Source of the DNA: Chloroflexota bacterium
GTDB taxonomy: Bacteria; Chloroflexota; Anaerolineae; Anaerolineales; Villigracilaceae
Direction of reading: 5' to 3'
Assembly: GCA_040754535.1 (NCBI GenBank)
Contig: JBFMCC010000023.1
Location: 28,570-92,569, forward strand
DNA length: 64,000 bases
Shown: positions 1 through 64,000 of the stretch, one piece after another
How positions within the stretch are numbered: position 1 is the stretch's first letter
Layout: every line of letters starts with the position of its first letter
The notes under the pieces: generated by a model
The model's database searches: none
Told to the model about the DNA's origin: nothing
The model's input: only the letters and a program-made list of their open reading frames with translations
Program-made: the position numbers and the translations under genes

Positions 1-1786
<1,786 letters not shown>

Positions 1787-2078
1787 AGTTTTTAGTCTCC
1801 TAGTCGCTAGTCTGCTAGTCGTTGAATGCTAAAGGGTTTGACCAGCCGACTAGCTGACTATAAGACCAGATGACTAAACACGCAACTGGACGAAGGGGGA
1901 GGATAAGAGGATAATTGAAGCCACCTCAAATGTTCACCACATCCTCCGCATGGTAATCCACCTTCCCCGGCGCGCACGGGGGTGAAAGAAATGCCATTTG
2001 GCCTCATCCCTACCCCCTCACGAAACATTCCTGTAGGATTTCCAAAATGAGAGGGGAGTCGCGTGCTATAATTTCGGT

Positions 2079-2375
2079 ATGGAATTCATCTTCGAATGGG
2101 ACGCGAGCAAAGCAAGGATGAACCTCGCAAAACACAAGGTCCGTTTTGAGGAAGCGCAGACTATTTTTGCAGACCCTTTACTTGTCACTTTCCCTGATGA
2201 TTTCCACTCAAGGATGGAAGAACGGTTTATCAGTATCGGCATGTCAACGCGGGAACGGATGTTGCTTGCAGTGCATACGGAGCGTGAAGAAATCGGTGAA
2301 CGTATTGTAATTCGAATCATCAGTTGCCGAAAAGCAACGACCTCTGAAAGAAAAATCTATGAAGAAAACAAATAA
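2079..2375 (+). CDS. brnT: BrnT toxin (DUF497 family ribonuclease toxin)
   Basis: MEFIFEWDASKARMNLAKHKVRFEEA...FISIGMS...RIISCRKATTSERKIYE matches the BrnT consensus. TATAAT sits 7 bp upstream of the ATG (leaderless-like). Confidence 0.8.
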   Translation: MEFIFEWDASKARMNLAKHKVRFEEAQTIFADPLLVTFPDDFHSRMEERFISIGMSTRERMLLAVHTEREEIGERIVIRIISCRKATTSERKIYEENK

Positions 2376-2673
2376 TTCTCACAAGGACGACTTGCTCCCC
2401 GAATACAACTTCAAGGGTAAAAAGGGTGTTCGAGGCAAGTATGCCGAAGCCCTGAAACAAGGATATTCGATTCGGGTGACTAATGAAGACGGAACCGTCA
2501 CGGTCAAGCAGTTTGTGCCGCGTGAAAATACAGTGGTGCTCGATCCTGATGTGAAAGTCTATTTTCCTGATTCGGAGAGTGTCAATCGCGCATTGAGGTC
2601 GTTAATTGATTTGATTCCCGACAGAGGGAGGAGACAGGTTGCGGAGACAAAAGCCGGATACAAAGTGAAATGA
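2359..2673 (+). CDS. brnA: BrnA antitoxin (CopG/RHH-like C-terminus)
   Basis: EYNFKGKKGVRGKYAE...VVLDPDVKVYFPDSESVNRALRSLI is a typical BrnA motif. It overlaps brnT by 17 bp. Confidence 0.75.
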   Translation: MKKTNNSHKDDLLPEYNFKGKKGVRGKYAEALKQGYSIRVTNEDGTVTVKQFVPRENTVVLDPDVKVYFPDSESVNRALRSLIDLIPDRGRRQVAETKAGYKVK

Positions 2674-2713
2674 GGGAATTAATTAACGGTGGGCATGAGT
2701 AGAGGCACAGCCA

Positions 2714-3385
2714 ATGTTTAACGTGACCCCTGTCTGGAGATCCTCCTTCCCCGGCGCGCACGCGGGGATATTGGTCATGCGAAATGTTTCCAATCCCGCG
2801 CATCACGCCGAGTTGGAAAAGCGCAAAACAGAATTGGAGGAGCAATTGCGCTCCCAACTCGCGGGGCAGGACCGCGCCTCGATTGCGAGTCATCCCGTTT
2901 TGCAAGCCTACGGGGAGTATTACAAGCGCTTCAAAAAGACCTACCACGTTCAATTGCAATTGGAGTCGATTATCTTGAAAGGGAAGTCCATTCCAAGCGT
3001 GGCGTCGCTGGTCGAGTGCATGTTCATGGCAGAGGTGAAGAATATGTTGCTGACCGCGGGACACGATTTGGATGCCCTGCGCCTGCCTCTCACCTTGGAT
3101 GTTTCAAAAGGGACTGAGAGTTATATACTGCTGAGAGGCGACGAACAGGTCCTCAAGGCGGGCGACATGTTCATCAGCGACCAGCGCGGCGTCATTTCGA
3201 GCATCATCTATGGTCCCGATCAGCGCACGCAGATCACCGCGTCCACGCGCAATGTGGTGTTCACGGTCTACGCGCCCGCAGGGATTGACGAACCGTTAAT
3301 CATGCAACATCTTCAAGACATGCGCGATTATGTGCTGATCGTCGCTCCACAGGCTGAGGTGGAATTGCTCAAAATTTATACTTGA
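2714..3385 (+). CDS. B3/4 domain-containing protein (COG3382, PheT B3/B4-like)
   Basis: Length and motif pattern fit the B3/4 tRNA-binding-like family. Confidence 0.6.
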   Translation: MFNVTPVWRSSFPGAHAGILVMRNVSNPAHHAELEKRKTELEEQLRSQLAGQDRASIASHPVLQAYGEYYKRFKKTYHVQLQLESIILKGKSIPSVASLVECMFMAEVKNMLLTAGHDLDALRLPLTLDVSKGTESYILLRGDEQVLKAGDMFISDQRGVISSIIYGPDQRTQITASTRNVVFTVYAPAGIDEPLIMQHLQDMRDYVLIVAPQAEVELLKIYT

Positions 3386-3402
3386 CAGCTTCGGGAGAAA
3401 TT

Positions 3403-3606
3403 TCAGGATATCCTTGACTTCAACTCTTTCGGGTCGAGATACATCTCCACGTACCCGCAGTTCGGGCAGGCGCGCGCCTGGCGAATCTGCGTCACGGTTC
3501 TCAACATTCCCGTTTGCTTTTTCGACACATATCCAATCGGGTCGCTCGCGGACAGTAGGCCTTCGTCCATGGGCTGGCTGCATTTGGGACAGGGGTGTGT
3601 CTCCAT
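3403..3606 (-). CDS. small zinc-ribbon protein (COG3478/DUF2082-like)
   Basis: METHPCPKCSQPM...ACPNCGYVEMYLD has a CPxC...CxxCGY motif, with AGGAGG 6 bp upstream of this ATG. The longer 86-aa ORF start lacks an RBS. Confidence 0.6.
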   Translation of the reverse strand: METHPCPKCSQPMDEGLLSASDPIGYVSKKQTGMLRTVTQIRQARACPNCGYVEMYLDPKELKSRIS

Positions 3607-3715
3607 CTGATCCTCCTTTTCTACGGATAAACAAGTATGGCGAATTATAAGGCAGTCTATCATTAATTCACCCGCACGAAAGGATATAATCCATAAAACT
3701 TATCGGAGGCTCACC

Positions 3716-3931
3716 ATGAAAAAAGGAACCTGTCCCAAATGCAATTCATCCAATGTGTATTTCAAATCTTATGCGCTGGACAAGGTCACGTTAGATGGAA
3801 AAGGCGTGGAATACTCGGACTACGTCTGTACCGACTGCGGCTACTTCGAGACCTATATCACCGACAAGGATGCGTTGAGCAAAATCCCCGTCCGCGCTGA
3901 AAAACTTGGGGATTGGCAGAGGGTCCAGTGA
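3716..3931 (+). CDS. small zinc-ribbon protein, paralog of 3403-3606
   Basis: MKKGTCPKCNSSNVYF...CTDCGYFETYI, with a GGAGG RBS. It is transcribed divergently from its paralog. Confidence 0.65.
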   Translation: MKKGTCPKCNSSNVYFKSYALDKVTLDGKGVEYSDYVCTDCGYFETYITDKDALSKIPVRAEKLGDWQRVQ

Positions 3932-4272
3932 GTCCGCCTTCCAAGACCCCCGTCCTCGTTTCGGTCATCGTGACCCTCATCCTGCTCATCCTCGTCGGGA
4001 TTGTGTCCATGTTCGGACAGGTCGTCCTGCTCAACGGCGTCATCAGTGACCGTCAGACTGGCACGGCTCTGGGAATCGGCCTCGGATGCAATGGCCTGAC
4101 CATCATCCTCGCGGCGATGTTCGCCCGCTGGCTGGCAAAACTACTGCTCGGAAAAGCCAACTGGCATCCTTTCCCATCGGTCGCGGTCGCTGTCATTGTG
4201 AGCGTTGGGCTGGGGATTTTCTTTTCCTTCCTTTCGATCATCGTCGGCACAATGGCCGCGGGAATCCGATAA
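3913..4272 (+). CDS. small integral membrane protein (3-4 TM), hypothetical
   Basis: Hydrophobic segments VLVSVIVTLILLILVGIV, LGIGLGCNGLTIILAAMF and VAVAVIVSVGLGIFFSFLSIIVG. The start is ambiguous (TTG 3913 or GTG 3928) and overlaps the end of the upstream zinc-ribbon gene. Confidence 0.5.
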   Translation: MAEGPVSPPSKTPVLVSVIVTLILLILVGIVSMFGQVVLLNGVISDRQTGTALGIGLGCNGLTIILAAMFARWLAKLLLGKANWHPFPSVAVAVIVSVGLGIFFSFLSIIVGTMAAGIR

Positions 4273-4285
4273 GCCGCAGGGACGC

Positions 4286-4672
4286 ATGCTCCCCCTCCAC
4301 GAAGTCGAGACCTTCCTCCAACATACCCCCGCGCACTTGCAGGAGATCGTGCTGGAATTGCGGAATATCATTGCTTCGGTCGCGCCCGACGCGGTGGAGA
4401 TCGTCCGCTGGGGTGGACTCAGCTACTTCCACGAAGGACGCGGCGGAGTCGTCAGCGCGGGGATGTGTCAGATTGGTATCCACAACGACCACGTCCGCCT
4501 GGCATTCATCCACGGGGCGTTCCTGCACGAGCCGCGCGGACTCTTCGAGGGGACTCAGAAATACAAGCGTTTCATCAGGATCGATTCCTACGACGACGCA
4601 CCCTGGGGCTATTTCAGGGAATTGATTCTGTCCGCGTCCAAATTCGACCCGCGCCTGCTTCCGTCCGAATAA
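4286..4672 (+). CDS. DUF1801 (YdhG-like) domain protein
   Basis: The HLQEIVLELRNIIASVAPDAVEIVRWGGLSYF pattern is typical of DUF1801. ATG 4286 is preferred over the upstream non-ATG start of the listed ORF. Confidence 0.6.
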   Translation: MLPLHEVETFLQHTPAHLQEIVLELRNIIASVAPDAVEIVRWGGLSYFHEGRGGVVSAGMCQIGIHNDHVRLAFIHGAFLHEPRGLFEGTQKYKRFIRIDSYDDAPWGYFRELILSASKFDPRLLPSE

Positions 4673-4779
4673 AATCTCCCCCGCCGCGCGGGGGAGTCAC
4701 AAGAATTTCCGTCTTGCCAAAATAGAAATTGTGTTCTAAAATATAGCGGCCTGCTCAATTCGCCAAGGGAGTTGACCTT

Positions 4780-5253
4780 ATGACAGATCAATCCATCAAA
4801 CGGGAAGATTTTCTCGACAATCTCTTCAACCTTTTGGATGAGACCTTCGAGAATCATCACGGCATCTACCTCGACGAAAACAACTCGCTTCTCGATACGC
4901 TGAAAACGATCTCCGCGCAAGAGGCCTCCATCCCGGTCGGAGGCAAATGCGCCTCCCTCGCCGCGCAGGTGTCTCACGTCATCTTCTATCTCGAGGTGCT
5001 CGAACGCTATATCGTTCACCATGACACCAGTTCCGTGGATTGGGGCGAGATCTGGCGCACTGTGGAAAAGGTCACACCCGAGGAATGGGCCGCGCTGAAA
5101 GCGAAACTCGAAGCGACCTATCGCCGTATTGACAAAACGCTCCGCGAAAATACCGCGTGGAACGGAGACGCCATCAGCGGCTCGATGGCGATTGTCGTGC
5201 ATACTGCGTATCACCTGGGCGAGATCCGCCAGGCGCTGTGTATGTTGAAATAA
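4780..5253 (+). CDS. DinB/YfiT-like (DinB_2) metal-dependent hydrolase family protein
   Basis: Four-helix DinB pattern, with H..H and YHLGEIRQ near the C-terminus. Confidence 0.65.
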   Translation: MTDQSIKREDFLDNLFNLLDETFENHHGIYLDENNSLLDTLKTISAQEASIPVGGKCASLAAQVSHVIFYLEVLERYIVHHDTSSVDWGEIWRTVEKVTPEEWAALKAKLEATYRRIDKTLRENTAWNGDAISGSMAIVVHTAYHLGEIRQALCMLK

Positions 5254-5263
5254 AGGAGTTCCC

Positions 5264-5491
5264 ATGCCTGCACGTCCGCGTTACCCCATGCCCGATTTCT
5301 TCCGCGACACACTCAATGCACGCGGTTTGATGGATGCCTATCTAGCACGTCCACCTTATCAGCAGAACGATTACATTGGCTGGATCATGCGCGCCAAACA
5401 GGAAGCCACACGGCAAAAGCGATTGAATCAAATGGTGGATGAACTGGAGCGCGGCGGAGTCTACATGCGAATGAAGTGGCATCCGAAATGA
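5264..5491 (+). CDS. YdeI/OmpD-associated family protein (PF13376-like)
   Basis: PYQQNDYIGWIMRAKQEATRQKRLNQMVDELERGG, with an AAGGAG RBS. Confidence 0.65.
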   Translation: MPARPRYPMPDFFRDTLNARGLMDAYLARPPYQQNDYIGWIMRAKQEATRQKRLNQMVDELERGGVYMRMKWHPK

Positions 5492-5622
5492 AAATAATTG
5501 GCCGTCACATTGAGCGTGACGGTTAATTATTTGCGGAGGTTGATAAAGTTAAACGCAGGGAATGTGTGCTATAATCCTTAAGTCAAGTTAATACAGTATA
5601 AACTGTATTTGGGCCGTTCGTT

Positions 5623-5997
5623 CTAAAGTACATGGCGGGGGAACAATTTCGTCGGTCCATTTTCCTTGAGCCATTGGTTCTTCCGAAACAAACAAAATGC
5701 CCCGCCGTCATACCAACGGGGATGGTTATTGCTGTCGTCGGTCAGATCCTTGATTTGCATCAAAGAAGTGAAGAGCGTATTCGAGAACAGGGGATAAATT
5801 TCATGTCCAAGCGCCCATTTCACTAAAAACTCGTCCATCCGCTGTAATTGGTGTTTACAGTATCTTCTCAATCCTTGAGGGAAATCTGCCCACAGCCTCG
5901 GTTTCACGAGGTCAGGACACGGGCAGAGTTGGCCTCGGTCAAATGATTGAAAGGATACAGAATATAGGAGATTTAAAAACATGATCGCATACCTCAT
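5623..5997 (-). CDS. hypothetical protein in low-GC islet
   Basis: 124-aa ORF in the AT-richer segment upstream of the GT14 gene. No recognisable motif, so it may be spurious. Confidence 0.25.
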   Translation of the reverse strand: MRYAIMFLNLLYSVSFQSFDRGQLCPCPDLVKPRLWADFPQGLRRYCKHQLQRMDEFLVKWALGHEIYPLFSNTLFTSLMQIKDLTDDSNNHPRWYDGGAFCLFRKNQWLKENGPTKLFPRHVL

Positions 5998-6907
5998 CCT
6001 TGTACATCGCTACCCCAACCAGTTCAAAAGACTCTTCAGGGCCATCTATCATCCTGCCAACTATTACCTGATCCATGTGGATAAAAGATCGGGTGTCGGG
6101 TTGCAGAAGGAAATACAGGATTTTCTGGCAGGTTTTTCCAACGCTTCCATGCTGAAGAGTGAAAAAGCCCTTTGGGGAGGATACAGCCTAGTGAATGCTG
6201 AATTGCGCGGCATCAAGGAATTATTGAAGATGGGCTTGAAATGGGAATTCTTCATAAACCTTAGCGCCCAGGATTTCCCTCTAAAATCGCAGGCCTACAT
6301 CCATAACTTTCTTAGTCTGCACAAAGGAAAAGATTTTCTCAAAGTGGCTAATCAAAGCAAGTTCCGCCCCGATACGCTATCGCGCATAGAAAACTATGTC
6401 ACCGAGTCTGGTGATGATATCGTAAACACTCCTGTTCTTAAACGCCCATTCCTTCGAGGCGTGACTCCATATATTGGAAATCAATGGATGATCCTGAGCC
6501 GAAGGTTCTGTGAATTTGTATCCTATAGTCCTGAGGTCGAAAGGTTCAAGAAATTCTATCGGAATACCTTCATCGCGGATGAAGGATTCTTTCAAACGGT
6601 GATCATGAATACCAGTTACAAGGGAATCATCGTGAACGACGATAAAAGGACGATTGACTGGGTGCCGATGGGGACAATAAAATTGCGTCCAAGAGACTTC
6701 ACATCCAAAGATGCTACTTTCCTGATGTCAAGCCAGGATCTGTTCGCCCGCAAATTCGATGAAACTGTTGATGGGGATATCCTGGACATTTTGGAGTCGC
6801 ATCTATCGCCTCCGTCCGCCATACCGGCAAGACGATCCCATTGGCTGGATCGTACGCGCCAAACAGGAAACTTCGCGGCAGAAGCAATCGAATCCAATGC
6901 TGGATGA
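5981..6907 (+). CDS. glycosyltransferase family 14 (core-2/I-branching enzyme, PF02485)
   Basis: MIAYLILVHRYPNQFKRLFRAIYHPANYYLIHVDKRS is a GT14 N-terminal signature. GC is markedly lower (~45%) than the flanks. The last ~35 codons read out of frame through a YdeI-like remnant. Confidence 0.75.
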   Translation: MIAYLILVHRYPNQFKRLFRAIYHPANYYLIHVDKRSGVGLQKEIQDFLAGFSNASMLKSEKALWGGYSLVNAELRGIKELLKMGLKWEFFINLSAQDFPLKSQAYIHNFLSLHKGKDFLKVANQSKFRPDTLSRIENYVTESGDDIVNTPVLKRPFLRGVTPYIGNQWMILSRRFCEFVSYSPEVERFKKFYRNTFIADEGFFQTVIMNTSYKGIIVNDDKRTIDWVPMGTIKLRPRDFTSKDATFLMSSQDLFARKFDETVDGDILDILESHLSPPSAIPARRSHWLDRTRQTGNFAAEAIESNAG

Positions 6908-6956
6908 ATTGGAACGAGGTGGAGTCTATATGCGGGTGAAGTGGAATCCCAGATGA
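6800..6956 (+). pseudogene. 5'-truncated YdeI-family paralog (remnant)
   Basis: RPPYRQDDPIGWIVRAKQETSRQKQSNPMLDELERGGVYMRVKWNPR is ~75-80% nt-identical to the 3' half of 5264-5491. The N-terminal third is missing and is replaced by the GT14 3' end. Confidence 0.6.
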
Positions 6957-6992
6957 TATGCAGGGGCGAGTCTAAGACTCGCCCCTGCGGTT

Positions 6993-8255
6993 TTAATCGG
7001 CAGGCACTGCCTCCGTTTCCTCATCCGCTTCAATCGCGGACTGGGAGTTGGCGCGTCGGATGAAGAACAGCGCGGGGGTCAGGAGCAGACTCGAGGTCGC
7101 GAGCGAAGCGACCGCGGAACCGAACGCCGCGATCACCGCCACGATGGGACCTCCCAGCATTTGCCCGACGGCGTCCACCTGTCCAAACATCGAGTGGACC
7201 GTGGCGCGAACTTTGGAGTCCAGCCTCTGGTTGATCCACGCGGTCTGCAAGGGGATGTGAACGTCGCGCAAGGCATCAATGACGAGATACAAGGCAAGGC
7301 TGAGAATCAGGAACGGTGAGAGCGCAAAGCCAAGCATCGCAAGGGAAATGCCAGCGGTCACAATGAAGACCGCGCGGCCGATTGCCAACGGACTCGACGA
7401 GTCCACGCGCTTCTCCACGAAACGGACCGCGAGAATGGTGAGAATGGTGCCTGCCACGCGCAACACTGCGAAGAACGCGACCTGATTATTCCCAAAGATG
7501 ACGGGCAACTCAAACGTGTCGAGCAGGTGCTTGACCCACAGGCGGTCGAAGCCTTCGCTGTAGATGCCGAAGAACAGGCCGATGAAGACGATGTTCATCA
7601 GCCGCGGCCTGGCGCGGACCGCCTTCACGCCCTGCCTGAAGGTGTGCAACATGTGCTGCCATGTATTGCGGTCCTCGCGCGGGGTGGGATGGAATCCCGT
7701 CTCGGGCATGACAACCACGAGCGTGACGCCAATGAGCATGACGCCGATTGCGCCAACCTGAATCGGCATGGCGACGTTGCTTGCGCCGACCAGCATGGCA
7801 AGACCCATTCCGGTGAGCGAGGCGAACAAACCGATCTGCGTGGCGCGCAGGAAGAGTTTGTTGGCTTCGTCTTCGCCGATCTCGTCCGTGATCCAGGCCT
7901 GCGTCGCGCCCGATGTAAAGGTGTAACCCAAACCCCAGACGACCTGCGCCAGCAGGATCGGGATGAACGATGGAAAGAGTCCTTCGACGAGAAAGCCCAG
8001 TCCCATCAACACGTAACCGATGATGATGGACAGCCTGCGCGAGTACACGTCCGCCACGATGCCTGTCGGCACTTCGAACACGAACGCGGAGATCTCGAGC
8101 GCCGTCCCGACGAGGATGAGTTGAACAGGCGTCAACCCCGCGACGGTGGCTTCGTACAACGACGTAACAGTAAACATCATCGCAAAGAAGACCGACGCGC
8201 TGAATTCGATGAACAGGTAAACGAATCGCGGATTCAACTTCAAGCGATAAAACAT
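6993..8255 (-). CDS. MFS transporter
   Basis: 420 aa with 12 predicted TM segments and MFS-like loop motifs. Confidence 0.8.
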   Translation of the reverse strand: MFYRLKLNPRFVYLFIEFSASVFFAMMFTVTSLYEATVAGLTPVQLILVGTALEISAFVFEVPTGIVADVYSRRLSIIIGYVLMGLGFLVEGLFPSFIPILLAQVVWGLGYTFTSGATQAWITDEIGEDEANKLFLRATQIGLFASLTGMGLAMLVGASNVAMPIQVGAIGVMLIGVTLVVVMPETGFHPTPREDRNTWQHMLHTFRQGVKAVRARPRLMNIVFIGLFFGIYSEGFDRLWVKHLLDTFELPVIFGNNQVAFFAVLRVAGTILTILAVRFVEKRVDSSSPLAIGRAVFIVTAGISLAMLGFALSPFLILSLALYLVIDALRDVHIPLQTAWINQRLDSKVRATVHSMFGQVDAVGQMLGGPIVAVIAAFGSAVASLATSSLLLTPALFFIRRANSQSAIEADEETEAVPAD

Positions 8256-8290
8256 GCTTCACCTATAGTTTCCAGACTTCCGAAGTCTGA

Positions 8291-9619
8291 TTAGAATATC
8301 GGGAACACGTCGGAGAGGCGTTTTGGAAAGAGAATATCGAGCAGGACGCGGCTGGAGTTATTCATACATGTGCAATCTGCGAAACCAAACTCCAGTTCCG
8401 CGAACGAACGGTAGCCGAAGAGTAGTTGCAGGAACGTCAAGTCGGGGAAATTGGCGTGCGGTTCGTCCGTGATTTTGGGTTTCCACGTCCCGACCTTCTT
8501 CAGCCTGCCGCGCGCGAAGACCAGCCGAAGACCGCCGCGGTAAAAGGAGAGGAGCAATTCACCGCTGTATCCCACCGCGATGGATTCTGCCAGGCGTTTT
8601 TCCAGCACAGGCGCGATATGACGGATGAACCCCGCCAAGTCGGGCACGCGCAGGAACCACGCGTAGGGCTCGCGGACAGAGGGAAGCGCGTCGCCCAGCG
8701 CATCGTAAGAGGGATGTTGTGCACCAAGCATGAAGCCAAACGAGGTACGCGTCCGCTTGTCGCGTTTGGCATATTTTCCGCCCGTCTTCCACAGGTAACG
8801 CGCGACGCAGGGAGTCACGTCCAGCCATGAGACGCCGGGCGCGAGTTCGCAGCCCAGCGCGGTCAACCCGGTCATGCCGAGGAAACTGGAATGCTGGAAA
8901 TATCCCAGCCGCCTGCCGCGCGCGTCCTCGATGACGCGCAACTCGAAGCGGTTGACGTTTTTTCTGCTCTGCCCCTCCAATTCATACGCAAACACGTCCA
9001 CGCCGCGCACGCACGAGAGCATGTAACGCTTCTGCGTCCCGGCATAGACTTTGGCGATGAAGGACAGGTCGCGCTTCGTCGCGGGGCGGATGCGGTACTT
9101 CTCCTTTTCCCCCTTCTTCAAGCGCGGCACGTTCGCCTCGTGGCCGAAGCGACGGCCGACAAAATCAAGCGCCATCTCGTAACCGAACTGGCGATAGAAA
9201 TACGGAATGCCCGTAATGGCCTGCACCGGCAGGTTCCGCTCGACGCACCATTGATGGATCACCTCGAACTGGATTCGCACCAGTCCGCGCTTGCGGAACT
9301 CGGGCAGGGTGCCGACAAGTTCGGGCCGCCCGACGCCGAACGGGATTCCCTCGTAGGTCCACGTCTGCGGGATCAGATTCATCGAGGAGACGATGCGCCC
9401 GGTGGCAGCCTCCTCGACAAGGGTGAAATCGCCGGGGGTGAGAGTCGGATGAGGCCGGGTAAGCAGGTCGCGGGTCCAAGCCGCGACGCGCACTTCATCC
9501 GCCGGGTCCTCACCATGGATGCCTCCGTTGAAGTCGGCCAGCGCGTCCGCATCCGCGGACGTGGCGCGGCGCAGGATCAGGCCGTCCCCCAGATCGCGAA
9601 GGATAGGTTGTGTTGTCAC
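8291..9619 (-). CDS. GNAT family N-acetyltransferase, Eis-like multidomain (GNAT+GNAT+SCP2-like)
   Basis: 442 aa. The N-terminal GNAT fold (RRATSADADALADF...RKRGL) with a C-terminal extension resembles Eis-type architecture. Confidence 0.6.
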   Translation of the reverse strand: MTTQPILRDLGDGLILRRATSADADALADFNGGIHGEDPADEVRVAAWTRDLLTRPHPTLTPGDFTLVEEAATGRIVSSMNLIPQTWTYEGIPFGVGRPELVGTLPEFRKRGLVRIQFEVIHQWCVERNLPVQAITGIPYFYRQFGYEMALDFVGRRFGHEANVPRLKKGEKEKYRIRPATKRDLSFIAKVYAGTQKRYMLSCVRGVDVFAYELEGQSRKNVNRFELRVIEDARGRRLGYFQHSSFLGMTGLTALGCELAPGVSWLDVTPCVARYLWKTGGKYAKRDKRTRTSFGFMLGAQHPSYDALGDALPSVREPYAWFLRVPDLAGFIRHIAPVLEKRLAESIAVGYSGELLLSFYRGGLRLVFARGRLKKVGTWKPKITDEPHANFPDLTFLQLLFGYRSFAELEFGFADCTCMNNSSRVLLDILFPKRLSDVFPIF

Positions 9620-9658
9620 GGTCGTTCATCTTTCCCTGACGACCGTCACAAACAGCCG

Positions 9659-10264
9659 TCAGTTGTAATCGAGGAGTTGTTCGATTTTGACGAGAGCCTT
9701 TCCCGTCTCTTTGAATTGGATGCCGCACATGCCCAGGGCGCGCGCCGCCTCGACGTTCTCCGCGAAGTCGTCCACGAACATGGATTCTTCGGGCTTCACG
9801 TTCAGCGCCTCCAGCGCGATCCGGTAGATGCGCGCCTCGGGCTTCATCACGCCCACCTCGGCCGAGATGACCATGTGGTCGAAGGCGTCGTCGAATCCCA
9901 TGCGGACGATGTACTCGCGCAGGTCGGGAAAGGCGTTGCTGATCAGGCCGGTCCGGTAACGCGGGCGCAGGGAACGCAGGAACTCCACCAGCGGGCGGTC
10001 CACCGCATCCCCGGCGAAGAACTCATCGCGTATGGACTGCGCCTCCGCAGCCGGGAGGCCGAGCCTGCGGGCCACGGCCTCCCAGTGCTGTTCGGTGCGA
10101 ATCTCGCCAAGCGATGCCTGCCGGGCAGTCGGGCTTTCGAAGACGATCTTGACCAGGTCCTCGTACTCCAGCCCAAGCCGTTCGGCCAATCGCTGGCGCG
10201 GCGCCTGATGCTCGGTGCGGACGATCACGCCTCCAAAGTCGAAAAAGACAGCGCGAAAGTTCAC
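9659..10264 (-). CDS. HAD-IA family hydrolase
   Basis: N-terminal FFDFGGVIV (DxG motif I) and a C-terminal FVDD motif. Confidence 0.8.
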   Translation of the reverse strand: MNFRAVFFDFGGVIVRTEHQAPRQRLAERLGLEYEDLVKIVFESPTARQASLGEIRTEQHWEAVARRLGLPAAEAQSIRDEFFAGDAVDRPLVEFLRSLRPRYRTGLISNAFPDLREYIVRMGFDDAFDHMVISAEVGVMKPEARIYRIALEALNVKPEESMFVDDFAENVEAARALGMCGIQFKETGKALVKIEQLLDYN

Positions 10265-10269
10265 GCCGA

Positions 10270-10857
10270 TTATTTCCTGCCGGACTTCTTTTTGGCCGCC
10301 GGTCGGGAGGCGCCCTTGGACTTCTTCACGGGCCTGGCGGATTTCTTGACGGCCTTGGGACTGGCCTTCTTGACGGCCTTTTTCGCCGCGGGCTTGGACG
10401 GCTTCCTCTTCACAACTGGTTTCTTCGCGGCTTTCCCGGACTTGGGGCGGGCCGCCTTTGCCGGGGCCTTTTTCGCCGCCGCGGGCTTATGCCGCTTCAC
10501 TGCCGGCGCGGCCTTTTGCGGAGCCGAAGGCGCAGGCATGGACGCGACCGGCGCTACCGCTGCCGGCGTCTGCATTACCGGCGCGGGTGGCGGCGCGACC
10601 GGCGCCGGCATGACGGGCGCAGGAGTCGGCTCGGCGGGCGCGGAGCCTTCAGCAGATGCCGTGGCCGCGAGCGCGCTCTGCCAGCCGGGATTGGCCATCT
10701 CCAGCCGCTCACGAGAGATCGGGTTGGCGCGGCGGCAGCGCGGACAATGCGCATCGAAGTGGTTCAGGTTCTCCGCCTGCATGGTTTGCAGGGCGTTCAG
10801 CATTGTCTCACGGCTGAGGGTGAACATGTTCTGACAGTACATACAGCGCAGGTTCAT
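10270..10857 (-). CDS. zinc-ribbon protein with Pro/Ala-rich linker and Lys/Ala-rich histone H1/AlgP-like tail
   Basis: CMYCQNMF...CPRCRR is a C4 zinc ribbon. It is followed by PAPVMPAPVAPPPAPV and then ~70 aa of KPAAAKKAPAKAARPK repeats. AGGAGG RBS. Confidence 0.7.
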   Translation of the reverse strand: MNLRCMYCQNMFTLSRETMLNALQTMQAENLNHFDAHCPRCRRANPISRERLEMANPGWQSALAATASAEGSAPAEPTPAPVMPAPVAPPPAPVMQTPAAVAPVASMPAPSAPQKAAPAVKRHKPAAAKKAPAKAARPKSGKAAKKPVVKRKPSKPAAKKAVKKASPKAVKKSARPVKKSKGASRPAAKKKSGRK

Positions 10858-10949
10858 GGATGCCTCCTTTTGGATGCTTCGAGTATAACGTGAATCCGCA
10901 TGGACTCAAGCGCCGGGAGACGCCGGAGCCCATCCCCCAAAGGAACGTG

Positions 10950-11954
10950 CTACTCTTCGCCTTCCGGCTCGCGGCCGGGACGCAGTTCCTTCTCGTAGAT
11001 GACGTACTCGTTGGCGACGTGCATCCCGGCTTTCTGGTATAGGCGCGTCGCGCCGGTCGGGTTTTGCGCGTCCACACCGAGGCCGATGGTCTTCATGCCG
11101 CGGCGGTGGAACTCGCCGAAGGAGTGATACAACAACGCGAGGCCGAGTCCGCGCTTGCGCCAGGGGCGGCGGACTCCCAGCGTCCCCACCCAGCCGATGC
11201 CCATGCGGAAGCGGCACAGCGAGTAGCCCGCGATCTGGTCCCCGTCCCAGGCCATGAACCACAACGACGGGTCGAAATCGTCGCGGCCGGTCATGCGGTG
11301 CTGCCAGGTTTCGTACGTGCCCGGGGTGTGACCCCAGTGATCGGAGAAGGCTTCCTCGTGCGCTTCGAAAACGGCGCGGTTCTGCTCGTCCAGCGCGAAC
11401 GGACGGAGTTCCACATTCTCCGGCCAGGCCGGCGCGGGCGGCGCGCCGTCGAGGGTGATCTCCATGCGCCACGAATAGCGGACGGCGCGATAGCCCTCGT
11501 TCTCGTGCATCCGGCGTCCGAGGGTGTCCGTGGCGGCCATGCCGTTGCGGATGTAAACGCGCAGGTCCAGCGCGGCCAATTGCACCTCTTCACGAGCGCG
11601 GGCTTCGAGGGCGCGCAGCATGGCAGTGCCGATTCCGTTGCCGAGATACGTCGGGTGGACGTAGCCGTCGCCGTTCAGCGAGGCGTGGGCGTGGAGGTTC
11701 ACGAACTCCTCGTAGCCGACCACGCGGCCGTCCGCGGCGGCGACCACCCACGCGTCGCGCTCGAGGGTGAAGCCGGGGTTCTTCCATTCGCGGGCCAGTT
11801 CCTCCGGGGTGACGGCCACGGTCGGGTCGCCGTCGGCGGTGCACACGTCCAGGATCAATTGCGCGACCGGCGCGAGGTCCGCCCACGAAGCGGGGCGCAG
11901 GCTGAAGCCCGGCGCGAGGATTTCATTCAGGATTGTGTCAGTTTTTGTTCCCAT
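10950..11954 (-). CDS. tandem-GNAT acetyltransferase (MshD-like two-domain architecture)
   Basis: 334 aa with two GNAT cores (…GNGIGTAML… and …RKRGLGLALL…). Confidence 0.7.
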   Translation of the reverse strand: MGTKTDTILNEILAPGFSLRPASWADLAPVAQLILDVCTADGDPTVAVTPEELAREWKNPGFTLERDAWVVAAADGRVVGYEEFVNLHAHASLNGDGYVHPTYLGNGIGTAMLRALEARAREEVQLAALDLRVYIRNGMAATDTLGRRMHENEGYRAVRYSWRMEITLDGAPPAPAWPENVELRPFALDEQNRAVFEAHEEAFSDHWGHTPGTYETWQHRMTGRDDFDPSLWFMAWDGDQIAGYSLCRFRMGIGWVGTLGVRRPWRKRGLGLALLYHSFGEFHRRGMKTIGLGVDAQNPTGATRLYQKAGMHVANEYVIYEKELRPGREPEGEE

Positions 11955-12504
11955 TTTGTTCCATCCATTCGTCTTTCAGGATCGCCATGTAGAGTACGTC
12001 CCAGCGGCGTCCCTCGCGATTCAGGATTTGCCGCATGCGGCCTTCGAGGCGGAAGCCCGCCTTCTCGTACGAGCGGACGGCGCGCGGATTGTACTCGAAC
12101 ACGGTCAGGCTGACGCGGCGCAGGCCGAGTTCCAGGAAGGCGAAGCGCAGGGCTAGGCGCAGGGCCTCGGTGCCGTAGCCCCTGCCCCAGTCGTCGCGGG
12201 AACCGAGGCCGATTCCCACAAAGGCGTCGCGGTGATTCCAACTCGTCACATCGAGTTCGAGATCGCCGACCAGCCGGTCGTCGGTCAGCGTGCGAATGCC
12301 GAAATAGTGGGCCGCGGGCGGCTGGTCTTCCACTTCCTTCTCGAGGAACTTGCCGATGGCTTTGGCCGAGTGAAGACGCGGCGCAACGCCGTCCAGCAGG
12401 CGCGCGAACTCGGAATCCGTGTTCCAGCGTGCGTAGGCCTTGCCCAGTTCCTCGGGGTCGAAGGCGCTCAGGCGTACCCGTTCGCCTCTGAAGAGATCGT
12501 TCAT
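11938..12504 (-). CDS. GNAT family N-acetyltransferase (RimJ/RimL-like)
   Basis: Begins MNDLFRGERVRL with a GGGAGG RBS. WGRGYGTEAL is the acetyl-CoA motif. It overlaps the next gene by 4 bp (ATGA). Confidence 0.75.
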   Translation of the reverse strand: MNDLFRGERVRLSAFDPEELGKAYARWNTDSEFARLLDGVAPRLHSAKAIGKFLEKEVEDQPPAAHYFGIRTLTDDRLVGDLELDVTSWNHRDAFVGIGLGSRDDWGRGYGTEALRLALRFAFLELGLRRVSLTVFEYNPRAVRSYEKAGFRLEGRMRQILNREGRRWDVLYMAILKDEWMEQNGNKN

Positions 12505-13067
12505 GCCGCGCCTCCCGATTGCATTTGCAACCATTCTTCACGAAGGATGCCCATCCAGAGGGAACTGTTGCGTTTGCCCTCGCGTTGCACGTCCTTGCGC
12601 GTGCGGCCTTCGATGCGGAAGCCTGCCTTCTCGTAGGAGCGCAGGGCGCGCGGGTTGTAGTCGTGCACGCCCAGCGAGACGCGGTGCAGGTTGAGTTCCA
12701 TGAAGGCGTAGCGCAGGATCAGGTGCATGGCGTCCGTCCCGTAGCCTTTGCCCCAGAATTCGCGCTCGCCGATGAAGATACCCACGAAGGCGTCGCGTCC
12801 GTGCACCTGCGGCAGGTACAAGCCGATGCCGCCGATCAGGCGGTCGGCATCCAGGGTGCGGATCGAGAAGCCGTACCGCTCGGGGCCCTGCTCCATCCAT
12901 TTTTCGATCATCTCCCTGAGTTTCTTCTCGGAGATGACGCCGGCCGGGTCACTGTCCGCGAGACGGTGGAATTCAGTGTCGCGCCGCCAGCGGACCTCGG
13001 ACTTGGAGCGCGTCTCAGGGCTGTCGTCTGCGAGGCGGACGAGTTGTCCGCGAAAGAGGTCATTCAT
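12501..13067 (-). CDS. GNAT family N-acetyltransferase, paralog of 11938-12504
   Basis: Begins MNDLFRGQLVRL, with WGKGYGTDAM. GAGGTG RBS. Confidence 0.75.
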   Translation of the reverse strand: MNDLFRGQLVRLADDSPETRSKSEVRWRRDTEFHRLADSDPAGVISEKKLREMIEKWMEQGPERYGFSIRTLDADRLIGGIGLYLPQVHGRDAFVGIFIGEREFWGKGYGTDAMHLILRYAFMELNLHRVSLGVHDYNPRALRSYEKAGFRIEGRTRKDVQREGKRNSSLWMGILREEWLQMQSGGAA

Positions 13068-13665
13068 TACGCACCTCGCTTCCGTTCCTGACTTTCGCCT
13101 GGTCCTCCCACTCGGGGCGGAGCAGCCCGAAGACGAGCAGGTCCCAAAAGCGGCCGTCGCGTTCCAGCGCCTCGCGTCGGCGGACCTCCTCCACAAATCC
13201 GAACTTCCTGGCGAGGGCCAGTGCGCCTTCGTTGTATTCGGGCACGCGCGCGGTCACGCGGAACAGGTTCAGTTCGGCGAAGGCAAACCTCAACAACATC
13301 TGCAGCGCCTGTGCGCCATATCCCTTGCGGTGATCCTCGGGCGCGCCGAGTCCCAGGCGGACGTGCGCGTTGCCGTTGGTCCACTCGATCCATTCGACCG
13401 CGGCGAGACCGATCAAACGGTCGTCGCTTTTGGCGCGGATGGTGAAATAATAGAGGTTTTTGTCCTCTTCGATCTGCTTTTCGAGGTTCTCGTATTTCTT
13501 CTTGACCAGCGCGGGCGAAAGCGGGCGCGCGGGTTTCAAATCCATCAAACGCATGAACTCGCCGTCGTGCGTCCATTTGGATTCCACGTCCGGGTCCTTC
13601 TCGTGGTCAATCGGGCCGAAACAGATGTCGCGGCCTTCGAACAGTTGGGTTTGAATGTCGAGCAT
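13060..13665 (-). CDS. GNAT family N-acetyltransferase, third tandem paralog
   Basis: Begins MLDIQTQLFEGRD, with HRKGYGAQAL. GGAGG RBS. Confidence 0.7.
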   Translation of the reverse strand: MLDIQTQLFEGRDICFGPIDHEKDPDVESKWTHDGEFMRLMDLKPARPLSPALVKKKYENLEKQIEEDKNLYYFTIRAKSDDRLIGLAAVEWIEWTNGNAHVRLGLGAPEDHRKGYGAQALQMLLRFAFAELNLFRVTARVPEYNEGALALARKFGFVEEVRRREALERDGRFWDLLVFGLLRPEWEDQAKVRNGSEVRNE

Positions 13666-14139
13666 TTCTCCTCCAGAGAAAAACAAAAGCGGCCGCAGGC
13701 ATTGCCCGTGACCGCATGAAATAAAAACGGCCACGGGCGAGTGCACCGCGGCCGTTAATACACTGCGTGTATGTTAACGATGAACAGGCGCACTCCGCGA
13801 ATCGAAATCAACACCACCACCCTTACCGGTGCGGAAAGATTCGACATGGAACGTAGCGATCACCATTGGTCGTGCGCCTCCTTTCATCAGGATTACGAAC
13901 GGGCGAAGTTTATCATTGGAAATTGAAAACCGTCAAGTGATTCGGCCTCACGGCTTATGGCTTTCTCAAAATCGCTCGAGAGACTGTCTGCTTTGGAACG
14001 CGAACACTTGCACTGCACTGCGTTCGGTGGAGTGCAGGTGTAGCGCCAATGGGCAAATTTCGCGAATTTTCCTGGGCTTATCATCCGCAATTTCGCGGCA
14101 TTCGCGTTGAGGCGCTTTCGACTTCGAGAAGGCCATATC

Positions 14140-15150
14140 TCACGGCTGGACGCCGGTGTCGATCCGCCCGGCGGTGAGGTCGGCCAGGACCTCGGCCACA
14201 TCGAGTTGTTTGCCCGGCGTGAGCAGGAACGGATCCACGTCCGCGAGGCCGAGCGGGGCCTGAATCACTTTTCCGCCTGCACCGGCCAGCAGGTCGGGCC
14301 AGGCAAGTTGGATTCCCTCGACCACGTCCGGTTCCATACTGGCCACCCAGTAGATCGGCCTGGGCTCCGGCGAGTTGACGCCGATGCCCATCACGCCGAT
14401 CGTTCCGATGTAGTTAAGCAGTTCGGGCGTGGCCACATCGGGATGAACATAAAGAAACTCGACATTTCGCTGGAGCACGAGATAGTCGGCGTAGGGATTG
14501 TAACGCGAGGGAGACTCGTCTGCGGGGATTTCGATGACTTGAGGAAATTCATACGGCAGATAATAGAACGAGCGGCACAGGCCGCAATAATACGTCATGC
14601 CGTTGGTAAACGCGGTCACTGCCTTCTGCGCCTCGGCGTTTCCCTGAGGGACGATCATGCCGATGCGGTAATCGTCTGTCACCATGGCGCCGATGTAACC
14701 AAAGAGGAACGCGGTCAGGTCCTGTTGCACGTCACTGCCCAGCACGCTGATGTTTCCCCCGGCTGTGACTTCGGGAATATTGATGGCGAGGAACTGCGTC
14801 TGCGGCGCGGCGGCGGCCAGCGCGGCGATGCCCGGGTCAGGCGGCAGGGCAATGACGATTTTCAGCGAAGGCTCGAGGTCCGCGGGCGAGAGCGTGTTCC
14901 GCACCTGAAAACGATAGCCCGCCTGCTGAGCCAGGTCGTACACAGCCGTCTGATACAGGCTGGACGCGGCCTGATCCATGTCCGCCGGCAGGACGAGGAT
15001 CGCGAGCGGGATGGTCGGCGTGGGAGTCAGGGTGGGAGCCGGGGTGGGCGTCTCGGTGGGAAGCGGGGTTGGAACTTTGTTGGCGCCCGGCCCGCAGGCC
15101 GAGAACAGGATGGTCAAAGCGAGGATGGCGGCAGTCAGTTTGAGTCGCAA
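14140..15150 (-). CDS. lipoprotein, possible periplasmic substrate-binding (BMP-like) fold
   Basis: Signal peptide with lipobox LFSAC, then a Pro/Thr-rich linker and a ~300-aa globular domain. Confidence 0.55.
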   Translation of the reverse strand: MRLKLTAAILALTILFSACGPGANKVPTPLPTETPTPAPTLTPTPTIPLAILVLPADMDQAASSLYQTAVYDLAQQAGYRFQVRNTLSPADLEPSLKIVIALPPDPGIAALAAAAPQTQFLAINIPEVTAGGNISVLGSDVQQDLTAFLFGYIGAMVTDDYRIGMIVPQGNAEAQKAVTAFTNGMTYYCGLCRSFYYLPYEFPQVIEIPADESPSRYNPYADYLVLQRNVEFLYVHPDVATPELLNYIGTIGVMGIGVNSPEPRPIYWVASMEPDVVEGIQLAWPDLLAGAGGKVIQAPLGLADVDPFLLTPGKQLDVAEVLADLTAGRIDTGVQP

Positions 15151-15198
15151 AGGTCACGCTCCAAAAAAGAATGGCCGAATTATAACAACTTAAATTAA

Positions 15199-15235
15199 AT
15201 GCCCAGGCGAGGTCTGAAACCTCGCCTGGGCGCGC
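15199..15235 (-). terminator. intrinsic terminator after Hsp20 gene
   Basis: Hairpin cccaggcgaggt/acctcgcctggg, followed on the minus strand by an A/T-rich tract. Confidence 0.5.
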
Positions 15236-15244
15236 GGGAGAAAG

Positions 15245-15637
15245 TTACTTCACCGCGATCTTGATCTTCTTCGGGCGGGCGGACTCGGCCTTGGGCAGGC
15301 GCAGGGTCAGCACGCCGTTGACGATCTTCGCGTCGGCCTTGTCCGCGTCCATGGCGGCGGGCAGGCGCAGGGTCCGGCGGAACGAACCGCCGGGCAGTTC
15401 GCGCAGGAGATACTCGGTCTCGTCGCGGGCGTATTCGCCCTCGATGCGGAGGACGTCGTCCAGGATCTGGATGTCGAGGTCTTCGGCCTTGAGTCCGGGC
15501 ACGAGCGCGGTCAGGACAAATTCGTCCTCGTTATCGCGCACGTCCACGGCGAGATGATGCGCGCCGGACGCGCCGTTCAGTTCGGCCCAGCGGCGGGCCA
15601 TGCGGCGATACGGGAACGGTTGGATGTAGAAGGTCAT
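15245..15637 (-). CDS. Hsp20/alpha-crystallin family small heat-shock protein
   Basis: ACD core ...EFVLTALVPGLKAEDLDIQILDDVLRIEGE...GVLTLRLPK. Confidence 0.85.
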   Translation of the reverse strand: MTFYIQPFPYRRMARRWAELNGASGAHHLAVDVRDNEDEFVLTALVPGLKAEDLDIQILDDVLRIEGEYARDETEYLLRELPGGSFRRTLRLPAAMDADKADAKIVNGVLTLRLPKAESARPKKIKIAVK

Positions 15638-15778
15638 GGTTTGCTCCTTTACCAGTCAGGTGAATTGCCCCCATGATAGCCGCGGCGCGTAAGAGAAACG
15701 GCGGCGATGAATAGAAATTGTGTTAGAAATGGGTGAACTTTTCATCGGCGCGCAGCGTCTATGAAAACGGAGGTGACC

Positions 15779-16264
15779 ATGAAAACCCTTGCCAGTTTGA
15801 TCGCATTGGCTGGATTGTTGCTGACTGCCTGCCAGCCCCTCGAGGCCGCGGCTCCGGACACAGGCGCCCCGCTCCTCCCCCCACCCCAGCCTGCCGAGGC
15901 CACCAGGGAGCCTCTCGCGCCGCCCAAAGCGGACACCCCCTCCCCGGCCGCGCAGGAGATGGCGCGCCTGAGCCGCGAGGACCTCGGTCAGCGCCTGGGA
16001 CTTGCCGTAGATGAAATTACCATATTGGAAATCGAACCGGTTACGTGGCCGGACGCCAGCCTCGGATGCGCGCAACCAGAAAAAGTATACGCACAGGTAT
16101 TGACGCCCGGCTTTTTCATCCGCCTCGAGGCGAAAGGAGGGCAATACATCTATCACACGGACGAGTCCTCCACGGTCGTCCTGTGCACAGGGGATACCCT
16201 GCCGGTCTTCCCGGTCACGCCCGGTGACATTCAGGATGGCCAACCCTGGGTACCGGTCGATTAA
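15779..16264 (+). CDS. lipoprotein, hypothetical
   Basis: MKTLASLIALAGLLLTAC lipobox, with GGAGGT 6 bp upstream of this ATG. Confidence 0.65.
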   Translation: MKTLASLIALAGLLLTACQPLEAAAPDTGAPLLPPPQPAEATREPLAPPKADTPSPAAQEMARLSREDLGQRLGLAVDEITILEIEPVTWPDASLGCAQPEKVYAQVLTPGFFIRLEAKGGQYIYHTDESSTVVLCTGDTLPVFPVTPGDIQDGQPWVPVD

Positions 16265-16302
16265 CCAAATACGCCCGCCTTTGCAGGCGGGCGTATTTTT
16301 TA
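16265..16302. terminator. bidirectional intrinsic terminator
   Basis: Hairpin acgcccgcc-tttgca-ggcgggcgt followed by TTTTTT. It lies between convergent genes. Confidence 0.8.
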
Positions 16303-16317
16303 GAGGTCGTTCAACAG

Positions 16318-18423
16318 TTAATTGTCAGGCATCTGGAAGTGCGTACCTGTGCCATGACTGCGTACCAGCGGCTTCTTGATATGCGGCTTGCGGCACTTGT
16401 ATTCCAACTCGTACGTGTAATCCGCATAGTACGTGACGCCATCCGGGGCATTGTAACTAACCATCATGACGATGGAGTTGCCCCACCTCAGCAGGTCGCG
16501 CAGTTCGATCTTCCCGCTCTCGGTCATATGGTTCAGGTGCATGACCTTGATCTTGTAAGAGGCCCATTTTCCGTGGCCCCGTTTGGCAATGAAGGTGACG
16601 GTGAAGTCGTTGTTGATCGGGATGATCTCGGTGATGTCCTTGAACACGCTCGCGTCCGAGCCGTCAGAGACCAGATTGCCATCCACCATCACATTGTCAA
16701 TGTACCAGCCGGCGCCATAGGTCGCCCAGTCGGTGATATAGCGGAAGGCGAGCAGGATGTCCTGACCGGCGTAGGCACTCAAGTCAAAGGACATGTTGAC
16801 CCATTGCGGTGTGCAACCTGTACCCACACAACTCTTTCCAGTCAAGCCGGGCAGGTTGGCGACAATGTCTGGGTGGGCGCTCGGGTCGTGGAGGTCCGTG
16901 GTGGAGGCATTCGACAGACTGTACCAGGTGTAGCCGCCGTCGGTCGAGACCTGAACGAAGCCAAAGTCCCAGTATTCCTCGAAGTCATACATCGTATCGA
17001 AGGACAGCGTGCCGCCGCCGACTGCGGAGAAGATGGCCCAGTTGTCGATCAGGTCACCCGTGCCGCTGTGCAGGACGGCTCCATCCGACGACCAGGCGGT
17101 CGGGAAGGTGGAATACGGGACGCCATTGAAGACCAGGCGGCGCAGGTTCTTGGGATTGCCGGTGATCCACAGATAGTCGGTGCCCCAGGGCGGCGCGCCG
17201 GGCGTGTTGAAGGCCTCTTCGTTGGGATCGCTGGGCGTGCCGATGTTCAGTTTGAAGTCAAGGTCCTTGAAGTAGTAGTGGCCATGCCCGGTCTTCTTCG
17301 AGTCGATCAGCATGGCGATGGACCAGTCGTGGAAGACATCAATGAAATCACGGTGGGCGCCAAAGGAGTCGAGTGTGGAGTCCACACCCGTGGTGCCGTT
17401 ATCCGGGTTGAGGAACAGCGCCTGGATGAAGGACGGGCCATACTGCTCCATCAGGTAGTACTGGAACAGGAAGGCCTGCCCGTAGTCCGTGAGGATCTCC
17501 AGGTCGCCCTGGTCGCCCCAGACCGTCAGCGAGTTCTCGGGGAAGTCCGCCGCAGGTTCCATATGGCCGGTCACGGACTCGCCGTAGCCGGTCAGCACCA
17601 TCGCCAGGTCGGACATGCCTTCGTTGATGAAGTTCTCTTCGTCGCCGTCATAGTCCGAGTGCAGAAGGTGCTGGTATTCGTGGGCGAAGATGCCCTCGTA
17701 GAGGTAGGGACGCGTCCCATCCGGGCCGATGCGGTTCTCCCAATCGTAGGCGTCAATCGTCATCGCGTTGCGGTCGAAGTAGGCTTCGAGAGTATCGGAG
17801 TAGAAGCCTGCGATATAGATCGGATAGTTGGGATCGTAGTAGTTCTCATCCCCGACATTCTCGACGAGCACGATCTGGCGACCGAGCGCATCGAAGTAGT
17901 AGCCGGGAGGAACATAGCCCCATGCCTCCAGCAAGGAAAACGACCCATCGTGGAAATCGGGCATACCAAAGAAGTTGGTTTCGATGGGATACATGTTGTT
18001 ATCGAACTCGCCCATCAGGTAGGCGGCTTGTTCACATGTCACGACTGGGGTCGGACGCGGATCGCCAGCCGGCCAAGCAAGGTTAGCCTGCACCCAGACT
18101 TGCGAATTGTCGCTCTCAGCCACCAGATAGAATACGTCAAAGAAGTAACCATATAAGGTGTCCAAAGCCACAAAATACTTGGCATCCAGGATGCAGTCGT
18201 CAAGGGATGCGGCAACCACTTCTTGCGCGGCAGCCTCTCCTTCTGCCAGTGCAGCGGCATCAAACGGGGCGATGTGCTCCGGGGTCGCCTCCCAATTGCG
18301 GATTTCCTCGCTCAAGTAGGCCGGACGGTAGTCAACCGGTTTCGTGGCGGCAAGAGCCGTGGTTGGGGCAAGGCTCACCAGCACCGCCAAAACCATGAAG
18401 ATGGAAAAAACCTTCCCTTTCAT
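16318..18423 (-). CDS. secreted M6 family metallopeptidase (immune inhibitor A / InhA-like)
   Basis: Signal peptide, HEYQHLL zinc motif and ~700 aa fit InhA architecture. Start chosen at MKGK (AGGAGA RBS). Confidence 0.8.
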   Translation of the reverse strand: MKGKVFSIFMVLAVLVSLAPTTALAATKPVDYRPAYLSEEIRNWEATPEHIAPFDAAALAEGEAAAQEVVAASLDDCILDAKYFVALDTLYGYFFDVFYLVAESDNSQVWVQANLAWPAGDPRPTPVVTCEQAAYLMGEFDNNMYPIETNFFGMPDFHDGSFSLLEAWGYVPPGYYFDALGRQIVLVENVGDENYYDPNYPIYIAGFYSDTLEAYFDRNAMTIDAYDWENRIGPDGTRPYLYEGIFAHEYQHLLHSDYDGDEENFINEGMSDLAMVLTGYGESVTGHMEPAADFPENSLTVWGDQGDLEILTDYGQAFLFQYYLMEQYGPSFIQALFLNPDNGTTGVDSTLDSFGAHRDFIDVFHDWSIAMLIDSKKTGHGHYYFKDLDFKLNIGTPSDPNEEAFNTPGAPPWGTDYLWITGNPKNLRRLVFNGVPYSTFPTAWSSDGAVLHSGTGDLIDNWAIFSAVGGGTLSFDTMYDFEEYWDFGFVQVSTDGGYTWYSLSNASTTDLHDPSAHPDIVANLPGLTGKSCVGTGCTPQWVNMSFDLSAYAGQDILLAFRYITDWATYGAGWYIDNVMVDGNLVSDGSDASVFKDITEIIPINNDFTVTFIAKRGHGKWASYKIKVMHLNHMTESGKIELRDLLRWGNSIVMMVSYNAPDGVTYYADYTYELEYKCRKPHIKKPLVRSHGTGTHFQMPDN

Positions 18424-18736
18424 AACGAATCTCCTCATTTGTTGTCATGGGTTTATCGAACTGGTCTTGCGAACTTTCAGGTCACGCTTTGGAACACCTC
18501 CTTTTCCTCGGCGCCGCGGGCGAAACCAAATCGTCCCCGGTCACTCGAACAGACACTGTTATGAACCAATTCGCAAAGCATTGTCTTTCCCGCCAAATCA
18601 TCTGGAATTTGCACTTCTGTAATTTTATCTTATATTAAAGTGGATAAAAAAACAAGAGCCATTGTCCGATTCGGCAGGAATTTTAAGAATTCAATATTTT
18701 TTTAATTTCACTTGTCAAAATAGGTATAATTCCGCC

Positions 18737-19438
18737 ATGCTCAAACGGCTGGCCTTCCTGATCCTCCTGCTTGTAACCGTCGCGGCGGGCGTCTATATCT
18801 ACCTGCTCATCCAACAACCGCGAGGGCGCGCCGCCTACGTCTTCGAATGGTTTGCCAACCCCGCCGCGCACGCGGACTGGGAATTGGCGGCCGGGACGCG
18901 CTGCGGCGATGCCCCGTTCATTTTCCCGACGAACGGCCTGGTCGGCTTCCTCTGGGACGATTCCTTCCGCCCCGGCCACCATCACCAGGGCATTGACGTG
19001 TTCGGCGGCGAGGGAGTAAACGTCACCCCCGTCATTGCCGCCTACGACGGCTACCTGACGCGCCTGTCCGACTGGAAATCCTCGGTCATCCAGCGCGTCC
19101 CATCCGACCCGCTCCAGCCCGGGCGGCAGATCTGGCTCTATTACACCCACATGGCCGACGAGAATGGCGCGTCCTATATCTCGGACCAATTCCCCGCAGG
19201 CACAAGCGAAGTTTTCGTTTCCGCCGGCACCCTGCTCGGCTACCAGGGCAATTACTCCGGCGACCCCAACAACCCGGTCGGCGTACACCTGCATTTTTCC
19301 ATCGTGCGCGACGATGGGAACGGCAACTTTTTGAACGAACTCGAAATCAAAAATACGTATGACCCTTCGCCGTATTTCGGGTTAAAATTGAATGCAAACG
19401 ACAGCCAGGGCGAGGTCCCCCTCTGCCCTATCCCGTAA
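18737..19438 (+). CDS. M23 family (LytM-like) peptidase, membrane-anchored
   Basis: N-terminal TM, with GHHHQGIDVF and VHLHFSI motifs. TATAAT at 18723-18728 is immediately upstream of the ATG. Confidence 0.75.
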   Translation: MLKRLAFLILLLVTVAAGVYIYLLIQQPRGRAAYVFEWFANPAAHADWELAAGTRCGDAPFIFPTNGLVGFLWDDSFRPGHHHQGIDVFGGEGVNVTPVIAAYDGYLTRLSDWKSSVIQRVPSDPLQPGRQIWLYYTHMADENGASYISDQFPAGTSEVFVSAGTLLGYQGNYSGDPNNPVGVHLHFSIVRDDGNGNFLNELEIKNTYDPSPYFGLKLNANDSQGEVPLCPIP

Positions 19439-19476
19439 ACCGGACGGAAGTCCGCTTCCTCCGAAGTGAGGCACCC

Positions 19477-20151
19477 ATGGCAGTCTCAAAACCCCTGGTC
19501 GTAATCGTGACCGGCGCCGGCAGAGGCACAGGACGCGAACTTGCCGAAGCCTTCGCCGCCAACGGCGCCTTCGTGGCCGCCAACGACATCGCCCCGAATA
19601 ACGTGGGGGCGATGGTCAAGGAATTGAGCAAGAAGGGCTACACCATGAAGGCTTACGTGGAGGACGTGGCGAAAAAGATGGCCGCCCAGGCCCTGATCAA
19701 CCGCGTCATCGAAGACTGGGGGCGCGTGGACGTGCTGGTCAACCACGCCTTCGTCGAACCGCACATGCCCCTGCTGGACATGGACGAGTGGGACTGGCAC
19801 CGCACGATGGACGTCAACCTGACCGGCTCCTTCCTGATGCTCCAGTCCGCGGCGCGCGTGATGCGCGAACAGGGCGGCGGCGTCATCATCAACCTGCTCT
19901 CGCTCACCGGCCAGACCGGCGCACTGGACCGCGCGGCCTACGTCTCCAGCCAGATGGGCATCATCGGGCTTACCCGCCAGGCGGCGCGCGAACTGTACAC
20001 GCACGGCGTGCGCGTCCACGCGGTGGGCAAGGGCATCGCCAAATACCAGAACGCGGAAGCCACCGTCCCGTCGGACCTGACGCGGGCGGTGTTGTTCCTC
20101 GCCAGTCCGCGCGCCGCGCACCTGACGGGGATGATCGTCAATATCCCATAA
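19477..20151 (+). CDS. SDR family oxidoreductase
   Basis: TGAGRGTGRE is a Rossmann motif. The YxxxK motif is degenerate. Confidence 0.75.
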   Translation: MAVSKPLVVIVTGAGRGTGRELAEAFAANGAFVAANDIAPNNVGAMVKELSKKGYTMKAYVEDVAKKMAAQALINRVIEDWGRVDVLVNHAFVEPHMPLLDMDEWDWHRTMDVNLTGSFLMLQSAARVMREQGGGVIINLLSLTGQTGALDRAAYVSSQMGIIGLTRQAARELYTHGVRVHAVGKGIAKYQNAEATVPSDLTRAVLFLASPRAAHLTGMIVNIP

Positions 20152-20152
20152 A

Positions 20153-20192
20153 AAAATGACTGGCACCTGCGAAGTGCCAGTCATTTTTTAGA
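20153..20192. terminator. bidirectional intrinsic terminator
   Basis: aaaaaa-atgactggcact-tcgcag-gtgccagtcat-tttttt. Confidence 0.8.
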
Positions 20193-20733
20193 GAGCAAGC
20201 CCAAGCCATTCGAAGAGGGGGCTGTAAAAGTCCAGGCCGATCAGGCCGACAAGAATTCCCAGCAACGCGCCCGCCACAATGTCAGAGACATAATGCACGC
20301 CCATGGCCACGCGTGACAGCGCCACGAGCGGCGCCCAGACCGCAAGCAGGAGGCCTGCCCAGCCGGGGCCGAGACCGATTGCCAGCACCGCGATCATGAA
20401 CGCGCGCGCCGCGTGACCCGAGGGGAAGGAATGCGGGTCGGTGTTGCGATAGATGCCGCCCCACTCCCCCTCCGGCCTGCGGCGGCGGACGACGAACTTG
20501 ATGCCCATCACGATGACGACCAGCACGGCGATGCCCGCGAACATGACCAGGGCCCATTTCTTCCAGTGCGCGTCGCCCCTCCACCAGATCAGAATCAGAC
20601 CCAGGCCCCAGAACCACGAGTCGCCGGAGTGAGCCAGAAAGGCGGAGGCGGTGCGAAGCGGGCCCGGCTTCTCGGCCACGCGCAGGCGGTCGGAGAGGCG
20701 GGCATCCAGTTCCAGGATGGGACGCAAACTCAT
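20188..20733 (-). CDS. PAP2 family phosphatase (membrane)
   Basis: KFVVRRRRP...PSGH...SRVAMGVHYVSD are PAP2 motifs. The start ATG overlaps the stop of the upstream gene (ATGA). Confidence 0.8.
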   Translation of the reverse strand: MSLRPILELDARLSDRLRVAEKPGPLRTASAFLAHSGDSWFWGLGLILIWWRGDAHWKKWALVMFAGIAVLVVIVMGIKFVVRRRRPEGEWGGIYRNTDPHSFPSGHAARAFMIAVLAIGLGPGWAGLLLAVWAPLVALSRVAMGVHYVSDIVAGALLGILVGLIGLDFYSPLFEWLGLAL

Positions 20734-21617
20734 TTGGTCTTTCTGGCTTTGGCGGATTTGGACCTGGAAAGATTCGGCAATTTGCGGCCGCGCACTTTGG
20801 CGGTGACCGGTTCGGCCGCGACCTTGCGCGCCCGCGCGGCCTTGCGTTCGCGGCGGGTGAGGTCCTTGCGCAGGATTTCGAGCTGGTGCGGCTTGTCCAC
20901 GTCCATGGCCGGCTCGGCGCGGTCCCAGACGATGGCGCGGCCTTTGATTCCCAGCCGTTCCGAAACGTGCCCCACCAGTTCGTCCAGCCCAAGGCTGTGG
21001 GTAACAAAGATCTTCCAGACCAGGTCCCAGCCGACGATGGAAGCCTGGCGCATCGGAGACTTGCGGCTGCCGATCAGTTGTTCCCACATATCGAGATGTT
21101 CGATCGCCATGCGGACGTGGGTGACGTTGATGTCCGCGCCGCAGACTTCCATGTCCTTGAGGCGGGTGTAAGTGCGCTTCGATTCGGGGAAACGCGCCTC
21201 CATCACCTCACGCGGACAGACGCCGTAATAGAGGTCGTCTTTTGTCTGCATGCAAGTGTCCACCAGCCAGTCCACCATGTCGCCCTGCAACGCGGGAATG
21301 TCGGACGAGACAACCAGCACGTATTCGGTTTTCTTATTCAGTTGGATGGCTTTATTCACGCCTGCCACGATGTTGGCGAGCATGCGTCCCTGGTTGGGGA
21401 TGTAGTGGATGGGCTTGCGGCTGGTCAGTCCGCTTTTGGGCGTGAGGCCGACCAGAATGATGTTATCTACGCGTTTCGCGTCGTCGAGCGCGTCGAACAC
21501 CCACTGGATCATGGGCTTGCCCGCCACGTCCACGAGGGCTTTCGCATCGCCCTTAAGATAAACGTACAACGGATCCTCGGGGTTGGGAATTCCACCTGCG
21601 ATGACAATTGCATCCAT
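20730..21617 (-). CDS. MobA-like NTP-transferase family protein with Lys/Arg-rich C-terminal tail
   Basis: MDAIVIAGGIP...LVDVAGKPMI is nucleotidyltransferase-type. AAGGAGA RBS. The tail is RKAARARKVAAEPVTAKVRGRK. Confidence 0.7.
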   Translation of the reverse strand: MDAIVIAGGIPNPEDPLYVYLKGDAKALVDVAGKPMIQWVFDALDDAKRVDNIILVGLTPKSGLTSRKPIHYIPNQGRMLANIVAGVNKAIQLNKKTEYVLVVSSDIPALQGDMVDWLVDTCMQTKDDLYYGVCPREVMEARFPESKRTYTRLKDMEVCGADINVTHVRMAIEHLDMWEQLIGSRKSPMRQASIVGWDLVWKIFVTHSLGLDELVGHVSERLGIKGRAIVWDRAEPAMDVDKPHQLEILRKDLTRRERKAARARKVAAEPVTAKVRGRKLPNLSRSKSAKARKTK

Positions 21618-21667
21618 AAAGATTCTCCTTGTATCCCTCTTCAAAAGGGGATGGGGTTAGGGTGAGG

Positions 21668-22573
21668 TTAGTTAAGTTCCTGCAACTGCGGCTCGAAGCC
21701 AAGCTTATTCAACAGTTCGTCGTATTCAGGCCACGTGAGCGGACGTCCCTTGCCGGAGATCGCCACCAGCGCGGCCTCCATCATGTTCGTCCCAAACGAA
21801 CGGCCTTCCAGAACAGGCGTGGTGGTGACGAGGTATTTCACACCGGCCTTCCTGAACGTTTCCACGTCCTCGGGCGTGGTGGTGTTCGTCACGATGACCT
21901 TGCCTGGCAGGTTGTCGGGCATGAAGCGCTTGATGTAGTGACAGTCGCCCGCAATGACGGTCGCCCAGTCATAGTATTTGCCCCATTTGGGCGTGCGCTT
22001 CTCCTGCTTCTCTCCGGTGGGATAGATCCACTCGAACGGCAGGCGCCCGGCGATGGGCATGAGAATTCCAGCCACCGTCTTAAGTTGACTGAGTTTGCGA
22101 ATGGCAATCGGGATGTCCAGGCCGAACATCAGGTCGCCGAAGACGGTCTCATAACCGGCATCCGCGAAACATTTGGAGAGTCCCCAGCGGTCCACTCCGA
22201 CCGTCACCAGTACTTTGCGGCCATGATCGTCCAGATATTTCTTGATATGCCCTTCCAGGAACGCGGCGGCCTTGTTTTCCAGCGTATTCTTCAAGCCGCC
22301 GCCGTCCACCAGCGGGGTCTTCTTGACGAAGCGCACCATCGGCTGGACCGAATAGAGCGGATACCATTTTCCGTCCGCCAGCACGCCCAGGTCCGCGCCG
22401 CCGACGCCGAAGGCGTCCACGGTTCCATCCAACTCTTTATATTTGAGCGCGGCGGCTTCCATATCGCCGTTCGTGCCGATGCGTTCGATGCTGACCTTTT
22501 CGCCCAGCAGGGTCACTTCCACGGCCTTGTCCCGCTTGGACGAACCGATGCTGATGCTGACTGCACGTTTCAT
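21668..22573 (-). CDS. conserved hypothetical protein (family often annotated quinate 5-dehydrogenase-like)
   Basis: 301-aa ORF with strong GC3 bias, in an operon with the NTP-transferase and PAP2 genes. Confidence 0.5.
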   Translation of the reverse strand: MKRAVSISIGSSKRDKAVEVTLLGEKVSIERIGTNGDMEAAALKYKELDGTVDAFGVGGADLGVLADGKWYPLYSVQPMVRFVKKTPLVDGGGLKNTLENKAAAFLEGHIKKYLDDHGRKVLVTVGVDRWGLSKCFADAGYETVFGDLMFGLDIPIAIRKLSQLKTVAGILMPIAGRLPFEWIYPTGEKQEKRTPKWGKYYDWATVIAGDCHYIKRFMPDNLPGKVIVTNTTTPEDVETFRKAGVKYLVTTTPVLEGRSFGTNMMEAALVAISGKGRPLTWPEYDELLNKLGFEPQLQELN

Positions 22574-22647
22574 TTCCAGCCTCCAGTAATGGGATAGCGG
22601 TTAGTATACACCCAAGCGTAAGGATTGGAAACAACCCCTCGCCCCCT

Positions 22648-24138
22648 CTACCCTCCTCCCCCTCCGCCTCCCACGATCCCACCCTCGGTCAACTTTCTCA
22701 AATCGCCCAACGCGGACTCGATCTCGGCTTCGGTCACCGGGCGGTCTTCGTCGCGGTGCTTGAGCAACCCCGCGCGCGCTTTCTCCATCGCCAGTTCGCG
22801 AATCGAAGCGTTGTTCGCCAGCGCCTCCTTCACCAGCGCCGCGCCCTGAACGTAACCGATCACGGGATTCAACGCCGTCACCACGATGGCGTTCTTCGCC
22901 AGCCAGCCCTCCGCTTTTTCGCGGTTGGCGGTCACGCCTTTCACGGCGCGCTCGGTGAACGCGTTCACCGACCCGATCACCACCTGCATCATCTCGAACA
23001 GGTTGTGCGCCAGGATCGGCATCATCACATTCAGTTCCAGTTGTCCCGCCTGCGCGGCCATCGCCACGGTCGTGTCACATCCGATGACGTGGAACATGGC
23101 CTGGTCCAGCATCTCGGCCAGCACGGGATTCACCTTGCCCGGCATGATCGAAGAACCCGGCTGAACAGCAGGCAGCCTGATTTCGTCGAAGCCGGTCGAT
23201 GGTCCGGAGGAGAGGAGGCGGAAATCGTTGGCGATGCGGATCAGGGTCAATGCCAGGACGCGTAACGAGGCGGAAAAGTCCGCCGCGTCCGCCATGGACT
23301 GCATCGACTCGAACAGGTTATCCGACTCGACCAACTGCAGGCCGGTCAACTCGGACAATTTCTTCACCATGCGTGCGTGGTATTCGGGATGAGCATTCAA
23401 CCCGGACCCGACGGCCGTGCCGCCGATGCCGAGCCGCCTCAACCCCTCCGCGGACCGGCGCACGCGCTCCGCGTCGCGCTCGACGGCTTTGGCGTACGCG
23501 GCAAATTCCTGACCCAGCCGCACGGGCACGGCGTCCTGCAAATGCGTGCGTCCCGATTTGACGACGCCGTCGAACTCTTTTGCTTTTGCTTCCAATGCCG
23601 ATTGCAGATTCTTCAACGCGGCCAGAAACTCGTCGGCGCGCCACAACGCGCCGAGACGAATTGACGTAGGGATGACATCGTTCGTGGACTGCGCCATGTT
23701 GACGTGGTCGTTGGGATGCACGTAATATTTGCCGATCTCGCCGCCCAGAATCTGCGTGGCGCGGTTGGCGATCACCTCGTTGGCGTTCATGTTATGGCTC
23801 GTCCCCGCGCCCGCCTGGAATGGGTCAACGACGAACTCGCCGTCCCATTTGCCGTCCATCACCTCCGCGGCCGCCTGGGCGACGGCATCCGCCAGTTGTT
23901 TCGCGGTGAAGTGCTTGCCGTCCACCTCGCGGTCGTTGAACAAACCCAGTTCGAAGTTCACGAGCGCCGCGGCGCGTTTGATCGCCGCCACCGACCAGAC
24001 AAAGGCGCGCCATGGGCGCAGTCCGCTGATCGGGAAATTGTCAACCGCGCGCTGGGTCTGCGCGCCGTAATATGCCGAAGCCGGGACCTGTACCTCGCCC
24101 AGCGAATCTTTTTCCTTGCGAAAGTCTTTGGCGGCCAT
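22648..24138 (-). CDS. class II fumarate hydratase / aspartate ammonia-lyase family protein
   Basis: GSSIMPGKVNPV is the family signature, with QSTNDVIPT also present. GGAGGA RBS before MAAKDF. Confidence 0.85.
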   Translation of the reverse strand: MAAKDFRKEKDSLGEVQVPASAYYGAQTQRAVDNFPISGLRPWRAFVWSVAAIKRAAALVNFELGLFNDREVDGKHFTAKQLADAVAQAAAEVMDGKWDGEFVVDPFQAGAGTSHNMNANEVIANRATQILGGEIGKYYVHPNDHVNMAQSTNDVIPTSIRLGALWRADEFLAALKNLQSALEAKAKEFDGVVKSGRTHLQDAVPVRLGQEFAAYAKAVERDAERVRRSAEGLRRLGIGGTAVGSGLNAHPEYHARMVKKLSELTGLQLVESDNLFESMQSMADAADFSASLRVLALTLIRIANDFRLLSSGPSTGFDEIRLPAVQPGSSIMPGKVNPVLAEMLDQAMFHVIGCDTTVAMAAQAGQLELNVMMPILAHNLFEMMQVVIGSVNAFTERAVKGVTANREKAEGWLAKNAIVVTALNPVIGYVQGAALVKEALANNASIRELAMEKARAGLLKHRDEDRPVTEAEIESALGDLRKLTEGGIVGGGGGGG

Positions 24139-24290
24139 GTTTCCTCCACCGGGAAAGATTGTTTGTTCCATTTTACACCCATCCATTACATGCTCATAGC
24201 GCCGTCCCCGGCGCTGAAAATCAACCTGTTCGCCGCCGGGGCTTGCACTGAGCCTGTCGAAGTGACGGCGGCTTGAACCGGTTGCGCAGT

Positions 24291-24325
24291 TAAACTTGAA
24301 GAGGCCCGGGGCAACCGGGCCTCTT
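24291..24325. terminator. hairpin terminator between trpB2 and fumarase-family gene
   Basis: gaggcccgg-ggcaa-ccgggcctc. Confidence 0.45.
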
Positions 24326-24358
24326 CGGTGAGGAGGAGAAACTCCGAATTGCGCACCG

Positions 24359-25732
24359 CTACGCGGGCATTTCTACCTTGGGCAGATCCTTCATGGCTTC
24401 CTTCACCGCCTCGGCGGGATACTCGTAATCCTCCAATTCACCGCGCAGGTGCTTCTCGTACGCGCCCAGGTCGAAGTGTCCGTGACCCGACAGGTTGAAC
24501 AGGATGACGCGCTTCTCGCCCTTCCTCTTGGCATCCAGCGCCTCGTCAATGACGGCGCGGATCGCGTGCGCCGACTCGGGCGCGGGGATGATGCCCTCAG
24601 CCTGGGCAAACTGCACTGCCGCCTCGAAGGTGGCCCTCTGGGGCACGGCCACGGCCTCGACCAGGCCCGCGTCCACGAACGCGGACAGGCTGGGCGCCAT
24701 GCCGTGATAGCGCAAGCCGCCGGCGTGAATCCCGGGCGGGACGAAGGAATGTCCCAGTGTGTACATCTTGGCCACCGGGCCCGTCTTGGCCGTGTCGCCG
24801 TAATCGAAGGTGTACTCGCCCTTCGTCAACGACGGCGCGGCGGTCGGCTCCACAGCCAGCAGGCGGGCGCGCTTCCCATCCTTCAGGTTTTCGCGCAGGA
24901 ACGGATAGGCCAGCCCGGCGAAGTTCGAGCCGCCGCCCACGCAACCGACGACCACATCGGGATACTCTCCCGCCATGTCCATTTGTTTGAGCGCCTCTTC
25001 GCCGATCACCGACTGGTGCATCAACACGTGGTTGAGCACCGAGCCGAGGCTGTACTTCTTGGCCCCGCCGGAGGTGGCGGCCACTTCCACCGCTTCCGAA
25101 ATGGCAATGCCCAGCGAGCCGGGGCTGTTCGGGTCCGCGGCCAGAAGCGAGCGTCCGTAGTTCGTGCGGTCGCTGGGGCTGGCAAACACCTGCGCGCCGA
25201 AGGTCTCCATTAACACGCGGCGATACGGTTTCTGCTGGTACGAGACCTTGACCATGTACACTTCGAGCGCAAGGCCGAAGAAATTGCAGGCCATGGCGAG
25301 CGCCGAGCCCCATTGCCCCGCGCCGGTTTCGGTGGTCAGCGCCTTCGTCCCGGCAATCTTGTTATAAAAGGCCTGCGGGATGGCCGTGTTCGGCTTGTGA
25401 CTGCCGGCCGGGGAAACGCCCTCGTATTTGTAGTAAATGTGGGCGGTCGTGTCCAGCGCCTTCTCCAGCCGCCGGGCGCGGATCACCGGGGTGGGACGAT
25501 AGAGCTTGTAGATCTCGCGCACCTCATCGGGAATCTGAATGTAGCGTTCCTGGCTGACCTCCTGCAGGATCAACTCCATCGGGAACAGCACGCCGAGGAA
25601 GTCGGGCGTGACCGGCTCCAGGGTATCGGGGCGCAAGACCGGGGCCGGCGCGACCGGGCTGTCGGCGTTGATGTTGTACCAGAATTTCGGAAGGTCGGCT
25701 TCGGACAAAAGAAAACGGGTTTGGTCGGACAT
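24359..25732 (-). CDS. trpB: tryptophan synthase beta chain-like, TrpB2 type (PLP-dependent)
   Basis: 457 aa. GSHKPNTAI carries the PLP-lysine. The long N-terminal extension is typical of TrpB2. Confidence 0.8.
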   Translation of the reverse strand: MSDQTRFLLSEADLPKFWYNINADSPVAPAPVLRPDTLEPVTPDFLGVLFPMELILQEVSQERYIQIPDEVREIYKLYRPTPVIRARRLEKALDTTAHIYYKYEGVSPAGSHKPNTAIPQAFYNKIAGTKALTTETGAGQWGSALAMACNFFGLALEVYMVKVSYQQKPYRRVLMETFGAQVFASPSDRTNYGRSLLAADPNSPGSLGIAISEAVEVAATSGGAKKYSLGSVLNHVLMHQSVIGEEALKQMDMAGEYPDVVVGCVGGGSNFAGLAYPFLRENLKDGKRARLLAVEPTAAPSLTKGEYTFDYGDTAKTGPVAKMYTLGHSFVPPGIHAGGLRYHGMAPSLSAFVDAGLVEAVAVPQRATFEAAVQFAQAEGIIPAPESAHAIRAVIDEALDAKRKGEKRVILFNLSGHGHFDLGAYEKHLRGELEDYEYPAEAVKEAMKDLPKVEMPA

Positions 25733-25838
25733 TTTGGTCTCCTTGTTTGATAGTTGGTGGATATTGACGGATCAATTGGCAGCGGCGAAAGCACTTCAAG
25801 GTGGATGGAACGAGGCGCGGGCAAACATCTTCTCGACT

Positions 25839-26000
25839 CCTACGGGACGAACAGCCGGGTCGCCGTTTCGTCGCCATCGCGGTCGTCCACGCGCTGTTCC
25901 GCCAGGACGACCTCAGCCGGGGCGACCCTGGTATCGTCGGCGGGATCGCATTCGCGTTCCTGGATTGGAACCCGTTTATCTTCCTGTTTTTTCGCATCCA
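25839..26000 (-). CDS. small acidic upstream ORF (53 aa) between T-box terminator and trpB2
   Basis: ATG with an AAGGAGA RBS. MDAKKQEDKRVPIQERECDPADD... shows strong GC3 bias. Confidence 0.35.
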
Positions 26001-26017
26001 TATACTTCTCCTTTCTT

Positions 26018-26160
26018 CAAAAAAACAAAAACATCCATCCCAAATCATGGGACGGACGTCGAATCCGTGGTGCCACCCAGGTTAGGCTGGAACTCACCTT
26101 ACGCAGTACCGCAAGATTTATCCTGCTCTCGATGCAACATGAATGTTGCGGTACTGGCAT
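26018..26160 (-). promoter_or_regulatory. T-box riboswitch leader (tRNA-sensing) upstream of trpB2
   Basis: T-box motif AACCUGGGUGGCACCACGG (plus-strand 26064-26077). An antiterminator (GGG / 7-nt bulge UGGCACC / ACGGA-UCCGU / CCC) can be drawn. The mutually exclusive terminator is a 12-bp stem (26030-26058) plus a U-run, and a Stem-I-like hairpin lies at 26104-26156. Confidence 0.6.
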
Positions 26161-26175
26161 AACATCGGTGATTAA

Positions 26176-26202
26176 CAAAAAATCCCGTTGTGATGCAACG
26201 GG
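26176..26202 (-). terminator. orphan intrinsic terminator on minus strand
   Basis: cccgttg-tgatg-caacggg followed (minus sense) by UUUUUU. No annotated upstream minus-strand gene. Confidence 0.4.
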
Positions 26203-26567
26203 AAGCCAGCCTCACTCTTTGTAGTCCGCTAGTCTGTTGGTCTAAGTGGTCACAGACGACTAAGGGACTTTGCCTTGATAACGGTGGCAATTCCGGCTCG
26301 GGATACTCTCGGCCTGACCATCGGACTAAGCGACTGTCCGACTACCAGACCAATTTCGCCCTGCAACTCGGAGGTCCATTCGGCGTTGTCGTCTCGGGCA
26401 GGACTTTCACCAGACCGCCTGCTCTCTGAATGGCAGGAGCTTCACCTGCCACTTGCCGTCGTACGACGCGTACTCGTCCTCGTCAGCGTTTTTGTTGGGC
26501 GGAATTATACGCCGAACTGTGGCAGTGTCAATCCTTTTGCCGCGCTCTTTTGGAAGAACCTTGTTTC

Positions 26568-26596
26568 CTTGACCGCCCCCACCCCTCACGGTACAA
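26568..26596 (+). promoter_or_regulatory. sigma70-type promoter of tRNA operon
   Basis: TTGACC, 17-nt spacer, TACAAT, ending 9 nt before the tRNA-Gly 5' end. Confidence 0.65.
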
Positions 26597-26605
26597 TGCA
26601 GGCGA

Positions 26606-26677
26606 TGCGGGAGTCGCCAAGCGGTAAGGCGTCAGCCTTCCAAGCTGATATGCGCGGGTTCGAATCCCGTCTCCCGC
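26606..26677 (+). tRNA. tRNA-Gly (anticodon UCC)
   Basis: Acceptor GCGGGAG/CTCCCGC. Anticodon loop CTTCCAA, T-loop TTCGAAT, discriminator T. CCA is not encoded. Confidence 0.85.
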
Positions 26678-26684
26678 TCTCTCT

Positions 26685-26745
26685 CTCGGTTGAAGGTTTC
26701 AGGTTGAAAGTTGAAGGAAGATTTCGACTTTCAACCTGAAACCGC
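26685..26745 (+). other. perfect 17-bp inverted repeat (hairpin) between the two tRNAs
   Basis: ggtttcaggttgaaagt ... actttcaacctgaaacc with a 15-nt loop. Confidence 0.7.
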
Positions 26746-26748
26746 CCC

Positions 26749-26821
26749 GGGCTCGTGGCGCAGTGGTTAGCGCAGGCGACTCATAATCGCTTGGTCGCAG
26801 GTTCGAATCCTGCCGGGCCCA
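26749..26821 (+). tRNA. tRNA-Met elongator type (anticodon CAU; tRNA-Ile2 not excluded)
   Basis: Acceptor GGGCTCG/CGGGCCC. Anticodon loop CTCATAA, T-loop TTCGAAT, discriminator A. No initiator features. Confidence 0.85.
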
Positions 26822-26955
26822 CTTTTGATTTAAGCAAATGCTCGCCGGCCCCCATTCAGGGGATGATATCCGAATCCCGCCGGGCCCACTTTTGATTTAA
26901 GCAAGTGCCCGCCGGCCCCCATTCAGGGGATGATATCCGAATCCTGCCCGACCCA
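26822..26955 (+). repeat. two tandem ~67-bp units each ending in a degenerate copy of the tRNA-Met 3' end (att-like scars)
   Basis: cacttttgatttaagcaa(a/g)tgc(t/c)cgccggcccccattcaggggatgatatccgaatcc(c/t)gcc(g/c)g(g/a)ccca repeats the tRNA T-arm/acceptor (ggttcgaatcctgccgggccca). Confidence 0.7.
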
Positions 26956-27047
26956 ATTGGTTTGACATGCTATTGCCGGTTTGTACAGAGCGCGGGAGCA
27001 AAAACGCGGTTCTAAGTCTAAGTTGAAATTGAATTATAAATTGATAC

Positions 27048-27076
27048 TTGACAAATGATTCACGACCTTATAGTAT
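27048..27076 (+). promoter_or_regulatory. candidate promoter for radical-SAM gene
   Basis: TTGACA with TATAGT/TAGTAT 15-17 nt downstream. Confidence 0.4.
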
Positions 27077-27185
27077 TGAACAAGTTTCATTAACTCGTGG
27101 GCAAAATTTTAGTGGTACGGGGATCATTGACTAAACCGGCGAAATCCGGTTCATGAATCTTTTCTGAATTCCATAGGAGTCTCCG

Positions 27186-28430
27186 GTGAAACCCTCATCC
27201 ATCCTTGCCGGAAAAGTATATGTCGAGGCCGTGCATGCTGCGTGTAATCGCAGGAAGCTTGACGCCCAAAAAATTGCGTCGTTTTTTGAAAACAACGGAT
27301 ACAGGATCGTAAGGGACCCGGGGGACGCAGATGTGATGTTGTTGATTACTTGCGCGGTTTCGCTCGAAAGAGAAGCCAGCTCGATAAGCCGGATCCATCA
27401 TCTCAAAAAATACGGCGGGGAGTTAATCGTAAGCGGATGCCTTCCGGCGATAAACAAGCAAAAGTTGTCGTCCGTACACAGCGGAGTCAGTATTCCAACG
27501 TCGGAACTCAGTAAACTGGACGACTATTTCCCGAATATGCAGGTCAAGTTCACAGAACTCGGAGACGCGAACCGCTACTGGCCCTCTTATGAAAAGATGT
27601 TCGGTTATCAGTTCTTCCAGGTCGCCGTTGAGAAAATAAAATCCTTCAGGAGACTGCCGCTTAATTACATTATCAAAAAAGAAATCCCGAGATTAATCAA
27701 CCGAACGATTATAAGGAGGAGTGCGGCGGAGATCGAGCCATTTTCCATCAGAATCTCCTGGGGGTGCAACCACCAATGCGCATATTGCGGTATCCGGTCT
27801 GCCGTGGGTAAATTCCACAGCAAACCGCTGGAAACCTGCCGCGCCGAATTCGCCGAGGGCCTGAACAAAGGTTACAGAGAATTCGAACTGATAGCGGACG
27901 ATGTCGGGGCCTACGGCGTTGATATTGGCAAGACATTTCCAGATCTCTTGAATTCCCTGCTCGATGTAAAGGGTAATTACACTATCCAAATCTGGAATCT
28001 CTCCCCTATATGGCTGGTCAAATACCAGGAGGCTTTTGCTCCAATCCTGAAAACGAAGAAAATCAGCGGAATCCATTATCCCGTCCAATCCGGCAGTGGA
28101 AAAATGCTTAAAGCCATGAATCGATACAGCAACGTGGAAAAGATCAGGGATTCGGTGAGGTTTTTAAGAAAGCATTTCCCTTCAATCTCAGTGACCACCG
28201 ACCTGATTGTCGGATACCCTGGAGAGACCGACGAAGACGTTACGGCAACCATCGAGTTTCTCGGCAGTGCTGATTTCGATATCGTCCATATCTTCACATA
28301 CAAGGATGTTCCGAATACGATCGCCTACGCGGCGCAGGATAAGATACCCCCCAATATTATCGAACAACGGGTCAGCAGGCTCCAGCATGGACTGGACGCA
28401 ATGAGCACAGACTATTTAGTTATTGCCTGA
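27186..28430 (+). CDS. radical SAM methylthiotransferase-like enzyme (MiaB/RimO family, no TRAM domain)
   Basis: N-terminal MTTase Cys triad (AACNRR, ITCAV, SGCLP). Radical-SAM motif ISWGCNHQCAYC. ~50% GC. The C-terminus is too short for a TRAM domain. GTG start with an AGGAGT RBS. Confidence 0.75.
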   Translation: MKPSSILAGKVYVEAVHAACNRRKLDAQKIASFFENNGYRIVRDPGDADVMLLITCAVSLEREASSISRIHHLKKYGGELIVSGCLPAINKQKLSSVHSGVSIPTSELSKLDDYFPNMQVKFTELGDANRYWPSYEKMFGYQFFQVAVEKIKSFRRLPLNYIIKKEIPRLINRTIIRRSAAEIEPFSIRISWGCNHQCAYCGIRSAVGKFHSKPLETCRAEFAEGLNKGYREFELIADDVGAYGVDIGKTFPDLLNSLLDVKGNYTIQIWNLSPIWLVKYQEAFAPILKTKKISGIHYPVQSGSGKMLKAMNRYSNVEKIRDSVRFLRKHFPSISVTTDLIVGYPGETDEDVTATIEFLGSADFDIVHIFTYKDVPNTIAYAAQDKIPPNIIEQRVSRLQHGLDAMSTDYLVIA

Positions 28431-28594
28431 TTGGACGCAAAAACATGGTCAAGCCTGCATTCAAATCAATTTCTCGGCAACAATGTAAAGTACAGAAAAG
28501 GGCGCCGCGGAGACATGTGACTGCGTGCGACGCCCACTGCCGTGGCGGGCTGGTACCACATAGTCACCCATAGTGGAAAGACGTAAAAAGCGAC

Positions 28595-29518
28595 ATGATG
28601 AAAAATATCATTCCCCCGAGCGACCAGCCATCGGCATATAACATGTATGAGAACGTGGAATACTCGGAATATTGGAATGTCGCATATAGGAGGAAGCTCA
28701 ACGAACTGGAACATGCCATTGTTCAAGAATTATTGCCTGCGGCAGGCAACCGCATTCTCGATCTGGGTTGCGGCTATGGCAGGATGGCCGATTGCTATCT
28801 TGGTCGCTTCCGGGATGTCGTGATGTTCGACGGCTCCTTATCTCTGCTACGAACCGCGCAAAAAGTGACCGACGGGAAAGCGTATTATGTAGTGGGAGAT
28901 ATTAACTACCTCCCCTTTCATCCCGCCACATTTGACAACATACTGATGGTCCTAGTGCTTCACCATCTGACCGAACCGGCACGATGTTTGGATAATATTG
29001 GCAAAGTGATCTGTAAGGGCGGACGCTTTGTGATGACTTACAGGAACAAAAGAAACGCTCTATGGATGGCAAAATACCTTGTGGGGGCATTGCATGGGAA
29101 CCCGTTCACCAAAGAACCGCTCCTCCTGGAGGCCAACATATTCAATCATCATCCTGCTTACATAGCGGAGTTGATGACCGCCGCTGGCTTTGAAAGCCTT
29201 ACATATCGCGGGGCAGGCGTTTTCGACAAGGTCGAAAAATCACTGGGCAGGTTCGCCAAATGGGTGCCGCGCGGTGACTTTTGGACGCCCCTGTTCGGCA
29301 AATTATTCCTGGCCCCGTGGATATTCTGCCGGGGAATCTCCCAGAACAGGGAAACTCTCAGATCTTCCGAGAATGTGGAAAGCCTGCTGGCATGCCCGCG
29401 TTGCAAGTCGGAACTGGAACGTGAAGCAAGCGGGGTCAAATGCATGCGTTGCCGCACTAGGTATCCAAACCTCGATGGGATTATCGACATGAGAATCGAA
29501 CCACAGGCTACTTCATAG
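28595..29518 (+). CDS. class I SAM-dependent methyltransferase with C-terminal Trm112-like zinc ribbon
   Basis: LDLGCGYGRM is motif I. The C-terminal LACPRCKSELE...KCMRCRTRYPNLDGIIDM is a Trm112p-like zinc ribbon. Confidence 0.75.
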   Translation: MMKNIIPPSDQPSAYNMYENVEYSEYWNVAYRRKLNELEHAIVQELLPAAGNRILDLGCGYGRMADCYLGRFRDVVMFDGSLSLLRTAQKVTDGKAYYVVGDINYLPFHPATFDNILMVLVLHHLTEPARCLDNIGKVICKGGRFVMTYRNKRNALWMAKYLVGALHGNPFTKEPLLLEANIFNHHPAYIAELMTAAGFESLTYRGAGVFDKVEKSLGRFAKWVPRGDFWTPLFGKLFLAPWIFCRGISQNRETLRSSENVESLLACPRCKSELEREASGVKCMRCRTRYPNLDGIIDMRIEPQATS

Positions 29519-29715
29519 TTTCATCATCAGCCATGTGCAAAAACCAGTGGGCCACGCATAAGAGGTGTGATGGGGAATGGTATTCCGCATATCTGTAATT
29601 CAACAGGATTCCATCCCGCTCCACAAAGCTAATCACTTACATCTGACCACTATCACGGCTTCTTGAAGGATACGAAAACTGCCATTAAAATCAAATTTTT
29701 AAATTGAAATTTAAC

Positions 29716-29743
29716 TTGACTTTTTTTTTGTAATCAGTATAAT
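29716..29743 (+). promoter_or_regulatory. near-consensus sigma70 promoter (TTGACT, 16-nt spacer, TATAAT)
   Basis: In an AT-rich intergenic region, ~260 nt upstream of the 30001 start. Confidence 0.55.
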
Positions 29744-30000
29744 GTTATTTGCGCTTTTCAAATTTGTTAAGTGGCCTTGAAACAATGAATTGCCCACATT
29801 ATCGGGCTCACACGGTTCAAGATATAAGTGACGTTCATCCATACAGATCTAGACAAGTATTTTGAAAAAGGCTATTGTTTGAGAAGCGATCAGTAAACCG
29901 CCTACAGAGTTAGCCATTACCTCCGCCTTTACACAGTCCAACTCAAATAAGGCGAGTCGTCAAATAAAAAATCCATCTAATTTCACCCGCGGGAGGCACA

Positions 30001-33000
30001 ATGTTCAAGACTATTTCGTTTTTGACCCAGAAGATGGACAACACTATTCAGCGTGTCGCGTTCGGCCCCGTGATCATGGTCCTGGTCCTCCTTTTTGCAG
30101 CCGTTGGGGTACCGACTCAGGATGTTGCGGCACAGGCACCATCCAACAAACCGTTGTTGATCGCCGCCTTTGTGCCCGAAAAGGTGGTATTGATATCACC
30201 GGAAGGAAATATCGGCAACAACTACAATCCTACTTATACATGGAATGCACTGGTTGATGCAGATGAATATACTCTTGGAGTCGTTGGCCCGAACGGGGAA
30301 GATTTGATCTATCAAACGTATGACCAGGCAGATATATGCACCGCCACGATTTGCTCGGTCACCCATCCGCTGACTTTGTCCGGGGGATCGCATACCTGGT
30401 GGGTGAGGGGGAGAAACGTGGACGGGCTCGGTCCGTGGAGCGATCCGATGGTTTTCAGCATTGCGCCCGATACCACCATCACCAGCAACCCGCCGGACCC
30501 GAGTTTCAGCAACAGCGCCACATTCGCTTTCGAAAGCGATGATCCCTCCGCGACATTCGAATGCCAATTGGATGGAGGCGGCTTCAGCGCCTGCACCAGC
30601 CCAATGGATTACACAGGCCTAAGTGACAGCAGTCACACCTTTGAGGTGCGCGCTGTGGAAAGTCATGGCACTCCCGACCCCACGCCGGCCTCCTACACGT
30701 GGCTGGTTGATGTCCCCGTCTGCTACGCCCTGACGCTTAGCCATACCGGCAATGGAAGCGATCCATCAGCCGATCCCGCCAACTCACCGGGCTGTTCGGC
30801 CGGTCAATTCGTTGAAGGCGCGGTCGTGGATCTAACCGCGGCGCCGAATGCGGGCTGGCAGGTCAGTAGTTGGACCGGCACGAACGATAATAACAGCACT
30901 GCCACCAGCAACACCGTCACCATGCCCGCCGGCGCACATGCCGCGAGCGTCAATTACACGCAGATCGAATACACCCTGACGGTGAATACTGTGGGAAATG
31001 GCACGGTGACCAGAGATCCCGACCAGGCCATCTATCACTACGGCGATGTCGTGCAGTTGACCGCGACACCTGCCATCGGCTGGCTCTTCTCCGCCTGGAG
31101 CGGCAGCCTGACCAGCACGGCCAACCCGGTCAACATCACCATTGACGCGAACGAAACCGTTACCGCCACGTTCACGCAGATCGAATACACCCTGACGGTG
31201 AATACTGTGGGAAATGGCACGGTGACAAGAGATCCCGACCAGGCTACCTATCACTACGGCGATGTCGTGCAGTTGACCGCGGCACCTGCCGCCGGCTCGT
31301 CGTTCTCCGGCTGGAGCGGTGACCTGACCGGCTCCGCCAACCCGGTCAATATCACCATTGATGGCAACAAGTCCGTCACCGCCACATTCACCAATATCGG
31401 ATACACCCTGACAGTGAACATCGTCGGCGACGGTACCGTAAGCAGGAATCCTGACCAGGCCTTCTACACCTACGGCGATGTGGTCGAACTGACCGCCGCG
31501 CCGATGCCCGGCTGGACCTTCGCAGGCTGGTCCGGCGGGCTTTCCGGGAACGCAAATCCCGAATCCATCGTAATTGATGAAGATGAAACGGTTACGGCGC
31601 AGTTCCTGACCCTGCCTTTGCTCACCTCACCGCTCAATGGAACGACGCTGCTTTACAACCAGCCGACTTTTGACTGGGAGGATGTAAACGGAGCAATTAA
31701 CTACAGCATTCAGGTTTCCAGGTATAGCAATTTCAGATTGCTCTTGGTGAATGCAAGGGTTACGACCTCGACCTATACCCTCCTCAGGGCACTCCCAGTC
31801 AATACTGTGCTCTACTGGCGTGTCAAAGCCAACGGTGTCGCTTTCAACCTATGGTCCGAAGTACGCACCCTCACTTCCGCCAATCCGCCTTCGCTGCCGC
31901 TTCTGCGTTCGCCAGCCAACAATGCCCTGGTAACGGATTACACGCCGCGCCTCGATTGGGCCGACGTCAGACTCCCGGCAGGGACGACCTTCGATAAATA
32001 CGAACTTCAGATGGCAACGGACAGCGCGTTCACCTCCCCGACCAGTGTGGAGATTGGCGGCCCGGAGACGAACTCCGAGTACACACCCGGCGTCGACCTT
32101 CTTCCCAACACCAGGTATTACTGGCGCGTACGTGCATACAACACAGACGGACAATATAGCGCCTGGTCCACGAGCCGTTCCTTCCGCACGGCCGTCCTGC
32201 CGCCGACGCTGCTGGCCCCATCGGACGCTGAGATACTGCTCAACAAACGTCCGACCTTCGATTGGGATGATGTGGCGGGCGCGACCTCCTATACCATCCA
32301 GATCTCCACCGCCCAAAACTTCATGCCCGTCAAGATCAATGCCACCGTGACCACCTCGACGTTCACGCCGACGATTAACCTGATGGCTGACACCCTGTAC
32401 TACTGGAGAGTGCGGACCAACGCCGTCAACGGGCCGAGCGTGTTTTCCGAAGTCTGGTCCTTCACGACAGGCAACCCGCCCTCCACGCCTGCCCTGGTTG
32501 CTCCGGCCAATAACGCCCTGCTCACCGATTACACGCCGTTGTTGAACTGGTCCAATTCCACCCTGCCGGCCGGGACGACCTTCGATCATTACCAGTTGCA
32601 GATCGCAACGGACGCCGCCTTCGCAAGCCTGGTCGTGGATGCCAACGTGGGCGCGGGAGACATTACCGCCTCGGAGTACAGCCCGACGACCGACCTGGCC
32701 GCCAACACCAAGTTCTACTGGCGCGTGAGAGCCGTGAACAGCGACCTGGAATACAGCGCCTGGTCCGTCAGCCGTTACTTCCGTACGGTCCTCCTGCCGC
32801 CGACCCTGGTTACCCCGGCCGATCTGGACATCCTCTCCGGCCCGCTCCCGACGTTCGACTGGGAGGATGTGACCGGCGCATCCAGTTACACCATCCAGGT
32901 GTCGAGGAACCCCACCTTCACCCAGTTGGTGGTAAACAGGACCGTTGCAACCTCCACGTACACTCCCGTTTCCAACCTGCCCCTTAACATCACTCTCTAC

Positions 33001-33072
33001 TGGCGGGTCAGGACGAACGGCCCCAACGGGCCAAGCCTGTGGTCGGAAGTGAGGTCGTTCACGCTTCAATAA
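30001..33072 (+). CDS. large secreted repeat protein: InlB B-repeat (Listeria/Bacteroides repeat) domains plus ~6 FN3-like repeats
   Basis: GGGAGG RBS and an N-terminal signal/TM. Four YTLTVNTVGNGTV...WSG...ANPVNITID...VTATF units. Six ~95-aa repeats end YYWRVRA...WS..R.F.T. Confidence 0.8.
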   Translation: MFKTISFLTQKMDNTIQRVAFGPVIMVLVLLFAAVGVPTQDVAAQAPSNKPLLIAAFVPEKVVLISPEGNIGNNYNPTYTWNALVDADEYTLGVVGPNGEDLIYQTYDQADICTATICSVTHPLTLSGGSHTWWVRGRNVDGLGPWSDPMVFSIAPDTTITSNPPDPSFSNSATFAFESDDPSATFECQLDGGGFSACTSPMDYTGLSDSSHTFEVRAVESHGTPDPTPASYTWLVDVPVCYALTLSHTGNGSDPSADPANSPGCSAGQFVEGAVVDLTAAPNAGWQVSSWTGTNDNNSTATSNTVTMPAGAHAASVNYTQIEYTLTVNTVGNGTVTRDPDQAIYHYGDVVQLTATPAIGWLFSAWSGSLTSTANPVNITIDANETVTATFTQIEYTLTVNTVGNGTVTRDPDQATYHYGDVVQLTAAPAAGSSFSGWSGDLTGSANPVNITIDGNKSVTATFTNIGYTLTVNIVGDGTVSRNPDQAFYTYGDVVELTAAPMPGWTFAGWSGGLSGNANPESIVIDEDETVTAQFLTLPLLTSPLNGTTLLYNQPTFDWEDVNGAINYSIQVSRYSNFRLLLVNARVTTSTYTLLRALPVNTVLYWRVKANGVAFNLWSEVRTLTSANPPSLPLLRSPANNALVTDYTPRLDWADVRLPAGTTFDKYELQMATDSAFTSPTSVEIGGPETNSEYTPGVDLLPNTRYYWRVRAYNTDGQYSAWSTSRSFRTAVLPPTLLAPSDAEILLNKRPTFDWDDVAGATSYTIQISTAQNFMPVKINATVTTSTFTPTINLMADTLYYWRVRTNAVNGPSVFSEVWSFTTGNPPSTPALVAPANNALLTDYTPLLNWSNSTLPAGTTFDHYQLQIATDAAFASLVVDANVGAGDITASEYSPTTDLAANTKFYWRVRAVNSDLEYSAWSVSRYFRTVLLPPTLVTPADLDILSGPLPTFDWEDVTGASSYTIQVSRNPTFTQLVVNRTVATSTYTPVSNLPLNITLYWRVRTNGPNGPSLWSEVRSFTLQ
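30961..31392 (+). repeat. two near-identical tandem 216-bp intragenic repeats (72-aa InlB B-repeat unit)
   Basis: 30961-31176 vs 31177-31392 differ at only a handful of positions. Confidence 0.85.
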
Positions 33073-33208
33073 GTTGACTGGCAAACTCCATGCAGGGCCG
33101 CGTTTTATGAGGACGCGGCCCTGTCATGGAAAAAACCGTCCCATGGCGGATGGCAACCGCCGACAGAAGAGAGCGCCCCGAAGAGCAAACCCGGCGCTCG
33201 ACATCGAA

Positions 33209-33238
33209 ACGCCGCGCTGAAATGCGGCGTTTTGTGTT
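33209..33238 (+). terminator. intrinsic terminator downstream of large repeat protein
   Basis: acgccgc-gctgaaat-gcggcgt + tttgtgtt. An additional GC hairpin at 33094-33122 has no U-tract. Confidence 0.6.
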
Positions 33239-33271
33239 ATTAAAGGCAAATCCCGCCCACAGGATCCAACC

Positions 33272-33973
33272 ATGAACAACTATATTGCGCTTGTGATCAC
33301 GTTCCTCGTTGCCGTCGCCTTCCTGCGCCTGATGGACTTTATCGCCCAGCGCGGCTGGATCGAAAGCAGGATGAGCCGTAAACTCATCCACATCGGTACC
33401 GGGCCGATCTTCGTACTTTGCTGGCTGATGTTCTCCGACGTTCAAAACGGACGCTGGCTGGCCGCGTTGGTCCCGCTTCTCATTACGGCACAGTTCGTTT
33501 TAGTCGGCACAGGGGTCATTAAAGACGAGGCGGCTGTGAAAGCCATGTCGCGCACGGGCGACCGCCGCGAGATCCTGCGCGGACCGTTGTTCTACGGCAT
33601 CGCCTTCGTCGCATTGACGTTGATCTACTGGAAGGATTCCCTGATCGGCATCCCGGCGTTGATGATCATGTGCGGCGGCGACGGGATCGCGGATATTGTC
33701 GGCCGCCGCGTTAATTCTCCCAGATTGCCCTGGTCGCCTGAAAAAAGCCTGCTGGGCTCGGTCAGCGTGTTCGTTGGCGGATGGCTGTTGACCATGTTCA
33801 TCTTCGCCGTCTACGTGTGGATGGGAACCTTCAGCGGACCGATCACTCGATTTCTACTGCCCGTCACCGGGATCGCTCTGGGCGCGACCCTGGTCGAGTC
33901 CCTGCCCTTCCGGGATGTGGACAACCTGACCGTTACCATCGCCGCCGCCCTGCTGGGTCACTTGCTATTTTAG
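33272..33973 (+). CDS. CTP-dependent polyprenol/phytol/dolichol kinase family membrane protein
   Basis: Multi-TM. C-terminal MCGGDGIADIVGRR...SLLGS resembles the VTE5/Sec59 GDGxAD motif. Confidence 0.6.
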   Translation: MNNYIALVITFLVAVAFLRLMDFIAQRGWIESRMSRKLIHIGTGPIFVLCWLMFSDVQNGRWLAALVPLLITAQFVLVGTGVIKDEAAVKAMSRTGDRREILRGPLFYGIAFVALTLIYWKDSLIGIPALMIMCGGDGIADIVGRRVNSPRLPWSPEKSLLGSVSVFVGGWLLTMFIFAVYVWMGTFSGPITRFLLPVTGIALGATLVESLPFRDVDNLTVTIAAALLGHLLF

Positions 33974-34978
33974 GACCGGCTTCAACGCCTCGGCCAGGAT
34001 CTCCGTAAACACAATCCTGCCGGCCTCGTTCAGGTGCAAATTGTCTGCGAACAGGGCCGGGACGAGGCGTTCGTCGCGCGAAAAATCGAGGAACGGAATC
34101 CCGCGTTCGTCCAGGTAGGAAGCGAGGTCGTCCATGTAGGTCTTGAGGCCGGGCGGTTCGGAGTCAAATCGCAGGGTGCGGGCGCGCACGAAGATCAGTT
34201 GAATGCCGTTCTCGCGGCACAGGCGGACGATCTCCGGCAGAAAGGAATCATCCACACTGGCGTCGAAATCGAGGGCGCGCGGCGTGTAAAGATAGGCTTC
34301 CGCGGACGCGACCGCCTCCGCCAGCAGATTCGCCTCGAGATTGGCGGCCCGGAACACGGCGTCCATCGCGCCGTTGGTGCAGGCGGCGTCGCATTGCAGG
34401 AACAGACGGGGCGGGGTGTAACGAATGCCGGCGTCCAGCGATTTGCGCAAATCCAGGCGGGCGCCGTAGACCGGCAGGTAGGCTTCGGCCAGTTTTTCGA
34501 GGGGATTCATCCGGTTGACATAGGCGCGTTCGATGAACACGAGGTCGTCCGGCGCGGCGTACTCGTCAATGGGGATGAAGTAACTGCCGTGCACGCGATA
34601 GCCCGGAAGGGTGAGCATGGTGTCGCGGAACAGCATGATGAGCGCCCGCGGCTTACGCTCCGCTTCGACGATATTGTTTTCCAATACCAAATACCACAGC
34701 GCAGACGCCGACCCGCTTGCCCTGACGCTGTATATTTCCACTCCCAGAGCCGTGGACAGCACGGCCGCGTCCACGTCGGCCTGAAGAAGCGAATCTCCCA
34801 GCATCACGATCTGGGTGGGGGTCTGTTCGAGGACTCTCCTGACAGTCTGGCGGACGAACGCGTCCGGTTGCAGGCCCAGGGCGCGGGGGTAGCCGGGCTG
34901 GTAACGCGCTTGAACGTAAACGGACAGCCCGCCCGACAGGATCAGCAGAAACAGTACGTATCGGCGGAATGCTTTCAT
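33965..34978 (-). CDS. SGNH/DltD- or AlgJ/AlgX-like O-acyl transfer accessory protein, membrane-anchored
   Basis: N-terminal TM, with LGDS near the N-terminus. Paralog of 37149-38168. Adjacent to the MBOAT gene. Confidence 0.55.
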   Translation of the reverse strand: MKAFRRYVLFLLILSGGLSVYVQARYQPGYPRALGLQPDAFVRQTVRRVLEQTPTQIVMLGDSLLQADVDAAVLSTALGVEIYSVRASGSASALWYLVLENNIVEAERKPRALIMLFRDTMLTLPGYRVHGSYFIPIDEYAAPDDLVFIERAYVNRMNPLEKLAEAYLPVYGARLDLRKSLDAGIRYTPPRLFLQCDAACTNGAMDAVFRAANLEANLLAEAVASAEAYLYTPRALDFDASVDDSFLPEIVRLCRENGIQLIFVRARTLRFDSEPPGLKTYMDDLASYLDERGIPFLDFSRDERLVPALFADNLHLNEAGRIVFTEILAEALKPVLK

Positions 34979-34997
34979 TTGCAGGTAGAGGAACAGG

Positions 34998-36404
34998 TTA
35001 GAACTGGAAGTAGATGAAATCGGGCGAGGAGGAATTGAGGTAAACCAGCATCGCCACGGTGGCGGCCGCGTAGTACAGCGCGTGGACGTACGAGTCCGGG
35101 GCGAGACGGCGGTCCATCCACCATTTGAGCGCCAGCGGGGCCGCGTAGAACGCGGTCATCGAAAGGACGATAAGCGCCACGGCTTGTTCTTCCAGCGTGC
35201 CAAGCAATGAGCCAGAGGAGAGTACGTTGACCATCCAATCGAGCGAGGGGGCGCGGAATAACAGCCAGCCGAACACGATGAAGACGAACATCACCAGCCA
35301 GGCCGCGAAGGTTTTCACTTTGCTGGAAGGCTTCCAATTGCCTCCCATGCCAAGCGACTGGTAGACGACGATCAGGACGCCGTACCACAGGCCCCACAGC
35401 ACGAACGTCCAGCCCGCGCCGTGCCAGATGCCGCTCACCAGCATGGTGACCAGCGGCGGCGCGGACTGGATCAACCAGTCCGGCAATCGCCCCTGCCGGC
35501 GGAGCAGGGCACGGCGCAACGGAAAGAAGATGTAATCGCGCAGCCAGGTGGATAATGTAATGTGCCAGCGATTCCAAAAGTCGGTGGGCGTGAGGGAAAG
35601 ATACGGGGACTTGAAATTCTCGGACGTATCGAAGCCGAGCAGGTACGCGACGGCGCGGGAGAGATCGGTGTAAGCAGAAAAATCGGCCAGGATTTGCAGG
35701 GTGAAGCCGAGCGCGGCGGAGACGGCCAGCAGAATGGTCGGTTCGCCCAGGGAGAAGACGCGGTCCACGATAGTCTTGATGGTATCGGCGACTACGAATT
35801 TTTTGAAGAAGCCCATCACCAGCAGCGGCCATGCGCTGTAAAAGTACTCGGCCTTCCACACACGCGGACTTTGAATCTGCGGCAGGAGTTTCTGGGCGCG
35901 GTCCATCGGGCCCGCGGTGACTTGCGGGAAGAAGGAGACGTACAGGCCGAATGCGACCAGGTCGCGCGCGGGTTCGAGCGTGCCGCGCGACACGTCGAGC
36001 AGGTAGGCAAGTTTCTTGAGCGTGTAGAACGACAGGCCCGCGGGGAGCAGAATCCGCACCAGCACGAAATCGGCCTGCAGGCCCAGGCCAGACAGAAGTC
36101 CGAAGAGCGAACCGCTGAAGAAGTTGTAATACTTGAAAAATGCCAGCACGCCCACGTTCAAGATGAGACTGAGCGCGACGAACGTCCGCGACCGGGCGCG
36201 GTTGCGGGCAATCGCGAGGGCGAGTCCGTAATCTGCGAGGGTCGAGAGTCCCAGCAAAAGCGCGTACCACGGATGCGCCCACGCGTAGAACACGTAACTG
36301 GCGGCCAGCAAAAGGACGTTCTGCCACGCCGTGCGGCGCGCGAGCCAGTAGAGCACGAAGACGATGAGAAAGAAAATCAGGAAGTCGTAAGTTGTAAAAA
36401 TCAT
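34998..36404 (-). CDS. MBOAT family O-acyltransferase (AlgI/DltB-like)
   Basis: Multi-TM. WNRWHITLSTWLRDYIFFPL is the MBOAT His motif. Confidence 0.85.
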   Translation of the reverse strand: MIFTTYDFLIFFLIVFVLYWLARRTAWQNVLLLAASYVFYAWAHPWYALLLGLSTLADYGLALAIARNRARSRTFVALSLILNVGVLAFFKYYNFFSGSLFGLLSGLGLQADFVLVRILLPAGLSFYTLKKLAYLLDVSRGTLEPARDLVAFGLYVSFFPQVTAGPMDRAQKLLPQIQSPRVWKAEYFYSAWPLLVMGFFKKFVVADTIKTIVDRVFSLGEPTILLAVSAALGFTLQILADFSAYTDLSRAVAYLLGFDTSENFKSPYLSLTPTDFWNRWHITLSTWLRDYIFFPLRRALLRRQGRLPDWLIQSAPPLVTMLVSGIWHGAGWTFVLWGLWYGVLIVVYQSLGMGGNWKPSSKVKTFAAWLVMFVFIVFGWLLFRAPSLDWMVNVLSSGSLLGTLEEQAVALIVLSMTAFYAAPLALKWWMDRRLAPDSYVHALYYAAATVAMLVYLNSSSPDFIYFQF

Positions 36405-36411
36405 TCGACGC

Positions 36412-37146
36412 CTATGATTCGGGATGTTCCTCGGCCAGGAGCATCACGCGGAAATCCTCGGCCGCGGCCAGGCCTTTTTCCTTGCCCGCCTCGGCGGCCC
36501 ATTCGCGCATTTCCTTCTCGACGTCCCAATCGCCGATCTGACTGGCGTGCTTTTTCAACGCGGCAATCTTGACCTCGAGCGTGTCGGCGATGTCCACCCA
36601 CGTATCGGGCTTTTCAGACCCGTGGACGTACAGCCGCCTGACGTTGTGCGGTTCCAGCCCCTCTTCGAGCAGGTCGGTGAAGATGAGGCGCGTGCCCGCG
36701 GACGGGAAGACCGCGTCGATGGCGGCCTGCGCCGCGGCGCGGTGATCGGGATGGTTGACGTAGCCGTTGCCGTAGAACAACTGCGTCGGATCGCCGGTCA
36801 CCACGACCTCGGGTTTGAAGCGGCGGATGAGGTGCGTCAGTTCCCTGCGGAGGGGGATGTCCGCGACGAGTTCGCCGTCCGCGTAACGAAGGAAGACGGT
36901 TTGTTTGACCCCCAGCACTTCATTGGCGGCCTTCTGCTCGCCCTCGCGGATGAGGGACAGGACCGGCTTGTAATCGGGACCATGCGCGGGGTCGTTCGAC
37001 CCGGCGTCTCCGCTGGTGATGACCACCGAGACGATCTCGCACCCGGCGCGCGCCCATTTGGCGAGCGTCCCGGCGACGGTGAATTCCTGATCGTCGGGGT
37101 GCGCGTGGATCACCATGGCGGATTTGGGGATGTATTCTTTTTCCAT
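36412..37146 (-). CDS. PIG-L/LmbE family N-acetylglucosaminyl deacetylase
   Basis: VIHAHPDDQEF...HPDH are family motifs. Confidence 0.8.
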   Translation of the reverse strand: MEKEYIPKSAMVIHAHPDDQEFTVAGTLAKWARAGCEIVSVVITSGDAGSNDPAHGPDYKPVLSLIREGEQKAANEVLGVKQTVFLRYADGELVADIPLRRELTHLIRRFKPEVVVTGDPTQLFYGNGYVNHPDHRAAAQAAIDAVFPSAGTRLIFTDLLEEGLEPHNVRRLYVHGSEKPDTWVDIADTLEVKIAALKKHASQIGDWDVEKEMREWAAEAGKEKGLAAAEDFRVMLLAEEHPES

Positions 37147-37148
37147 GT

Positions 37149-38168
37149 TTACTCCTCGAGCAGGGGCCGGAGGACTACAGCCAGAACCTGTGTAAAAATC
37201 GCTTTGCCCTCGGGCGTCATGTGATGCGGGTCGGAAAAATGCTCCGGGCGGATGTGCGGCGTGTGAGCGATGTCAAGGAACAGGATGCCACGTTCAATCA
37301 GATAGGTCTGCAAATCCCGAATGTAGGTTTCCAATCCGTTCGGCTCGGCGGCAGGATTTGGAAACAGGTTCGTCGGCGCGCGGACGAAGATGAGTCGGAT
37401 GCCTCTCTCCTCCGCGAGGCCGATGATTTCGGGCAGGAAAGAATGTGCGACTTGTTTATCGAAGTCTAGTGCGCTGGAAGAATACAGTTCCTGCTCGGCG
37501 TCGAGAATCATGCTGGACAGGACCTCGGGCGGAATGTCCGAGCGCAGAACGGAGTCGAAGGCCGCGTCAGCGCACGGCGTGTCACAGCCGAGCAGGGACG
37601 GCGGGACGTGCCGCTGAAACGCGCCCAGCGCATCGAGCAGTTCGACGCGGTAACTGTAGGGCGGCAGGAACATGTCCAGGGCGCGTTCGGGCAGGCTCAT
37701 GCGCTGGACGTAGGCAAGTTGGAGAAACAACGTATCTTCGGCCGAGGAATATTTATCCAGCATCCCAAAATAGGGACCATCGGCGCGGAAGGAGGGCGCG
37801 GTGAGGAGCCCATCGCGAAACAGGATGACAACCGTCTGCGGCGGTTCGTCGGCGGGAAGGATGTTATGCTCGAGCAGGAGATACCAGAGCGCCGAGGCCG
37901 AGCCGGGCACGTCCAGCTTGTACGTCGCGAGGCCGACCTGCGCTTGAAAGAGATCCGCGTCCACGTCCTTGGTCAGCATCGAATCGCCCAGCAGGAGAAT
38001 CTGCGGACGGCGCGACTTGATCTCTTGAAGATATTCGCGCGCAATGCGCGGCGTGAGGTGAGGCCCGGGCGCATCGGGGTAGGGTCCCTGAAAGGCAAAT
38101 CGGACCGCAAGGGAGGCGAGGAGAAGTAAGGCAAAAAACGAAACGGCAAAGCGGACGGTCAGGCGCAT
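37149..38168 (-). CDS. SGNH/DltD-like accessory protein, paralog of 33965-34978
   Basis: N-terminal TM, with LGDS, similar length and aligned C-terminal blocks (…LIFVRA…FLD…H…EG…). Confidence 0.55.
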   Translation of the reverse strand: MRLTVRFAVSFFALLLLASLAVRFAFQGPYPDAPGPHLTPRIAREYLQEIKSRRPQILLLGDSMLTKDVDADLFQAQVGLATYKLDVPGSASALWYLLLEHNILPADEPPQTVVILFRDGLLTAPSFRADGPYFGMLDKYSSAEDTLFLQLAYVQRMSLPERALDMFLPPYSYRVELLDALGAFQRHVPPSLLGCDTPCADAAFDSVLRSDIPPEVLSSMILDAEQELYSSSALDFDKQVAHSFLPEIIGLAEERGIRLIFVRAPTNLFPNPAAEPNGLETYIRDLQTYLIERGILFLDIAHTPHIRPEHFSDPHHMTPEGKAIFTQVLAVVLRPLLEE

Positions 38169-38241
38169 AACGGCCTGATTTTACCTGTCTATGCTGATGT
38201 AGAGAATAGCAGGTAATGCAGGCCATCCACCCGCATGGGGA

Positions 38242-41200
38242 TTATTCCCGGCCGAACAATTTCAGGAACGTACTCACAACATTCGGATCGAAGTGTTTTC
38301 CAGCCTGCTCCTGGATGTAGGCGCGCGCCTTCTCGATAGGCCAGGCCGGGCGGTAGGGGCGGTCGGAGCGCAGGGCGTCCCACACGTCCACCACGGCGAA
38401 GATGCGCGCCGCCAGCGGAATCCGCTCTCCCGCCAGGCCGCGCGGGTAGCCCGTGCCGTCCCATTTTTCATGGTGGCAATAAGGGATATCGAGCGCGGGG
38501 CGCAGGTACTCGATGGGCTGGATCATCTCGTATGCGTACTCTGGATGGCGGCGCATGATGACCCATTCCTCTTCCGTCAGCGCGCCGGGTTTGAGCAGGA
38601 CGGCGTCGGGCACGCCCAGTTTTCCAATATCGTGGAGGAGCGCCCCGCGGCGGACCTGGACCCGTTCCTGCGGGTCGAACCCCATCACTTCCGCCAGCCG
38701 CAGGGTCGTCTCCGTGACGCGCTGGGTGTGACCCTCGGTCTCCTTGTCGCGCAAGTCGAGAGCATGCGACCAGCCTTCGATGGTCGCGTCGTACGCCACG
38801 GCCAGTTCGATGTTCGAGCGTTGTAAATCGGCAAACATGTGCGAACTGTCCATGGCGATGGCCGCCTGCCCCGCGAGCATGTTGAAAAAGTCGAACCACT
38901 CCCGGTCCCGCTCGATGACCGAACGGGAAAACACCTCCAGCACGCCGATGACCTTGCCCTTTACCACCAAAGGCGTCCCGTAGTATTGGACGAACCCCTC
39001 CCCTTTCAGGAGGCGGGTGAGGAGTACATTATTCGGATCTTTCGACAGGTCCGGGATTCGCACCATGCGCCGCTCCAGCGCGGCCCGGCCGGCGTAACTC
39101 TCGCCCAGTTTGATGCTGGCAGTCTTCGCCGCGTTGGTCTTGAAACCCAGCCCGGCGGCGTACTCCAGGGTATTCATCCCGGTATTATTCTTGAGGACCG
39201 TGGCGGCATCCACGTTCAGAAGATTGAGCGCCTGGGACAGGAGGATGTTCAAACTGGGCCCGGAGTCGAACGAGGAGGCGATGGCCTGGTCGATCTCCCA
39301 CAGGGCCGTGAGGCGCGCCAGTTGCTGGCGGTTCTTTTCCTCGGCCTGTTTGCGCCGCGCCAGTTCGTCTTGCATGTCCCTGAATAACTCGGCGTTGTGA
39401 ATGGCGATGGCGGCCTGCCCGGCAAGCGTCATCAACATGCGCTCGTCCTCCTCGGAGAACGCGTTCGGCCGGCCGCTTTCGGCGCTGATACAGCCGATGG
39501 TCTCGTCGCGGGTGCGCATCGGAACGTAAAGCCCCGATTTCATCCCCGCGAACGTTTCGACGTATCTCGGATCCTCTTCCAGGTTGTCCACGCGCAGGGG
39601 CTGTCCATGCTGGATCACCCAGCCTGCCAGGCCCTCGCCCACGCGGCTGACCGCCAATTGCAGGCGCGATTCGCCGCTTCCATGCTCACTGGACGGGATG
39701 GAGGATGCGACCAATTCGACCTCGTCGCCCTCTCCGCGTCGGACCCGCACCGCGGCGTGATGCCAGTTCAACCGGCCGGACAGCACCTCGATCACCTTCT
39801 CGCCGATGTCCTGCGGGTCGAAGGTCTGGCTGAAGGCCAGGCCGCTTTGATGGAGCGCCTCCAGTTCCGTCACGCGGCGTTCGAGCATTTCCTCCGCCCG
39901 TTTGCGCTCGGTGACGTCCCACACGGCCGAAATCATCAGCGGCTTGCCGGGAATCGGTGTATTTCTGGCGCTGATGTAACGGGTTTCCTCCCCCCGGCGC
40001 GTGATCGGGACATCTACCCAGACCATTCGTTCTGGATCGCCGCTGGCAGCATCCTCCAATACTCTCTCCTTGATCTCCTCCCTGAACTCCGGTTCCTCGT
40101 AGACCGCCTCCCAAAATGCATCTGGTATGGCAAGTTTTTCCCTGGAGGTCCGGTAGTATTTGGGAAAATTGTCGTTCATGTAATTGAAGGTCACAGTGGG
40201 ATCCACAGAATTGACAGCGATGCCAATGGGGAGGTGATCCAGAACGGCTTTGGTAAACGCTTCGTTTTCCCGCAATGCATCCTCTGCCTGTTTGCGCCCG
40301 GTAATATCGCGTCCATACAGGTTCACATAGCCTGCTTCCAGAACAGGGGCGACGAAAAAGGAGTAGATAATGTCGCCGCAGGCCATGTCAACGGTCATGC
40401 TCTTCCGGCTGGCCAGCGCCTCGGAAACTTTTTGCTGCCAGAACAAGGGCGCGCGTTCGCCCGCGCCACACCCCCAATCCTGCAGGAGCAGGTCGCTTGC
40501 CGGGTTGGCATACAAAATGACGCCGTCCGAATCCAGGCGCAGGATGGGATTGGGATTCTCGCCGGGGAATTTTGCCAGCGACTGGATTTCGGCTTCGGCC
40601 CGCTGGCGCTCCTGCACGGCTTGCATCGAGTCCAGCGCGAAGGAAATGTCCAGTCCCATTTCCTCCAACAGCCGCACCTCGTCCTCATCCTGGAATAAGC
40701 CCACCTGCTGGGAGGCCAGGCTCAGGATTCCGAAGGCCTTACCTCGGAACCGAATCGGTATGGCCGCCGACGAGTGGTAGATGATCCTGCGATTCGGGTC
40801 ACGCAGACTTTGAGGATTTTCTTCGGTCTGAAGGTCTTCGCTGGTAACGACTCTGAGGGTGCGCAGGGCGGCAGCAATTAACCCATCATTGAACGGTCCC
40901 TGATGAATGTTGACCCGCTCGAACGGCCAATCCGTCACATCCAGACCGTTCGCGGCCACCGGCTGAACATCCCCCGTTGTTTCATCCAATAAGCCGACCC
41001 AGGCCAGGGAAAATTCGCCGAATTTTACAGCCACATTGCAAATGGACCGATACAGGTCCTCCTGATCCTTGACGCGCACAATCGTCTGGTTGACCTGGCT
41101 CAGGGTGGCGTACAGTCGCTTCATTCGGAGGACTTGCATCTCTGCCAGCACCCGCTCGGTGACATCGCGGTTGGCGGCGCGCCTTCCCAGGAAGCGCCCA

Positions 41201-42405
41201 TCTATTCCGTGCACAGGCTGGCAGATGTGGTTGATCCAACGGATTTCCCCATTCGGGGTAAGGATGCGGAAATCCATGCCAGTCGGCCCGTCCCTGCCAA
41301 GCTTATCGCTATCGTGCTTCTGGACCATCGGCAGATCATCCGAATAGACAATTTTGTATAGTAGATGTTCGTCTGCCAGAAATTCCTCGGCGCGGCGGCC
41401 CGATATCCTCTCGCAGGATGGGGAAACATAGATCATCCGCCCGTTCGGGTCCGTCCAATATTCCCAATCATAAGTAAAGTCAGCCACGGTGCGGAATTTC
41501 TCTTCGCTCTTTTTGAGTTCTTCCTGAGCGTGCTCGATGGTGTCGCCAGTGTGACGGGCAATCCAACCGGTAAAGGCGACGATCAACACGCCGCTCAGCA
41601 GCGTCAGGAGGGAATGCCATAATGCCGGGTTCACAGGAATCTGATTAATTCTCGAATCCAACCAACCATCGAGGAGGATAAACAGCATAAAGAGCGGCAG
41701 AAAAGCGCGCAGCAGGCGACCGCGCAGGGTAGCGCGGCCCCAAGCCTGAAGCATCGGGGAACGGCGTATTGTCAACCGGACCAGTCCGATGCCTGCCGAT
41801 ACAAAGGCGAGCGCGGTTGGGAAGGCTGTGGGGATGGTCGTTCCGCCATACAATAACGGCGCGCCGTAGGCATAGCCGGTTAGAACGGTGATGTTGATAG
41901 CGATGGCAACAGCGGCGAGAATGACGACGGCGGTGGGTGCGTGAGGCCAGCGGTGTTCAGCCAGTAAAAATATCAGGAGCGCCGCGCTTTCGAGCAGGAA
42001 GGAACCGGCTGTCAGGGGTGACATGCGGCCAAGCGGTATTTGCCCGAAAGATTCGTTCACCCGGAACAGCGCCTGCTCCAGGCCCAGATCGATGCCGGTA
42101 ATGAATTGGGTCAGGATCAGCAATCCCAGCAACAAAACCAGACCTGCGGCGGTCAACGCGGCGAAACGACTCCAGCGCTGATTCGACCAGCGGACGGAAC
42201 AAAATAACGCGCCGCCCAACAGGAGAAACGCCAGCGCGGTGCCGGGCGCCATCGGAATATAGGGACCCCACTGCCCGGCCAGAAATCTCATGCCACTCGA
42301 CCAACCGGCCAGCGTGAACAGCGCAATGGCAATGGTGATGACGGCGAACAGCAGGGATTGCCTCGGGTCCCCTTCAACGGGCTCGGGTATATTCTTGCTC
42401 ATCAT
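38242..42405 (-). CDS. multidomain membrane sensor: N-terminal multi-TM, PAS/GAF repeats, C-terminal HD-GYP c-di-GMP phosphodiesterase
   Basis: ~1390 aa with ~10 N-terminal TM helices, several PAS/GAF-like blocks, and HD...HDIGK...HHEKWDGTGYP at the C-terminus. Confidence 0.8.
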   Translation of the reverse strand: MMSKNIPEPVEGDPRQSLLFAVITIAIALFTLAGWSSGMRFLAGQWGPYIPMAPGTALAFLLLGGALFCSVRWSNQRWSRFAALTAAGLVLLLGLLILTQFITGIDLGLEQALFRVNESFGQIPLGRMSPLTAGSFLLESAALLIFLLAEHRWPHAPTAVVILAAVAIAINITVLTGYAYGAPLLYGGTTIPTAFPTALAFVSAGIGLVRLTIRRSPMLQAWGRATLRGRLLRAFLPLFMLFILLDGWLDSRINQIPVNPALWHSLLTLLSGVLIVAFTGWIARHTGDTIEHAQEELKKSEEKFRTVADFTYDWEYWTDPNGRMIYVSPSCERISGRRAEEFLADEHLLYKIVYSDDLPMVQKHDSDKLGRDGPTGMDFRILTPNGEIRWINHICQPVHGIDGRFLGRRAANRDVTERVLAEMQVLRMKRLYATLSQVNQTIVRVKDQEDLYRSICNVAVKFGEFSLAWVGLLDETTGDVQPVAANGLDVTDWPFERVNIHQGPFNDGLIAAALRTLRVVTSEDLQTEENPQSLRDPNRRIIYHSSAAIPIRFRGKAFGILSLASQQVGLFQDEDEVRLLEEMGLDISFALDSMQAVQERQRAEAEIQSLAKFPGENPNPILRLDSDGVILYANPASDLLLQDWGCGAGERAPLFWQQKVSEALASRKSMTVDMACGDIIYSFFVAPVLEAGYVNLYGRDITGRKQAEDALRENEAFTKAVLDHLPIGIAVNSVDPTVTFNYMNDNFPKYYRTSREKLAIPDAFWEAVYEEPEFREEIKERVLEDAASGDPERMVWVDVPITRRGEETRYISARNTPIPGKPLMISAVWDVTERKRAEEMLERRVTELEALHQSGLAFSQTFDPQDIGEKVIEVLSGRLNWHHAAVRVRRGEGDEVELVASSIPSSEHGSGESRLQLAVSRVGEGLAGWVIQHGQPLRVDNLEEDPRYVETFAGMKSGLYVPMRTRDETIGCISAESGRPNAFSEEDERMLMTLAGQAAIAIHNAELFRDMQDELARRKQAEEKNRQQLARLTALWEIDQAIASSFDSGPSLNILLSQALNLLNVDAATVLKNNTGMNTLEYAAGLGFKTNAAKTASIKLGESYAGRAALERRMVRIPDLSKDPNNVLLTRLLKGEGFVQYYGTPLVVKGKVIGVLEVFSRSVIERDREWFDFFNMLAGQAAIAMDSSHMFADLQRSNIELAVAYDATIEGWSHALDLRDKETEGHTQRVTETTLRLAEVMGFDPQERVQVRRGALLHDIGKLGVPDAVLLKPGALTEEEWVIMRRHPEYAYEMIQPIEYLRPALDIPYCHHEKWDGTGYPRGLAGERIPLAARIFAVVDVWDALRSDRPYRPAWPIEKARAYIQEQAGKHFDPNVVSTFLKLFGRE

Positions 42406-42824
42406 GTCCTCACTCCCAACGGACAAACCGAAACCAGGCCGATAACCGCAAAAATCGTTCCTTGCAGTGATGAGCGGAGGCGCTGGGTGCGCCTAATGTT
42501 CAAGCCGTAATTTGCGGCTGGGATGTTTGGGGCAAGGTTTGTTTTTTTCCGGGTTTCGTGACCAATCAGGCCTCTTGATCCAGCCTGCCCAGCCGCCAGA
42601 AAGAAGAATAGACAAGTACCCCATTCATATCACCAATTCCCCAATTTATCAACTTCCAAAGCTCATACATTTGTCATGATAGGAATTGTTGTATCGTATG
42701 GGTTTCAAGGGGGATGGGCTGCTGAAAACGCGACTTGGCAAAGGCTTTGGGAGTACAATTCCTGAAATCACAGGCTTCGGAAGTCTCGCAGACTCCCGAA
42801 GTCTTCCCCCAAGGAGTCTGTCAC

Positions 42825-44348
42825 ATGACCATCGTCCTCGACGGATCGTCCCTCACCATCGAAAAACTCGTTGCGATTGCACGAGATAACGAGAAAGTGG
42901 AACTTGCCCCGGCCGCGCTGGAGCGCATCCGCGCCTGCCGCGCCGTGCTGGAGGAGAAACTGGCGGCGCACGAGATCATGTACGGCACCAACACCGGCAT
43001 CGGCGAGTTCTCCGAGAAGATGCTGGACGACGAGCAGGTGAAGGAATTCCAGAAATACCTCATCTACAATCACGCCGCGGGCATCGGCGACCCCGCGCCG
43101 GTCGAGCACGTCCGCGCCGCGCTGGCGGGGCGAATCAACGTCCACGCGCGCGGACATTCCGCCTGCCGCCCGGAGATCACGCTGACCTACGTCGAGATGC
43201 TCAACAAGGGCGTGACGCCGGTGGTGTGCACGAAAGGCTCGGTGGGCGCGAGCGGCGACCTGGCTCCGATGGCGCAGGCCGCGCTCCTGCTCATGGGCGA
43301 GGGAGAAGCCTTCTTTAATGGGGAGCGACTCCCGGGGGCCGAGGCGATGCGGCGCGCGGGGATTCCGATTCCAGGCCTGCAAGCGCGCGACGGTCTCGCG
43401 GCGATCAACGGGTCGAACCTGCTGACCGCGATGTCTGCGCTTCACATTTTCGACATGGAACGCTTCCTCAAGCAGGCCGAGATCGCCGCGGCCATGTCCA
43501 TCGAGGCCCTGCTCGGAAATCTCAAACCGTACAACACGAAACTGCACGAACTGCGCGGCTTCCGCGGCGCGATCACGTCCGCGCAAAATATCATGAAGGT
43601 CATCGCGGGCTCGGACCTGACAACCGGCAAGATGAAGACGAAAGTGCAGGACGCCTACTCGATGCGTTCGACGCCGCAGGTGATCGGCGCGGCGCGCGAC
43701 GCGCTGGCCTACGCCCGCTCGCAGGTGGAGATCGAACTGAACGGCGTAGCCGACAACCCGATCTTCCTGCCCGATGAAAAACTGACCCTGACCGGCGCAA
43801 ACTTCCAGGGGTCGCCGGTGGCCCTGCCGATGGACATGGCCGGCGCGGCTATCACGATGGTCTGCGTGCTTTCGGAGCGCCGCCTCAACCGTTTGACCAA
43901 CCCCGCGCTCTCGCAGGGGCTTCCCGATTTCCTCGCGCACGACCCCGGCTTCTACTCCGGCTTCATGCTCTCGCAATACACCGCCGACCATTTGATCGTG
44001 GAACAGAGAATCCTGTCCGCGCCTGCCTCGATCCAGTCCATCCCCGCCGCGGCCGACCAGGAGGACTTCGTCTCGATGGGCATGAACACCGCCCTCAAGA
44101 ACAACCAGATTCTGGATAACGCCTACGGCGTGCTCGGCATCGAATTCATGGCCGCAGCGCAGGCGCTGGATTTCCGCCAGTTCACGCCCGGCAAAGGGAC
44201 ACAGGCCGCGCGCGATGTCATTCGCAAACACGTGGCGCACCTTGAAGAGGATCGTCCGTTGTATCCCGATCACAACACGATGAAGGCGCTGGTCAAATCG
44301 GGGGAGATTCTGGAAGAGGTGGAAATGACAATTGGAAGTATGGGATGA
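42825..44348 (+). CDS. MIO-dependent aromatic amino acid ammonia-lyase family (HAL/PAL/TAL-like)
   Basis: GSVGASGDLAPMA is the MIO-forming Ala-Ser-Gly motif. AAGGAG RBS. Confidence 0.8.
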   Translation: MTIVLDGSSLTIEKLVAIARDNEKVELAPAALERIRACRAVLEEKLAAHEIMYGTNTGIGEFSEKMLDDEQVKEFQKYLIYNHAAGIGDPAPVEHVRAALAGRINVHARGHSACRPEITLTYVEMLNKGVTPVVCTKGSVGASGDLAPMAQAALLLMGEGEAFFNGERLPGAEAMRRAGIPIPGLQARDGLAAINGSNLLTAMSALHIFDMERFLKQAEIAAAMSIEALLGNLKPYNTKLHELRGFRGAITSAQNIMKVIAGSDLTTGKMKTKVQDAYSMRSTPQVIGAARDALAYARSQVEIELNGVADNPIFLPDEKLTLTGANFQGSPVALPMDMAGAAITMVCVLSERRLNRLTNPALSQGLPDFLAHDPGFYSGFMLSQYTADHLIVEQRILSAPASIQSIPAAADQEDFVSMGMNTALKNNQILDNAYGVLGIEFMAAAQALDFRQFTPGKGTQAARDVIRKHVAHLEEDRPLYPDHNTMKALVKSGEILEEVEMTIGSMG

Positions 44349-44356
44349 TCGTTTTT

Positions 44357-44423
44357 CACCACAGAGAGCACAGAGTCCTCGGAGAAAAAGAGAATCTCTG
44401 TGCTCTCTGTGGACTCCGTGGTG
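44357..44423. repeat. palindromic element CACCACAGAGAGCACAGAG...CTCTGTGCTCTCTGTGG(ACTCCGTGGTG)
   Basis: ~67-bp near-perfect inverted repeat right after the ammonia-lyase stop. Related to the elements at 56190-56420. Confidence 0.7.
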
Positions 44424-44442
44424 AAATCATTCAAGGCATGCA

Positions 44443-45495
44443 ATGAAACCATTTTTTCTCCTGGCCGTCGTTTTTCTCCTCGTCTTTGCCTGCGCGCCGA
44501 CCCCGGCCCAGACTCCCCCGGGCCTGCCCCCGTCGTCGACGAATACAGCCGCGCCGAGCGTGATCCCGCCGCCAGCCGATTCCGTGGCCCTGTCGCGCGG
44601 CGTCAACCTCGGCAACATGCTCGAAGCGCCGACCGAAGGCGAGTGGGGCCTGTTCGTGCAGGAGGAATACTTCGACCTCATCCAGGACGCGGGCTTCGAC
44701 TTCGTCCGTCTGCCCGTGCGCTGGAACACGCACGCCGAAGCGGACTGGCCTTACACAATTGACCCTGCCTTCTTCGCGCGAGTTGACGAGGTGGTCAATT
44801 GGGCGCTGGAACGCGACTTAACTATCATCGTTGACTTCCATCACTATGAAGAAATGGCCTGGGATCCGTGGAGTCACAAGGATAGATTTCTGGGAATCTG
44901 GGAACAGGTCGCCGAGCATTACAAGGATTATCCGCCCACTGTTTTATTCGAACTGCTCAACGAGCCAAACGATCAACTCGATGCGGCATTGTGGAACGGA
45001 TATGTAAGCGAAGCACTGGCCATCGTCCGCGAGACCAATCCCACGCGCGAGGTGGTCATCGGCCCGGTGTGGTGGAACGCGTACGACTGGGTCAGCACGC
45101 TGGATGTGCCCGACGACGGGCATATCATCGTCACGTTTCATTACTACCTGCCGTTCGAGTTCACGCACCAGGGCGCGGAGTGGGCGGGAGACGAAGCCGC
45201 GGGGTGGCTCGGCACAACCTGGGGCAGTGAGGCGGACAAGGCCGAATTGGTCAGCCGCTTCGACCTGGTGGCGGCGTGGGCGAAGCGAAAGAATGTGCGG
45301 ATTCTGCTTGGGGAATTCGGCGTATATCACAGGGCGGACATGACCGAGCGTGCCCGCTGGACGGCGTTCGTCCGCGAGCAGGCGGAAGCGCGCGGCTTCG
45401 CATGGGCCTACTGGGAATTCGGTTCGGGCTTCGGCGCGTACGATCCCGAGGCGCGCGAATGGAGGGAAGAATTGTTGAGGGCGTTGATACCGTGA
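44443..45495 (+). CDS. secreted glycoside hydrolase family 5 (cellulase-like)
   Basis: Signal peptide with lipobox-like FAC. NEP catalytic acid (LLNEPND) and nucleophile in GEFG. Confidence 0.8.
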   Translation: MKPFFLLAVVFLLVFACAPTPAQTPPGLPPSSTNTAAPSVIPPPADSVALSRGVNLGNMLEAPTEGEWGLFVQEEYFDLIQDAGFDFVRLPVRWNTHAEADWPYTIDPAFFARVDEVVNWALERDLTIIVDFHHYEEMAWDPWSHKDRFLGIWEQVAEHYKDYPPTVLFELLNEPNDQLDAALWNGYVSEALAIVRETNPTREVVIGPVWWNAYDWVSTLDVPDDGHIIVTFHYYLPFEFTHQGAEWAGDEAAGWLGTTWGSEADKAELVSRFDLVAAWAKRKNVRILLGEFGVYHRADMTERARWTAFVREQAEARGFAWAYWEFGSGFGAYDPEAREWREELLRALIP

Positions 45496-45594
45496 CAGTC
45501 CGAATGGACAGAATCTTAGGAAGAACAATGAACTGGGGTGGACTTGATGGCTCCACCCCAGGTTTGTGCGCGGTAGGCCACATGATATAAAGAT

Positions 45595-47385
45595 TTATTC
45601 TAAGGCTCTTACTTGCCAAACCTCCTTGGCAAGAGCTAATAAAATTTCGTGACGCCTCTTTATTGCTTCTTTACCCCATTCAGAAAAGCTTTGAAGGTAC
45701 TCATTTACTCGATTTATTGAGGTGTTGTCTCCGACGCTTTCGAGGTTGGCTATAGATTTCGTCAAGTAAATGTTTGATTTTGCATACTCCTTCACCTTAT
45801 CAGTGAAAAAATCCCTTTGAATAGATTCGTTAATCGGTTTTTCCAATAATGTTAAATTTCCTAACCTAGTCATATAATCATTGTACTCAACCTTATTCTC
45901 ACCTGAAAAATCTAGCACCATCTCCGTAGTAGGATCAACAGGCAGGATATGCTCAATATGTATTGAGGGTTTTAAATACGCCGCAATTGAACGGCTACTT
46001 TCATCGCCCATTCTTCTGGAGTCAAGGTATTGGGCAATTTTAGCTAAGAGATATTTTAGTTTATATTTCTGCATTGAGGATAATCTCAGATCCATGAAAT
46101 TCGTCTCAAAAGATCGGGCTCTGTTTTCAACATCTGTTCTAATTCTGCTTGCAATAAATTCATTTAGATTCTTATTGTTTTTGATCTTTCGTATTTCCTC
46201 AGTCCAAACAGAGAACTTCTTTTCAACATCGCGAGGCGCTTCTTTCGTGATATTGTAATAAAAGAGCAAAGTTTCTAACTGTACGAGCAAATGATCAAAT
46301 TGCTCCGGCTTCAGTCCTTTTGCTGAAAGGAGTAGTATGAAGTGTTGTTTAAATCCGCTACCAACCAAATTGTTAATATTTTCAAGATTGACATTGTCCA
46401 TGTTATGATATCGATTCCTTATTATGTCCATGTAAAATTCAGCGCCCTCCTGCATCCTTCTTACTAATCCAAAAGTGTCCGACTGGTAATTCAGTTTCTT
46501 CTCGTTACTAGTAAGCCAAGAGTAAATCTCATCCTCCCTAAGAATCTTGTCGCTTTTATCATCTTTTTCAATTTCATAATTTGCCATCATAAAATACCGT
46601 AGAAATCTCAATGGCTTTTCTTTCTCTCTTTGGCCAACCAGCGAGTCTTTAAATTTGTTCCACTCAGTTTTTAGTTTAGAGAACTCGTCACGGGAAATAT
46701 TACGAAATAACAAGTTCTTTAGTAGATCAACCTGATCTAAGCTAATTCCTCTTTCGTTTATGGTTTCAAAGATCTTTAGCGCATTGCCAATTTCAGGGGT
46801 CTCGATTTGGATTAGGACGACATTGTTGAGGAAATATCCAATGAATCTGCCCTTTTGCTCCATGTCATCTTTAAAATACTGCTCCAATAAAAATCGCACG
46901 GTTTTATGCGCCTCAAAAATAGTCTTTCCCGGCAACCCTTCGATCATCTTCAGATCAATTTCATCATCATTTTCTTTCTCGCACAAGTCGTAAAAAACGT
47001 TTTTTCCTTCGTACTGAATATCCACTTTGTACGATTGGATAGTCTTACCCTCGGAATTGATTGTTTCATCCCAAAGGAGCTTATGCAAAGCGCCCGAGTG
47101 TTGTGGTCGCTTTAGATTATTAATTATTAACGACAAAGTTATGAGCCTTTGTTGTCCATCAATTACCTCAAATTTATGTGGTGCTTCTTTTACTTTACAG
47201 ACAACTATGCTGCCAAGAAAATAGTCTGCCTTGGGATTGCTTGAAAAACTGTCGTAAATGTCATTGATTAGTTGTGTTACATGTCCTTCTTGCCAAACAT
47301 ATTCCCTTTGATAATCTGGGATCTGATAAAAGTTTTCGAACAGTTTTTGAATTGCGAACTGATTGAAAGTGATAGTGTTAGACAT
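45595..47385 (-). CDS. DUF262/DUF1524 protein, GmrSD-family type IV (modification-dependent) restriction endonuclease-like
   Basis: N-terminal DYQREYVW and VIDGQQRL (DUF262 DGQQR). C-terminal HIEHILP...LGNLTLLEKPINES (His-Me finger, DUF1524). ~35% GC versus ~65% in the flanks. Confidence 0.8.
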   Translation of the reverse strand: MSNTITFNQFAIQKLFENFYQIPDYQREYVWQEGHVTQLINDIYDSFSSNPKADYFLGSIVVCKVKEAPHKFEVIDGQQRLITLSLIINNLKRPQHSGALHKLLWDETINSEGKTIQSYKVDIQYEGKNVFYDLCEKENDDEIDLKMIEGLPGKTIFEAHKTVRFLLEQYFKDDMEQKGRFIGYFLNNVVLIQIETPEIGNALKIFETINERGISLDQVDLLKNLLFRNISRDEFSKLKTEWNKFKDSLVGQREKEKPLRFLRYFMMANYEIEKDDKSDKILREDEIYSWLTSNEKKLNYQSDTFGLVRRMQEGAEFYMDIIRNRYHNMDNVNLENINNLVGSGFKQHFILLLSAKGLKPEQFDHLLVQLETLLFYYNITKEAPRDVEKKFSVWTEEIRKIKNNKNLNEFIASRIRTDVENRARSFETNFMDLRLSSMQKYKLKYLLAKIAQYLDSRRMGDESSRSIAAYLKPSIHIEHILPVDPTTEMVLDFSGENKVEYNDYMTRLGNLTLLEKPINESIQRDFFTDKVKEYAKSNIYLTKSIANLESVGDNTSINRVNEYLQSFSEWGKEAIKRRHEILLALAKEVWQVRALE

Positions 47386-47388
47386 TTC

Positions 47389-47790
47389 CTACCTCTCTAC
47401 ACTCACTACGCTACCGAGCGCCTTCAAGTTACTCTGACGAACCAGCCGCGGGCTGTAGATGCGAATCTCCCTCGGTCCTTCGGCAGGCATGATCAGGACC
47501 GGCGTCTTACCGAATTTCTTGCGGGTCCGCGCGTATAATGCCTGCTCATCCTTGTCATGATCTACCAGTTTCCGATTGTGGATGGCGACAAATTCCCCTT
47601 CGTATTTTGCCCGTTGGCTGAGAGGCAACCCCAGCCACCATTCCTGTTCCGACTCTATTTTCACGCGCGCTGATATAGTGCGCTCTCGCCGAACGGCGGA
47701 TTGGAGATAATCCTCCACAGACATGCCGCGAAGCATTGCCTCTTTTTGGATCGTCCCGGCCAACTCTTCTGAAATTTTGAATGTCGCCAT
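47389..47790 (-). CDS. small RHH-like / DUF5678-like protein with C-terminal extension copied from the neighbouring gene
   Basis: N-terminal SVEDYLQSAV is RHH-like. The middle GEFVAIHNRKLVDHDKDEQALYARTRKKFGKTPVLI is DUF5678-like. The last ~15 aa, LKALGSVVSVER, mirror the C-terminus of 47834-48922. Confidence 0.5.
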   Translation of the reverse strand: MATFKISEELAGTIQKEAMLRGMSVEDYLQSAVRRERTISARVKIESEQEWWLGLPLSQRAKYEGEFVAIHNRKLVDHDKDEQALYARTRKKFGKTPVLIMPAEGPREIRIYSPRLVRQSNLKALGSVVSVER

Positions 47791-47833
47791 AATGATCCTC
47801 TATACAGATTCTACAACGTTCTCACGTTTCGTG

Positions 47834-48922
47834 CTATCTCTCCACACTCACCACGCCACCCAGCGCGTTCAAGCGCAGGGTCCACGTACTGCCAATGACG
47901 AACTGCTGAAACTCACTGACCGTGCCCGGCGAATAGGTCAACTGGCCCTTGCTGGTGGAGAAATACACGTTCAGGTCTTCGGTGGGCGATCCCTTGCGCT
48001 GGTTCCCGACGAGGAAGGGGTCAGCGTAGACCGGGAAATTATCATTCCCGTTGAGCGTCTCCGTGCGGACCGTCGTCCATTCGTCCACGGTGTAGGAGCA
48101 ATAATCCTGCGTCTCGGTGTGACACTCCTGCACCACCTCGCCGTAGCCGGTGCCGGTGTCCACCACCTTCTCTTCGCACACTTCCTGGCTCTCGGTGCGG
48201 CAGGACACATTGTACGCGTCCGAAGGCGGACTACCCGCCTGATTCGAATAATCGACCGGCTGGACTTCCTGAATCGGCACGGAGGTCTGCCAGGATACGT
48301 TTGTTACCGTCCCTGAAACAGTCGTCGTCGGGAAGATGAATAAAAATCCGACCACCACACAAATCACCACGATACAGGCCAGCACGCCGCCCAGGATCAG
48401 CCAGGGAGCGCGCGAGGCTTTCTTCGCGGGCGTGAGCGGCGCGGCGGGAGTCAATCCGCCCGGAGTGCTGAACGACATCGCGCCCGGCGCGGGAGGCGGA
48501 GCCGCGGAGGCCGCCAGCGGCAATGCCGCGCCGCAATTGGCGCACATCCTCCGCGTGGACGGGTTGGCCTGTCCGCAGTTCGTACAGGTGATCTCGCTCG
48601 GCGCGGCCTGGCGTTTCATTTCCTTTCCCGCGGCGCGCTGCCTGCCTTCCTTCAAGTCCCCGCCGCATTGCGAACACACGGTCGCGGTAGCGGGATTACG
48701 CGTGCCGCAGAACCCACAGTGGATGTCCGCGCCTGCGGCCGCGGCGCGCGCCACGTTCTCGTCCTGAATCAACTTCGCCTCGGCCGGGGCGTAGAACTGC
48801 ACATTATCCGGCTGGGGCGCGCCGCAGTTCTCGCAGGTCTTCTTCGGCCCGGGGTTGCGGCTGTTGCAGTTCGGGCACACCCATTCGAGTTGAATGAATC
48901 CTTTGGATCGTTTGGTTGCCAT
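47834..48922 (-). CDS. membrane protein with three N-terminal double-zinc-ribbon motifs and extracytoplasmic C-terminal domain
   Basis: CPNC..C.NCG, CGFCG..CSQCG and CTNCG..CANCG, then a TM (WLILGGVLACIVVICVVVGFLFIF) and a ~170-aa C-terminal domain. Confidence 0.65.
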   Translation of the reverse strand: MATKRSKGFIQLEWVCPNCNSRNPGPKKTCENCGAPQPDNVQFYAPAEAKLIQDENVARAAAAGADIHCGFCGTRNPATATVCSQCGGDLKEGRQRAAGKEMKRQAAPSEITCTNCGQANPSTRRMCANCGAALPLAASAAPPPAPGAMSFSTPGGLTPAAPLTPAKKASRAPWLILGGVLACIVVICVVVGFLFIFPTTTVSGTVTNVSWQTSVPIQEVQPVDYSNQAGSPPSDAYNVSCRTESQEVCEEKVVDTGTGYGEVVQECHTETQDYCSYTVDEWTTVRTETLNGNDNFPVYADPFLVGNQRKGSPTEDLNVYFSTSKGQLTYSPGTVSEFQQFVIGSTWTLRLNALGGVVSVER

Positions 48923-48976
48923 GCATCTCTCCGTAACTGAAGTGTACAGGAAAAGTTCGGAAGATAAAAGGGTGAT

Positions 48977-49981
48977 CTAACCGAATCCATGCCAGGCGCG
49001 GATGGACTCGAGCATCCGCGTCACGTCTGGCTCTGGATGAGGCGACGCGTCGTCCGGGACCTCGTACCGCGCGCCGTTCAACGCGGCCAGGACTCCGCCC
49101 GCGCCGTTTGCCACGTTCTCCGGGCTGTAGCCTCCCTCCAGCACGAAGACGATTCTTCCCTTGCAATGTTCGCCTGCAAGTTCAACTAATCTATTGGCAA
49201 TGGCATGATACCCCGCGCTCGAAAATCCCAGCGTGGTGATCGGGTCGGACCAATGCGCGTCGAAGCCCACAGAGACGATGATCATCTCCGGGCGAAAGGC
49301 TTCGATGTGCGGCTTCATCACCTGTTCGACGACCTGCGTGAAGACCGAATCCCCCGCGTAGGCGGGCAATGGCACGTTGACGATGCGTCCCCTGGCGTGA
49401 GGCGCGTCGTCCATGCGGCCGGTGCCGGGATAAATGCCCCATTGATGCGTCGAGAGATAACCAAGCCGCTCGTCGTTCAGGAACGCGGCCTGGGTGCCGT
49501 TGCCGTGATGCGCGTCGTAGTCAATCACCAGCACGCGCCCCGCGCCGCGCTCCAGCAGGTCGCGCGCCGCGACCGCCACGTTGTTGAAGAGACAGAATCC
49601 CATCGCCCGCGCCGGTTCGGCGTGATGACCGGGCGGGCGGACGAGCGCGAACGCGTTCGCCGCGTCCCCGGCCCACACCGCGCGCACACAGCCCAGGGTC
49701 CCGCCAGAGGCGAGCAGGGCGTCAGTGAACGATGTTGTGGTCACATATGTCGGGGCGTAGTCAATGATCCCCGGTCCCTGCCGCGCGGATTCTTCCACAG
49801 TTTGAATCATACGCGGCGAGTGCACGCGCGCGATCTCGTCGCGCGTCGCGGGCATTGCGCCTATTGACTCAAAATCGAATGCTTTTATTTTTTCATCCAG
49901 CAGTTCGAACCTGCCGGGACGTTCGGGATGATCGGGAAATTCATGGCCGGGCGAAAGCACGCGCGTGACGAGGGTGGTCAT
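48977..49981 (-). CDS. histone deacetylase family protein (AcuC/acetylpolyamine amidohydrolase-like)
   Basis: RPPGHHA and DYDAHHGNGTQ are family motifs. Confidence 0.8.
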   Translation of the reverse strand: MTTLVTRVLSPGHEFPDHPERPGRFELLDEKIKAFDFESIGAMPATRDEIARVHSPRMIQTVEESARQGPGIIDYAPTYVTTTSFTDALLASGGTLGCVRAVWAGDAANAFALVRPPGHHAEPARAMGFCLFNNVAVAARDLLERGAGRVLVIDYDAHHGNGTQAAFLNDERLGYLSTHQWGIYPGTGRMDDAPHARGRIVNVPLPAYAGDSVFTQVVEQVMKPHIEAFRPEMIIVSVGFDAHWSDPITTLGFSSAGYHAIANRLVELAGEHCKGRIVFVLEGGYSPENVANGAGGVLAALNGARYEVPDDASPHPEPDVTRMLESIRAWHGFG

Positions 49982-50209
49982 GCTGGCATTATACGCTTAA
50001 ACGATTGCCAGGCATGTCAGTGACATGCCTGGCAATCTTGAGGGGGGAGGGACACCACCGTTAGCAAGCATGGGGGGGACATGCGGGCCGTTCGGTGGAT
50101 GACACCTAGATACCAGTAAAGGGAGGGCAGGTGTCTTGGCGATAATATACACCCTAATTCTCCAAGATACATTAAAGGGAGGTTAGAAATTGGAGAGGAA
50201 CTATCTGAA

Positions 50210-50677
50210 TTAGCGCCCTTTGTCACGAAAGAGAGTCAGCCATTCGTCCAGTTCGGATTTCGACATCCCCCGCTCTTTTGACTCGACAGACGGCCCGGCG
50301 CGCAGGATTTCGATCACCTGCCGGGCAAATTCATCCGAAGAGACCACCGCCGCGCCGGCCCCGCGCGCCGCGGCCTGCACCTCGCGGTCCGAGGTGACCA
50401 CGGTCCAGTTGCGCGCCGCGCGGCCGAATTGTTTCAAGCGGACGCGGATGGCGGAATCCGCAGTCGTTCCGGCGCGGACGAAGTGCGCCGTCACGCTTCC
50501 GAAGGCGCGTTTGCCATCCTGTCCGGGCGGCGCGCCGTCGAAGAAAACTTCCACTTGCCGCCGCTGGAGACGGCAAAATGTCTGCAATCGGTGAACGAGT
50601 TCGAGTTCGTCGTCCACCGAGCGCAGATTCAATCCCAGTTTGGGAATCAGGTTATGGCCGTCGATGAGGTAAGGCAT
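50210..50677 (-). CDS. NYN/YacP-like (Rae1-type) PIN-fold RNase domain protein
   Basis: MPYLIDGHNL...VFFDG... matches the YacP/NYN pattern. Confidence 0.65.
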   Translation of the reverse strand: MPYLIDGHNLIPKLGLNLRSVDDELELVHRLQTFCRLQRRQVEVFFDGAPPGQDGKRAFGSVTAHFVRAGTTADSAIRVRLKQFGRAARNWTVVTSDREVQAAARGAGAAVVSSDEFARQVIEILRAGPSVESKERGMSKSELDEWLTLFRDKGR

Positions 50678-50737
50678 CGGGCGAATTGTAAAGCAGAACC
50701 CAGATTTCTTTCGAGAAACCTGGGTTCTGTGCGGGGG

Positions 50738-51142
50738 CTACGCGACTGCCGCTTCCTTCGTAACGATATCGAACACGGGCGGATTCTCCAGCGTCTTCTT
50801 CACGAGACACAGTTCCGCCGAGCGAATCAGCGCGCTGTGATATTGTTTCGGGAAGTCGGGCGGAACCTGGATTTCCAATCCGACTTTTTCCAGCGCGCCG
50901 GTGAAGGGATTTCGTTCGTTGCGCTGGACAATGCGGATGCCGTCGGTGGGAATGCCGCGCTGGCGGCAGAAGCCGAGAATGTAGATGCCGGCGCAGGTGC
51001 CGATGGAGGCGAGAAACACCTCGAACGGCATGGGGGCCGAATCCTCGCCGCCGCCCTGCGGAGGCTGGTCGGTGGAGAGGGTGTGCCCGCGGAAGTGCGC
51101 ATCCACGCGCGCCCCGCCCGGGAAGTCAATGATCATTTCCAT
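50738..51142 (-). CDS. OsmC/Ohr family peroxiredoxin-like protein
   Basis: LASIGTCAG...C are OsmC motifs. GAGGAG RBS before MEMIID. Confidence 0.7.
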   Translation of the reverse strand: MEMIIDFPGGARVDAHFRGHTLSTDQPPQGGGEDSAPMPFEVFLASIGTCAGIYILGFCRQRGIPTDGIRIVQRNERNPFTGALEKVGLEIQVPPDFPKQYHSALIRSAELCLVKKTLENPPVFDIVTKEAAVA

Positions 51143-51486
51143 GGTGGTATCACTCCTCGCGAAATATTGTACCGCCAAATAGAGCCGCCGAGCGGTCAAA
51201 ACCTTACCCGTTCGGCTATAATCTGGACACGTGCCTCGCCGCGCCGAGCGGAGCCGTCGGTCAAGCAGGCGGCACCGCGAAGCGTTCCGCCGGTCGGCAT
51301 CCGGCGAAGACGAAGCGCGGGCATTCTTGAAAATACCGCGCCAAGTCTACGACTTTCGACGAACACGAAAGTCTCCGCTCGATACGAGGCAGGCATTTTC
51401 AAACAGCCTTTCGGCAATCTCGACAACGAAGTTCGTCCTCTCTCGTATTCGGTATCAGGCAACTCAATTCTTCACAGGAGATTCTC

Positions 51487-51861
51487 ATGGCAAACAAAAA
51501 AACCCGCGAGATCATGGTGCCGCCCTCCGGCGGCGTCCTGCGCGACTTCATGATGCGCATCAAACTCATCCTGCGGTTGATGGGCGACCGCCGCGTCAAC
51601 CTGTTCCTCAAACTCCTGCCGCTGGCCTCGGTGGCCTACCTCATTTGGCCGGTCGACCTGGCGCCCGGCATGGTCCTGCCCGTCATCGGCGCGGTAGACG
51701 ACGCCGCCATCCTGTGGCTCGGCTCCTATCTTTTCGTGGAGCTCTGTCCGCCCGATGTGGTCAAGGAGCACATGAAGCAGTTGACCAGCAACCTGGACGT
51801 CGTGGAAGGCGGCGACGAGGTGGTGGACGCGGAAGCCACCGACCTGCCCGACAATAAATAA
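51487..51861 (+). CDS. DUF1232 (YkvA-like) membrane protein
   Basis: LIWPVDLAPGMVLPVIGAVDDAAILW is the DUF1232 core. Confidence 0.65.
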   Translation: MANKKTREIMVPPSGGVLRDFMMRIKLILRLMGDRRVNLFLKLLPLASVAYLIWPVDLAPGMVLPVIGAVDDAAILWLGSYLFVELCPPDVVKEHMKQLTSNLDVVEGGDEVVDAEATDLPDNK

Positions 51862-51863
51862 CC

Positions 51864-53090
51864 ATGCGGCGACTCCTTTTACTGTTACCACCACTTCTGC
51901 TGGCCTGTGCGGTCTTCAACCCGCTTCCCACAGACCCCGGGTCCGCTCCCGCGACCGCGACGTTTACCCCAGTCCCAACCGATACGCCCACCTTCACACC
52001 CGAGCCTCCCACCGCGACCCCGCTGCCGCCGGACGCCAGCACATTCCCCGACCCGAACGCGTATCAGTGGGCGCTGGTGACCGGCAGTCTGGTCCTGCCC
52101 GTTGACATCCAGAACGCGGGCGACGGCTCCGGGCGGCTGTTCATCGTCGAAAGACCCGGCACGATACGCATCTTCCAGAACGGGCAGCTGCTCCCAACCC
52201 CCTTCCTCGACATCACCGACCGCGTCTTCAGCGCCGCCTCGGAGCAGGGACTGCTTGGGCTGGCGTTCCATCCGCGCTATGAAGAGAACGGCCTGTTCTT
52301 CGTCAACTACATTGACGCGAACGAGAACACGGTCATCGCGCGCTTCCGCGTAAGCAGTGACCCCAACCTCGCCGACCCATTCAGCGAAGTGCAGGTGCTC
52401 TACGTCCGCCAGCCGTTCTGGAATCACAACGGCGGCGTGCTGGCCTTCGGCCCGGACGGTTATCTGTATCTCGGTCTTGGCGATGGCGGCTCCGGCGGCG
52501 ATCCGCAGGGCAATGCCCAATCGCTCGATACCCTGCTTGGCAAAATCCTGCGCATTGACGTGGATCACGGCGACCCCTACACCATCCCGCCCGGCAATCC
52601 CTTCGGCAGTGAGATCTGGGCGTACGGCCTGCGCAATCCGTGGCGCTTCTCCTTCGATATGCGCACGGGCAATCTATACATCGGCGACGTGGGGCAGGGT
52701 GAATGGGAGGAGATTGACGTGGCTCCGGCCGGCGTCGGCGGGTTGAATTTTGGCTGGAACTATCGCGAGGGCGGGCATCCCTATAAGGGACAGCCCCCGG
52801 CCGGGGTCCAATTGGTGGAACCGATTGCGGAGTACAGTCACGGGGAAGGGTGTTCGGTCACCGGCGGCGTAGTCTATCGCGGCACGGCGCTGCCCGCCTG
52901 GCAGGGAATCTACCTGTACGGAGACTATTGCTCCGGCCTGATCTGGGGCATCCTGCCCGCGGACCTGGGTCAGAACGCTCAGATTTTGTTCGACACCCTT
53001 TTCAACATCTCCACCTTCGGGCAGGACGAGGCGGGTGAAATCTATCTCGCCAATTATGGCGGGGAGGTCTATCGGCTGACGACCCGCTAG
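51864..53090 (+). CDS. PQQ-dependent soluble sugar dehydrogenase (glucose/sorbosone dehydrogenase family) lipoprotein
   Basis: Lipobox LLAC with a Pro/Thr linker. Beta-propeller GSDH motifs (GLLGLAFHP, NHNGG, GDGG..GDPQ). Confidence 0.8.
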   Translation: MRRLLLLLPPLLLACAVFNPLPTDPGSAPATATFTPVPTDTPTFTPEPPTATPLPPDASTFPDPNAYQWALVTGSLVLPVDIQNAGDGSGRLFIVERPGTIRIFQNGQLLPTPFLDITDRVFSAASEQGLLGLAFHPRYEENGLFFVNYIDANENTVIARFRVSSDPNLADPFSEVQVLYVRQPFWNHNGGVLAFGPDGYLYLGLGDGGSGGDPQGNAQSLDTLLGKILRIDVDHGDPYTIPPGNPFGSEIWAYGLRNPWRFSFDMRTGNLYIGDVGQGEWEEIDVAPAGVGGLNFGWNYREGGHPYKGQPPAGVQLVEPIAEYSHGEGCSVTGGVVYRGTALPAWQGIYLYGDYCSGLIWGILPADLGQNAQILFDTLFNISTFGQDEAGEIYLANYGGEVYRLTTR

Positions 53091-53252
53091 AACGGAGTCC
53101 AACATCTCCCGACGCTGGCGCCAAAGTCTGGCCCTTTGCAGGGTGCTTCGCGAAGACTTTGGACTCCGCACCTAGCCGATCTTGCCGCCCAAACCGGATA
53201 ATTGCGAGATAAGTCATCCAAAAATCGAGCCGATTGTCACCCGTAAAATTGT

Positions 53253-53283
53253 GACGCCTGACACTGGCAGGCGTCTTTTGTTT
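53253..53283 (+). terminator. intrinsic terminator
   Basis: gacgcctg-acactgg-caggcgtc + ttttgttt. Confidence 0.65.
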
Positions 53284-53321
53284 CCCGTACACTAGGAGTA
53301 CAAAATCGTCAGGAGGCAGAT

Positions 53322-53537
53322 ATGGCAGTGCGGACCTGGCAAGTGGAAAAGATCGAGTACTGCGAGCACGTGGGGCACGAGATCGCGCTCGAAGCGGAAG
53401 TGGTCTATCCCGCCGACCACCTCCCCGACCAGCCGCGCGTGATCGCGCACCGCTGTTCGAGCGCTGTCGTCTGCAACCAGTTCGACAAGCCCGCGTGCGT
53501 CTGGTGCGGCACCAATCCTGACCACGATCCATTGTGA
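53322..53537 (+). CDS. small Cys-rich hypothetical protein (71 aa)
   Basis: AGGAGG RBS 7 bp upstream. Contains C14, C45, C51, C59 and C62. Confidence 0.5.
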   Translation: MAVRTWQVEKIEYCEHVGHEIALEAEVVYPADHLPDQPRVIAHRCSSAVVCNQFDKPACVWCGTNPDHDPL

Positions 53538-53771
53538 ACAAAACGGGCAAGCGCCCGCTTTGCAAACTCTCTCCTCCCTCTGAGTTGGTCAAGGCCATCC
53601 CGCGCGAAATCGCGGGATGCGCCGTTAAAAGGGACGCGCCGAACGCGTTCGAGAAATAACGGAGTATAATTTACTCATACGCGAAGGCAGGCAATATGCA
53701 GAAGTTCGCGGTCTTTGTGACCAGGATCGAAAACTCCTAATTGCGGGATATCCTTAACCTGGAGGAAAACT

Positions 53772-54701
53772 ATGAAAAGGATGCTACTCGCTTTCATACT
53801 TATCATTTTGGCCTGTGCACCGATTCACATTGCACCAACAGTAGTTTCTTCTCCCACAACCTTGCCTACACTTGAATATACTCCCACGCCCATTCCACCT
53901 AGCAGGACACCCATTCCAGCCCACACGCGCACAGCGACGCCATATCCCGATGAAATTATGGACCAGCACGGGTTACCCATGCACTTGGTTCCCGGGGGGG
54001 ATTTCGTGATGGGTAGCGACAGAGGGCTTCCGAATGCCCAACCTGCCCACACCGTCAGGGTGGACACTTTTTATATGGACATGTTTGAGGTGGCAAACAT
54101 ATTCTATAACGAATGTGTAGAGGCGGGTGCATGTCAAGCACCCAAGAATGTGGAGTATTTTGAAAAAACCAAGTACGCGTTTTATCCAGTAGTCTATGTG
54201 GATTGGAGTATGGCAGAAACATATTGCAAGTGGCGTGGAGGCCGCTTACCTACAGAGGCAGAGTGGGAAAAAGCAGCGCGTGGTACAGATGAGCGTACAT
54301 ATCCATGGGGGGAAAACGTTAATTGTCGATATGCAAACTATATGTATTACCATGATGACCCGTTCTATATGTTTTGTGTGGATGACCTGTCATCCGTCGG
54401 CTACTCTGAAGCGGGGAAAAGTGCTTACAACATATATGACATGGCTGGCAATGCAACAGAGTGGGTCAGCAGCCTATATCTTCCCTATCCCTATGAACCA
54501 ACCGATGGGCGTGAAGACCCTAATAGCCCCGGCGAGCGTGTTGTGCGGGGAGGATCATGGTCAAGTAGCTCTACTGAGATTCACTCTTATCGTCGATTCG
54601 CCATGTCGCCGGCGGACTCAAGTGACCGGCTTGGTTTTCGTTGCGTTATCAATCCCGATTCATTGCCTGGAGCACCACAATTGCAAAGCATGATTCCCTA
54701 A
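53772..54701 (+). CDS. formylglycine-generating enzyme (FGE/SUMF1) family lipoprotein
   Basis: Lipobox ILAC. FGE-sulfatase domain with RGGSW. GC is lower than the flanks. Confidence 0.75.
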   Translation: MKRMLLAFILIILACAPIHIAPTVVSSPTTLPTLEYTPTPIPPSRTPIPAHTRTATPYPDEIMDQHGLPMHLVPGGDFVMGSDRGLPNAQPAHTVRVDTFYMDMFEVANIFYNECVEAGACQAPKNVEYFEKTKYAFYPVVYVDWSMAETYCKWRGGRLPTEAEWEKAARGTDERTYPWGENVNCRYANYMYYHDDPFYMFCVDDLSSVGYSEAGKSAYNIYDMAGNATEWVSSLYLPYPYEPTDGREDPNSPGERVVRGGSWSSSSTEIHSYRRFAMSPADSSDRLGFRCVINPDSLPGAPQLQSMIP

Positions 54702-54767
54702 AAACAGGTTGCTAAACATCAAAGCCATTACGGCAATCCTATCATTTAGCACTACTGCTCTGGGCGG

Positions 54768-55484
54768 CTACACCCCCAAAAACCTCGCCATTTCCTCATT
54801 GACCGGTTTTGCGAACACCTCCTGCGGGCTTCCCCACTGTTCCAGTTTCCCATTCAAAATCACGGCCATGCGCGTGGCGAGTTTGAGCGCCTCCTGCAAA
54901 TCGTGGGTGATGAAGATCGTGGTCATGCCGGTCTCGGCCAGCAGGGCTTTCAGGTCTTCGAGCAGGCGGGCGCGCGTGGGCGCGTCGAGGGCGGTGAAGG
55001 GCTCGTCCAGCAACAGCAATTCGGGCTGGAGCACGAAGGCGCGCGCCAGGCTGACGCGCTGGGCCTCGCCGCCCGACAGTTTCTTCGCAGGCCGATTCGC
55101 CAGGTGCGCCACGCCCAGCCGTTCCAGCCATTCGGCAGTTCTTTTATCGATCTCGATCTTTGGCGCGCCGCGAAACTTCAAACCGACGGCCACATTCTCG
55201 CGCACCGACAGGTCCAACAACAGCGGTTCCTGCAAGACCAGCGCGATGCGGCGGCGATACTCGAGGTCGGACTCCGCCGCGGCCTGTCTCCCATTGAACA
55301 AAATCTGACCGCGCTCCGCGCGTAACAGCCGCGCCAGCGTGAGGAACAGGGTGCTCTTCCCCGCGCCGTTCGGCCCGACGACAGCCAGCACCTCGCCCTG
55401 CCCGATGGCCAGATGGTCAATTTCCAGCACGGGCATCTTTTCGCGGTGAACGAGCAGGTCACGGATTTCCAGCAGGGGACTCAT
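54768..55484 (-). CDS. tupC: ABC transporter ATP-binding protein (TupC/ModC-like)
   Basis: Walker A GPNGAGKST, LSGGEAQR and a Walker B motif. Confidence 0.8.
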   Translation of the reverse strand: MSPLLEIRDLLVHREKMPVLEIDHLAIGQGEVLAVVGPNGAGKSTLFLTLARLLRAERGQILFNGRQAAAESDLEYRRRIALVLQEPLLLDLSVRENVAVGLKFRGAPKIEIDKRTAEWLERLGVAHLANRPAKKLSGGEAQRVSLARAFVLQPELLLLDEPFTALDAPTRARLLEDLKALLAETGMTTIFITHDLQEALKLATRMAVILNGKLEQWGSPQEVFAKPVNEEMARFLGV

Positions 55485-56152
55485 TGCTTGCCTCTCTGCT
55501 GAATCCAGGTCAGCGCGGCGTTGATGAGGAAGGTGATGACCAGCAGGTAGATTCCCAAGGCGATGGCGCGCTCGAATTCACCCTTGCTCGTTTCCAAAAC
55601 AATGGCCGTGGTCAGGACGCGCGTCTGGCCGCGGATGTTGCCGCCCACCATCATCGAAGCGCCCACCTCCGAGATGACCGAACCGAATCCCGCCATCAGC
55701 GCCGCGAGCAGGGGCAGGCGCGCCTCGCGCCACAGCGACAGGATCATCTGCGCCCGCGAGGCGCCCAGGCCGTAGAGTTGTAGGCGCAGGCGCGGGTCGA
55801 GTTGCTGAAGTCCCGCCGCGGTGAGCCCGGTCACCACCGGCGCGGCGATCACGGTCTGGGCGATGATGATGGCCGAGGGTGTATAGATCAGCCTCAAGTC
55901 CCCGAGCGGACCCGAGCGCCAGAGCGTCATCGCCACCGCCAATCCGACGACCACCGGCGGCAGTGCCATGCCGGTGTTGATCAGGCTGTAGAGGAAGGCG
56001 CGCCCGGGGAATCTCCCCAGCGCGAGCGCGGTCCCCAGCGGAAACCCGATGAACAGACTGATGAGGGTGGAGATGCCCGAGACGCGCAGGGACAGCAGAG
56101 TCACCGCCCAGACTTCGGGATCCGAGAAAAGCGAACGGATGAAATCAAGCAT
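55481..56152 (-). CDS. tupB: ABC transporter permease (TupB/ModB-like)
   Basis: Binding-protein-dependent permease fold. 4-bp overlap with tupC. Confidence 0.75.
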   Translation of the reverse strand: MLDFIRSLFSDPEVWAVTLLSLRVSGISTLISLFIGFPLGTALALGRFPGRAFLYSLINTGMALPPVVVGLAVAMTLWRSGPLGDLRLIYTPSAIIIAQTVIAAPVVTGLTAAGLQQLDPRLRLQLYGLGASRAQMILSLWREARLPLLAALMAGFGSVISEVGASMMVGGNIRGQTRVLTTAIVLETSKGEFERAIALGIYLLVITFLINAALTWIQQRGKQ

Positions 56153-56189
56153 GATGAGAGACGGAGGTTGGAAAGAAGGAAAGATTTCT

Positions 56190-56420
56190 CACCACAGAGA
56201 TCACGGAGTCCACAGAGAAAAGCAGGAGGGTGACTATGAGGTTCAGACATTAGTTCGGACATTTTCAAATTCGACGGCTCTCGCCGCCGTCCCCGGCGGC
56301 GTTTGCGCCGGTGGCGAGCGCCGTGGACGGCGCTCAGAGCAGGTTTTTGGTGATTGTCCGAACTTTTGTCCGAAGATCAGGGTGACTCCGTGCTCTCCGT
56401 GCTCTCTGTGTGCTCTGTGG
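56190..56420. mobile_element. MITE-like ~230-bp palindromic insertion between tupA and tupB
   Basis: Terminal inverted CACCACAGAGATCACGGAGTCCACAGAG ... GACTCCGTGCTCTCCGTGCTCTCTGTGTGCTCTGTGG. An internal inverted pair is ttcggacatttt / tgtccgaacttttgtccgaa. Related to the palindrome at 44357-44423. Confidence 0.55.
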
Positions 56421-56448
56421 TTAACTCTTTCGCCGAAACATTCGGGGA

Positions 56449-57288
56449 CTACAGTCCGAGGTCGGCGTCGGTCTTGTCCGCGTCCGGGAAGAACAACGGC
56501 AGGCCGAACTTCTCCACGCCGAATTCGCCGATGACCTTCTGCGTGTCGGCGGCGATCATGAATTGCGCAAAGGCGAGCGCGCCCTCGTAATTCACCTTCG
56601 GCCATTTATCCGGGTTGACGCTGATGACGTGATAGACGTTGAGCAGGCTGTTGTCGCCTTCGACCAGAATCTCCAATTGCAGGTTGTCCTTGTTGGCGAG
56701 GTACGTGGCGCGGTCGGTGAGGATGTACGCGCCCTTCTCGGAAGCGACCGTGAGCGAAGCGCCCATGCCCTGGCCCGTTTCAAGGTACCACGTCTGACCG
56801 GCCGGGTCGAAACTGATCTTGCCCCACAACTTCAATTCGGCCTTGTGCGTGCCGGAGTCGTCGCCGCGCGAGACGAAGGTCGCACCGGCGGCCAAGATGG
56901 CTGTCAACGAATCGGCCACAGACAGGCCGCGGATACCCGCCGGGTCGGCGGCGGGGCCAACGATGATGAAGTCATTGTGCATGACCAGGAAGCGGTCCTT
57001 GCCGTTGCCGCCCTCCATGAACGTGACTTCGGACGACGGCGCGTGGACGAGCAGGACATCCGCGTTGCCTTCTTCACCCATTTTGAGGGCTTCGCCGGTG
57101 CCCACCGCCACGGTCTGGACCGTGTAGCCGGTCTGCTCTTCGAACATGGGGACCAGCACGTCGAGCAGGCCCGAGTCCTGCGTGGACGTCGTGGTTGCCA
57201 GAATCAGGTTGGGGTTTTTCGGCGCGGCCAGCGCGCAGGCGCTGACCAGCAGGGTCAGCAGGAAAAGGACTGTGAGGATGCGTTTCAT
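56449..57288 (-). CDS. tupA: tungstate/molybdate-type ABC substrate-binding lipoprotein (TupA/WtpA-like)
   Basis: Lipobox VSAC. TTTSTQDSGLLDVL is the TupA signature. Confidence 0.7.
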   Translation of the reverse strand: MKRILTVLFLLTLLVSACALAAPKNPNLILATTTSTQDSGLLDVLVPMFEEQTGYTVQTVAVGTGEALKMGEEGNADVLLVHAPSSEVTFMEGGNGKDRFLVMHNDFIIVGPAADPAGIRGLSVADSLTAILAAGATFVSRGDDSGTHKAELKLWGKISFDPAGQTWYLETGQGMGASLTVASEKGAYILTDRATYLANKDNLQLEILVEGDNSLLNVYHVISVNPDKWPKVNYEGALAFAQFMIAADTQKVIGEFGVEKFGLPLFFPDADKTDADLGL

Positions 57289-57322
57289 GGTGTCTCCCGG
57301 TAGGACAAATTGGCAATTTGTC

Positions 57323-58297
57323 CTACAACAAAATTTGCTCGCCGCTGTGGGCGGCGTTGTAGCCGGTCAATGAAGCGAGTTCGGAACGGAACGCGGCAGT
57401 TTGCAAATACTCCAGCAGAGGCGTCAATAGCTTGTCCTGTTCGCGCGGCAGGACGAGGTCGTAGCGTTCCTCGAAGAGCGGGATGAAATCCAGTCCGTGC
57501 TGGTGCGCGGCGGCCTGCAAACCGACGGCCGCATCGGCTTTGCCTGATTCGATCAAGGCCGCGGCCTCGCTGTGAGTCTTCACAACGCGGTCATAGCCCT
57601 TGATCTGCGCGGGCGGGATGGCAAGTCGCTTCAACTCGCGGTCGAACCACAGCCGCGTGCCCGAACCCGCGTTGCGATTCACAAAGCGGACACTCCCGCG
57701 GGCCAGGTCGGAGACGGCATGAATCCCTTTGGGATTGCCCGACGCGAGCAGTAGTCCCTGCGTGCGATAGGCGAGCGTCACGACTTCCATGTCGCGGTCG
57801 GGGAAGAGGTGACGGATGGTCGGCGTGTTGTATTCGCCGTTTTCGTCGAGGATGTGCGCGCCGGAGATTTGGCACAGTCCCTGCCTCAGGTTGACCAGCC
57901 CATCCAGTGAGCCGACGGGCAGGCTCAACAGCGTAAAATACCGCGCTAGGTGTTCGGCCGCGCCTTCCAGCGCCAGGTCGTGACTGCCTGAAAAGATGAC
58001 GGCTGGTTTACTGCCCTTTGGAAGGACGACCTCCTGTAACAGAAACGCGTCGGCTTTGGCGCGGTAGAACTTCTCGGTCACTTTTCCCGTTGTGCGGACC
58101 TCCGCCAGTTCGATCAGGCCCCCGGATTCGAGCGCGAGGATGTGGTGCCGAATCCATGCCGGAGACCGGCCGAGGCTCCGCGCCAGGTGCGTGAGGGTGG
58201 CGGGTTCGGCCATCAGCAGGCGCAGAATGTCCATGCGGCGCGAGTCCGCCAGCAGTTTGATTCGGTTGAAGGCGTGGAGGGGTTCGAGGGTCTTCAT
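57323..58297 (-). CDS. transcriptional regulator: N-terminal ArsR/ModE-like wHTH + C-terminal periplasmic-binding-protein-like (anion-binding) domain
   Basis: LKLLADSRRMDILRLLMAEPATLTHLARSLGRSPAWIRHHILALE is the HTH. The C-terminal half resembles TupA/ModA-type SBPs. The start is uncertain (ATG 58297 or the upstream alternative 58324). Confidence 0.6.
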   Translation of the reverse strand: MKTLEPLHAFNRIKLLADSRRMDILRLLMAEPATLTHLARSLGRSPAWIRHHILALESGGLIELAEVRTTGKVTEKFYRAKADAFLLQEVVLPKGSKPAVIFSGSHDLALEGAAEHLARYFTLLSLPVGSLDGLVNLRQGLCQISGAHILDENGEYNTPTIRHLFPDRDMEVVTLAYRTQGLLLASGNPKGIHAVSDLARGSVRFVNRNAGSGTRLWFDRELKRLAIPPAQIKGYDRVVKTHSEAAALIESGKADAAVGLQAAAHQHGLDFIPLFEERYDLVLPREQDKLLTPLLEYLQTAAFRSELASLTGYNAAHSGEQILL

Positions 58298-58456
58298 AAC
58301 GGTTAAGGAAAAACTTAATTGCAAGTTTAACAGAAGGCTGTAAGCGAGTCAAGCCAATATTCCTCCCCTCCCACTGGCAGGGGTGTATAATTTTCACAAC
58401 CGTCCACGGGGACTTCCGTATATCGATTCGGTAGCCCAACGACAAAGGAGAGAAAA

Positions 58457-60454
58457 ATGGCTGACATTTTGGGGTTTCTTATCCTGCCGGGAATTGTGCT
58501 GGCAGGAATTCTGATTCTGATCCTGTTATCCGGGATCCGCTTTATTCCCAACAACAGAATTGGGTTGGTGGAGAAGCGCTTCGGAGGCCGAGGCTCCGTC
58601 AAATCGGGATTGATCGCGCTGAACGGGGAGGCGGGTTACCAGCCGCGCGTCCTGCGCGGTGGCTTGCATTGGCTCATGCCAATCCAGTATGTTGTCCACA
58701 TGATGCCGCTGGTCACCATTACACAAGGCAAGATCGGATACATCTTCGCGCGTGACGGCAAGCCGCTCGACCCGACACAGGTACTGGCGTCCAACGTGGA
58801 TGCGAAGGACTTTCAGGATGTGGAGGCCTTCCTCAAGGCGGGCGGCCAGCGCGGACCTCAGAGGCTGATCCTACGCGAAGGGACGTACGCCATCAACCTG
58901 TTGCAGTTCATCGTCATCACCGAGGGACGCGTCTACTCCCTGCCAATGAACCGCGAGGAAGCCGCCGTCATCCAAAATATGGCGACCTCCATTTCCGAGC
59001 GCAAGGGCTTTACACCGGTCATCATCAAGGACACAGACGACCTCGTCGGCATCGTGACTGTTCACGATGGACCCTCGCTCAAGCAGGGCGAGATCATCGC
59101 CCCCATCGTCGGCGATGAACCGGCCCAGGCCGATACCTACCACAACAAGTTCCAGGATCCCGACCGCTTCCTGGCCGCGGGAGGTTTTCGCGGCCGCCAG
59201 TTGCAGGTACTGGTCGAGGGCACGTACTACGTCAACCGCCTGTTCGCCACAGTGGAGATGATCCAGAAGACCATCATTGAGGTGGGTTACGTCGGCGTGG
59301 TGGTCTCGTACACCGGCGAACTCGGACTCGACCTTTCGGGCAAGGAATACCGCCACGGCGAATTGGTGGAGAAGGACAAGCGCGGCGTGTGGAGCGAGGC
59401 GCTCCTGCCGGGCAAGTACGCCTTCAACACCTACGCGGGCAAGGTCATCCCCGTCCCGACCACGAACATCATCCTGAAATGGATTCGCACCGAGTCTGGC
59501 GCGCACGGCTACGACGAAAACCTGGCCGAGGTCTCGCTCATCACGAAGGACGCCTTCGAGCCATCCCTGCCGCTGTCGGTGGTTATCCACATTGACTATC
59601 AGAAGGCGCCGCTCGTCATCCAGCGCTTCGGCGACATCAAGAAACTCGTCGAGCAGACCCTGGACCCGATGGTGGCCGCGTACTTCAAGAACATCGCACA
59701 GACCCGCACCCTGATTCAGTTATTGCAGGAACGCAGCATGATCCAGCAGGTGGCGAGTCAGGAGATGAAGGAAAAGTTCGCCCACTACAACCTCGAGCTG
59801 GAAGAGGTGCTGATCGGCACGCCGTCCTCGCCGGAGAACGACCAGCAGATCGAAGCCATCCTGACCCAGTTGCGCTCGCGGCAGATCGCGACCGAGCAGG
59901 TCGAGACGTACGACCGTCAGCAGGAGGCCGCGGTCAAGGAGCGTGAACTACGCGAGGCCGAAGCCCGCGCCGAGATGCAGACCAAACTGACCGAAGCCGA
60001 GTTGAACATCAACATCCAGACCGACCAGGGTAAAGCCGAGTACCAGCGCTCGATCCAGCAGGCGGCGCAGATCCGCGCGCTGGCCGAAGCAGAATCGGAA
60101 CGAATCGCCCGCATCGGTATCGCGCAGGCGCTGGCGACCGAGGAGCAGGTGCGCGCCTACGGCGGTCCGCAGTTCCAGGTGACCCAGCAGGTGCTCAACC
60201 GATTCGCGGAAGCCATCCAGCAATCGGGCGTGGACGTGGTGCCGCGCGTGGTGGTCAGCGGCGGCAAGGGCGAGGGCGAAGGCGGGTCCGCCAACAGCAG
60301 TATCATGGAAGCCCTGCTCACCATGCTGCTCTCCGACCGCTTCGGCGCGCTGGCCAGCGAAGCGCAACAGAGTCCGCGCTCGCCGCAGGCGGAGGCGCTG
60401 CGCGCCCAGATCCGCAAGGATATGGAGAAGAAGCCTGAGGCGAAGAAAAAGTAG
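58457..60454 (+). CDS. flotillin-like SPFH/band-7 protein (FloT/YqiK family)
   Basis: N-terminal TM, an SPFH domain, and a long EA-rich coiled-coil C-terminus. Confidence 0.8.
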   Translation: MADILGFLILPGIVLAGILILILLSGIRFIPNNRIGLVEKRFGGRGSVKSGLIALNGEAGYQPRVLRGGLHWLMPIQYVVHMMPLVTITQGKIGYIFARDGKPLDPTQVLASNVDAKDFQDVEAFLKAGGQRGPQRLILREGTYAINLLQFIVITEGRVYSLPMNREEAAVIQNMATSISERKGFTPVIIKDTDDLVGIVTVHDGPSLKQGEIIAPIVGDEPAQADTYHNKFQDPDRFLAAGGFRGRQLQVLVEGTYYVNRLFATVEMIQKTIIEVGYVGVVVSYTGELGLDLSGKEYRHGELVEKDKRGVWSEALLPGKYAFNTYAGKVIPVPTTNIILKWIRTESGAHGYDENLAEVSLITKDAFEPSLPLSVVIHIDYQKAPLVIQRFGDIKKLVEQTLDPMVAAYFKNIAQTRTLIQLLQERSMIQQVASQEMKEKFAHYNLELEEVLIGTPSSPENDQQIEAILTQLRSRQIATEQVETYDRQQEAAVKERELREAEARAEMQTKLTEAELNINIQTDQGKAEYQRSIQQAAQIRALAEAESERIARIGIAQALATEEQVRAYGGPQFQVTQQVLNRFAEAIQQSGVDVVPRVVVSGGKGEGEGGSANSSIMEALLTMLLSDRFGALASEAQQSPRSPQAEALRAQIRKDMEKKPEAKKK

Positions 60455-60525
60455 TACGGTGAATCAAAATCAGGGCTGGTTGACAACCAGCCCTGATTTA
60501 TAATGTAATGACGTAATCAAGGAGA

Positions 60526-61437
60526 ATGCTCATGCCCACACCACAAAACAAGAAGACCGTTCAGGCCGTTGCATGGATATTTTTACTGGCGGCCTCGTTG
60601 CTCCCGAAGATTATCTTGCAGGAGATTTTTCATCAGACCGTCTCCGCCGATTTAAGTTCGGGGATTGCGGCAGGAGTGATTTTGACCGGCCTCGTATTTT
60701 CCCTGCTATGGAAAGACATTGCTTCGTTAAGACCGTTCTTCATCCTGTTCCTCGTGCTCATTGGGGCCGAGTGGATTGTTTTTACCAAAGTTGATCAATT
60801 GTCTTTCTATCAGTCGTGGTTGAACAATCCATCCTTCAATGTCTTCATGCCCGCGGAGCAGTCCCTGCGGCTGATGGTGACGCTGGTCATCATTGCCGTA
60901 TTATTCGTCTTGAAAAAGACCCGCGCCGCGTTCTTCCTCGTCAAAGGCGACACCGGTGCGCCCGTCGAGCCGGTCAAGTGGCTGGGAATCAAAGACGAGC
61001 GATGGAACATCCTGGGGCGCAACTTTGCGCTCATCATCAGCCTCGGAACCCTGACGTTTCTTGTGCTCGCGGGCCGTCCGCCATTGGATATAGTCCTGCG
61101 CGCATTACCGTTCCTGCCCGCCGTCCTGCTTGCCGCGGCGCTGAATGCCTTCAATGAAGAGATGACCTACAAGGCGTCGTTTTTATCCGTGCTGGAGGAT
61201 GTGGTGGGAAAGCATCAGGCGCTTTGGTTAATGGCAGCCTACTTCGGGATCGGTCATTTCTACGGCGTGCCCTACGGCGTCGTCGGCGTCCTGATGGCAG
61301 GATTCCTGGGCTGGTTCCTCGGAAAGTCCATGCTGGAAACGCGCGGCCTGTGGTGGGCGTGGTTCATCCACTTCTGGCAGGATGTGCTGATCTTTTCCTT
61401 TCTGGCAATAGGCTCGATTACGCCGGGCGGCGGGTAA
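60526..61437 (+). CDS. CPBP (CAAX-protease/Abi) family intramembrane metalloprotease
   Basis: Multi-TM. Motifs NEEMTYK (EExxxR/K), YFGIGHF (FxxxH) and IHFWQD. Confidence 0.7.
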   Translation: MLMPTPQNKKTVQAVAWIFLLAASLLPKIILQEIFHQTVSADLSSGIAAGVILTGLVFSLLWKDIASLRPFFILFLVLIGAEWIVFTKVDQLSFYQSWLNNPSFNVFMPAEQSLRLMVTLVIIAVLFVLKKTRAAFFLVKGDTGAPVEPVKWLGIKDERWNILGRNFALIISLGTLTFLVLAGRPPLDIVLRALPFLPAVLLAAALNAFNEEMTYKASFLSVLEDVVGKHQALWLMAAYFGIGHFYGVPYGVVGVLMAGFLGWFLGKSMLETRGLWWAWFIHFWQDVLIFSFLAIGSITPGGG

Positions 61438-61440
61438 AAA

Positions 61441-61475
61441 ATTGGGCGGGTCTCTGACCCGCCCAATTTTTTTAC
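61441..61475. terminator. bidirectional intrinsic terminator
   Basis: aaaaaa-ttgggcgggtc-tctg-acccgcccaa-ttttttt, between convergent genes. Confidence 0.85.
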
Positions 61476-64000
61476 TTCACCAAATTCCTCAACACTGTGT
61501 GCAGGATGCCACCGTTGCGGTAGTAGTTCACTTCCACTTCGGTATTCAGCAGCGCGATGGCCTGGAACTCGACCACTTTACCATCCGTCTTCCTCGCCTT
61601 GACCGTGAGGACGCTTCTGGGTTTGATCGCGTCGCTCAGGCCCTCGATGTCGAAGACCTCCGAACCGTCCAGGCCAAGCGACTCGGCGTTCTGCCCGTCC
61701 ACGAACTGGAGCGGCAGAATACCCATGCCGATCAGGTTGGAGCGATGGATGCGCTCGAACGACTCGGCAATGGCCGCCTTCACGCCCTGCAGAAGCGGAC
61801 CCTTCGCGGCCCAGTCGCGGCTGGAGCCGGTGCCGTATTCCTTGCCCGCAATCACAATGGTCGGAATGCCCGCTCCTTGATACTTCATCGCCGCGTCGAA
61901 AATCGGCATTTCCTGAACATTCAACTTTGAACCTTCAACATTAAACCATTTGGTCCAGTTCCCTTCCTTCGGCGCGACCAGCAGATTCTTCAAGCGGATG
62001 TTTGCGAACGTGCCGCGCGCCATCACCAGGTCGTTGCCGCGGCGCGTGCCGTATTGGTTGAAGTCCTTGGGTTGGACGCCGCGTTCCTGCAAAAATTTTC
62101 CAGCAGGCGAGTCCGCGGCGATGTTGCCCGCAGGCGAAATGTGGTCGGTGGTGATCGAGTCGCCGAACATGCCCAGCACACGCGCGCCCTTGATCCCTTG
62201 AATTGAAGGCACATCCAGAGTCAACGTCTGGAAATAAGGCGGATGGTGAATGTATGTGGATGACTCGTCCCACTCGAACAAATCGCCCTCCTTCACCTTG
62301 ATCGCTTTCCACATCTCCGACCCGCTGAACACATCGGCGTATTTCTCCTTGAACATCTCCGCCCGCACACTCGACGCGACCGCCTCGTTGATCTCCTGCT
62401 GGCTGGGCCACAGGTCTTTGAGATACACCGCCGCGCCGTCCGAGCCGACGCCGAGCGGTTCGTTGACCAGGTCGATGTCAACCGTTCCAGCCAGCGCGTA
62501 CGCGACGACCAGCGGCGGACTGGCGAGGAAGTTGGCCTTGACCAACGGGTGGACGCGGCCCTCGAAGTTTCTATTCCCCGAAATGACCGCCGCCGCAACC
62601 AAATCGGACCCGGTCACTGCTTTCGCGACCTCACCGGGCAGCGGCCCCGAGTTGCCGATGCAGGTCGTGCAGCCGTAGGCGATGACGTTGAATCCAAGTT
62701 TGGCAAGCGGATCAATCAAGCCCGCCTGCTTAAGATATTCAGTCACCACGCGCGAACCGGGCGCGAGCGAGGTCTTGACATACGGCTTGACCGTCAGTCC
62801 CTTTTCGACAGCCTTCTTCGCGACCAGTCCCGCCGCGACCAATACCGATGGATTCGACGTGTTCGTGCAGGAGGTGATCGCGGCAATGACCACCGCGCCG
62901 TGCTTCATCGTCATCGAACCGCCGTTCGTTCCGAAGGTCGCTTCGACGTTCAACGCTTCGGGTTTGAGTTCGAAGCCGCGCTCTTTAACGGGCGCGGTCA
63001 ATGCTTTCTTGAACGTCTCTTTCAACTCGGACATCGGCACGCGGTCCTGAGGGCGTTTGGGCCCGGCCAATGAGGGGACGACAGACCCGAGGTCCAGTTC
63101 GAGCGTATCGGTGAATTCGGGGTCGGGAGTCGAGGCGTCGCGGAAGAGTCCCTGCGCGCGGCAATAGGCTTCGGTCAATGCAATCGTTTCGTCGGAGCGC
63201 CCGGTCAACTTCATGTAACGCAAGGTCTCGGCGTCCGCCGGGAAGTAACCTATGGTCGCGCCGTATTCGGGCGCCATGTTGCTGATTGTGGCACGATCAG
63301 GCAGAGACATCGAGTCCAGGCCGGGGCCGAAGAACTCGACGAACTTGTCCACCACGCCCTTCTTGCGGAGCATTTGCGTGACGGTGAGGACGAGGTCGGT
63401 GGCGGTGACACCCTCAGGCAATTTGCCTGAAAGTTTGAAGCCAATCACATCAGGGAGGAGCATGTCCATCGGCTGGCCGAGCATCACGGCTTCGGCTTCG
63501 ATTCCGCCCACGCCCCAGCCGACCACGCCGAGGCCGTTGACCATCGTCGTATGCGAGTCTGTTCCAACGAGGGTATCGGGGAAGGCGAATGTCTCTTTGC
63601 CGTCTTTCTTTGTCATCACGACATCCGCCAGATATTCGAGATTGACCTGATGCACGATGCCGGTCATCGGCGGGACGACGCGGAAGTTGCTGAAAGCCTT
63701 TTGTCCCCACCTTAAAAATTCATAGCGTTCGCGATTGCGCTGGAATTCGACTTCGGTGTTGCGGTGCAGCGCGTCGGGTGTGGCGAAGAAATCCACCTGA
63801 ACCGAATGGTCAATGACCAGGTCAACAGGGACAAGCGGATTGATTTTCCTCGGGTCGCCGCCGAGACGCGCGACCGCGGCGCGCATCGCCGCGAGATCAA
63901 CAATTGCAGGGACTCCGGTGAAATCCTGCATGACGACGCGGGCGGGGAGGAAGGGAATGCCGGGACGTCCCCCTCTCCCGCTGGGAGAGGGGCTAGGGGT
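61472..64000 (-). CDS. acnA: aconitate hydratase A; N-terminus beyond window end
   Basis: (R)[19 protein letters not shown]..., an Fe-S cluster Cys region, and SGNRNFEGR. The ORF continues in frame past 64000. Confidence 0.9.

Follow-up and report, generated by a model that had tools for sequence, protein, structure and literature searches.

The closest described counterpart of the repeats considered here lies behind the tyrT-tyrV tRNA genes of Escherichia coli. In strain K-12, tyrV is followed by a 178-bp unit in 3.1 copies of 95% identity, which starts in the T-loop and is annotated as rttR/tpr (L185, NC_000913.3, positions 1286700–1287330). Each unit includes a piece of pseudo variable arm and T-stem and a hairpin-rich insert before the 3' end. 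Within the 178-bp repeat, CTTCGACCAAGGTTCGA stands about 66 nt of hairpin-rich sequence away from AATCCTTCCCCCACCACCA, an arrangement that mirrors the split T-loop of the Anaerolineae units described below. The repeat region lies within the tRNA transcription unit, and to our knowledge the purpose of its architecture has never been settled.

Partial tRNA copies beside tRNA genes are routinely read as island boundaries, and tRNA fragments left by integration are common (PMC9897764). In the islands and prophages of tyrosine integrases, the real cases enclose kilobases of DNA with an integrase gene between attL and attR. The T-loop is reportedly a sublocation used by one class of tRNA-targeting integrases. 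Another arrangement is that of the CIMEs, which lie beside ICEs in Streptococcus thermophilus and form tandem accretion arrays, att-flanked and without a recombinase, whose members are of kilobase scale and mutually different. The locus described here shows that the inference from partial tRNA copies to an island boundary can fail.

The window, a stretch of 64,000 nt from a metagenome-assembled genome of the Anaerolineales (Chloroflexota, class Anaerolineae), carries two tRNA genes in a row on the forward strand. The first gene of the operon is tRNA-Gly(TCC) (26607–26679; ARAGORN and Rfam), and 5' of it a consensus scan gave a promoter-like site on the same strand, TTGACC-17-TACAAT (26569–26597), which is likely the promoter of the tRNA-Gly/tRNA-Met operon and would also transcribe the repeats. 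The second is tRNA-Met(CAT), which extends from 26749 to 26821 or 26822 (ARAGORN and Rfam) and does not encode CCA. With a G1-C72 pair, and without the three G-C pairs that mark initiator anticodon stems, it is an elongator-type gene. The same Gly-Met pair occurs in 46 related loci. The Gly-Met spacer holds one long hairpin (26695–26743, forward strand) with 21-nt arms that are 95% complementary, and the 41–90-nt spacers of the 46 related loci (within L110–L179) fold alike, with a median MFE of −31 kcal/mol, while their sequences fall into at least five unalignable types; a structure that is kept while its sequence is replaced suggests a processing signal. Another side observation concerns the reverse strand, where a T-box-leader-like match (26045–26495) lies 5' of the PALP gene, which encodes a pyridoxal-phosphate enzyme, and reaches 66.6 bits where the gathering score is 93 (E = 4e-13); it covers 451 nt against a 219-nt model and would need a large insert. 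A perfect consensus promoter, TTGACA-16-TATAAT, stands on the same strand as this match (26531–26504).

The last 18 nt of tRNA-Met, from the T-loop to the discriminator base (CGAATCCTGCCGGGCCCA, 26804–26821), are copy 0 of the repeat. At 26804–26955, Tandem Repeats Finder detected 2.3 copies of a 67-bp period (92% matches, score 269), so that the tandem unit of about 67 bp which an earlier note had placed directly 3' of tRNA-Met was borne out. CGAATCCTGCCGGGCCCA is matched at 26804 without mismatch (within tRNA-Met), at 26871 with one mismatch and at 26938 with two, and the progressively degenerate tRNA 3' ends of that note are thus present as well, the strings it quoted lying at 26870–26888 and 26937–26955. 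No further match was found across the 64-kb window, and three matches arose in 0 of 100 shuffles. Each unit consists of a trailer of about 22 nt, the 25-nt motif N, two bases and a pseudo tRNA 3' end. Both units lie on the forward strand. Unit 1 (26822–26888) has its trailer at 26822–26843, motif N at 26844–26868 and the pseudo 3' end at 26871–26888; in unit 2 (26889–26955) the same parts lie at 26889–26910, 26911–26935 and 26938–26955. Motif N reads GCCGGCCCCC-ATTCA-GGGG-ATGATA and contains a 4-bp hairpin, in unit 1 between CCCC (26850–26853) and GGGG (26859–26862).

Unit 2 departs from unit 1 at 3 of 67 positions. The 48-nt stretch between the cores is present twice with two mismatches (the spacers measure 48–49 nt), and a third copy of it was absent from the 64-kb window. 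In a repeat search, 26804–26870 and 26871–26937 were 96% identical; this identity extends over the non-tRNA parts, which argues that the second copy is a tandem duplication and not the product of a second integration. A possible further trailer copy in decay follows at 26956–26979 (forward strand), where ATTGGTTTGACATGCTATTGCCGG resembles CTTTTGATTTAAGCAAATGCTCGCCGG by eye only. The tRNA-linked segment ends at a promoter-like site found by consensus scan, TTGACA-17-TAGTAT (27048–27076, forward strand), which is assigned to a radical SAM gene. Four aligned congeneric loci show no variation in the region of the first hexamer (CTTGACAAA), and a matching second hexamer TATAAT is present in three congeners (L186, L187 and L191).

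The tandem 67-bp array after tRNA-Met is confirmed as a real feature. It is base-for-base identical in the independent MAG L001 (GCA_049324815.1), whose flanks are only 81–99% identical, and a Logan contig (L002) ends within the array, a break that is expected of a genuine repeat. Over positions 17200–38213, the comparison with L001 is a mosaic, with 100% identity at about 25000–33000 (tRNAs, repeats and cassette) and 81–99% on either side, which suggests a recent recombinational exchange of this segment.

Congeneric loci were retrieved with the gene at 33272–33973 (forward strand), the conserved anchor on the right-hand side, which different sources name as polyprenol/diacylglycerol kinase-like, as phytol kinase or as phosphatidate cytidylyltransferase. 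The PALP gene (24359–25732) was also tried as an anchor and gave no synteny, since none of its 80 genome loci carried the tRNA pair or another gene of the window except one partial case. Four congeners (L186, L187, L188 and L191) have an ortholog of the 33272 gene at 91–95% identity. The full order of PALP, tRNA-Gly, tRNA-Met, units, radical SAM gene, methyltransferase gene, gene of a surface protein of about 1020 aa and anchor is seen in L186 and L188; L187 and L191, whose contigs start no earlier than tRNA-Met, follow this order from the radical SAM gene onward. With the same cassette in place, the unit count is two in the window and L001, one in L186, one in L188, at least one in L191 (the contig starts within a unit) and zero in L187. 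Compared with L186, the last of these loci is shorter by exactly 67 bp, and otherwise the two agree at 99.99% over 12.2 kb. The two may come from one sample, and the zero-copy state may be an assembly collapse, which is possible because the difference spans a 40-nt exact repeat, longer than k = 31. Copy number therefore differs between close relatives with collinear flanks, as in a variable-number tandem repeat, with zero to two units in the congeners (L187 with the assembly caveat) and three in L128 and L152.

The cassette downstream of the array lies outside the repeat. On the forward strand it encodes a MiaB/RimO-like radical SAM protein (27186–28430), a methyltransferase (28595–29518) and a surface protein of 1023 aa with InlB-B and Ig-like repeats (30001–33072). 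The gene of the surface protein contains three 216-bp tandem repeats and repeats of about 590 bp (30941–31588 and 31663–33063), which are InlB-B/Ig-like domain repeats. The earlier note had taken the adjacent 6 kb to be foreign in composition; this held for about 3.5 kb (27000–30500), to which a low GC content of 46–52% is confined, but not for the remainder up to 33272, which at 56–61% is like the flanks. It was right that no integrase stands beside the array: searches of the cassette genes with Pfam and NCBIfam gave neither an integrase nor another mobility gene, and the integrase of the positive control L144 was detected. Its proposal that the copies mark a decayed or integrase-less island was not supported, as no copy of the core was found at 26956–34000 even at word size 6 (blastn-short), nor 3' of the units across the cassette in the four congeners.

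The segment between tRNA-Met and the 33272 gene differs between lineages. In L129, the ortholog (77% identity) begins 81 nt after tRNA-Met, and both the units and the cassette are absent; the direct tRNA-anchor junction which the earlier note had proposed to look for thus exists in one relative, and the DNA between the two genes is variable. Elsewhere this slot holds 3.6 kb with two membrane proteins, one of them GT87-like (L128), 3.9 kb (L195), about 6 kb (L193), or 8 kb with glycosyltransferase and sugar-modification genes (L196). Across the Anaerolineae, the slot is hypervariable, from 81 nt to 8 kb, and its cargo consists mostly of membrane, glycosyltransferase and sugar-modification genes. 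It resembles a cell-envelope island of the replacement type that has no att sites. In L128, a weak core-like match (GGTTCTAATCCT) stands 190 nt ahead of the ortholog of the 33272 gene; it was rejected as a distal core, being at chance level (E = 5) and within an ORF. Where filled and empty sites are compared, exactly the unit is missing in L122 (compared with L155) and in L187 (compared with L186). L187, whose zero count may be due to assembly, retains the cassette, and the boundaries of the cassette are not at the repeats. The cassette is fixed in the genus, the number of units varies and a distal core is lacking; therefore, the units are not the att sites of the cassette.

A metagenome scan with the 3' half of tRNA-Met as query yielded 76 loci. 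At least nine further lineages of the Anaerolineae have one to three homologous units behind the same tRNA-Met. The family unit consists of a trailer, TTGGTCGCAsG, CCCC-N5-GGG(G)-ATGATAT and TCGAATCCTGCCGGGCCCA, and the variable trailer takes up 5–28 nt after the tRNA. Three copies with a 64-nt period are present in L128 and L152, which are independent contigs; five loci have one copy (L131, L149, L168, L155 and L166), three have units cut by contig ends (L111, L113 and L142), five have decayed pieces (L159, L137, L162, L135 and L145), and in most of the 76 loci the units are absent. All intact motif-core junctions of this set lie less than 200 nt from tRNA-Met, and none was found in 1.23 Mb of related DNA without tRNA-Met. 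A dispersed repeat of the REP or MITE kind was considered and rejected, as neither the window nor the 1.23 Mb of related loci holds another copy. The spacer, the motif-core junction and the whole array had no match in the viral, phage and plasmid sets searched (IMG/VR, INPHARED and PLSDB).

Units are 90–96% identical between lineages whose Gly-Met spacers cannot be aligned. For L131 and L149, the units are 96% identical over 55 nt, and both the Gly-Met spacers and the downstream DNA are unalignable. Comparisons of syntenic relatives show that units come and go without any change to the genes downstream. In group B (L155, L122, L145, L137 and L159), the terminator and the downstream gene are common to all five loci; L155 has a unit, L122 is precisely empty, with a trailer (CATTCCTC) equal to the sequence after the unit of L155, and the other three represent differing partial deletions of the unit. 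In group A, the unit is present in L149 and L168 and absent from L134 and L171, and only its left part, folded back as a terminator-like hairpin, is left in L135; the downstream gene is common to all five. In both groups a canonical terminator stands 3' of the unit. L131 likewise has a unit, and in L148, L170 and L172 the same trailer directly follows the tRNA.

Within the genus, motif N is 88–100% identical, the pseudo-core 79–89% and the trailer 42–67%. The family alignment has 11 invariant columns, 8 of which fall in the CC.C strand of the hairpin and in GGGAT. Either motif N is under selection or the module has been spread by recombination through the tRNA homology at both of its ends. The search for an RNA structure gave little: single units fold no better than shuffled sequences (z of +0.2 to +1.3), RNAalifold returned only the invariant 3-bp hairpin with no covariation (covariation term −0.08), a possible GGGAU/AUCCY helix is pairable in 97% of cases with neither covariation nor double changes, and Rfam had no match to the unit. 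A small ORF was also considered and discarded by eye, since the ATG in GGGGATGATAT opens frames of 10–37 codons whose stop is not conserved. The unit was rejected as an intrinsic terminator too, because only the tRNA T-arm with CTTTTG scores as one in the window and the canonical terminator of the relatives follows the unit. In the window no canonical terminator was found after the array, and the next signal is the promoter-like site at 27048–27076. Judged from this layout, the units are probably transcribed as a 3' trailer of the tRNA, as the next promoter comes only after the array and, in relatives, so does the operon terminator.

The tRNA-Met gene is nevertheless used by integrating elements in related organisms. 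In L144, it is followed by the genes of a 331-aa tyrosine integrase, a Rep-like protein and an HTH protein, with a 34-nt direct repeat at 8.66 kb; the element spans 1059–9718 of that locus, its integrase gene lies at 1441–2436 on the minus strand, and the repeat starts in the anticodon stem. In L151, L133 and L153, repeats lie 2.5–4.5 kb away. These cases make tRNA-Met a genuine integration hot spot, and the genuine att repeats found there start in the anticodon stem or loop, measure at least 34 nt and are without motif N. An arm motif, GTAGCCGAACTGGATTTGAGCC...TGAATACGC, is conserved and occurs repeatedly with all copies oriented alike, as many as five of them in L133. The P-arm motif of the real elements had no match in the viral, phage and plasmid search. 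Two side observations belong here. Arrays of the arm motif (GTAGCCGAACTGGATTTGAGCC) that are attR-like stand 3' of the tRNA in L133, L151, L153, L179 and L182/L184, and many pseudo 3' halves in the set formed by these loci and L144 carry hairpin inserts of 21–88 nt placed exactly in the T-loop (GGTT^CGAATCC).

The bare 18-nt core does match viral sequences, namely phage tRNA-Met genes or half-tRNA sites resembling attP. An encoded CCA follows in all but three of these matches and the CTTTTG trailer in none, which suggests other hosts and makes them irrelevant to the locus in the window. Nine IMG/VR sequences (L083, L085, L094, L098, L099, L107, L108, L090 and L103) show half a tRNA-Met, from the anticodon loop to CCA, after non-tRNA sequence, and look like attP-type sites in phages of other hosts.

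We regard the stretch as probably a two-copy tandem array of a tRNA-Met trailer module, a member of a copy-variable Anaerolineae family that does not delimit the cassette. The earlier note had instead seen att-type scars of successive integrations and excisions at tRNA-Met, marking the adjacent DNA as a decayed or integrase-less island. Several facts agree with that reading: the repeats are direct, follow the tRNA orientation and copy the tRNA 3' part with the left edge of the duplicated segment in the T-loop; tRNA-Met is a real integration site in L144, L151, L133 and L153; half-tRNA-Met sites like attP occur in viral contigs; the native trailer stands after the last core when filled and empty loci are compared, which is the geometry of integration; and the segment up to the 33272 gene is variable among lineages. 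So much of the note's reading stands: each copy duplicates part of the tRNA 3' end, and the tRNA is an integration target in relatives. They do not, however, bound the cassette, and the second is a tandem duplicate of the first. The 48–49 nt between the cores, with 2 nt different, speak for one duplication and not for two integrations, and since copy number varies among relatives, the two stacked copies are poorly described as repeated integration and excision. Neither the window nor the four congeners have a core at or near the far end of the cassette, which itself lacks integrase and mobile-element genes, and the cargo of the slot in other lineages consists of glycosyltransferase and membrane genes instead of mobile-element genes. 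The genuine att repeats at this tRNA are longer, start elsewhere in the gene and are free of the motif, and the motif-core junction occurs in no phage, plasmid or viral contig searched. Finally, units are present where no island exists, a finding the note itself had named as speaking against att scars, and the terminator and gene that come next are the same in syntenic relatives whether or not they have the unit. For the cassette, the att-scar reading is thus largely refuted, and we hold it to be improbable. It is more improbable still, to the point of being hardly credible, that the array is an assembly artefact in which a spurious duplication arose from joined reads of strain variants. The sequence does come from a metagenome assembly, a Logan contig ends within the array, and the assemblies L186 and L187 differ by exactly one unit; yet the copies differ at 3 of 67 positions, which does not fit a simple k-mer loop, the identical array was recovered in the independent MAG L001, and two independent contigs (L128 and L152) carry a homologous three-copy array.

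Another explanation gives the unit a function of its own, as a selected cis-acting element of the tRNA operon whose copy number is incidental, either an RNA that combines a mimic of the tRNA 3' end with a hairpin for precursor processing, stability or folding, or a protein-binding DNA. It would account for the conservation of motif N above both of its flanks within the genus, for the concentration of 8 of the 11 invariant family columns in the motif, and for the fixed position and orientation relative to the tRNA, 5' of the operon terminator; the E. coli analogue, moreover, is annotated as a small RNA, RttR. Against it stand the results on structure (a hairpin of only 3 bp from RNAalifold, a GGGAU/AUCCY pairing that never covaries, fold z-scores of +0.2 to +1.3), the lack of an Rfam match, the absence of the unit from most of the 76 loci with visible decay in group B, and the lack of an ORF conserved by eye, with stops at varying distances after the ATG of the motif. 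We consider such an element a possible but rather unlikely explanation. Slightly more doubtful in our eyes, though clearly above the two readings just set aside, is a broader proposal. The module might be an undescribed functional element of Anaerolineae tRNA-Gly/tRNA-Met operons, where a co-transcribed mimic of the tRNA end would act in precursor processing or sequester a factor that binds tRNA ends, or else a self-propagating hitchhiker between lineages; in that case it and the E. coli tyrT repeats would form a recurrent class of T-loop-anchored tRNA trailer repeats. Recombination could spread such a hitchhiker because it is flanked by homology to the tRNA, given by the tRNA gene itself on its left and by the 18-nt core on its right.

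Under the preferred account of a copy-variable trailer module, the following course of events is proposed. The module is tied to the tRNA-Gly/tRNA-Met operon of the Anaerolineae; some lineages have one to three copies of it, others retain it in decay, and most lack it. It would have originated when part of the tRNA 3' end, from a break in the T-loop, was duplicated, and the source of this duplication could be an attR-type junction left by an integrase that crosses over in the T-loop, or a local duplication; by descent, then, the module may go back to either. Local duplication alone fails to explain a near-identical motif in lineages with unrelated native trailers, such as L131 and L149, and the conservation of motif N argues against a purely neutral remnant. 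Copy number would change by unequal recombination or replication slippage between direct repeats of 18–40 bp, made up of the tRNA 3' end and trailer, and the second copy in the window would have arisen in this manner. The array would be transcribed as the 3' trailer of the tRNA, as with the 178-bp repeats after E. coli tyrV. The cassette of radical SAM, methyltransferase and surface-protein genes occupies a separate, hypervariable slot for cell-envelope genes.

Set beside the described systems, the array comes nearest to the tyrT-tyrV repeats. In both, the array begins in the T-loop of the last tRNA of an operon, each unit ends in the tRNA 3' end (the last 19 nt in E. coli) and restarts with the trailer, and neither an island nor an integrase is involved. 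The unit lengths differ (178 bp in E. coli, 67 bp in the window), as do the phyla; the E. coli tRNA encodes CCA whereas the tRNA-Met of the window does not; and E. coli has an annotated processed RNA and a small ORF, while the Anaerolineae units are known from sequence alone. By eye, there is only a loose resemblance beyond the generic T-loop (CCC-ATGC-GGGG...ATGA...TTCGA), and we take the two as analogous, not homologous. With the attL and attR of tyrosine-integrase islands and prophages such as the element in L144, the array shares the direct repeat of the tRNA 3' end and the native trailer after the last copy, but its repeats enclose 48–49 nt, the two enclosed stretches duplicate one another, and no second repeat accompanies the cassette. 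Like CIMEs, it lines up several att-like copies at a single tRNA or target gene, separated by segments that lack an integrase; here, however, these segments are 48–49 nt long and near-identical. Minisatellite-type VNTRs, too, consist of head-to-tail copies of tens of bp whose number differs in close relatives, but the array of the window is anchored to a tRNA gene, and one segment of its repeat has been conserved between distant lineages.

The feature is of an ordinary kind and represents a new family of modest interest, in which the conserved 25-nt motif N is the one point worth following. For annotation, a label of pseudo-tRNA or att site should be given to such units only after relatives have been checked. 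For the biology of tRNA operons, the array adds a second and phylogenetically remote case of a tyrT-like architecture, and the natural variants of the Anaerolineae module, intact, amplified, decayed or absent, provide comparative material on the question of whether trailer repeats act.

Follow-up and report, generated by a model that had tools for sequence, protein, structure and literature searches.

Immediately downstream of a tRNA-Met gene in the 64,000-nt stretch of DNA analysed here (the window), a block of low-GC DNA carries two genes, coding for a radical-SAM enzyme (rSAM) and a methyltransferase (MT), and it is followed by the gene for a protein built largely of repeats (Table 1). The tRNA-Gly gene on the left is found at the matching place in the related lineages L004, L173, L174, L176 and L178, and the resident genes downstream code for polyprenol/phytol-kinase-like, SGNH-like, MBOAT and PIG-L deacetylase proteins.

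Table 1. Features of the tRNA-Met locus, in window coordinates
Feature	Position	Strand	Basis
tRNA-Gly (UCC), part of the conserved left flank	26607..26679	+	ARAGORN; Rfam 68.1 bits
tRNA-Met (CAU); 3' end is the left boundary	26749..26822	+	ARAGORN, Rfam
tRNA-Met 3'-end repeats, three tandem copies, 67-nt period	26804..26958	+	Sequence matches
Predicted sigma-70-like promoter of the cassette, TTGACA-17-TAGTAT	27048..27076	+	Promoter motif, conservation
TRAM-less methylthiotransferase-like radical-SAM enzyme (rSAM), 414 aa	27186..28430	+	Domains, motifs, fold
Class I SAM methyltransferase (Methyltransf_11) with C-terminal Trm112p-like zinc ribbon (MT), 307 aa	28595..29518	+	Profile match, ribbon motif
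Spacer with the lowest GC (0.40), right edge of the divergent block	29519..30000	+	GC profile, identity to relatives
Predicted surface-gene promoter, TTGACT-16-TATAAT	29716..29743	+	Conserved block, promoter motif
Secreted or anchored repeat protein, 1023 aa, resident gene outside the cassette	30001..33072	+	Domains, GC, dS
Intrinsic-terminator-like hairpin after the surface-protein gene	33205..33234	+	12-bp stem, 7 GC pairs, T-rich tail

The last 21 nt of tRNA-Met are found at 26804, 26871 and 26938 (three matches, against 0.15 expected by chance), and together with a 46-nt spacer they make up the repeat unit. Copy 1 covers 26804-26870, copy 2 (96% identical) covers 26871-26937, and copy 3 keeps only the core at 26938-26958. 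Relatives have two or three copies, and the copies are more alike within one genome than orthologous copies are between genomes. Identity to relatives is high through tRNA-Met and the repeats and then collapses. A preliminary description of this DNA had placed the start of a genomic island at these att-like repeats, and both the foreign composition and the divergence do begin there. The 3' end of tRNA-Met is presumed to be the site of recombination or integration. A search of the rest of the 64 kb at up to 3 mismatches returned no further att copy, and no integrase, recombinase or mobility gene was found: the interval 26.95-30.0 kb holds only two domain-supported ORFs, neither of them a recombinase. 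Because both an integrase and a distal att copy are missing, the mechanism of exchange is unproven, and the 67-nt repeats could be a simple tandem duplication.

Profiling of GC and tetranucleotides showed that the composition of the locus is not uniform and that the anomaly is real, but smaller than had been proposed. Only the block from about 26,940 to 30,000 is atypical in the interval 26956-33240 that was first taken as the island. GC is 0.40-0.53 over 26,750-30,250 against about 0.59-0.65 on either side, and by tetranucleotide distance the 3-kb segment 27,001-30,000 ranks second in atypicality over the 64 kb (z=2.8), behind only a GmrSD gene at 45-48 kb. The genes for rSAM and MT have a GC of 0.485 and 0.508, in agreement with the value of about 50% originally given, whereas their flanks lie at about 60-64% and not at 65%; the neighbours measured were the PALP (0.641), 233-aa (0.588), 337-aa (0.618) and MBOAT (0.601) genes. 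GC3 is 0.59 in both cassette genes versus 0.73-0.85 in neighbours and flanks. The anomaly does not reach 33,240, since the gene for the 1023-aa protein has a GC of 0.585, a GC3 of 0.73 and a dS at the level of the backbone. A terminator-like hairpin does follow that gene, as had been described for the end of the island, but the atypical block ends at about 30,000.

The rSAM contains an N-terminal UPF0004 domain (PF00919, E 6.5e-13) and a radical-SAM core (PF04055, E 2.3e-17) with a CX3CX2C motif. The three cysteines of the auxiliary cluster (Cys20/56/85) and the three of the radical-SAM cluster (Cys194/198/201) are all invariant in 27 sequences, including canonical methylthiotransferases (MTTases). 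An AF2 model (pLDDT 85.7) has MtaB, RimO and MiaB as its best fold matches (TM 0.70-0.75), and the closest solved structure by sequence is RimO 4jc0 (E 2.5e-42). A three-domain architecture with a C-terminal TRAM defines the MTTase subgroup (bioRxiv 10.1101/717249; PMC2952846), and TRAM, an RNA- or substrate-docking domain, is shared by the four characterised MTTase clades, whose substrates are all tRNA or ribosomal protein S12 (PMC2952846). HMM searches of the rSAM gave no match to PF01938 or PF18693, so the earlier designation of a TRAM-less, MTTase-like enzyme was correct. Alignments to the family profiles break off near position 360 of 416-437, and only 5-10 further residues follow before the protein ends, its C-terminus coinciding in the alignment with the TRAM start of P0076, P0085 and P0086. 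Between both domains, at about residues 130-185, a helical insert of roughly 50 aa is predicted with low confidence. The score against TIGR00089 is 237.5 bits, under the cut-off of 251, and those against the individual families are 214.6 for TIGR01578 (cut-off 314.7), 193.7 for MtaB (357), 188 for RimO (357) and 157 for MiaB (355). The rSAM belongs to an uncharacterised TRAM-less clade, and TRAM is absent throughout that clade, in at least about 69 protein clusters and at least 210 metagenome loci. Literature searches on TRAM-less or 'MTL'-type methylthiotransferases, and on enzymes resembling MiaB that are encoded in natural-product or polysaccharide clusters, turned up only the description of four clades with three domains and nothing on the rSAM clade. 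Identity with the lipoyl synthase LipS1/LipS2 was weighed because some distant rSAM homologues lie between gcvT and gcvH, and was rejected, since LipS1 and LipS2 are biotin-synthase-like and not MTTase-like.

The MT ends in a ribbon of the form CPxC...CxxC...YP..DGIIDMR, a motif conserved in six of the seven aligned partners. A fusion to a Trm112 domain, as first proposed, is suggested by this motif, but the Trm112p match of the window protein itself is weak (PF03966, E 0.004, 17.4 bits, under the cut-off of 22); a paralogue in L008 scores 28.5 bits, above that cut-off. The literature on Trm112-fused bacterial methyltransferases gave no account of the rSAM clade. Both modification enzymes are as unusual as had been suggested, and uncharacterised.

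Downstream of the predicted cassette promoter lies a 5' UTR of about 110 nt. The TTGACA and -10 box of the promoter are kept in four of four lineages, although the DNA around them is only about 60% identical. A riboswitch or leader before rSAM was rejected on two null results: Rfam returned nothing at E<=1, and RNAalifold over four lineages gave -1.4 kcal/mol and no covariation, with no conserved RNA structure in the 5' UTR. The flanking intergenic DNA is just 25-60% identical between lineages, and rSAM and MT lie 165 nt apart in the window and 50 nt apart in L004. No conserved small ORF was found in the intergenic DNA beside rSAM, which removes a RiPP cluster, with rSAM as the maturase of a precursor peptide, from consideration.

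The 1023-aa protein contains four Flg_new_2 repeats (PF18998, E 6.7e-54) and six Ig/FN3-like repeats of the Ig_Rha78A_N type, with repeats at 242-304, 324-394, 396-466 and 468-536 in a self-scan, and a hydrophobic N-terminus (residues 16-37) that may be a signal or an anchor. The secreted protein with InlB B-repeats and six FN3-like repeats that had been described is therefore recovered, although 'giant' overstates 1023 aa. It is a fast-evolving surface protein: dN is 0.088 to L004 (range 0.088-0.137), and the number of repeats varies, the L173 protein having 824 aa. One reading of the locus, which we consider distinctly unlikely, is that three genes were acquired together and that rSAM and MT modify this protein, for example by RimO-like beta-methylthiolation and subsequent methylation. 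The adjacency of the three genes in the window, L004, L173 and L176 would fit, as would the raised dN of the surface protein and the fact that RimO, the best solved-structure match of rSAM, modifies a protein. However, the dS of the surface gene to L004 is 0.42, within the 0.28-0.46 of the backbone (it is higher, 0.68-0.76, to the L176 lineage), and GC3 is likewise at backbone level. The low-GC spacer includes a conserved 83-nt block (29687-29769) that holds a separate promoter for the surface gene, and the break in divergence falls between MT and the surface gene. In L006, L008, L010 and L174, moreover, rSAM occurs with no such protein beside it. It is well supported that the surface-protein gene is ordinary resident DNA with its own promoter, which leaves two genes of the proposed three-gene cassette.

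Gene order at the locus is shared by four or five close lineages, as established by exact-protein look-ups; these replaced an uninformative scan with the PALP protein (one genome per species), in which none of 80 loci at 66-86% identity shared a neighbouring gene with the window. The preliminary description had held that the same order in all relatives would speak against an island, and formally these close lineages show that order. It does not refute the island, however, because allele replacement is hidden beneath the shared gene order. Between L004 and the window, backbone proteins are 89-99% identical (nucleotides 88-94%), whereas rSAM has a protein identity of 71% (dS 1.54, dN/dS 0.11) and MT one of 73% (dS 2.02). 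The divergence sets in where the tRNA-Met repeats end and stops about 50 nt short of the start codon of the surface-protein gene. Among the four lineages compared, dS is 0.65-2.8 for rSAM and MT, at a dN/dS of about 0.1, and 0.3-0.57 for the backbone; for MT between lineages, dS is 1.5-2.8 and dN/dS 0.06-0.11. The lower codon bias of the cassette genes inflates these dS values somewhat.

Could such values arise in a vertically inherited core operon, its low GC and divergence coming from weak codon bias and fast evolution without any exchange? Four or five lineages share the position and the order, a dN/dS of about 0.1 indicates functional genes, and low-bias genes do gain more synonymous change. 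We nevertheless regard this as very unlikely: dS is 4-7 times as high in the cassette as in the backbone, and the divergence breaks exactly at the tRNA repeats. The rSAM alleles, moreover, fall into two groups, {window, L173/L176} and {L004, L174}, with dS of 0.65-0.68 within and 1.5-2.7 between groups, which contradicts a backbone that is star-like (0.32-0.57). For the pairs window-L176 and window-L004, the dS of rSAM is 0.68 and 1.54, while the PALP, 233-aa and MBOAT genes give 0.32-0.46 for both. The more distant L178 has different cargo in the same interval: tRNA-Gly and tRNA-Met are followed by 6 kb of unrelated DNA (GC 0.40-0.50), flanked by two 38-nt tRNA-Met half-copies, and then by the 233-aa gene. 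The variability of the interval is evident both here and in the allele replacement among close lineages. No empty site was found among the relatives. All sequences compared are MAGs or metagenome contigs, and the window itself is a mosaic relative to a sister MAG, so some degree of strain mixing in the assemblies cannot be excluded; the junctions recur in independent Logan assemblies, in which L002 is 100% identical to the window over 26915-30986 and L005 confirms the arrangement of L004.

Our results make it well supported, and jointly highly probable, that a hotspot of recombination and integration lies downstream of tRNA-Met in an Anaerolineales-type Chloroflexota clade, that it holds here a low-GC cassette of rSAM and MT of about 2.8-3.0 kb with its own promoter, that the two genes form deeply diverged allele classes under purifying selection which are swapped between close genomes, and that the surface-protein gene is resident. 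The horizontally acquired surface-protein/modification cassette proposed earlier is thereby reduced to its exchanged part, rSAM and MT. Swapping probably relies either on homologous recombination across the conserved flanking regions or on site-specific events in the repeats of the tRNA-Met 3' end.

Homologues of rSAM outside this Chloroflexota clade have no tRNA neighbour, and the metagenome scan, which yielded only a group at 34-41% identity, gives context for them rather than for the Chloroflexota subgroup. In L008, rSAM and an orthologous MT belong to an operon that also codes for GT2, UDP-sugar dehydrogenase, GT4, FemAB-like, ATP-grasp and pectate-lyase-like proteins. Polysaccharide deacetylase, GT4, DegT aminotransferase and epimerase are neighbours in L011, and BcrAD/DUF2229 and CTP_transf_1 proteins in L012. 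Recurrent neighbours at metagenome loci are SDR, FemAB-like, GNAT, ECH, thiolase, HGD-D, polyprenyl synthase and GT28 proteins, as well as tandem rSAM paralogues. In the Chloroflexota clade studied here, no glycan operon surrounds the cassette. An obligatory rSAM-MT pair was partly rejected, because the methyltransferase next to rSAM in L006 is non-orthologous (22% identical, no zinc ribbon) and the MT gene is absent from L174, where rSAM is present.

The explanation that we find best overall, and moderately probable, is an exchangeable two-gene cassette with a thio- or methylthio-modifying role. The rSAM would have kept both [4Fe-4S] sites and the MiaB/RimO/MtaB fold while losing the substrate-docking TRAM and gaining a basic helical insert. 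From the retained clusters and fold, it most likely shares the chemistry of those enzymes, in which a 5'-deoxyadenosyl radical abstracts hydrogen and the auxiliary cluster then inserts sulfur or a methylthio group. MTTases spend two SAM on each turnover, with the auxiliary cluster as their source of sulfur. A substrate other than nucleic acid is probable, in view of the absence of TRAM across the clade, the gene contexts of homologues and the resident genes downstream in the window; the likeliest would be a glycan of the cell envelope, a lipid or acyl group, or some other small molecule. MT would add a methyl group, either capping the new thiol or O- or N-methylating the same substrate. We infer only tentatively that the pair carries out thiolation or methylthiolation, with methylation, of a non-RNA substrate. 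Its product may be a strain-variable decoration, and diversifying or balancing selection on it would account for both the persistence and the movement of old alleles.

A role in translation, with a TRAM-independent rSAM methylthiolating tRNA, rRNA or a ribosomal protein and a Trm112-like methyltransferase acting on the same target, would draw on the MTTase fold and motifs of rSAM, the Trm112p-like ribbon of MT and the adjoining tRNA genes. Methyltransferases of the translation machinery are the classical clients of Trm112-type partners, and MT matches a PHROG family annotated as 'tRNA methyltransferase' (E 6e-12). We consider this reading unlikely. TRAM, common to all four characterised clades (PMC2952846), is absent, and the equivalog scores of 157-215 bits fall far under cut-offs of 315-357. 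Furthermore, the genes differ from housekeeping modifiers in being variable, exchangeable and of foreign composition, and their homologues sit in glycan or acyl-CoA clusters.

The least probable of the readings weighed would make the cassette a module for conflict or defence, or for small-molecule toxin/immunity, in a hotspot resembling a defence island. The tRNA-linked, low-GC hotspot with old alleles exchanged between strains would suit it, rSAM adjoins HicAB in L006, and the window contains a GmrSD island at another place. In PADLOC-DB v2, however, rSAM reached only E 0.0044 (PDC-M51A) and MT matched only the generic methyltransferase part of mad2, and rSAM has no meaningful PHROG match; a defence-system or phage origin was rejected on these PADLOC and PHROGs results. 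The cassette has no nuclease, ATPase or effector, and homologues are embedded in biosynthetic operons (L008, L011).

For the modifying cassette, the wider interest lies in a TRAM-less clade that keeps the two-cluster catalytic machinery and is met repeatedly, in Chloroflexota, archaea and sediment lineages, within operons for glycans, isoprenoids and acyl-CoA. The loss of TRAM and the operon contexts point to a new class of substrate for radical sulfur insertion, and the self-contained L008 operon is a defined candidate for biochemistry. A bolder version, which we hold to be doubtful, would make the clade a fifth MTTase-type class, placing sulfur or methylthio groups on substrates that are neither nucleic acid nor ribosomal, such as glycan, lipid or acyl chains, and the cassette a portable device for strain-specific surface thiomethylation whose ancient alleles are maintained by diversifying selection. 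The locus also offers, from uncultured Anaerolineales, a clean natural case of alleles being replaced at a tRNA hotspot, and it cautions that shared gene order does not imply vertical inheritance.

Among known systems, rSAM resembles RimO, MtaB and MiaB (4jc0, 9a6d, 7mjw; TIGR00089) in its UPF0004 domain with three cysteines, its CX3CX2C core and its fold. It differs from them in lacking TRAM, in the insert of about 50 aa between domains and in its sub-cut-off scores, and, unlike those housekeeping enzymes, it is accessory, exchangeable and paired with a separate methyltransferase. The C-terminus of MT keeps the CPxC...CxxC...YP..DGI.DMR pattern of Trm112/YcaR-type zinc-ribbon proteins (PF03966), but the ribbon, whose Pfam score is sub-cut-off, shares one polypeptide with a class I methyltransferase instead of forming a separate activator subunit. 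As in tRNA-associated islets and integrative elements, the cassette abuts a tRNA 3' end with direct repeats, foreign composition and variable cargo, although it has neither integrase nor distal att and its repeats are in tandem rather than flanking the cargo. In O-antigen and capsule clusters, with which we compare the cassette from general knowledge, surface-polysaccharide loci are replaced by recombination through conserved flanks. Unlike those loci, the cassette has just two genes, neither of them for a glycosyltransferase, flippase or polymerase, and its link to glycans comes from the context of distant homologues (L008, L011); like them, it is a low-GC block of ancient alleles, held under purifying selection and incongruent with the backbone around it.

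Base composition sets apart the two enzyme genes next to tRNA-Met, those of the TRAM-less radical-SAM enzyme (rSAM) and the methyltransferase (MT), but the low-GC island of the preliminary description does not extend over the 1023-aa surface gene, whose dS is that of the backbone. GC falls from about 0.59-0.65 in the flanks to 0.40-0.53 between 26,750 and 30,250, and by gene it is 0.485 for rSAM, 0.508 for MT, 0.585 for the surface gene and 0.59-0.64 for the neighbours, with a GC3 of 0.59 in both enzyme genes and 0.73-0.85 in the neighbours. The tetranucleotide z-score of 2.8 for 27,001-30,000 is second in the window after that of the GmrSD gene at 45-48 kb. All cassette alleles have a GC of 0.47-0.53 across lineages, but this is no general property of the rSAM family, since the pair of rSAM and methyltransferase genes in homologue locus L006 has the GC of its host (0.60-0.67). 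The most foreign composition in the window belongs to the GmrSD block, and two further low-GC genes were also seen (see table).

Features of the window, with counterparts in relatives where compared
Feature	Window position (strand)	Details
Core-2/I-branching-type glycosyltransferase gene	5981-6907 (+)	GC 0.46
457-aa PALP-family gene	24359-25732	presumably TrpB2-like
T-box-leader-like RNA	26045-26495 (-)	66.6 bits, under gathering score 93; E 2e-13
Promoter TTGACA-16-TATAAT	26531-26504 (-)	perfect match
tRNA-Gly	26607-26679 (+)	
tRNA-Met	26749-26822 (+)	
67-nt repeats	26804-26958	L004, 7670-7770; L173, 224-310
rSAM gene	27186-28430 (+)	414 aa
MT gene	28595-29518 (+)	307 aa
Promoter block of surface gene	29687-29769	
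Surface gene	30001-33072 (+)	1023 aa
Terminator	33205-33234	
233-aa membrane protein gene	33272-33973 (+)	no Pfam match
337-aa SGNH-like gene	33965-34978 (-)	L176, 10694-11707
GmrSD type IV restriction endonuclease gene	45595-47385 (-)	GC 0.37; GC3 0.40; tetranucleotide z=3.5
309-aa ORF without annotation	53772-54701 (+)	GC 0.49; GC3 0.47

Gene order in the relative L004 (MAG GCA_037445635.1), an arrangement confirmed by Logan contig L005, is identical to that of the window, yet the cassette has diverged far more than its surroundings. Protein identity is 89-99% for the backbone, 84.5% for the surface protein, 71% for rSAM and 73% for MT. Sliding nucleotide identity stays at 88-94% as far as the end of the tRNA-Met repeats, drops to 65-79% across both enzyme genes, with spacers that can hardly be aligned, and is back at 81-94% from about 29,950 on. 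The dS values are 0.28-0.46 for ten backbone genes and 0.42 for the surface gene, against 1.54 for rSAM and 2.02 for MT (dN/dS about 0.1 for both), which points to exchange under a conserved gene order. Therefore, the evolutionary island coincides with the compositional one and comprises two genes. The surface gene is resident DNA outside the island; its peculiarities are limited to a raised dN and a variable repeat number (824 aa in relative L173), and it has its own promoter block, kept at 84-86% amid otherwise divergent DNA. Its described architecture was confirmed, with four Flg_new_2 and six Ig/FN3-like repeats after a hydrophobic N-terminus, and the terminator that follows it is present.

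Upstream of the low-GC block lie tRNA-Gly and tRNA-Met. The 67-nt repeat unit is composed of the last 21 nt of tRNA-Met and a 46-nt spacer, and three cores are found against 0.15 expected by chance. Neither a further copy of the tRNA-Met 3' end nor an integrase gene was found in the 64-kb window. Copies of the repeat within a genome are more alike than orthologous copies between genomes, a pattern suggestive of an active recombination site where the copies evolve in concert or have been duplicated independently. On the other side of the tRNA genes, the T-box-like RNA lies behind its promoter and upstream of the PALP-family gene, and this leader and promoter explain the lower-GC stretch without genes at 25.75-26.55 kb.

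The source of the window is a MAG of an uncultured member of the Chloroflexota, and its relatives are labelled Anaerolineales. Exact copies of both enzymes are encoded on GCA_049324815.1 contig JBMOMQ010000024.1 (L001) and on one independent Logan contig. Overall identity to L001 is only 97%, and over the 17.2-38.2 kb compared it reaches 100% at 24.9-33.2 kb, with patches of 73-95% at 17.5-18.6, 21.7-24.4 and 35.4-38 kb. This patchwork indicates that the window is a sister genome in a population that is a mosaic produced by frequent homologous recombination, or else that strains were mixed in the MAG assemblies.

In three further lineages (L173/L176 and L174) the same site is occupied by tRNA-Gly, tRNA-Met and rSAM. 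Backbone dS is star-like across all lineages (0.32-0.57), whereas rSAM alleles fall into two groups, window with L173/L176 and L004 with L174, with dS of 0.65-0.68 inside groups and 1.5-2.7 across them. MT dS is 1.5-2.8 in every lineage pair; in L174 the MT gene is missing and the downstream region is different. Relative L178 has a 233-aa protein 82% identical to that of the window, and 6 kb of unrelated DNA, at a GC of 0.40-0.50, separates the gene for it from tRNA-Met. Two 38-nt copies of the tRNA-Met 3' half (4578-4617 and about 7835-7870) flank blocks of hypothetical low-GC genes there and match the window-type tRNA-Met, not L178's own, a pattern as expected of scars brought by a mobile element. 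Taken together, allele groups, dS and the content of L174 and L178 show exchange and not fast evolution, at a hotspot whose cargo can be replaced. Replacement would proceed via homologous recombination through the flanks, or via site-specific events at the repeats. The 337-aa gene beside MBOAT, with a dS of 0.28 between window and L004 and 1.3 between window and L176, is a second replaced segment of this neighbourhood, in the L176 lineage. The preliminary description, which saw a horizontally acquired surface-protein/modification cassette, was thus right in part: its observation was real yet over-extended, and two replaceable enzyme genes at a tRNA-Met hotspot remain, without the surface protein as a member.

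An orthologous MT with the ribbon comes after rSAM in the window clade and also in L008, where it is 51% identical and the pair lies inside a tightly packed glycan operon; the partner is a non-orthologous methyltransferase in L006, and L174 and L010 have none. As to the proposed Trm112 fusion, MT has a Methyltransf_11 domain and a weak Trm112p match, in which the ribbon motif is conserved. L011 is an archaeal sugar-modification cluster around an rSAM homologue, and L012 contains a second rSAM plus BcrAD/DUF2229 and CTP_transf_1 proteins. Class I methyltransferases neighbour rSAM homologues in 15 of 67 loci, and other recurrent neighbours are additional TRAM-less paralogues (in tandem arrays of as many as three, as in L099 and L159), SDR, SPASM-rSAM, GNAT and FemAB-like proteins, ECH, thiolase, DUF35 and HGD-D/BcrAD proteins, and polyprenyl synthase, GT28, ATP-grasp and beta-helix proteins. 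A few loci carry gcvT and gcvH; distant homologues in L111 and L163 neighbour these genes, in some loci lying between the two. TRAM-less homologues in L140 and L165 stand beside thiolase, DUF35, ECH and HGD-D, and in some loci acyl-CoA and isoprenoid enzymes adjoin the homologues. The neighbourhoods of distant homologues hint at a possible sulfur insertion into aliphatic chains.

The rSAM model (AF2), which is confident at pLDDT 85.7, superposes best on MtaB, RimO and MiaB, and RimO is the best PDB match by sequence. No RNA-related context was found among the neighbourhoods examined; defence, phage and RiPP signatures of the cassette were searched for and none was found. Therefore, we infer from architecture and neighbourhood that rSAM and MT would insert sulfur or a methylthio group by radical chemistry and also methylate, with a glycan, a lipid or an acyl-type compound as their substrate and a predicted product that is strain-variable. 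The main rival reading, that the pair modifies the translation apparatus, is unlikely. The 233-aa protein downstream is named phytol, diacylglycerol or polyprenol kinase-family by sources (more than 6000 homologues at E<=1e-20), and its gene, with the downstream MBOAT, SGNH-like and PIG-L genes, probably forms a resident envelope-modification cluster.

The interest of the region is twofold: it neatly illustrates how a cassette is replaced at a hotspot beside tRNA-Met, and it holds a member of an uncharacterised TRAM-less branch of methylthiotransferases. The branch includes about 36 clusters at 52-100% identity (Chloroflexota or Anaerolineales wherever the source names one), about 30 more at 33-41%, archaeal MAGs among them, and 210 loci in JGI metagenomes; no description of it was found in the literature searched. 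As claimed, rSAM consists of UPF0004 and Radical_SAM domains and no TRAM; all six cluster cysteines are retained, and it scores under all curated family cut-offs. Methylthiotransferases are described in four clades with three domains in each (PMC2952846; bioRxiv 10.1101/717249). Unlike these canonical enzymes, rSAM stops where their TRAM would start, and it carries an insert of about 50 residues (roughly 130-185), helical by low-confidence prediction, that they do not have.

Follow-up and report, generated by a model that had tools for sequence, protein, structure and literature searches.

The stretch of DNA analysed here, which is 64,000 nucleotides long and is called the window below, carries beside two tRNA genes a pair of genes encoding a radical-SAM protein and a class I methyltransferase (MTase). 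Judged by sequence comparison, the radical-SAM protein belongs to a large sister clade of the methylthiotransferases (MTTases) that has no TRAM domain. With slightly less than even confidence, we think that the two genes are an accessory, horizontally exchanged cassette, the product of which most likely decorates an envelope polysaccharide, a lipid-linked precursor or a membrane-associated small molecule, and not tRNA or ribosomal protein S12. The features on which this reading is built are listed in Table 1.

Table 1. Features of the two-gene cassette and its surroundings in the window.
Feature	Position	Strand	Basis
tRNA-Gly (TCC), just upstream of tRNA-Met	26607-26679		ARAGORN, Rfam
tRNA-Met (CAT), anchor of the cassette site	26749-26822	+	ARAGORN, Rfam
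att-like tandem direct repeats: 67-nt copies at 26804-26870 and 26871-26937, partial third at 26938-26958	26804-26958	+	repeat search
Low-GC exchangeable cassette region, 3' end of tRNA-Met to start of next gene	26823-30000	.	GC, dS
Predicted sigma-70-like promoter of the two-gene unit, TTGACA-17-TAGTAT	27048-27076	+	consensus scan, 10/12 matches
TRAM-less MTTase-superfamily radical-SAM protein, 414 aa	27186-28430	+	ORF, Pfam, NCBIfam, structure, tree
UPF0004 (MTTase N-terminal) domain, residues 19-99, C20/C56/C85	27240-27482	+	Pfam PF00919, E 6.5e-13
Inter-domain segment, residues ~128-186, family-specific	27567-27743	+	alignment, AF2
Radical-SAM core, residues 193-359, CNHQCAYC = C194/C198/C201	27762-28262	+	Pfam PF04055, E 2.3e-17
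Class I SAM-dependent methyltransferase with C-terminal zinc ribbon, 307 aa	28595-29518	+	ORF, Pfam, AF2
Trm112p-like zinc ribbon, residues 264-300, C267/C270/C283/C286, YP..DGIIDMR	29384-29494	+	alignment, motif

Both open reading frames proved to be real, with the boundaries that a preliminary description of this DNA had given them. The radical-SAM gene starts with GTG, preceded by GGAG; the codon aligned to it is ATG in both of two related genomes. The Cys triad of the MTTase N-terminus and the CNHQCAYC motif, both of which the description had pointed out, were found, and in an alignment of the TRAM-less family all six cysteines showed 100% conservation.

The same description had stated that the protein stops about 30 aa after the radical-SAM core and leaves no room for TRAM. 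The figure was too small, since 55 aa follow the Pfam Radical_SAM boundary, all of which align to the core extension of MTTases, but the statement that TRAM has no room was correct. No Pfam match to TRAM (PF01938) or TRAM_2 (PF18693) was obtained in the 414-aa protein even at E<=1. The alignment to TIGR00089 covers only profile positions 97-359 of 429, and the alignment to RimO (4JC0) ends at RimO residue 365 of 438, just N-terminal of the TRAM of RimO. That is, the protein ends where the TRAM of RimO begins. We also rejected the idea that a TRAM is concealed in a different reading frame or between the two genes: the 164-nt gap 3' of the radical-SAM gene encodes no TRAM remnant, and Pfam was empty for the C-terminal 59 aa and for a 42-aa ORF in the gap. 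Because the homologues at 52-100% identity are all 400-422 aa long, the absence of TRAM is not an artefact of truncation. The protein is thus no truncated MiaB. The best fold matches of the AF2 model were MtaB, MiaB and RimO.

We then compared the protein with the canonical MTTases. Its score against TIGR00089 was 237.5, below the cut-off of 251. The highest match among the NCBIfam equivalogs was e-MtaB (TIGR01578), with 214.6 bits against a cut-off of 314.7, and the scores for MtaB (TIGR01579; 193.7 against 357), RimO (188 bits against 357) and MiaB (157 against 355) were lower, while control canonical MTTases exceeded their own NCBIfam cut-offs. In a neighbour-joining tree of 78 sequences, which included e-MtaB, MiaB and RimO, all TRAM-bearing sequences were separated from the TRAM-less ones with a bootstrap value of 96/100; bacterial MtaB was compared by HMM score only. 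Thus the protein lies outside the e-MtaB, MiaB and RimO clades, and outside MtaB as far as HMM scores tell. The TRAM-less clade comprises over 200 sequences, with at least 150 clusters at 50% identity that score at least 296 bits. The profile scores were bimodal: about 215 sequences scored at least 265 bits and had practically no C-terminal tail, whereas canonical MTTases in the same scoring remained below 230 bits and had C-terminal tails of 55-80 aa. In the literature we found no characterised TRAM-less MTTase, nor any enzyme of this type for a methylthiolated glycan or natural product.

Another property of the family is the segment between the two domains. In the window protein this segment is basic (net charge +7) and contains many hydrophobic residues, and the AF2 model places helices at residues 141-155 and 159-175 with low confidence (pLDDT 50-73). 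Its mean length in the family is 55 aa with a net charge of +4.8, compared with 19 aa and +0.7 in canonical MTTases; relative to e-MtaB, MtaB and MiaB, the window protein has roughly 35-40 aa extra. Compared with these enzymes, the clade has retained both [4Fe-4S] sites, lost TRAM and acquired the basic segment.

The partner MTase matched Methyltransf_11 (PF08241) at residues 55-147 with an E value of 9.5e-17, and its motif I (D56-x-G58-C-G60) was invariant in the alignment of homologues. The AF2 model (pLDDT 92.9) has the fold of class I MTases. As had been noticed at the outset, the protein ends in a Trm112-like CxxC...CxxC ribbon: the four cysteines are invariant across 32 homologues, and the motif CxxC...CxxC-YP..DGI.D.R is present in 76 of the 82 members of the ribbon-MTase family. 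The match of the window protein to Trm112p (PF03966) itself is sub-threshold (17.4 bits against GA 22), and PF03966 is recorded for many homologues (e.g. P0270, P0271, P0275, P0288 and P0293). The window MTase is similar to class I enzymes that act on small molecules and to the Trm112 partner Hvo_0019, not to dedicated RNA MTases. Trm112 is a module that binds and activates MTases, and fusions of it to bacterial MTases have already been noted (PMC6144793). The idea that the ribbon is an RNA-targeting device therefore did not hold, all the more since ribbon-MTases also occur in polysaccharide operons free of radical-SAM genes. We know of no bacterial Trm112-MTase fusion with a known function.

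The locus was analysed as follows. Both tRNA genes lie beside the cassette as described, and they also precede it in two related genomes (loci L006 and L013). In all, three related genomes have this site filled. The two full 67-nt repeats are 96% identical, and each starts with the last 19 nt of tRNA-Met; L006 has one extra copy and L013 a partial one. The GC content of the cassette is 0.46-0.49, compared with about 0.60. The dS values of the two cassette genes were 1.56-2.07, whereas 0.28-0.43 was obtained for the flanks, to which the gene that follows at 30001 belongs; the cassette values were 4-5 times those of the flanks. The dN/dS values of the cassette genes were 0.08-0.17, which indicates purifying selection, and in L006 and L013 the predicted promoter has kept its -35 hexamer and the greater part of its -10 although the surrounding DNA has diverged. 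Judging from these dN/dS values and the conserved predicted promoter, the genes are functional. No repeat copy was found 3' of the MTase gene, and no integrase or mobility gene was found, there being only two ORFs between tRNA-Met and the next conserved gene. The cassette is far more diverged than its flanks and yet is under purifying selection, and we therefore regard it as an exchangeable accessory cassette despite the lack of an integrase. The mobile island of the preliminary description is thus kept in its composition, att-like repeats and divergence, but not as an element with mobility genes, a distal repeat or a site that is vacant in the related genomes. The proximity of the tRNA genes, formerly taken as a hint at the substrate, reflects the site of integration or exchange. 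An Rfam E-value scan of 26400-30100 for a riboswitch or leader RNA gave the two tRNAs only.

The gene contexts were informative about the possible substrate. A class I MTase gene lies directly downstream of the radical-SAM gene in four of five independent Chloroflexota arrangements (the window with L006 and L013; L001/L059; L004/L057; L062), in agreement with the linkage that had been expected. The downstream MTase in context C and in L062 is of another family without the ribbon, so that pairing with a ribbon-MTase is not universal. Judged solely by identical lengths of the longest contig, a member of the ribbon-MTase family seems to lie on one contig with the radical-SAM gene in about 10 additional radical-SAM clusters. 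Neither a TRAM domain recognisable by HMM nor a place in a canonical clade lacking conserved linkage to the MTase was found. In two of the five arrangements (L001/L059 and L062) the radical-SAM gene lies inside a polysaccharide operon containing genes for GT2/GT4 glycosyltransferases and a UDP-sugar dehydrogenase or epimerase, together with FemAB-like, ATP-grasp-like and other MTase genes. The polysaccharide module of these operons recurs in L060 and L061, both of which have the ribbon-MTase gene and lack the radical-SAM gene; Wzy and Wzx are present in L061. L059 and L060 seem to be one cluster with and without the cassette of radical-SAM and ribbon-MTase genes. Another two of the five arrangements are not related to glycans: context C is a UvrA-like/HicAB locus, and the locus of context D is Bacteroidota-like and has no MTase. 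No glycosyltransferase operon adjoins the cassette in the window; near it there are only genes for a surface protein, MBOAT, a PIG-L deacetylase and a PAP2 phosphatase.

Wider searches gave the following picture. Among neighbours of TRAM-less family genes, 24 of 97 are other radical-SAM genes. Fusions of family members with a histidine phosphatase were seen, and a weakly supported one with a nucleotide-sugar transferase domain. The genome-contig search with the window protein had L013 as the only close relative among the matches listed, and the metagenome search recovered only a distant clade at 33-39% identity. The contexts of the wider family include an archaeal sugar-modification cluster and neighbours of the LPG_synthase_TM/PEMT and PlsA-like/CdsA type. 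A tblastn search of plasmids and phages gave no family members, the radical-SAM matches being only canonical MTTases below 28% identity. We also considered membrane-spanning lipid synthase (MSS) as the identity of the family, but the paper on MSS mentions no MTTase-like domain and the link was not established. The non-canonical substrate proposed earlier (RNA, protein or small molecule) agrees with a position outside the tested canonical clades, and the contexts narrow it towards envelope glycans or lipid-linked molecules.

A possible mechanism can be considered by analogy with RimO and MiaB. One SAM would methylate a sulfide on the auxiliary cluster, and a second SAM would be cleaved to give the 5'-deoxyadenosyl radical. 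This radical would take a hydrogen from an unactivated C-H of the substrate, and the resulting substrate radical would capture the (methyl)thio group. In such a scheme the site of the UPF0004 Cys triad would carry the sulfur for transfer and CxxxCxxC would be the other [4Fe-4S] site. The inserted basic helices may replace TRAM in docking to the substrate or to the membrane. The same substrate may receive a separate methyl group from the class I MTase, whose Trm112-like ribbon would act as an intramolecular stabilising or activating module.

Several points count against decoration of a glycan. To our knowledge no sulfur-containing glycan or lipid has been described from these organisms. Canonical MTTases need no separate MTase, and therefore the analogy leaves the role of the partner unexplained. 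Two-cluster radical-SAM enzymes can also carry out chemistry other than sulfur insertion, and the basic insert might just as well be a binding site for nucleic acid.

A different reading is that the protein performs radical chemistry (thiolation, methylthiolation or another reaction) on acyl or isoprenoid chains or on head groups of membrane lipids, that the MTase methylates the lipid, and that the association with glycan genes is secondary. The basic, hydrophobic-rich segment suggests in-plane binding to the membrane, MBOAT and PAP2 genes lie near the cassette, and the distant-clade loci contain PEMT, LPG_synthase_TM, a PlsA/Ger-like protein and CdsA as well as many B12 radical-SAM genes, which are typical of lipid-tailoring clusters. 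We nevertheless consider it unlikely, since the lipid contexts were seen only in the relatives at 33-39% identity, none of which has a ribbon-MTase, since the informative contexts of the close clade are glycan operons, and since no lipid-synthesis gene is directly linked to the cassette within the window.

It is rather unlikely that the two proteins tailor a RiPP peptide or a small-molecule natural product, or that they modify nucleic acid for defence on a mobile islet. Radical-SAM and MTase genes are a common tailoring pair, and the fold of the MTase resembles those of the natural-product MTases TleD, MitM and RebM. The cassette is low in GC, tRNA-adjacent and exchanged, the neighbours in context C are HicAB and other toxin-antitoxin-like genes, and the MTase core weakly resembles mad2 of PADLOC. 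On the other hand, no conserved precursor-peptide ORF was found. The Cys-rich 42-aa ORF between the genes (28446-28574) has no Pfam match and no conserved counterpart in L013 or L006; in these two loci the intergenic gap is shorter or unrelated to that of the window. Genes for NRPS, PKS, YcaO, proteases or transporters are not adjacent. As for defence, the radical-SAM protein had no significant match in PADLOC-DB (13.9 bits), the MTase matched only the generic MTase region of mad2, and the family is absent from sequenced plasmids and phages.

That the pair modifies the translation apparatus, by methylthiolation of tRNA, rRNA or a ribosomal protein with the basic insert or the ribbon of the partner binding in place of TRAM, is quite unlikely in our view. 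The characterised enzymes closest to the radical-SAM protein all modify tRNA A37 or Asp88 of ribosomal protein S12, which as of 2023 were the only known MTTase substrates (PMC10702137), and work with chimeras showed that TRAM does not set the substrate specificity of MTTases (PMC2952846). Furthermore, the insert is strongly basic, the eukaryotic and archaeal partners of Trm112 are mostly translation-related MTases (PMC6144793), and the cassette adjoins tRNA genes. This adjacency, however, is accounted for by the att-like repeats, and the remaining observations argue in the other direction: the clade stands apart from all TRAM-bearing MTTases, its distribution is patchy and accessory, it is found here in a low-GC exchangeable cassette whose dS is 4-5 times that of the flanks, the gene lies repeatedly inside operons for polysaccharides, sugars or lipids, EPS clusters without a radical-SAM gene contain members of the ribbon-MTase family, and the nearest structures of the MTase are small-molecule MTases.

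Finally, a decaying MiaB or RimO pseudogene that recently lost TRAM by deletion or frameshift, which the low-GC, island-like locus and the sequence taken alone could suggest, can practically be dismissed, being already refuted by family-wide conservation, with more than 200 homologues of the same TRAM-less length, dN/dS of 0.08-0.17, all catalytic cysteines, the predicted promoter and the start codon conserved, and no TRAM remnant downstream.

Returning to decoration of the envelope, we can extend this preferred reading to the whole clade, although we hold the extension with considerable doubt. The TRAM-less clade may be a third functional class of MTTases, the substrate of which, receiving a thio or methylthio group, would lie outside translation, such as a sugar or aminoacyl group of a lipid-linked envelope glycan, or a membrane lipid, with the insert docking instead of TRAM; in Chloroflexota it would form, with the MTase, a strain-variable cassette for decorating the surface. 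If this is true, radical C-H (methyl)thiolation would be extended to a new class of substrate. The clade offers radical-SAM enzymologists a testable family, with signature residues, a partner MTase and pairs of clusters with and without the cassette, and the polysaccharide operons are a first functional context for bacterial fusions of the Trm112 ribbon to an MTase. The practical weight is limited, because the hosts are Anaerolineales that have not been cultured and there is no known product.

Among known systems, no solved structure matches the radical-SAM protein better in sequence than RimO of T. maritima (4JC0; 178.9 bits, about 27% identity). The two proteins are alike in the UPF0004 domain, the radical-SAM core and the six cluster cysteines, and RimO alone among the MTTases acts on something other than RNA, namely Asp88 of the 30S ribosomal protein S12. 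RimO differs in having a C-terminal TRAM_2 and a short inter-domain linker, whereas the window protein has no TRAM and lies in a separate clade. The two-cluster architecture is also common to e-MtaB and MtaB, which act at t6A37 of tRNA, and to MiaB (7MJZ), but these enzymes all bear TRAM and act on tRNA, whereas the window protein is without TRAM and below every cut-off. LipA and BioB, which are weak fold matches, take the sulfur from an auxiliary Fe-S cluster when they convert C-H to C-S on non-RNA substrates; they have another auxiliary-cluster domain and fold than the window protein, carry out no methyl transfer and are distant relatives only.

As for the MTase, Hvo_0019 of the H. volcanii complex Trm112-Hvo_0019 (6F5Z) matches its core by sequence (E 4e-6) and by fold, and the CPxC...CxxC...YP..DGI motif of the Trm112/UPF0434 type is present in its ribbon. 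Unlike the Trm112-MTase holoenzymes, the window MTase carries the ribbon in cis, as the C-terminal part of its own chain, and its family is found in polysaccharide operons whereas the holoenzymes belong to translation-related contexts. With regard to the locus, serotype-converting cassettes for glycan modification, e.g. gtr/oac of Shigella, integrate at tRNA genes. The present cassette differs from them in having no phage or integrase remnants, in its unrelated enzymes and in a glycan target that we infer, but it resembles them in its small size and accessory nature, its position next to a tRNA gene, its att-like repeats, its atypical composition and its allelic exchange between strains.

Both open reading frames that the preliminary description had located beside tRNA genes are present at the coordinates given there. 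The radical-SAM gene begins with GTG preceded by GGAG, and this start aligns with an ATG in two related genomes. Its product retains the auxiliary-cluster triad (C20, C56 and C85) and the CNHQCAYC motif (C194, C198 and C201). It had also been claimed that this methylthiotransferase (MTTase) homolog lacks the TRAM domain, and the present analysis agrees: Pfam gave no TRAM match in the 414-aa protein even at E<=1, and the alignments end before TRAM. That is, TIGR00089, the general MTTase model, covered profile positions 97-359 of 429 only, and the family profile aligned with Thermotoga maritima RimO (4JC0) as far as residue 365 of 438, at which point the TRAM of RimO begins. The AF2 model of the protein (pLDDT 77) matched MtaB, MiaB and RimO best.

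Features of the cassette and the five gene arrangements of the Chloroflexota TRAM-less radical-SAM proteins
Feature	Position or locus	Strand	Basis or gene order
Radical-SAM protein, 414 aa	27186-28430	+	ORF check
UPF0004 domain, radical-SAM protein	residues 19-99	+	Pfam
Radical_SAM domain, radical-SAM protein	residues 193-359	+	Pfam
Ribbon-MTase, class I methyltransferase, 307 aa	28595-29518	+	ORF check
Methyltransf_11 domain, ribbon-MTase	residues 55-147	+	Pfam
Context A	window, L006/L007, L013		fumarase, PALP enzyme, tRNA-Gly, tRNA-Met, radical-SAM, ribbon-MTase, 1023-aa surface protein, MBOAT, PIG-L
Context B	L001, L059		co-directional polysaccharide operon: GFO/IDH oxidoreductase, epimerase, GT2, UDP-sugar dehydrogenase, GT4, FemAB-like, 262-aa MTase, ribbon-MTase, radical-SAM, ribbon-MTase, ATP-grasp-like, 408-aa protein, beta-helix proteins
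Context L062	L062		polysaccharide operon, same module as B in other arrangement; radical-SAM then 267-aa MTase
Context C	L004/L005, L057		UvrA-like, radical-SAM, 264-aa MTase, HicAB
Context D	L058		low-GC, Bacteroidota-like locus, no MTase

All 36 database clusters sharing 52-100% identity with the radical-SAM protein were 400-422 aa long and TRAM-less, and their source names, where recorded, were Chloroflexota or Anaerolineales. About 30 further clusters at 33-40% identity were likewise TRAM-less, and TRAM-bearing proteins appeared among the homologues only at <=30% identity. When a profile of the close clade was searched against 1.84 billion representatives, at least 150 clusters (50% identity) scored at least 296 bits, nearly all of them 360-450 aa and ending where the profile ends. 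The scores of all retrieved proteins, re-scored, were bimodal: about 215 proteins, whose median C-terminal tail was 0-7 aa, reached 265 bits or more, and the canonical MTTases, with 55-80 aa of tail, remained under 230 bits. A distance-based (neighbour-joining) tree of 78 sequences, with NCBIfam labels for the canonical enzymes and without bacterial MtaB, split the TRAM-less proteins from e-MtaB, MiaB and RimO with a bootstrap support of 96/100, and recovered the Chloroflexota clade in 100 of 100. The 414-aa protein missed every curated MTTase cut-off (score/cut-off: TIGR00089 237.5/251; e-MtaB 214.6/314.7; MtaB 193.7/357; RimO 188/357; MiaB 157/355). These scores, together with the split from the three families in the tree, place the protein outside the canonical MTTase clades that were compared. 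A truncated MiaB was ruled out, because the TRAM-less proteins form a distinct clade of uniform length.

The six cluster cysteines are 100% conserved across the TRAM-less family, which also possesses signature residues missing in the canonical enzymes (R22, R23, L25, N37, D127, R189, K213, G241 and W276). The inter-domain segment (residues ~128-186), whose structure is modelled with low confidence, averages 55 aa with a net charge of +4.8 in the family, as compared to 19 aa and +0.7 in canonical enzymes. Our literature searches found no characterised TRAM-less MTTase member, and NCBI names the homologues 'radical SAM protein', nothing more specific. A 2023 study names tRNA and S12 as the sole MTTase substrates known (PMC10702137). 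Two family proteins carry additional regions: P0173 is a natural fusion of an N-terminal histidine phosphatase (His_Phos_1, E 4e-39) with the TRAM-less UPF0004/radical-SAM unit, and P0210 joins this unit to a weak nucleotide-diphospho-sugar transferase-like region (E 9e-4, below cut-off). Such fusions possibly point to a phospho-sugar or another small molecule as substrate.

The partner (METHYLTRANSFERASE) belongs to a sharply bounded family of about 80 clusters (30-85% identity, mostly 300-330 aa), beyond which scores fall to generic MTases. Its C-terminal end is LLACPRCKSELEREASGVKCMRCRTRYPNLDGIIDMR. The Trm112p Pfam score of the 307-aa protein alone was sub-threshold (17.4 vs 22 bits); the four ribbon cysteines were invariant in 32 homologues, the ribbon motif was found in 76 of 82 family members, and PF03966 is recorded for many homologues. 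The confident model (pLDDT 92.9) resembled small-molecule class I MTases and Hvo_0019, an archaeal MTase crystallised with Trm112. Trm112 is an activator that binds MTases, and bacterial Trm112-MTase gene fusions exist, about whose function nothing is known (PMC6144793). Because of this activating role, the recorded fusions and the likeness to Hvo_0019, the ribbon is most plausibly a partner module built into the MTase, rather than an RNA-targeting device.

Exact-protein look-ups gave a small sample of five independent arrangements of the close clade. Judged from the gene orders of contexts A, B, L062 and C, the radical-SAM gene is followed directly by a class I MTase gene in four of the five, and the linkage proposed from the window thus recurs in other genomes. 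The 264-aa MTase of context C and the 267-aa MTase of L062 share 56-59% identity and have no relation to the ribbon family. In about ten more radical-SAM clusters, the gene seems to lie on one contig with a ribbon-MTase, equal lengths of the source contigs being the sole basis. Members of the ribbon-MTase family were also seen in polysaccharide operons that have no radical-SAM gene, namely L060, which is syntenic with L059, and L061, where Wzy, Wzx, three GT4 genes, a deacetylase and a sulfotransferase-like gene are present. A module for polysaccharide decoration recurs in Chloroflexota, at L059 (5256-12652), L060 (3843-11483), L061 (7199-11306) and L062 (2640-7938). Its components are an MTase of 262 aa, the ribbon-MTase, a FemAB-like protein (Acetyltransf_6), an ATP-grasp-like protein (~405-420 aa) and a conserved protein of ~407-416 aa that has no Pfam match and is missing from L061 but present in the other three loci.

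In the distant clade (33-39% identity), one relative lies in an archaeal sugar-modification cluster, some loci carry LPG_synthase_TM/PEMT, and others carry a PlsA/Ger-like protein and CdsA. Other radical-SAM genes made up 24 of 97 neighbours, 17 of them B12-binding. At the L012 (4404-12117) and L010 (5105-10519) loci, TRAM-less relatives with 35-38% identity adjoin a second radical-SAM gene, a 1409-aa BcrAD_BadFG/DUF2229 (PlsA/Ger-like) protein and CdsA in some cases, and LPG_synthase_TM, PEMT and SPASM radical-SAM genes in others. The clusters look like ones for tailoring ether lipids or membrane lipids.

In the window, tRNA-Gly and tRNA-Met lie directly upstream of the cassette, and over the 3.2 kb between tRNA-Met and the next gene the GC is 0.46-0.49, against ~0.60 around it. 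This stretch starts with two 67-nt tandem repeats and a partial third, each opening with the tRNA-Met 3' end; remnants are also found in L006 and L013. Neither an integrase nor a distal repeat was found at the window cassette, and none of the three related genomes has the site empty. Compared with L006 or L013, flanking-gene proteins are 91-96% identical, the radical-SAM protein 71-81% and the MTase 73-75%. Against L006, the dS (Nei-Gojobori) of the flanks, the very next gene included, was 0.28-0.43, whereas that of the radical-SAM gene was 1.56 and that of the MTase gene 2.07, with dN/dS of 0.11 and 0.08, respectively. Because the cassette dS is far above that of the flanks, dN/dS is low and the site is occupied in relatives, the cassette, judged from these comparisons, carries functional alleles that diverged long ago and are exchanged at a fixed site. 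Against L013 the two dS values were unequal (0.68 for the radical-SAM gene, 1.58 for the MTase gene), which suggests a mosaic history. A sigma-70-like promoter is conserved 5' of the cassette and the gene after it has its own near-consensus promoter, so that the two cassette genes seem to form a transcription unit of their own. The tRNA-Gly/tRNA-Met spacer is filled by a near-perfect 21-nt inverted repeat (26695-26743; 95% complementary, 7-nt loop), a hairpin that could serve in processing or as a terminator.

The gene after the cassette (30001-33072, + strand) encodes a 1023-aa surface protein with a signal peptide, InlB-type B-repeats (Flg_new_2) and fn3/Rha78A-like Ig domains, and has internal repeats of 216 nt and ~590 nt. 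Its dS of 0.43 is flank-like and its dN/dS of 0.21 is the highest in the region, which suggests that this surface protein is under diversifying pressure. MBOAT, PIG-L deacetylase and DUF1574-like genes follow in a row (34998-38168, - strand), which recalls systems that O-acylate and deacetylate polymers of the cell surface. Further on (45595-47790, - strand), genes for a 596-aa GmrSD_N and GmrSD_C protein of the type IV restriction endonuclease family and an adjoining 133-aa DUF5678 protein lie where the GC of the window is lowest (0.37), and look like a small defence islet of their own.

Since the radical-SAM protein keeps the two cluster sites and the MTTase fold, MTTase-like chemistry would be the most economical proposal for it. 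That is, the auxiliary-cluster sulfide would be methylated in a SAM-dependent step, a second SAM would be cleaved reductively, hydrogen would be abstracted from an unactivated C-H, and the (methyl)thio group would be captured; the partner MTase would add a separate, independent methyl group. The loss of TRAM, the basic, hydrophobic-rich insert and the residence in glycan or lipid clusters together point to a membrane-proximal, non-RNA substrate, for which our favoured candidate would be a lipid-linked unit of an envelope glycan, or a substituent of such a unit. The main weak points of this reading are as follows: no glycosyltransferase operon adjoins the cassette in the window, two of the five arrangements are non-glycan contexts, the partner MTases belong to two different families, and canonical MTTases work without a helper MTase.

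The radical-SAM family is testable and of interest to radical-SAM enzymologists. The 414-aa protein is not a categorically new kind of enzyme: RimO, MtaB and MiaB are nearest to it in working, and it differs from them in TRAM, in its scores against the curated cut-offs and in clade placement.

What the first reader, a model, noticed from the sequence alone, without database searches (positions are those of the whole stretch)
45595..47385. Horizontally acquired GmrSD-like (DUF262/DUF1524) type IV restriction/defense gene at ~35% GC
A single 596-aa ORF with a DGQQR-type DUF262 NTPase/ParB-like N-domain and a His-Me finger DUF1524 C-domain. Its GC is roughly 30 points below the flanking genome and it sits in a short intergenic slot between a GH5 gene and a zinc-ribbon membrane protein. 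It is a clear defense-island candidate, probably targeting modified phage DNA.
Basis: partly seen in the sequence, partly recalled or inferred. Interest (0 to 1): 0.7.

Follow-up and report, generated by a model that had tools for sequence, protein, structure and literature searches.

The report
Solitary GmrSD-type defence nuclease gene insertion
An intact, AT-rich, foreign-looking gene for a well-known type of anti-phage DNA-cutting enzyme (GmrSD family) is present in this Anaerolineales genome, inserted almost exactly as a bare coding sequence between a host gene's stop codon and its terminator; it is a real but fairly ordinary new member of a very large family.

Summary
A 596-aa ORF lies at 45595-47385 (-). 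It has GmrSD_N/DUF262 (E 1.4e-38) and GmrSD_C/DUF1524 (E 1.5e-23) domains and every family motif. The AF2 model is confident, and its only significant PDB matches are DndI, SspE and BrxU. GC is 0.369 against about 0.59-0.63 around it (z = -5.1). That is 21-26 points below, not 30.

- A 133-aa DUF5678 ORF separates it from the zinc-ribbon gene.
- It is solitary, not in a defence island.
- Specificity for modified DNA is inferred, not shown. The best profile matches are PADLOC 'Orf5' and HEC-06. HEC-06 is a validated defence gene, but the text I read does not state its trigger.

New findings:
- The host is an Anaerolineales bacterium.
- The closest relatives (L004, L051) have clean empty sites.
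- The foreign DNA is about 1.8 kb and is essentially the CDS alone, bounded by ATGT on both sides. It sits between the old zinc-ribbon stop codon and its terminator hairpin.
- The gene is under purifying selection (dN 0.13, dS saturated).
- Its sister copy (79% aa) occupies the same slot in a distant Anaerolineales genome, with different junctions. That recurrence is unexplained.
- Clade relatives are solitary and AT-rich in every host examined.

Verdict: new member of a known kind, of modest interest.

The parts
45595..47385 (-). GmrSD-family (DUF262 + helical linker + DUF1524) defence nuclease CDS, 596 aa, GC 0.369
   Evidence: ORF. Pfam. PADLOC. AF2 model with pLDDT 89.8. Foldseek matches to DndI, SspE and BrxU. 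dN 0.13 with saturated dS.
46705..47346 (-). DUF262 / GmrSD_N ParB-Srx-like NTPase domain (aa 14-227). Carries Q26-R27, the DGQQR motif (aa 76-80, nt 47146-47160) and F206..N210.
   Evidence: One search gives the domain limits. One search shows the motif residues are invariant. Motif definitions come from PMC4619093.
45634..46122 (-). DUF1524 / GmrSD_C His-Me finger nuclease domain (aa 422-584). Carries IEHILP (E478-H479, nt 45949-45954), LGNLTLL (N510), N519 and W570..W590.
   Evidence: The equivalent E471A/H472A mutations abolish defence in HEC-06.
45584..47385 (-). Foreign low-GC segment relative to the empty sites in L004 and L051. It is about 1.8 kb and is essentially the CDS plus 11 nt after the stop. 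ATGT is present at both junctions (47382-47385 and 45580-45583).
   Evidence: blastn breakpoints. Junction alignments. L051 empty site. Sharp GC edges.
45533..45561 (.). Host-derived hairpin (10-bp stem) shared with L004 and L051. It is probably the terminator for the convergent zinc-ribbon/GmrSD and GH5 transcripts.
   Evidence: Folding gives -24.8 and -27.8 kcal/mol, z about -3.2. Homologous hairpins with changed stem bases occur in L004 and L051.
47389..47428 (-). Copy 2 of the ~40-nt repeat of the zinc-ribbon gene 3' end, which is the original ZnR terminus. It now encodes the C-terminal tail (..GSVVSVER*) of the DUF5678 fusion ORF and supplies a GAGAGG Shine-Dalgarno-like sequence 7-12 nt upstream of the GmrSD ATG.
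   Evidence: Read. Copies compared. Copy 2 is also present in L004 at 11888-11927. L051 shows the un-duplicated state.
47389..47790 (-). 133-aa DUF5678 ORF. It is a deletion derivative of a DUF5678 + retropepsin-like protease cassette. It is a separate, older insertion and not part of the GmrSD unit, but it is probably co-transcribed with GmrSD.
   Evidence: Pfam PF18929 at 1.2e-8.
47834..48922 (-). Zinc-ribbon membrane protein gene (ZnR). It is the conserved anchor gene of the slot, and repeat copy 1 lies at its 3' end (47834-47873).
44443..45495 (+). GH5 cellulase gene, convergent with GmrSD. It is an old resident of the slot.
   Evidence: Pfam PF00150 at 2.1e-55. GH5 is present in the slot of at least 10 other species, and a 136-nt 3' remnant remains in L004.

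Best explanation
The ORF encodes a functional single-chain GmrSD-family defence nuclease of the HEC-06-like branch. The likely mechanism is inferred from characterised relatives. The N-terminal ParB/Srx-like DUF262 domain binds and hydrolyses NTP through its DGQQR pocket and so controls the conformation or oligomeric state of the protein. That licenses the C-terminal His-Me (E-H-N-N) DUF1524 domain to cut or nick invading DNA.

The gene is solitary, and no cognate modification module lies near it or near its clade relatives. Self/non-self discrimination therefore most plausibly follows type IV logic: the enzyme attacks DNA carrying a modification that the host lacks. This step is inferred, and I give it roughly even odds.

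The gene is foreign to this Anaerolineales genome. About 1.8 kb of AT-rich DNA, essentially the bare CDS, was inserted after the split from the L004 lineage. It went into the few nucleotides between the ancestral zinc-ribbon stop codon and its terminator hairpin. It therefore has no promoter or terminator of its own. It is probably expressed by read-through from the zinc-ribbon/DUF5678 transcript, using a pre-existing GAGAGG sequence as its ribosome-binding site.
For: Shown:
- Both Pfam domains score well above their cut-offs.
- All Machnicka-2015 motifs are present and invariant in the clade.
- PADLOC gives full-length matches to Orf5 (1.6e-79) and HEC-06 (1e-69).
- HEC-06 is experimentally antiphage. 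Its DGQQR mutants (Q79A, R80A) and nuclease mutants (E471A, H472A) lose defence.
- The AF2 model has pLDDT 89.8. The only significant PDB matches are DndI (E 6.7e-16, TM 0.57), SspE and BrxU.
- Selection is purifying: dN 0.132 with saturated dS against the sister copy.
- Foreign origin: GC z = -5.1. The gene is absent from 50 of 50 other species anchored on the same zinc-ribbon gene. L004 (flanks 88-90% nt identical) and L051 have clean empty sites with the spacer and hairpin intact and no gene remnants.
- No sigma-70-like site lies upstream of the gene on its strand.
- The gene is solitary: no dnd, ssp or RM partner appears in the window or next to relatives in L001, L003, L055 and L056.
- Clade members are AT-rich in every host examined: gene GC 0.28-0.37 against flanks of 0.35-0.61.
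Against: - The trigger is unknown. The nearest solved structure is the phosphorothioate-sensing DndI. The P23-Y25-Q26 patch that DndI uses to sense phosphorothioate is conserved here, and only 64 kb of the genome could be checked for dnd/ssp genes.
- PADLOC's classical type IV profile (mREase_IV) matches only the N-terminal 90 residues.
- No expression data exist, and the promoter scan uses an E. coli-type consensus that may not fit Chloroflexota.
- The direction of the event (insertion here, or precise deletion in L004/L051 between the two ATGT copies) rests on parsimony and composition.
- Four-fold-site divergence from the sister copy in L001 equals that of the flanking core genes. That would also fit an ancient resident.
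Confidence: 0.72

Rival explanations
1. It is a phosphorothioate-sensing (SspE/DndI-like) effector. In that case it monitors a host DNA backbone modification written by dnd or ssp genes elsewhere in the genome and attacks DNA lacking it.
For: DndI is the only PDB sequence hit (E 1.4e-8). It is also the best structural match (TM 0.57), ahead of SspE and BrxU. The DndI phosphorothioate-sensing residues P23/Y25/Q26 have identical counterparts that are invariant in this clade.
Against: - None of the other 58 window ORFs hits a Dnd or Ssp profile at E<=1e-8.
- None of the relatives' contexts shows dnd or ssp genes.
- PADLOC SspE profiles match only aa 17-92.
- Identity to DndI is 18%.
- The PxYQR motif may be shared more widely by DUF262 domains (my recollection of the Pfam consensus; not tested here).
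- DndI without phosphorothioate is toxic to its host, which is hard to reconcile with a gene that spreads alone.
Confidence: 0.12
2. It is an ancient resident of the slot. It was acquired once by a common ancestor of the window and L001 lineages, inherited vertically, and lost in almost all descendants. It stayed AT-rich because a rarely recombining accessory gene escapes whatever keeps core genes GC-rich.
For: - The window and L001 copies are sister taxa.
- Both lie directly downstream of the same zinc-ribbon gene.
- Excess identity at four-fold sites (0.081) equals that of the flanking ZnR, HDAC and GSDH genes (0.05-0.09).
- The window copy has the highest GC3 among the eight clade copies measured (0.40), and the window has the most GC-rich flanks, as partial amelioration would predict.
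Against: - The junctions differ. In the window the gene lies before the ZnR terminator as CDS only. In L001 it lies after the terminator with a 170-nt AT-rich leader.
- Many independent losses would be needed, and at least the L004/L051 and L031 empty sites would have to be base-precise (0 of 50 other species carry the gene).
- GC3 is still 0.31-0.40 against 0.65-0.80 in the hosts, despite saturated synonymous divergence.
Confidence: 0.2
3. It is a selfish, self-mobilising nuclease gene, homing-endonuclease-like. On this view its own HNH activity promotes its insertion as a bare ORF, and defence is secondary or absent.
For: - The insertion is ORF-precise, with no recombinase, no terminal repeats and no shared flanking DNA.
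- Relatives occur as solitary genes inside operons or between two pieces of a gene (L056, L003).
- The same slot is hit in two lineages.
Against: - No homing-type target sequence is conserved between sites.
- Other relatives carry their own 100-280 nt leaders.
- Family members have demonstrated antiphage function that depends on the same motifs.
- Relatives are common on conjugative elements and (pro)viral contigs, which provide ordinary vectors.
Confidence: 0.05
4. It is an assembly artefact: a chimeric join of an AT-rich contig fragment into a GC-rich metagenome-assembled genome.
For: The composition changes abruptly. All related records are MAG contigs, so the source is probably a MAG too. 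The exact protein is not on record elsewhere.
Against: - Both junctions fall within a few nucleotides of the ORF ends, and host-homologous sequence continues immediately on each side.
- The sister gene sits in the same slot on an NCBI MAG contig (L001) and on a contig of the Logan assembly of run SRR25508694 (L002).
- The ORF is intact and in frame with a usable RBS.
Confidence: 0.03

Closest known systems
HEC-06 (GmrSD-like single-gene antiphage system; Payne et al. preprint 10.1101/2024.01.29.577857; PADLOC PDLC04154-04157)
   Same: PADLOC profiles match over the full length (aa 1-591, E 1e-69). The architecture is the same: DUF262, helical linker, DUF1524. The DGQQR and E-H nuclease residues whose mutation abolishes HEC-06 defence are present.
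   Different: HEC-06 was found embedded in Hma or type I RM systems, whereas this gene is solitary among metabolic genes. The best PADLOC profile is 'Orf5' (PDLC02688, 1.6e-79), and I could not trace the system behind that name.
Classical GmrSD type IV restriction enzymes (EcoCT596 GmrSD, Eco94GmrSD)
   Same: Both Pfam domains are present, together with all six conserved motifs of Machnicka et al. 2015: QR, VIDGQQR, FxxxN, (I/L/V)(E/D)H(I/L/V)xP, LGNLxLL..N and W..W. Both are single-chain enzymes that act alone.
   Different: PADLOC's type IV profile (mREase_IV) aligns only to aa 9-93, so this is a different branch. Specificity for glucosyl-hydroxymethylcytosine and NTP dependence are untested.
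DndI (PDB 9JFL) and SspE (7DRS, 6JIV), phosphorothioate-sensing DUF262/DUF1524 nucleases
   Same: They are the nearest solved structures (Foldseek E 6.7e-16 and 1.4e-12). DndI is also 596 aa. The DGQQR motif and the P-x-Y-Q patch are conserved.
   Different: Identity is 13-18%. No dnd or ssp partner genes are nearby, here or in clade relatives. SspE profiles match only the N-terminus.
BrxU (PDB 7P9K/7P9M), BREX-embedded GmrSD-family type IV enzyme
   Same: Same superfamily fold (Foldseek E 2.6e-6). Same NTPase-plus-HNH logic.
   Different: Identity is 12-13% and TM only 0.34. No BREX genes are present. BrxU's RLFDS nucleotide-binding motif is not evident; the corresponding region reads LINDIYDS.

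Membership tests
GmrSD family (Pfam PF03235 + PF07510; Machnicka et al. 2015) | N-terminal DUF262/GmrSD_N domain above the curated cut-off | tested here: met
   133.4 bits against a cut-off of 33.2, aa 14-227, profile positions 3-199 of 199.
GmrSD family (Pfam PF03235 + PF07510; Machnicka et al. 2015) | C-terminal DUF1524/GmrSD_C domain above the curated cut-off | tested here: met
   83.6 bits against a cut-off of 23, aa 422-584, profile positions 3-137 of 138.
GmrSD family (Pfam PF03235 + PF07510; Machnicka et al. 2015) | GmrS motifs: QR, (I/V)(I/V)DGQQRLTT, FxxxN | tested here: met
   Q26-R27, V74-I-D-G-Q-Q-R-L-I-T83 and F206-E-T-I-N210 are all invariant in alignment A5.
GmrSD family (Pfam PF03235 + PF07510; Machnicka et al. 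2015) | GmrD His-Me motif E/D-H-N-N, plus the W..W motif | tested here: met
   I-E478-H479-I-L-P, L-G-N510-L-T-L-L, N519 and W570...W590 are all invariant in A5.
GmrSD family (Pfam PF03235 + PF07510; Machnicka et al. 2015) | Overall fold shared with solved family members | tested here: met
   AF2 pLDDT 89.8. The only PDB matches with E<=1e-3 are DndI, SspE and BrxU.
GmrSD family (Pfam PF03235 + PF07510; Machnicka et al. 2015) | Modification-dependent, NTP-stimulated DNA cleavage | not testable with these tools
   Needs biochemistry or plaque assays.
HEC-06 (PADLOC) | Full-length match to the HEC-06 profiles | tested here: met
   PDLC04157 at E 1e-69 covers aa 1-591 against profile positions 1-556 of 558. 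Two further HEC-06 profiles score at 1e-66 to 1e-67.
HEC-06 (PADLOC) | Antiphage activity that depends on the DGQQR and EH residues | not testable with these tools
   The residues are present. Activity was shown only for the E. coli-tested homologue.
SspE / DndI phosphorothioate-sensing effectors | Genetic linkage to sspABCD or dndBCDE modification genes | tested here: not met
   The other 58 window ORFs give no Dnd or Ssp profile hit at 1e-8. Ten contexts of clade relatives show none. The rest of the genome is unseen.
SspE / DndI phosphorothioate-sensing effectors | Tyr-containing hydrophobic phosphorothioate-sensing patch in the N-terminal domain | tested here: inconclusive
   P23, Y25 and Q26 are present and invariant, matching DndI P23/Y25/Q26. 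They lie next to the family's conserved QR motif, so their presence may not be specific.
BrxU | Embedded in a BREX locus; RLFDS nucleotide-binding motif | tested here: not met
   The window has no BREX profile hits. No RLFDS motif can be read in the sequence.
Defence island | Clustering with other defence systems within about 10 kb | tested here: not met
   The neighbours are metabolic or housekeeping genes. The only located PADLOC hit besides GmrSD is a generic SAM methyltransferase 17 kb away. The same slot in other species holds no PADLOC-recognised genes.

The most novel reading that the evidence does not exclude
This GmrSD clade may move as a bare, promoterless ORF without any recombinase and repeatedly land next to the terminator of the same conserved zinc-ribbon gene in distantly related Anaerolineales. 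That would imply an unrecognised targeting or homing-like insertion mechanism, possibly driven by its own HNH nuclease or by terminator-hairpin structure. The alternative is simple illegitimate recombination into a permissive hotspot.
Probability: 0.07. Interest if true: 0.7.

Novelty: new member of a known kind. Interest (0 to 1): 0.3.

Why it matters
It adds a well-documented case of how a single defence gene enters a genome. Base-level empty-site comparisons show an ORF-sized piece of AT-rich DNA placed between a host stop codon and its terminator, where it borrows the host's transcription, ribosome-binding site and terminator. It also extends the HEC-06-like GmrSD branch into Chloroflexota, a phylum with few characterised phages or defence systems. 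The recurrence of sister copies in the same slot of two distant genomes, still un-ameliorated, bears on two questions: whether defence hotspots arise from targeting or from permissiveness, and why accessory defence genes stay AT-rich. None of this changes what is known about GmrSD enzymes themselves.

Tried and rejected
1. Terminal inverted or direct repeats, an integrase or an attC site around the gene. The repeat finder and junction reading gave only a 4-nt ATGT at both junctions. No mobility gene is present.
2. The ~40-nt repeat of the ZnR 3' end as att sites of a GmrSD island. Rejected. The repeats flank the older DUF5678(-protease) cassette, not GmrSD.
3. Window repeat copy 2 imported with donor DNA. 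Comparison with the ZnR 3' ends of all loci was inconclusive.
4. DUF5678 as a functional partner of GmrSD. Rejected. It is absent next to GmrSD in L001 and all other relatives, and present without GmrSD in L004 and L007.
5. GmrSD remnants in empty slots. blastx found nothing better than E 0.15.
6. dS-based dating. NG86 and YN00 failed because of saturation. The four-fold-site test replaced them and did not separate the scenarios.
7. Metagenome scan for more same-slot copies. It returned one unrelated locus at 56% identity.
8. An exact-protein look-up for the window protein found nothing on record.
9. NCBIfam gave no family.
10. Two literature look-ups for the PADLOC name 'Orf5' gave nothing useful. 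The phage range of HEC-06 is not in the text held.
11. The slot as a defence hotspot. Low-GC orphan ORFs in L026, L049, L009 and L025 have no Pfam or PADLOC assignment apart from one ArsR/Csa3-like HTH protein.
Full report
**1. The observation**

The ORF listing returns a 596-aa ATG-initiated ORF at exactly 45595-47385 on the minus strand. Its GC content is 0.369. All other 1791-nt windows of the 64-kb sequence average 0.586 (sd 0.043), and the lowest value elsewhere is 0.470, so z = -5.1. The change happens within about 100 nt at each end: 47300-47399 is at 0.34 and 47400-47499 is at 0.59. Among 59 greedily called ORFs it has the lowest GC3, 0.40, with the next lowest at 0.46.

Three details of the finding need correction. 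First, the deficit is 21 points against the window mean and 24-26 points against the neighbouring genes (0.61-0.63), not about 30. Second, the gene is not adjacent to the zinc-ribbon gene. A 133-aa ORF with a DUF5678 domain (47389-47790, minus strand) lies between them and ends 3 nt before the GmrSD ATG. Third, the slot is not a plain short intergenic region (see section 4).

**2. What the protein is**

Pfam gives GmrSD_N (PF03235, 133.4 bits, cut-off 33.2, aa 14-227) and GmrSD_C (PF07510, 83.6 bits, cut-off 23, aa 422-584).

The motifs that Machnicka et al. 2015 (PMC4619093) define for the family are all present:
- Q26-R27
- VIDGQQRLIT (aa 74-83)
- F206-x3-N210
- I-E478-H479-ILP
- LG-N510-LTLL
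- N519
- W570...W590

In an alignment of 32 clade members at 41-79% identity, every one of these residues is invariant.

AlphaFold2 run on that alignment gives a confident model (mean pLDDT 89.8, pTM 0.79). Foldseek against the PDB returns only three proteins with E<=1e-3: DndI (9JFL, E 6.7e-16, TM 0.57), SspE (7DRS and 6JIV) and BrxU (7P9M and 7P9K). All three are DUF262/DUF1524 defence nucleases. By sequence alone, only DndI is detected in the PDB (E 1.4e-8).

PADLOC gives full-length matches to 'Orf5' (PDLC02688, 1.6e-79) and to three HEC-06 profiles (1e-69 to 4e-66). The SspE profiles and the classical type IV profile (mREase_IV) align only to the first ~90 residues. NCBIfam has no model for the protein.

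HEC-06 was shown to be antiphage in E. coli. Defence was lost in the Q79A, R80A, E471A and H472A mutants, and these positions correspond to residues conserved here (preprint 10.1101/2024.01.29.577857).

The family is very large. There are 5311 hits at E<=1e-10 among the candidates scored. 1125 plasmid records carry a relative, mostly conjugative, and 305 stretches on IMG/VR contigs encode one.

**3. Is the gene functional?**

The ORF is intact. Against its closest homologue (P0001, 79% aa identity in alignment) dN is 0.132 while synonymous sites are saturated. That means strong purifying selection.

**4. Genomic history**

A scan of one genome per species with the lineage-specific zinc-ribbon protein (ZnR) returned 50 loci. 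49 are titled Chloroflexota, Anaerolineales or similar, and one is labelled Bacteroidota. The host is therefore an Anaerolineales bacterium. None of these 50 species carries a GmrSD homologue near ZnR.

The two closest relatives give base-level empty sites.

- L051 (ZnR 90% aa) has the ZnR stop, the spacer 'AATAAAAAGAAATGAGGAATGTAACC..', a hairpin, and then HAL.
- L004 (ZnR 93% aa; flanks 88-90% nt identical) has, in order: ZnR; a DUF5678 gene; a 128-aa retropepsin-like protease gene (PF13975 and TIGR03698); a second copy of the last ~40 nt of ZnR; the same spacer ('..GGAATGTAATTGG..'); the same hairpin; a 136-nt remnant of the GH5 3' end; and HAL.

The order of events is then as follows.
1. 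A DUF5678-protease cassette entered the 3' end of ZnR with a ~40-nt target duplication. This event is shared by L004 and the window.
2. In the window lineage the protease ORF was deleted almost exactly. DUF5678 now reads into repeat copy 2, which produces the ..GSVVSVER tail that mimics the ZnR C-terminus.
3. About 1.8 kb of AT-rich DNA was inserted into the spacer.

At the left junction the window reads GAGAGGTAGGAA-ATGT-CTAAC where L004 reads GAGAGGTAAAAAAAGAAGGA-ATGT-AATTGG. At the right junction, 11 nt after the GmrSD stop codon, the window reads ..TATATC-ATGT-GGCCTACC and then continues into the hairpin shared with L004 and L051.

The foreign DNA is therefore essentially the CDS alone (about 45584-47385), with ATGT on both sides. 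I found no integrase, no terminal repeats and no attC-like element. No remnants of the gene occur in the empty slots.

The hairpin at 45533-45561 folds at -25 to -28 kcal/mol (z about -3.2). It has homologues with different stem bases in L004 and L051, which fits a conserved terminator.

No sigma-70-like site lies upstream on the gene's strand. A GAGAGG sequence that already existed in the ZnR terminus sits 7-12 nt before the ATG. Expression by read-through from the ZnR/DUF5678 transcript is the economical inference.

**5. Not a defence island**

The genes within about 5 kb on either side are histidine ammonia-lyase, GH5, DUF5678, ZnR and a histone-deacetylase-family gene. Further along that side, blastn matches L001's OsmC, NYN and GSDH genes. 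Scanning the other 58 window ORFs against PADLOC at 1e-8 gave only the mad2, mad3, mad8 and ATPase-Toprim profiles. The mad2 hit is a generic class I SAM methyltransferase 17 kb away. I did not locate the other three. No dnd, ssp, BREX or RM genes were found.

**6. The slot and the clade**

In 24 species where both anchor genes are visible, the ZnR-to-HAL interval ranges from 85 bp to 9.2 kb. It holds GH5, UbiA, MFS transporters and other genes, plus occasional low-GC orphan ORFs (L026 at 0.34, L049 at 0.36) that have no Pfam or PADLOC assignment. It is a hypervariable region but not a recognisable defence hotspot.

Close GmrSD relatives elsewhere are also solitary:
- L056: between two permease genes of an ABC-transporter operon
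- L003: between two pieces annotated 8xMP
- L055: among housekeeping genes
- L057: on a conjugative element with MobL and a coupling protein
- L054: beside a BsoBI-type RM system
- L060: two genes upstream of a TIR-domain gene

In all of them the gene is AT-rich relative to its host: gene GC 0.28-0.37 against flanks of 0.35-0.61. No flanking DNA is shared between loci. The second-closest homologue (P0002, 70%) lies in a uniformly AT-rich contig (GC 0.33-0.36). That is a plausible donor-type background.

**7. The unresolved point**

The best homologue among 5.8 billion proteins (P0001, on L001 and L002) sits directly downstream of the same ZnR gene in a distantly related Anaerolineales genome. 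There the ZnR protein is 56-60% identical and the flanks are 67-69% nt identical. The two GmrSD copies are sister taxa. Their excess identity at four-fold degenerate sites (0.081) equals that of the flanking core genes (0.05-0.09).

That pattern would fit one ancient acquisition. Several observations argue against it:
- The junctions differ. L001 has the gene after the ZnR terminator, with a 170-nt AT-rich leader containing a TATAAT box and with a separate downstream hairpin.
- L001's own relatives lack the gene. In L031, ZnR, its hairpin and UbiA are separated by only 24 nt. L023 and L032 also lack it.
- GC3 remains 0.31-0.40 in hosts at 0.65-0.80.

I favour two gains into a permissive, insertion-prone terminator region between convergent genes. 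I cannot exclude an old resident that never ameliorated. A metagenome scan for more copies gave nothing useful.

**8. Mechanism and comparison with known systems**

What is shown: the domain architecture, the motifs, the fold, purifying selection, foreign origin and the insertion anatomy.

What is inferred from relatives: NTP binding and hydrolysis at the DGQQR pocket gates a conformational or oligomeric switch. That switch licenses the His-Me domain to cut or nick foreign DNA.

What is inferred from context: because the gene travels alone, type IV (modification-dependent) discrimination is more likely than phosphorothioate sensing. SspE and DndI work with linked modification genes, and DndI is toxic to its host without them. 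However, DndI is the nearest solved structure, and its P23/Y25/Q26 sensing patch is conserved here. I therefore put the type IV step at roughly even odds and the phosphorothioate-sensing rival at about 0.12.

**9. Verdict**

This is a real, intact, horizontally acquired, solitary GmrSD-family (HEC-06-like) defence nuclease gene. It is a new member of a known and very large kind. The interest is modest. It lies mainly in the ORF-precise insertion anatomy and in the recurrence of the same slot in two lineages.

Noticed in passing
window 47389-47873; L004 11046-11927: A small cassette (a DUF5678 gene with an RHH-like N-terminus, plus a 128-aa retropepsin-like clan AA aspartic protease in L004) is flanked by ~40-nt direct repeats of the zinc-ribbon gene's 3' end. 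That is an insertion with target duplication. In the window the protease ORF has been deleted almost exactly, creating a DUF5678 fusion ORF that ends in the zinc-ribbon C-terminal peptide. L007 has DUF5678 without the protease.
   Followed up: partly
window 2079-2375 and 2359-2673: A BrnT-family ribonuclease toxin (PF04365, 1.7e-26) is followed by an overlapping 104-aa ORF, which may be its antitoxin. Both have lower GC3 (0.46-0.51).
   Followed up: no
window 26607-29518: tRNA-Gly(TCC) and tRNA-Met(CAT) are followed by a 3-kb stretch at GC 0.46-0.49. The stretch encodes a MiaB-like radical SAM protein (UPF0004 + Radical_SAM) and a class I SAM methyltransferase that weakly hits PADLOC mad2. It may be another acquired segment.
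   Followed up: partly
window, ORFs not located: The window-wide PADLOC scan reported one ORF each matching mad3 (1.7e-31), mad8 (1.8e-12) and ATPase-Toprim_I-B (1.1e-9). The scan output does not name the matching ORFs, and none of the ten ORFs I then scanned individually matched these profiles; I did not locate them.
   Followed up: no
window 44354-44426: A 17-nt perfect inverted repeat (CCACAGAGAGCACAGAG / CTCTGTGCTCTCTGTGG), within 32-nt imperfect arms, lies between the histidine ammonia-lyase and GH5 genes. It is probably a terminator. Similar 'ACAGAGAG'-type short tandem repeats fill the ZnR-HAL slot of L005.
   Followed up: no
L023 8470-8700: Three tandem copies of a ~77-nt unit (TAATCTCCATGATGGAGACCTCCGGTCACTTCATGGCACAGGTCAGGAGACCTTGTGCCA...) occupy the slot between ZnR and UbiA. 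Their nature is unknown.
   Followed up: no
L026 12046-12681; L049 11060-11620; L009 11184-12320; L025 12335-12874: Other species carry their own low-GC orphan ORFs (GC 0.34-0.44 against 0.48-0.54 for the locus) in the same ZnR-to-HAL slot (directly after ZnR in L049 and L009). None has a Pfam or PADLOC assignment. L026 also has an ArsR/Csa3-like HTH protein there.
   Followed up: partly
L003 5098-8374; L056 4815-8654: A GmrSD relative sits between two ORFs that both hit the 8xMP family, which may be a split gene. Another sits between the two permease genes of an ABC-transporter operon with only 20 nt downstream. These suggest similarly tight single-gene insertions in other phyla.
   Followed up: no
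window 53002-54701: There is a second lower-GC3 patch (0.47-0.48). It contains an FGE-sulfatase-family gene and an unassigned 198-aa ORF.
   Followed up: no
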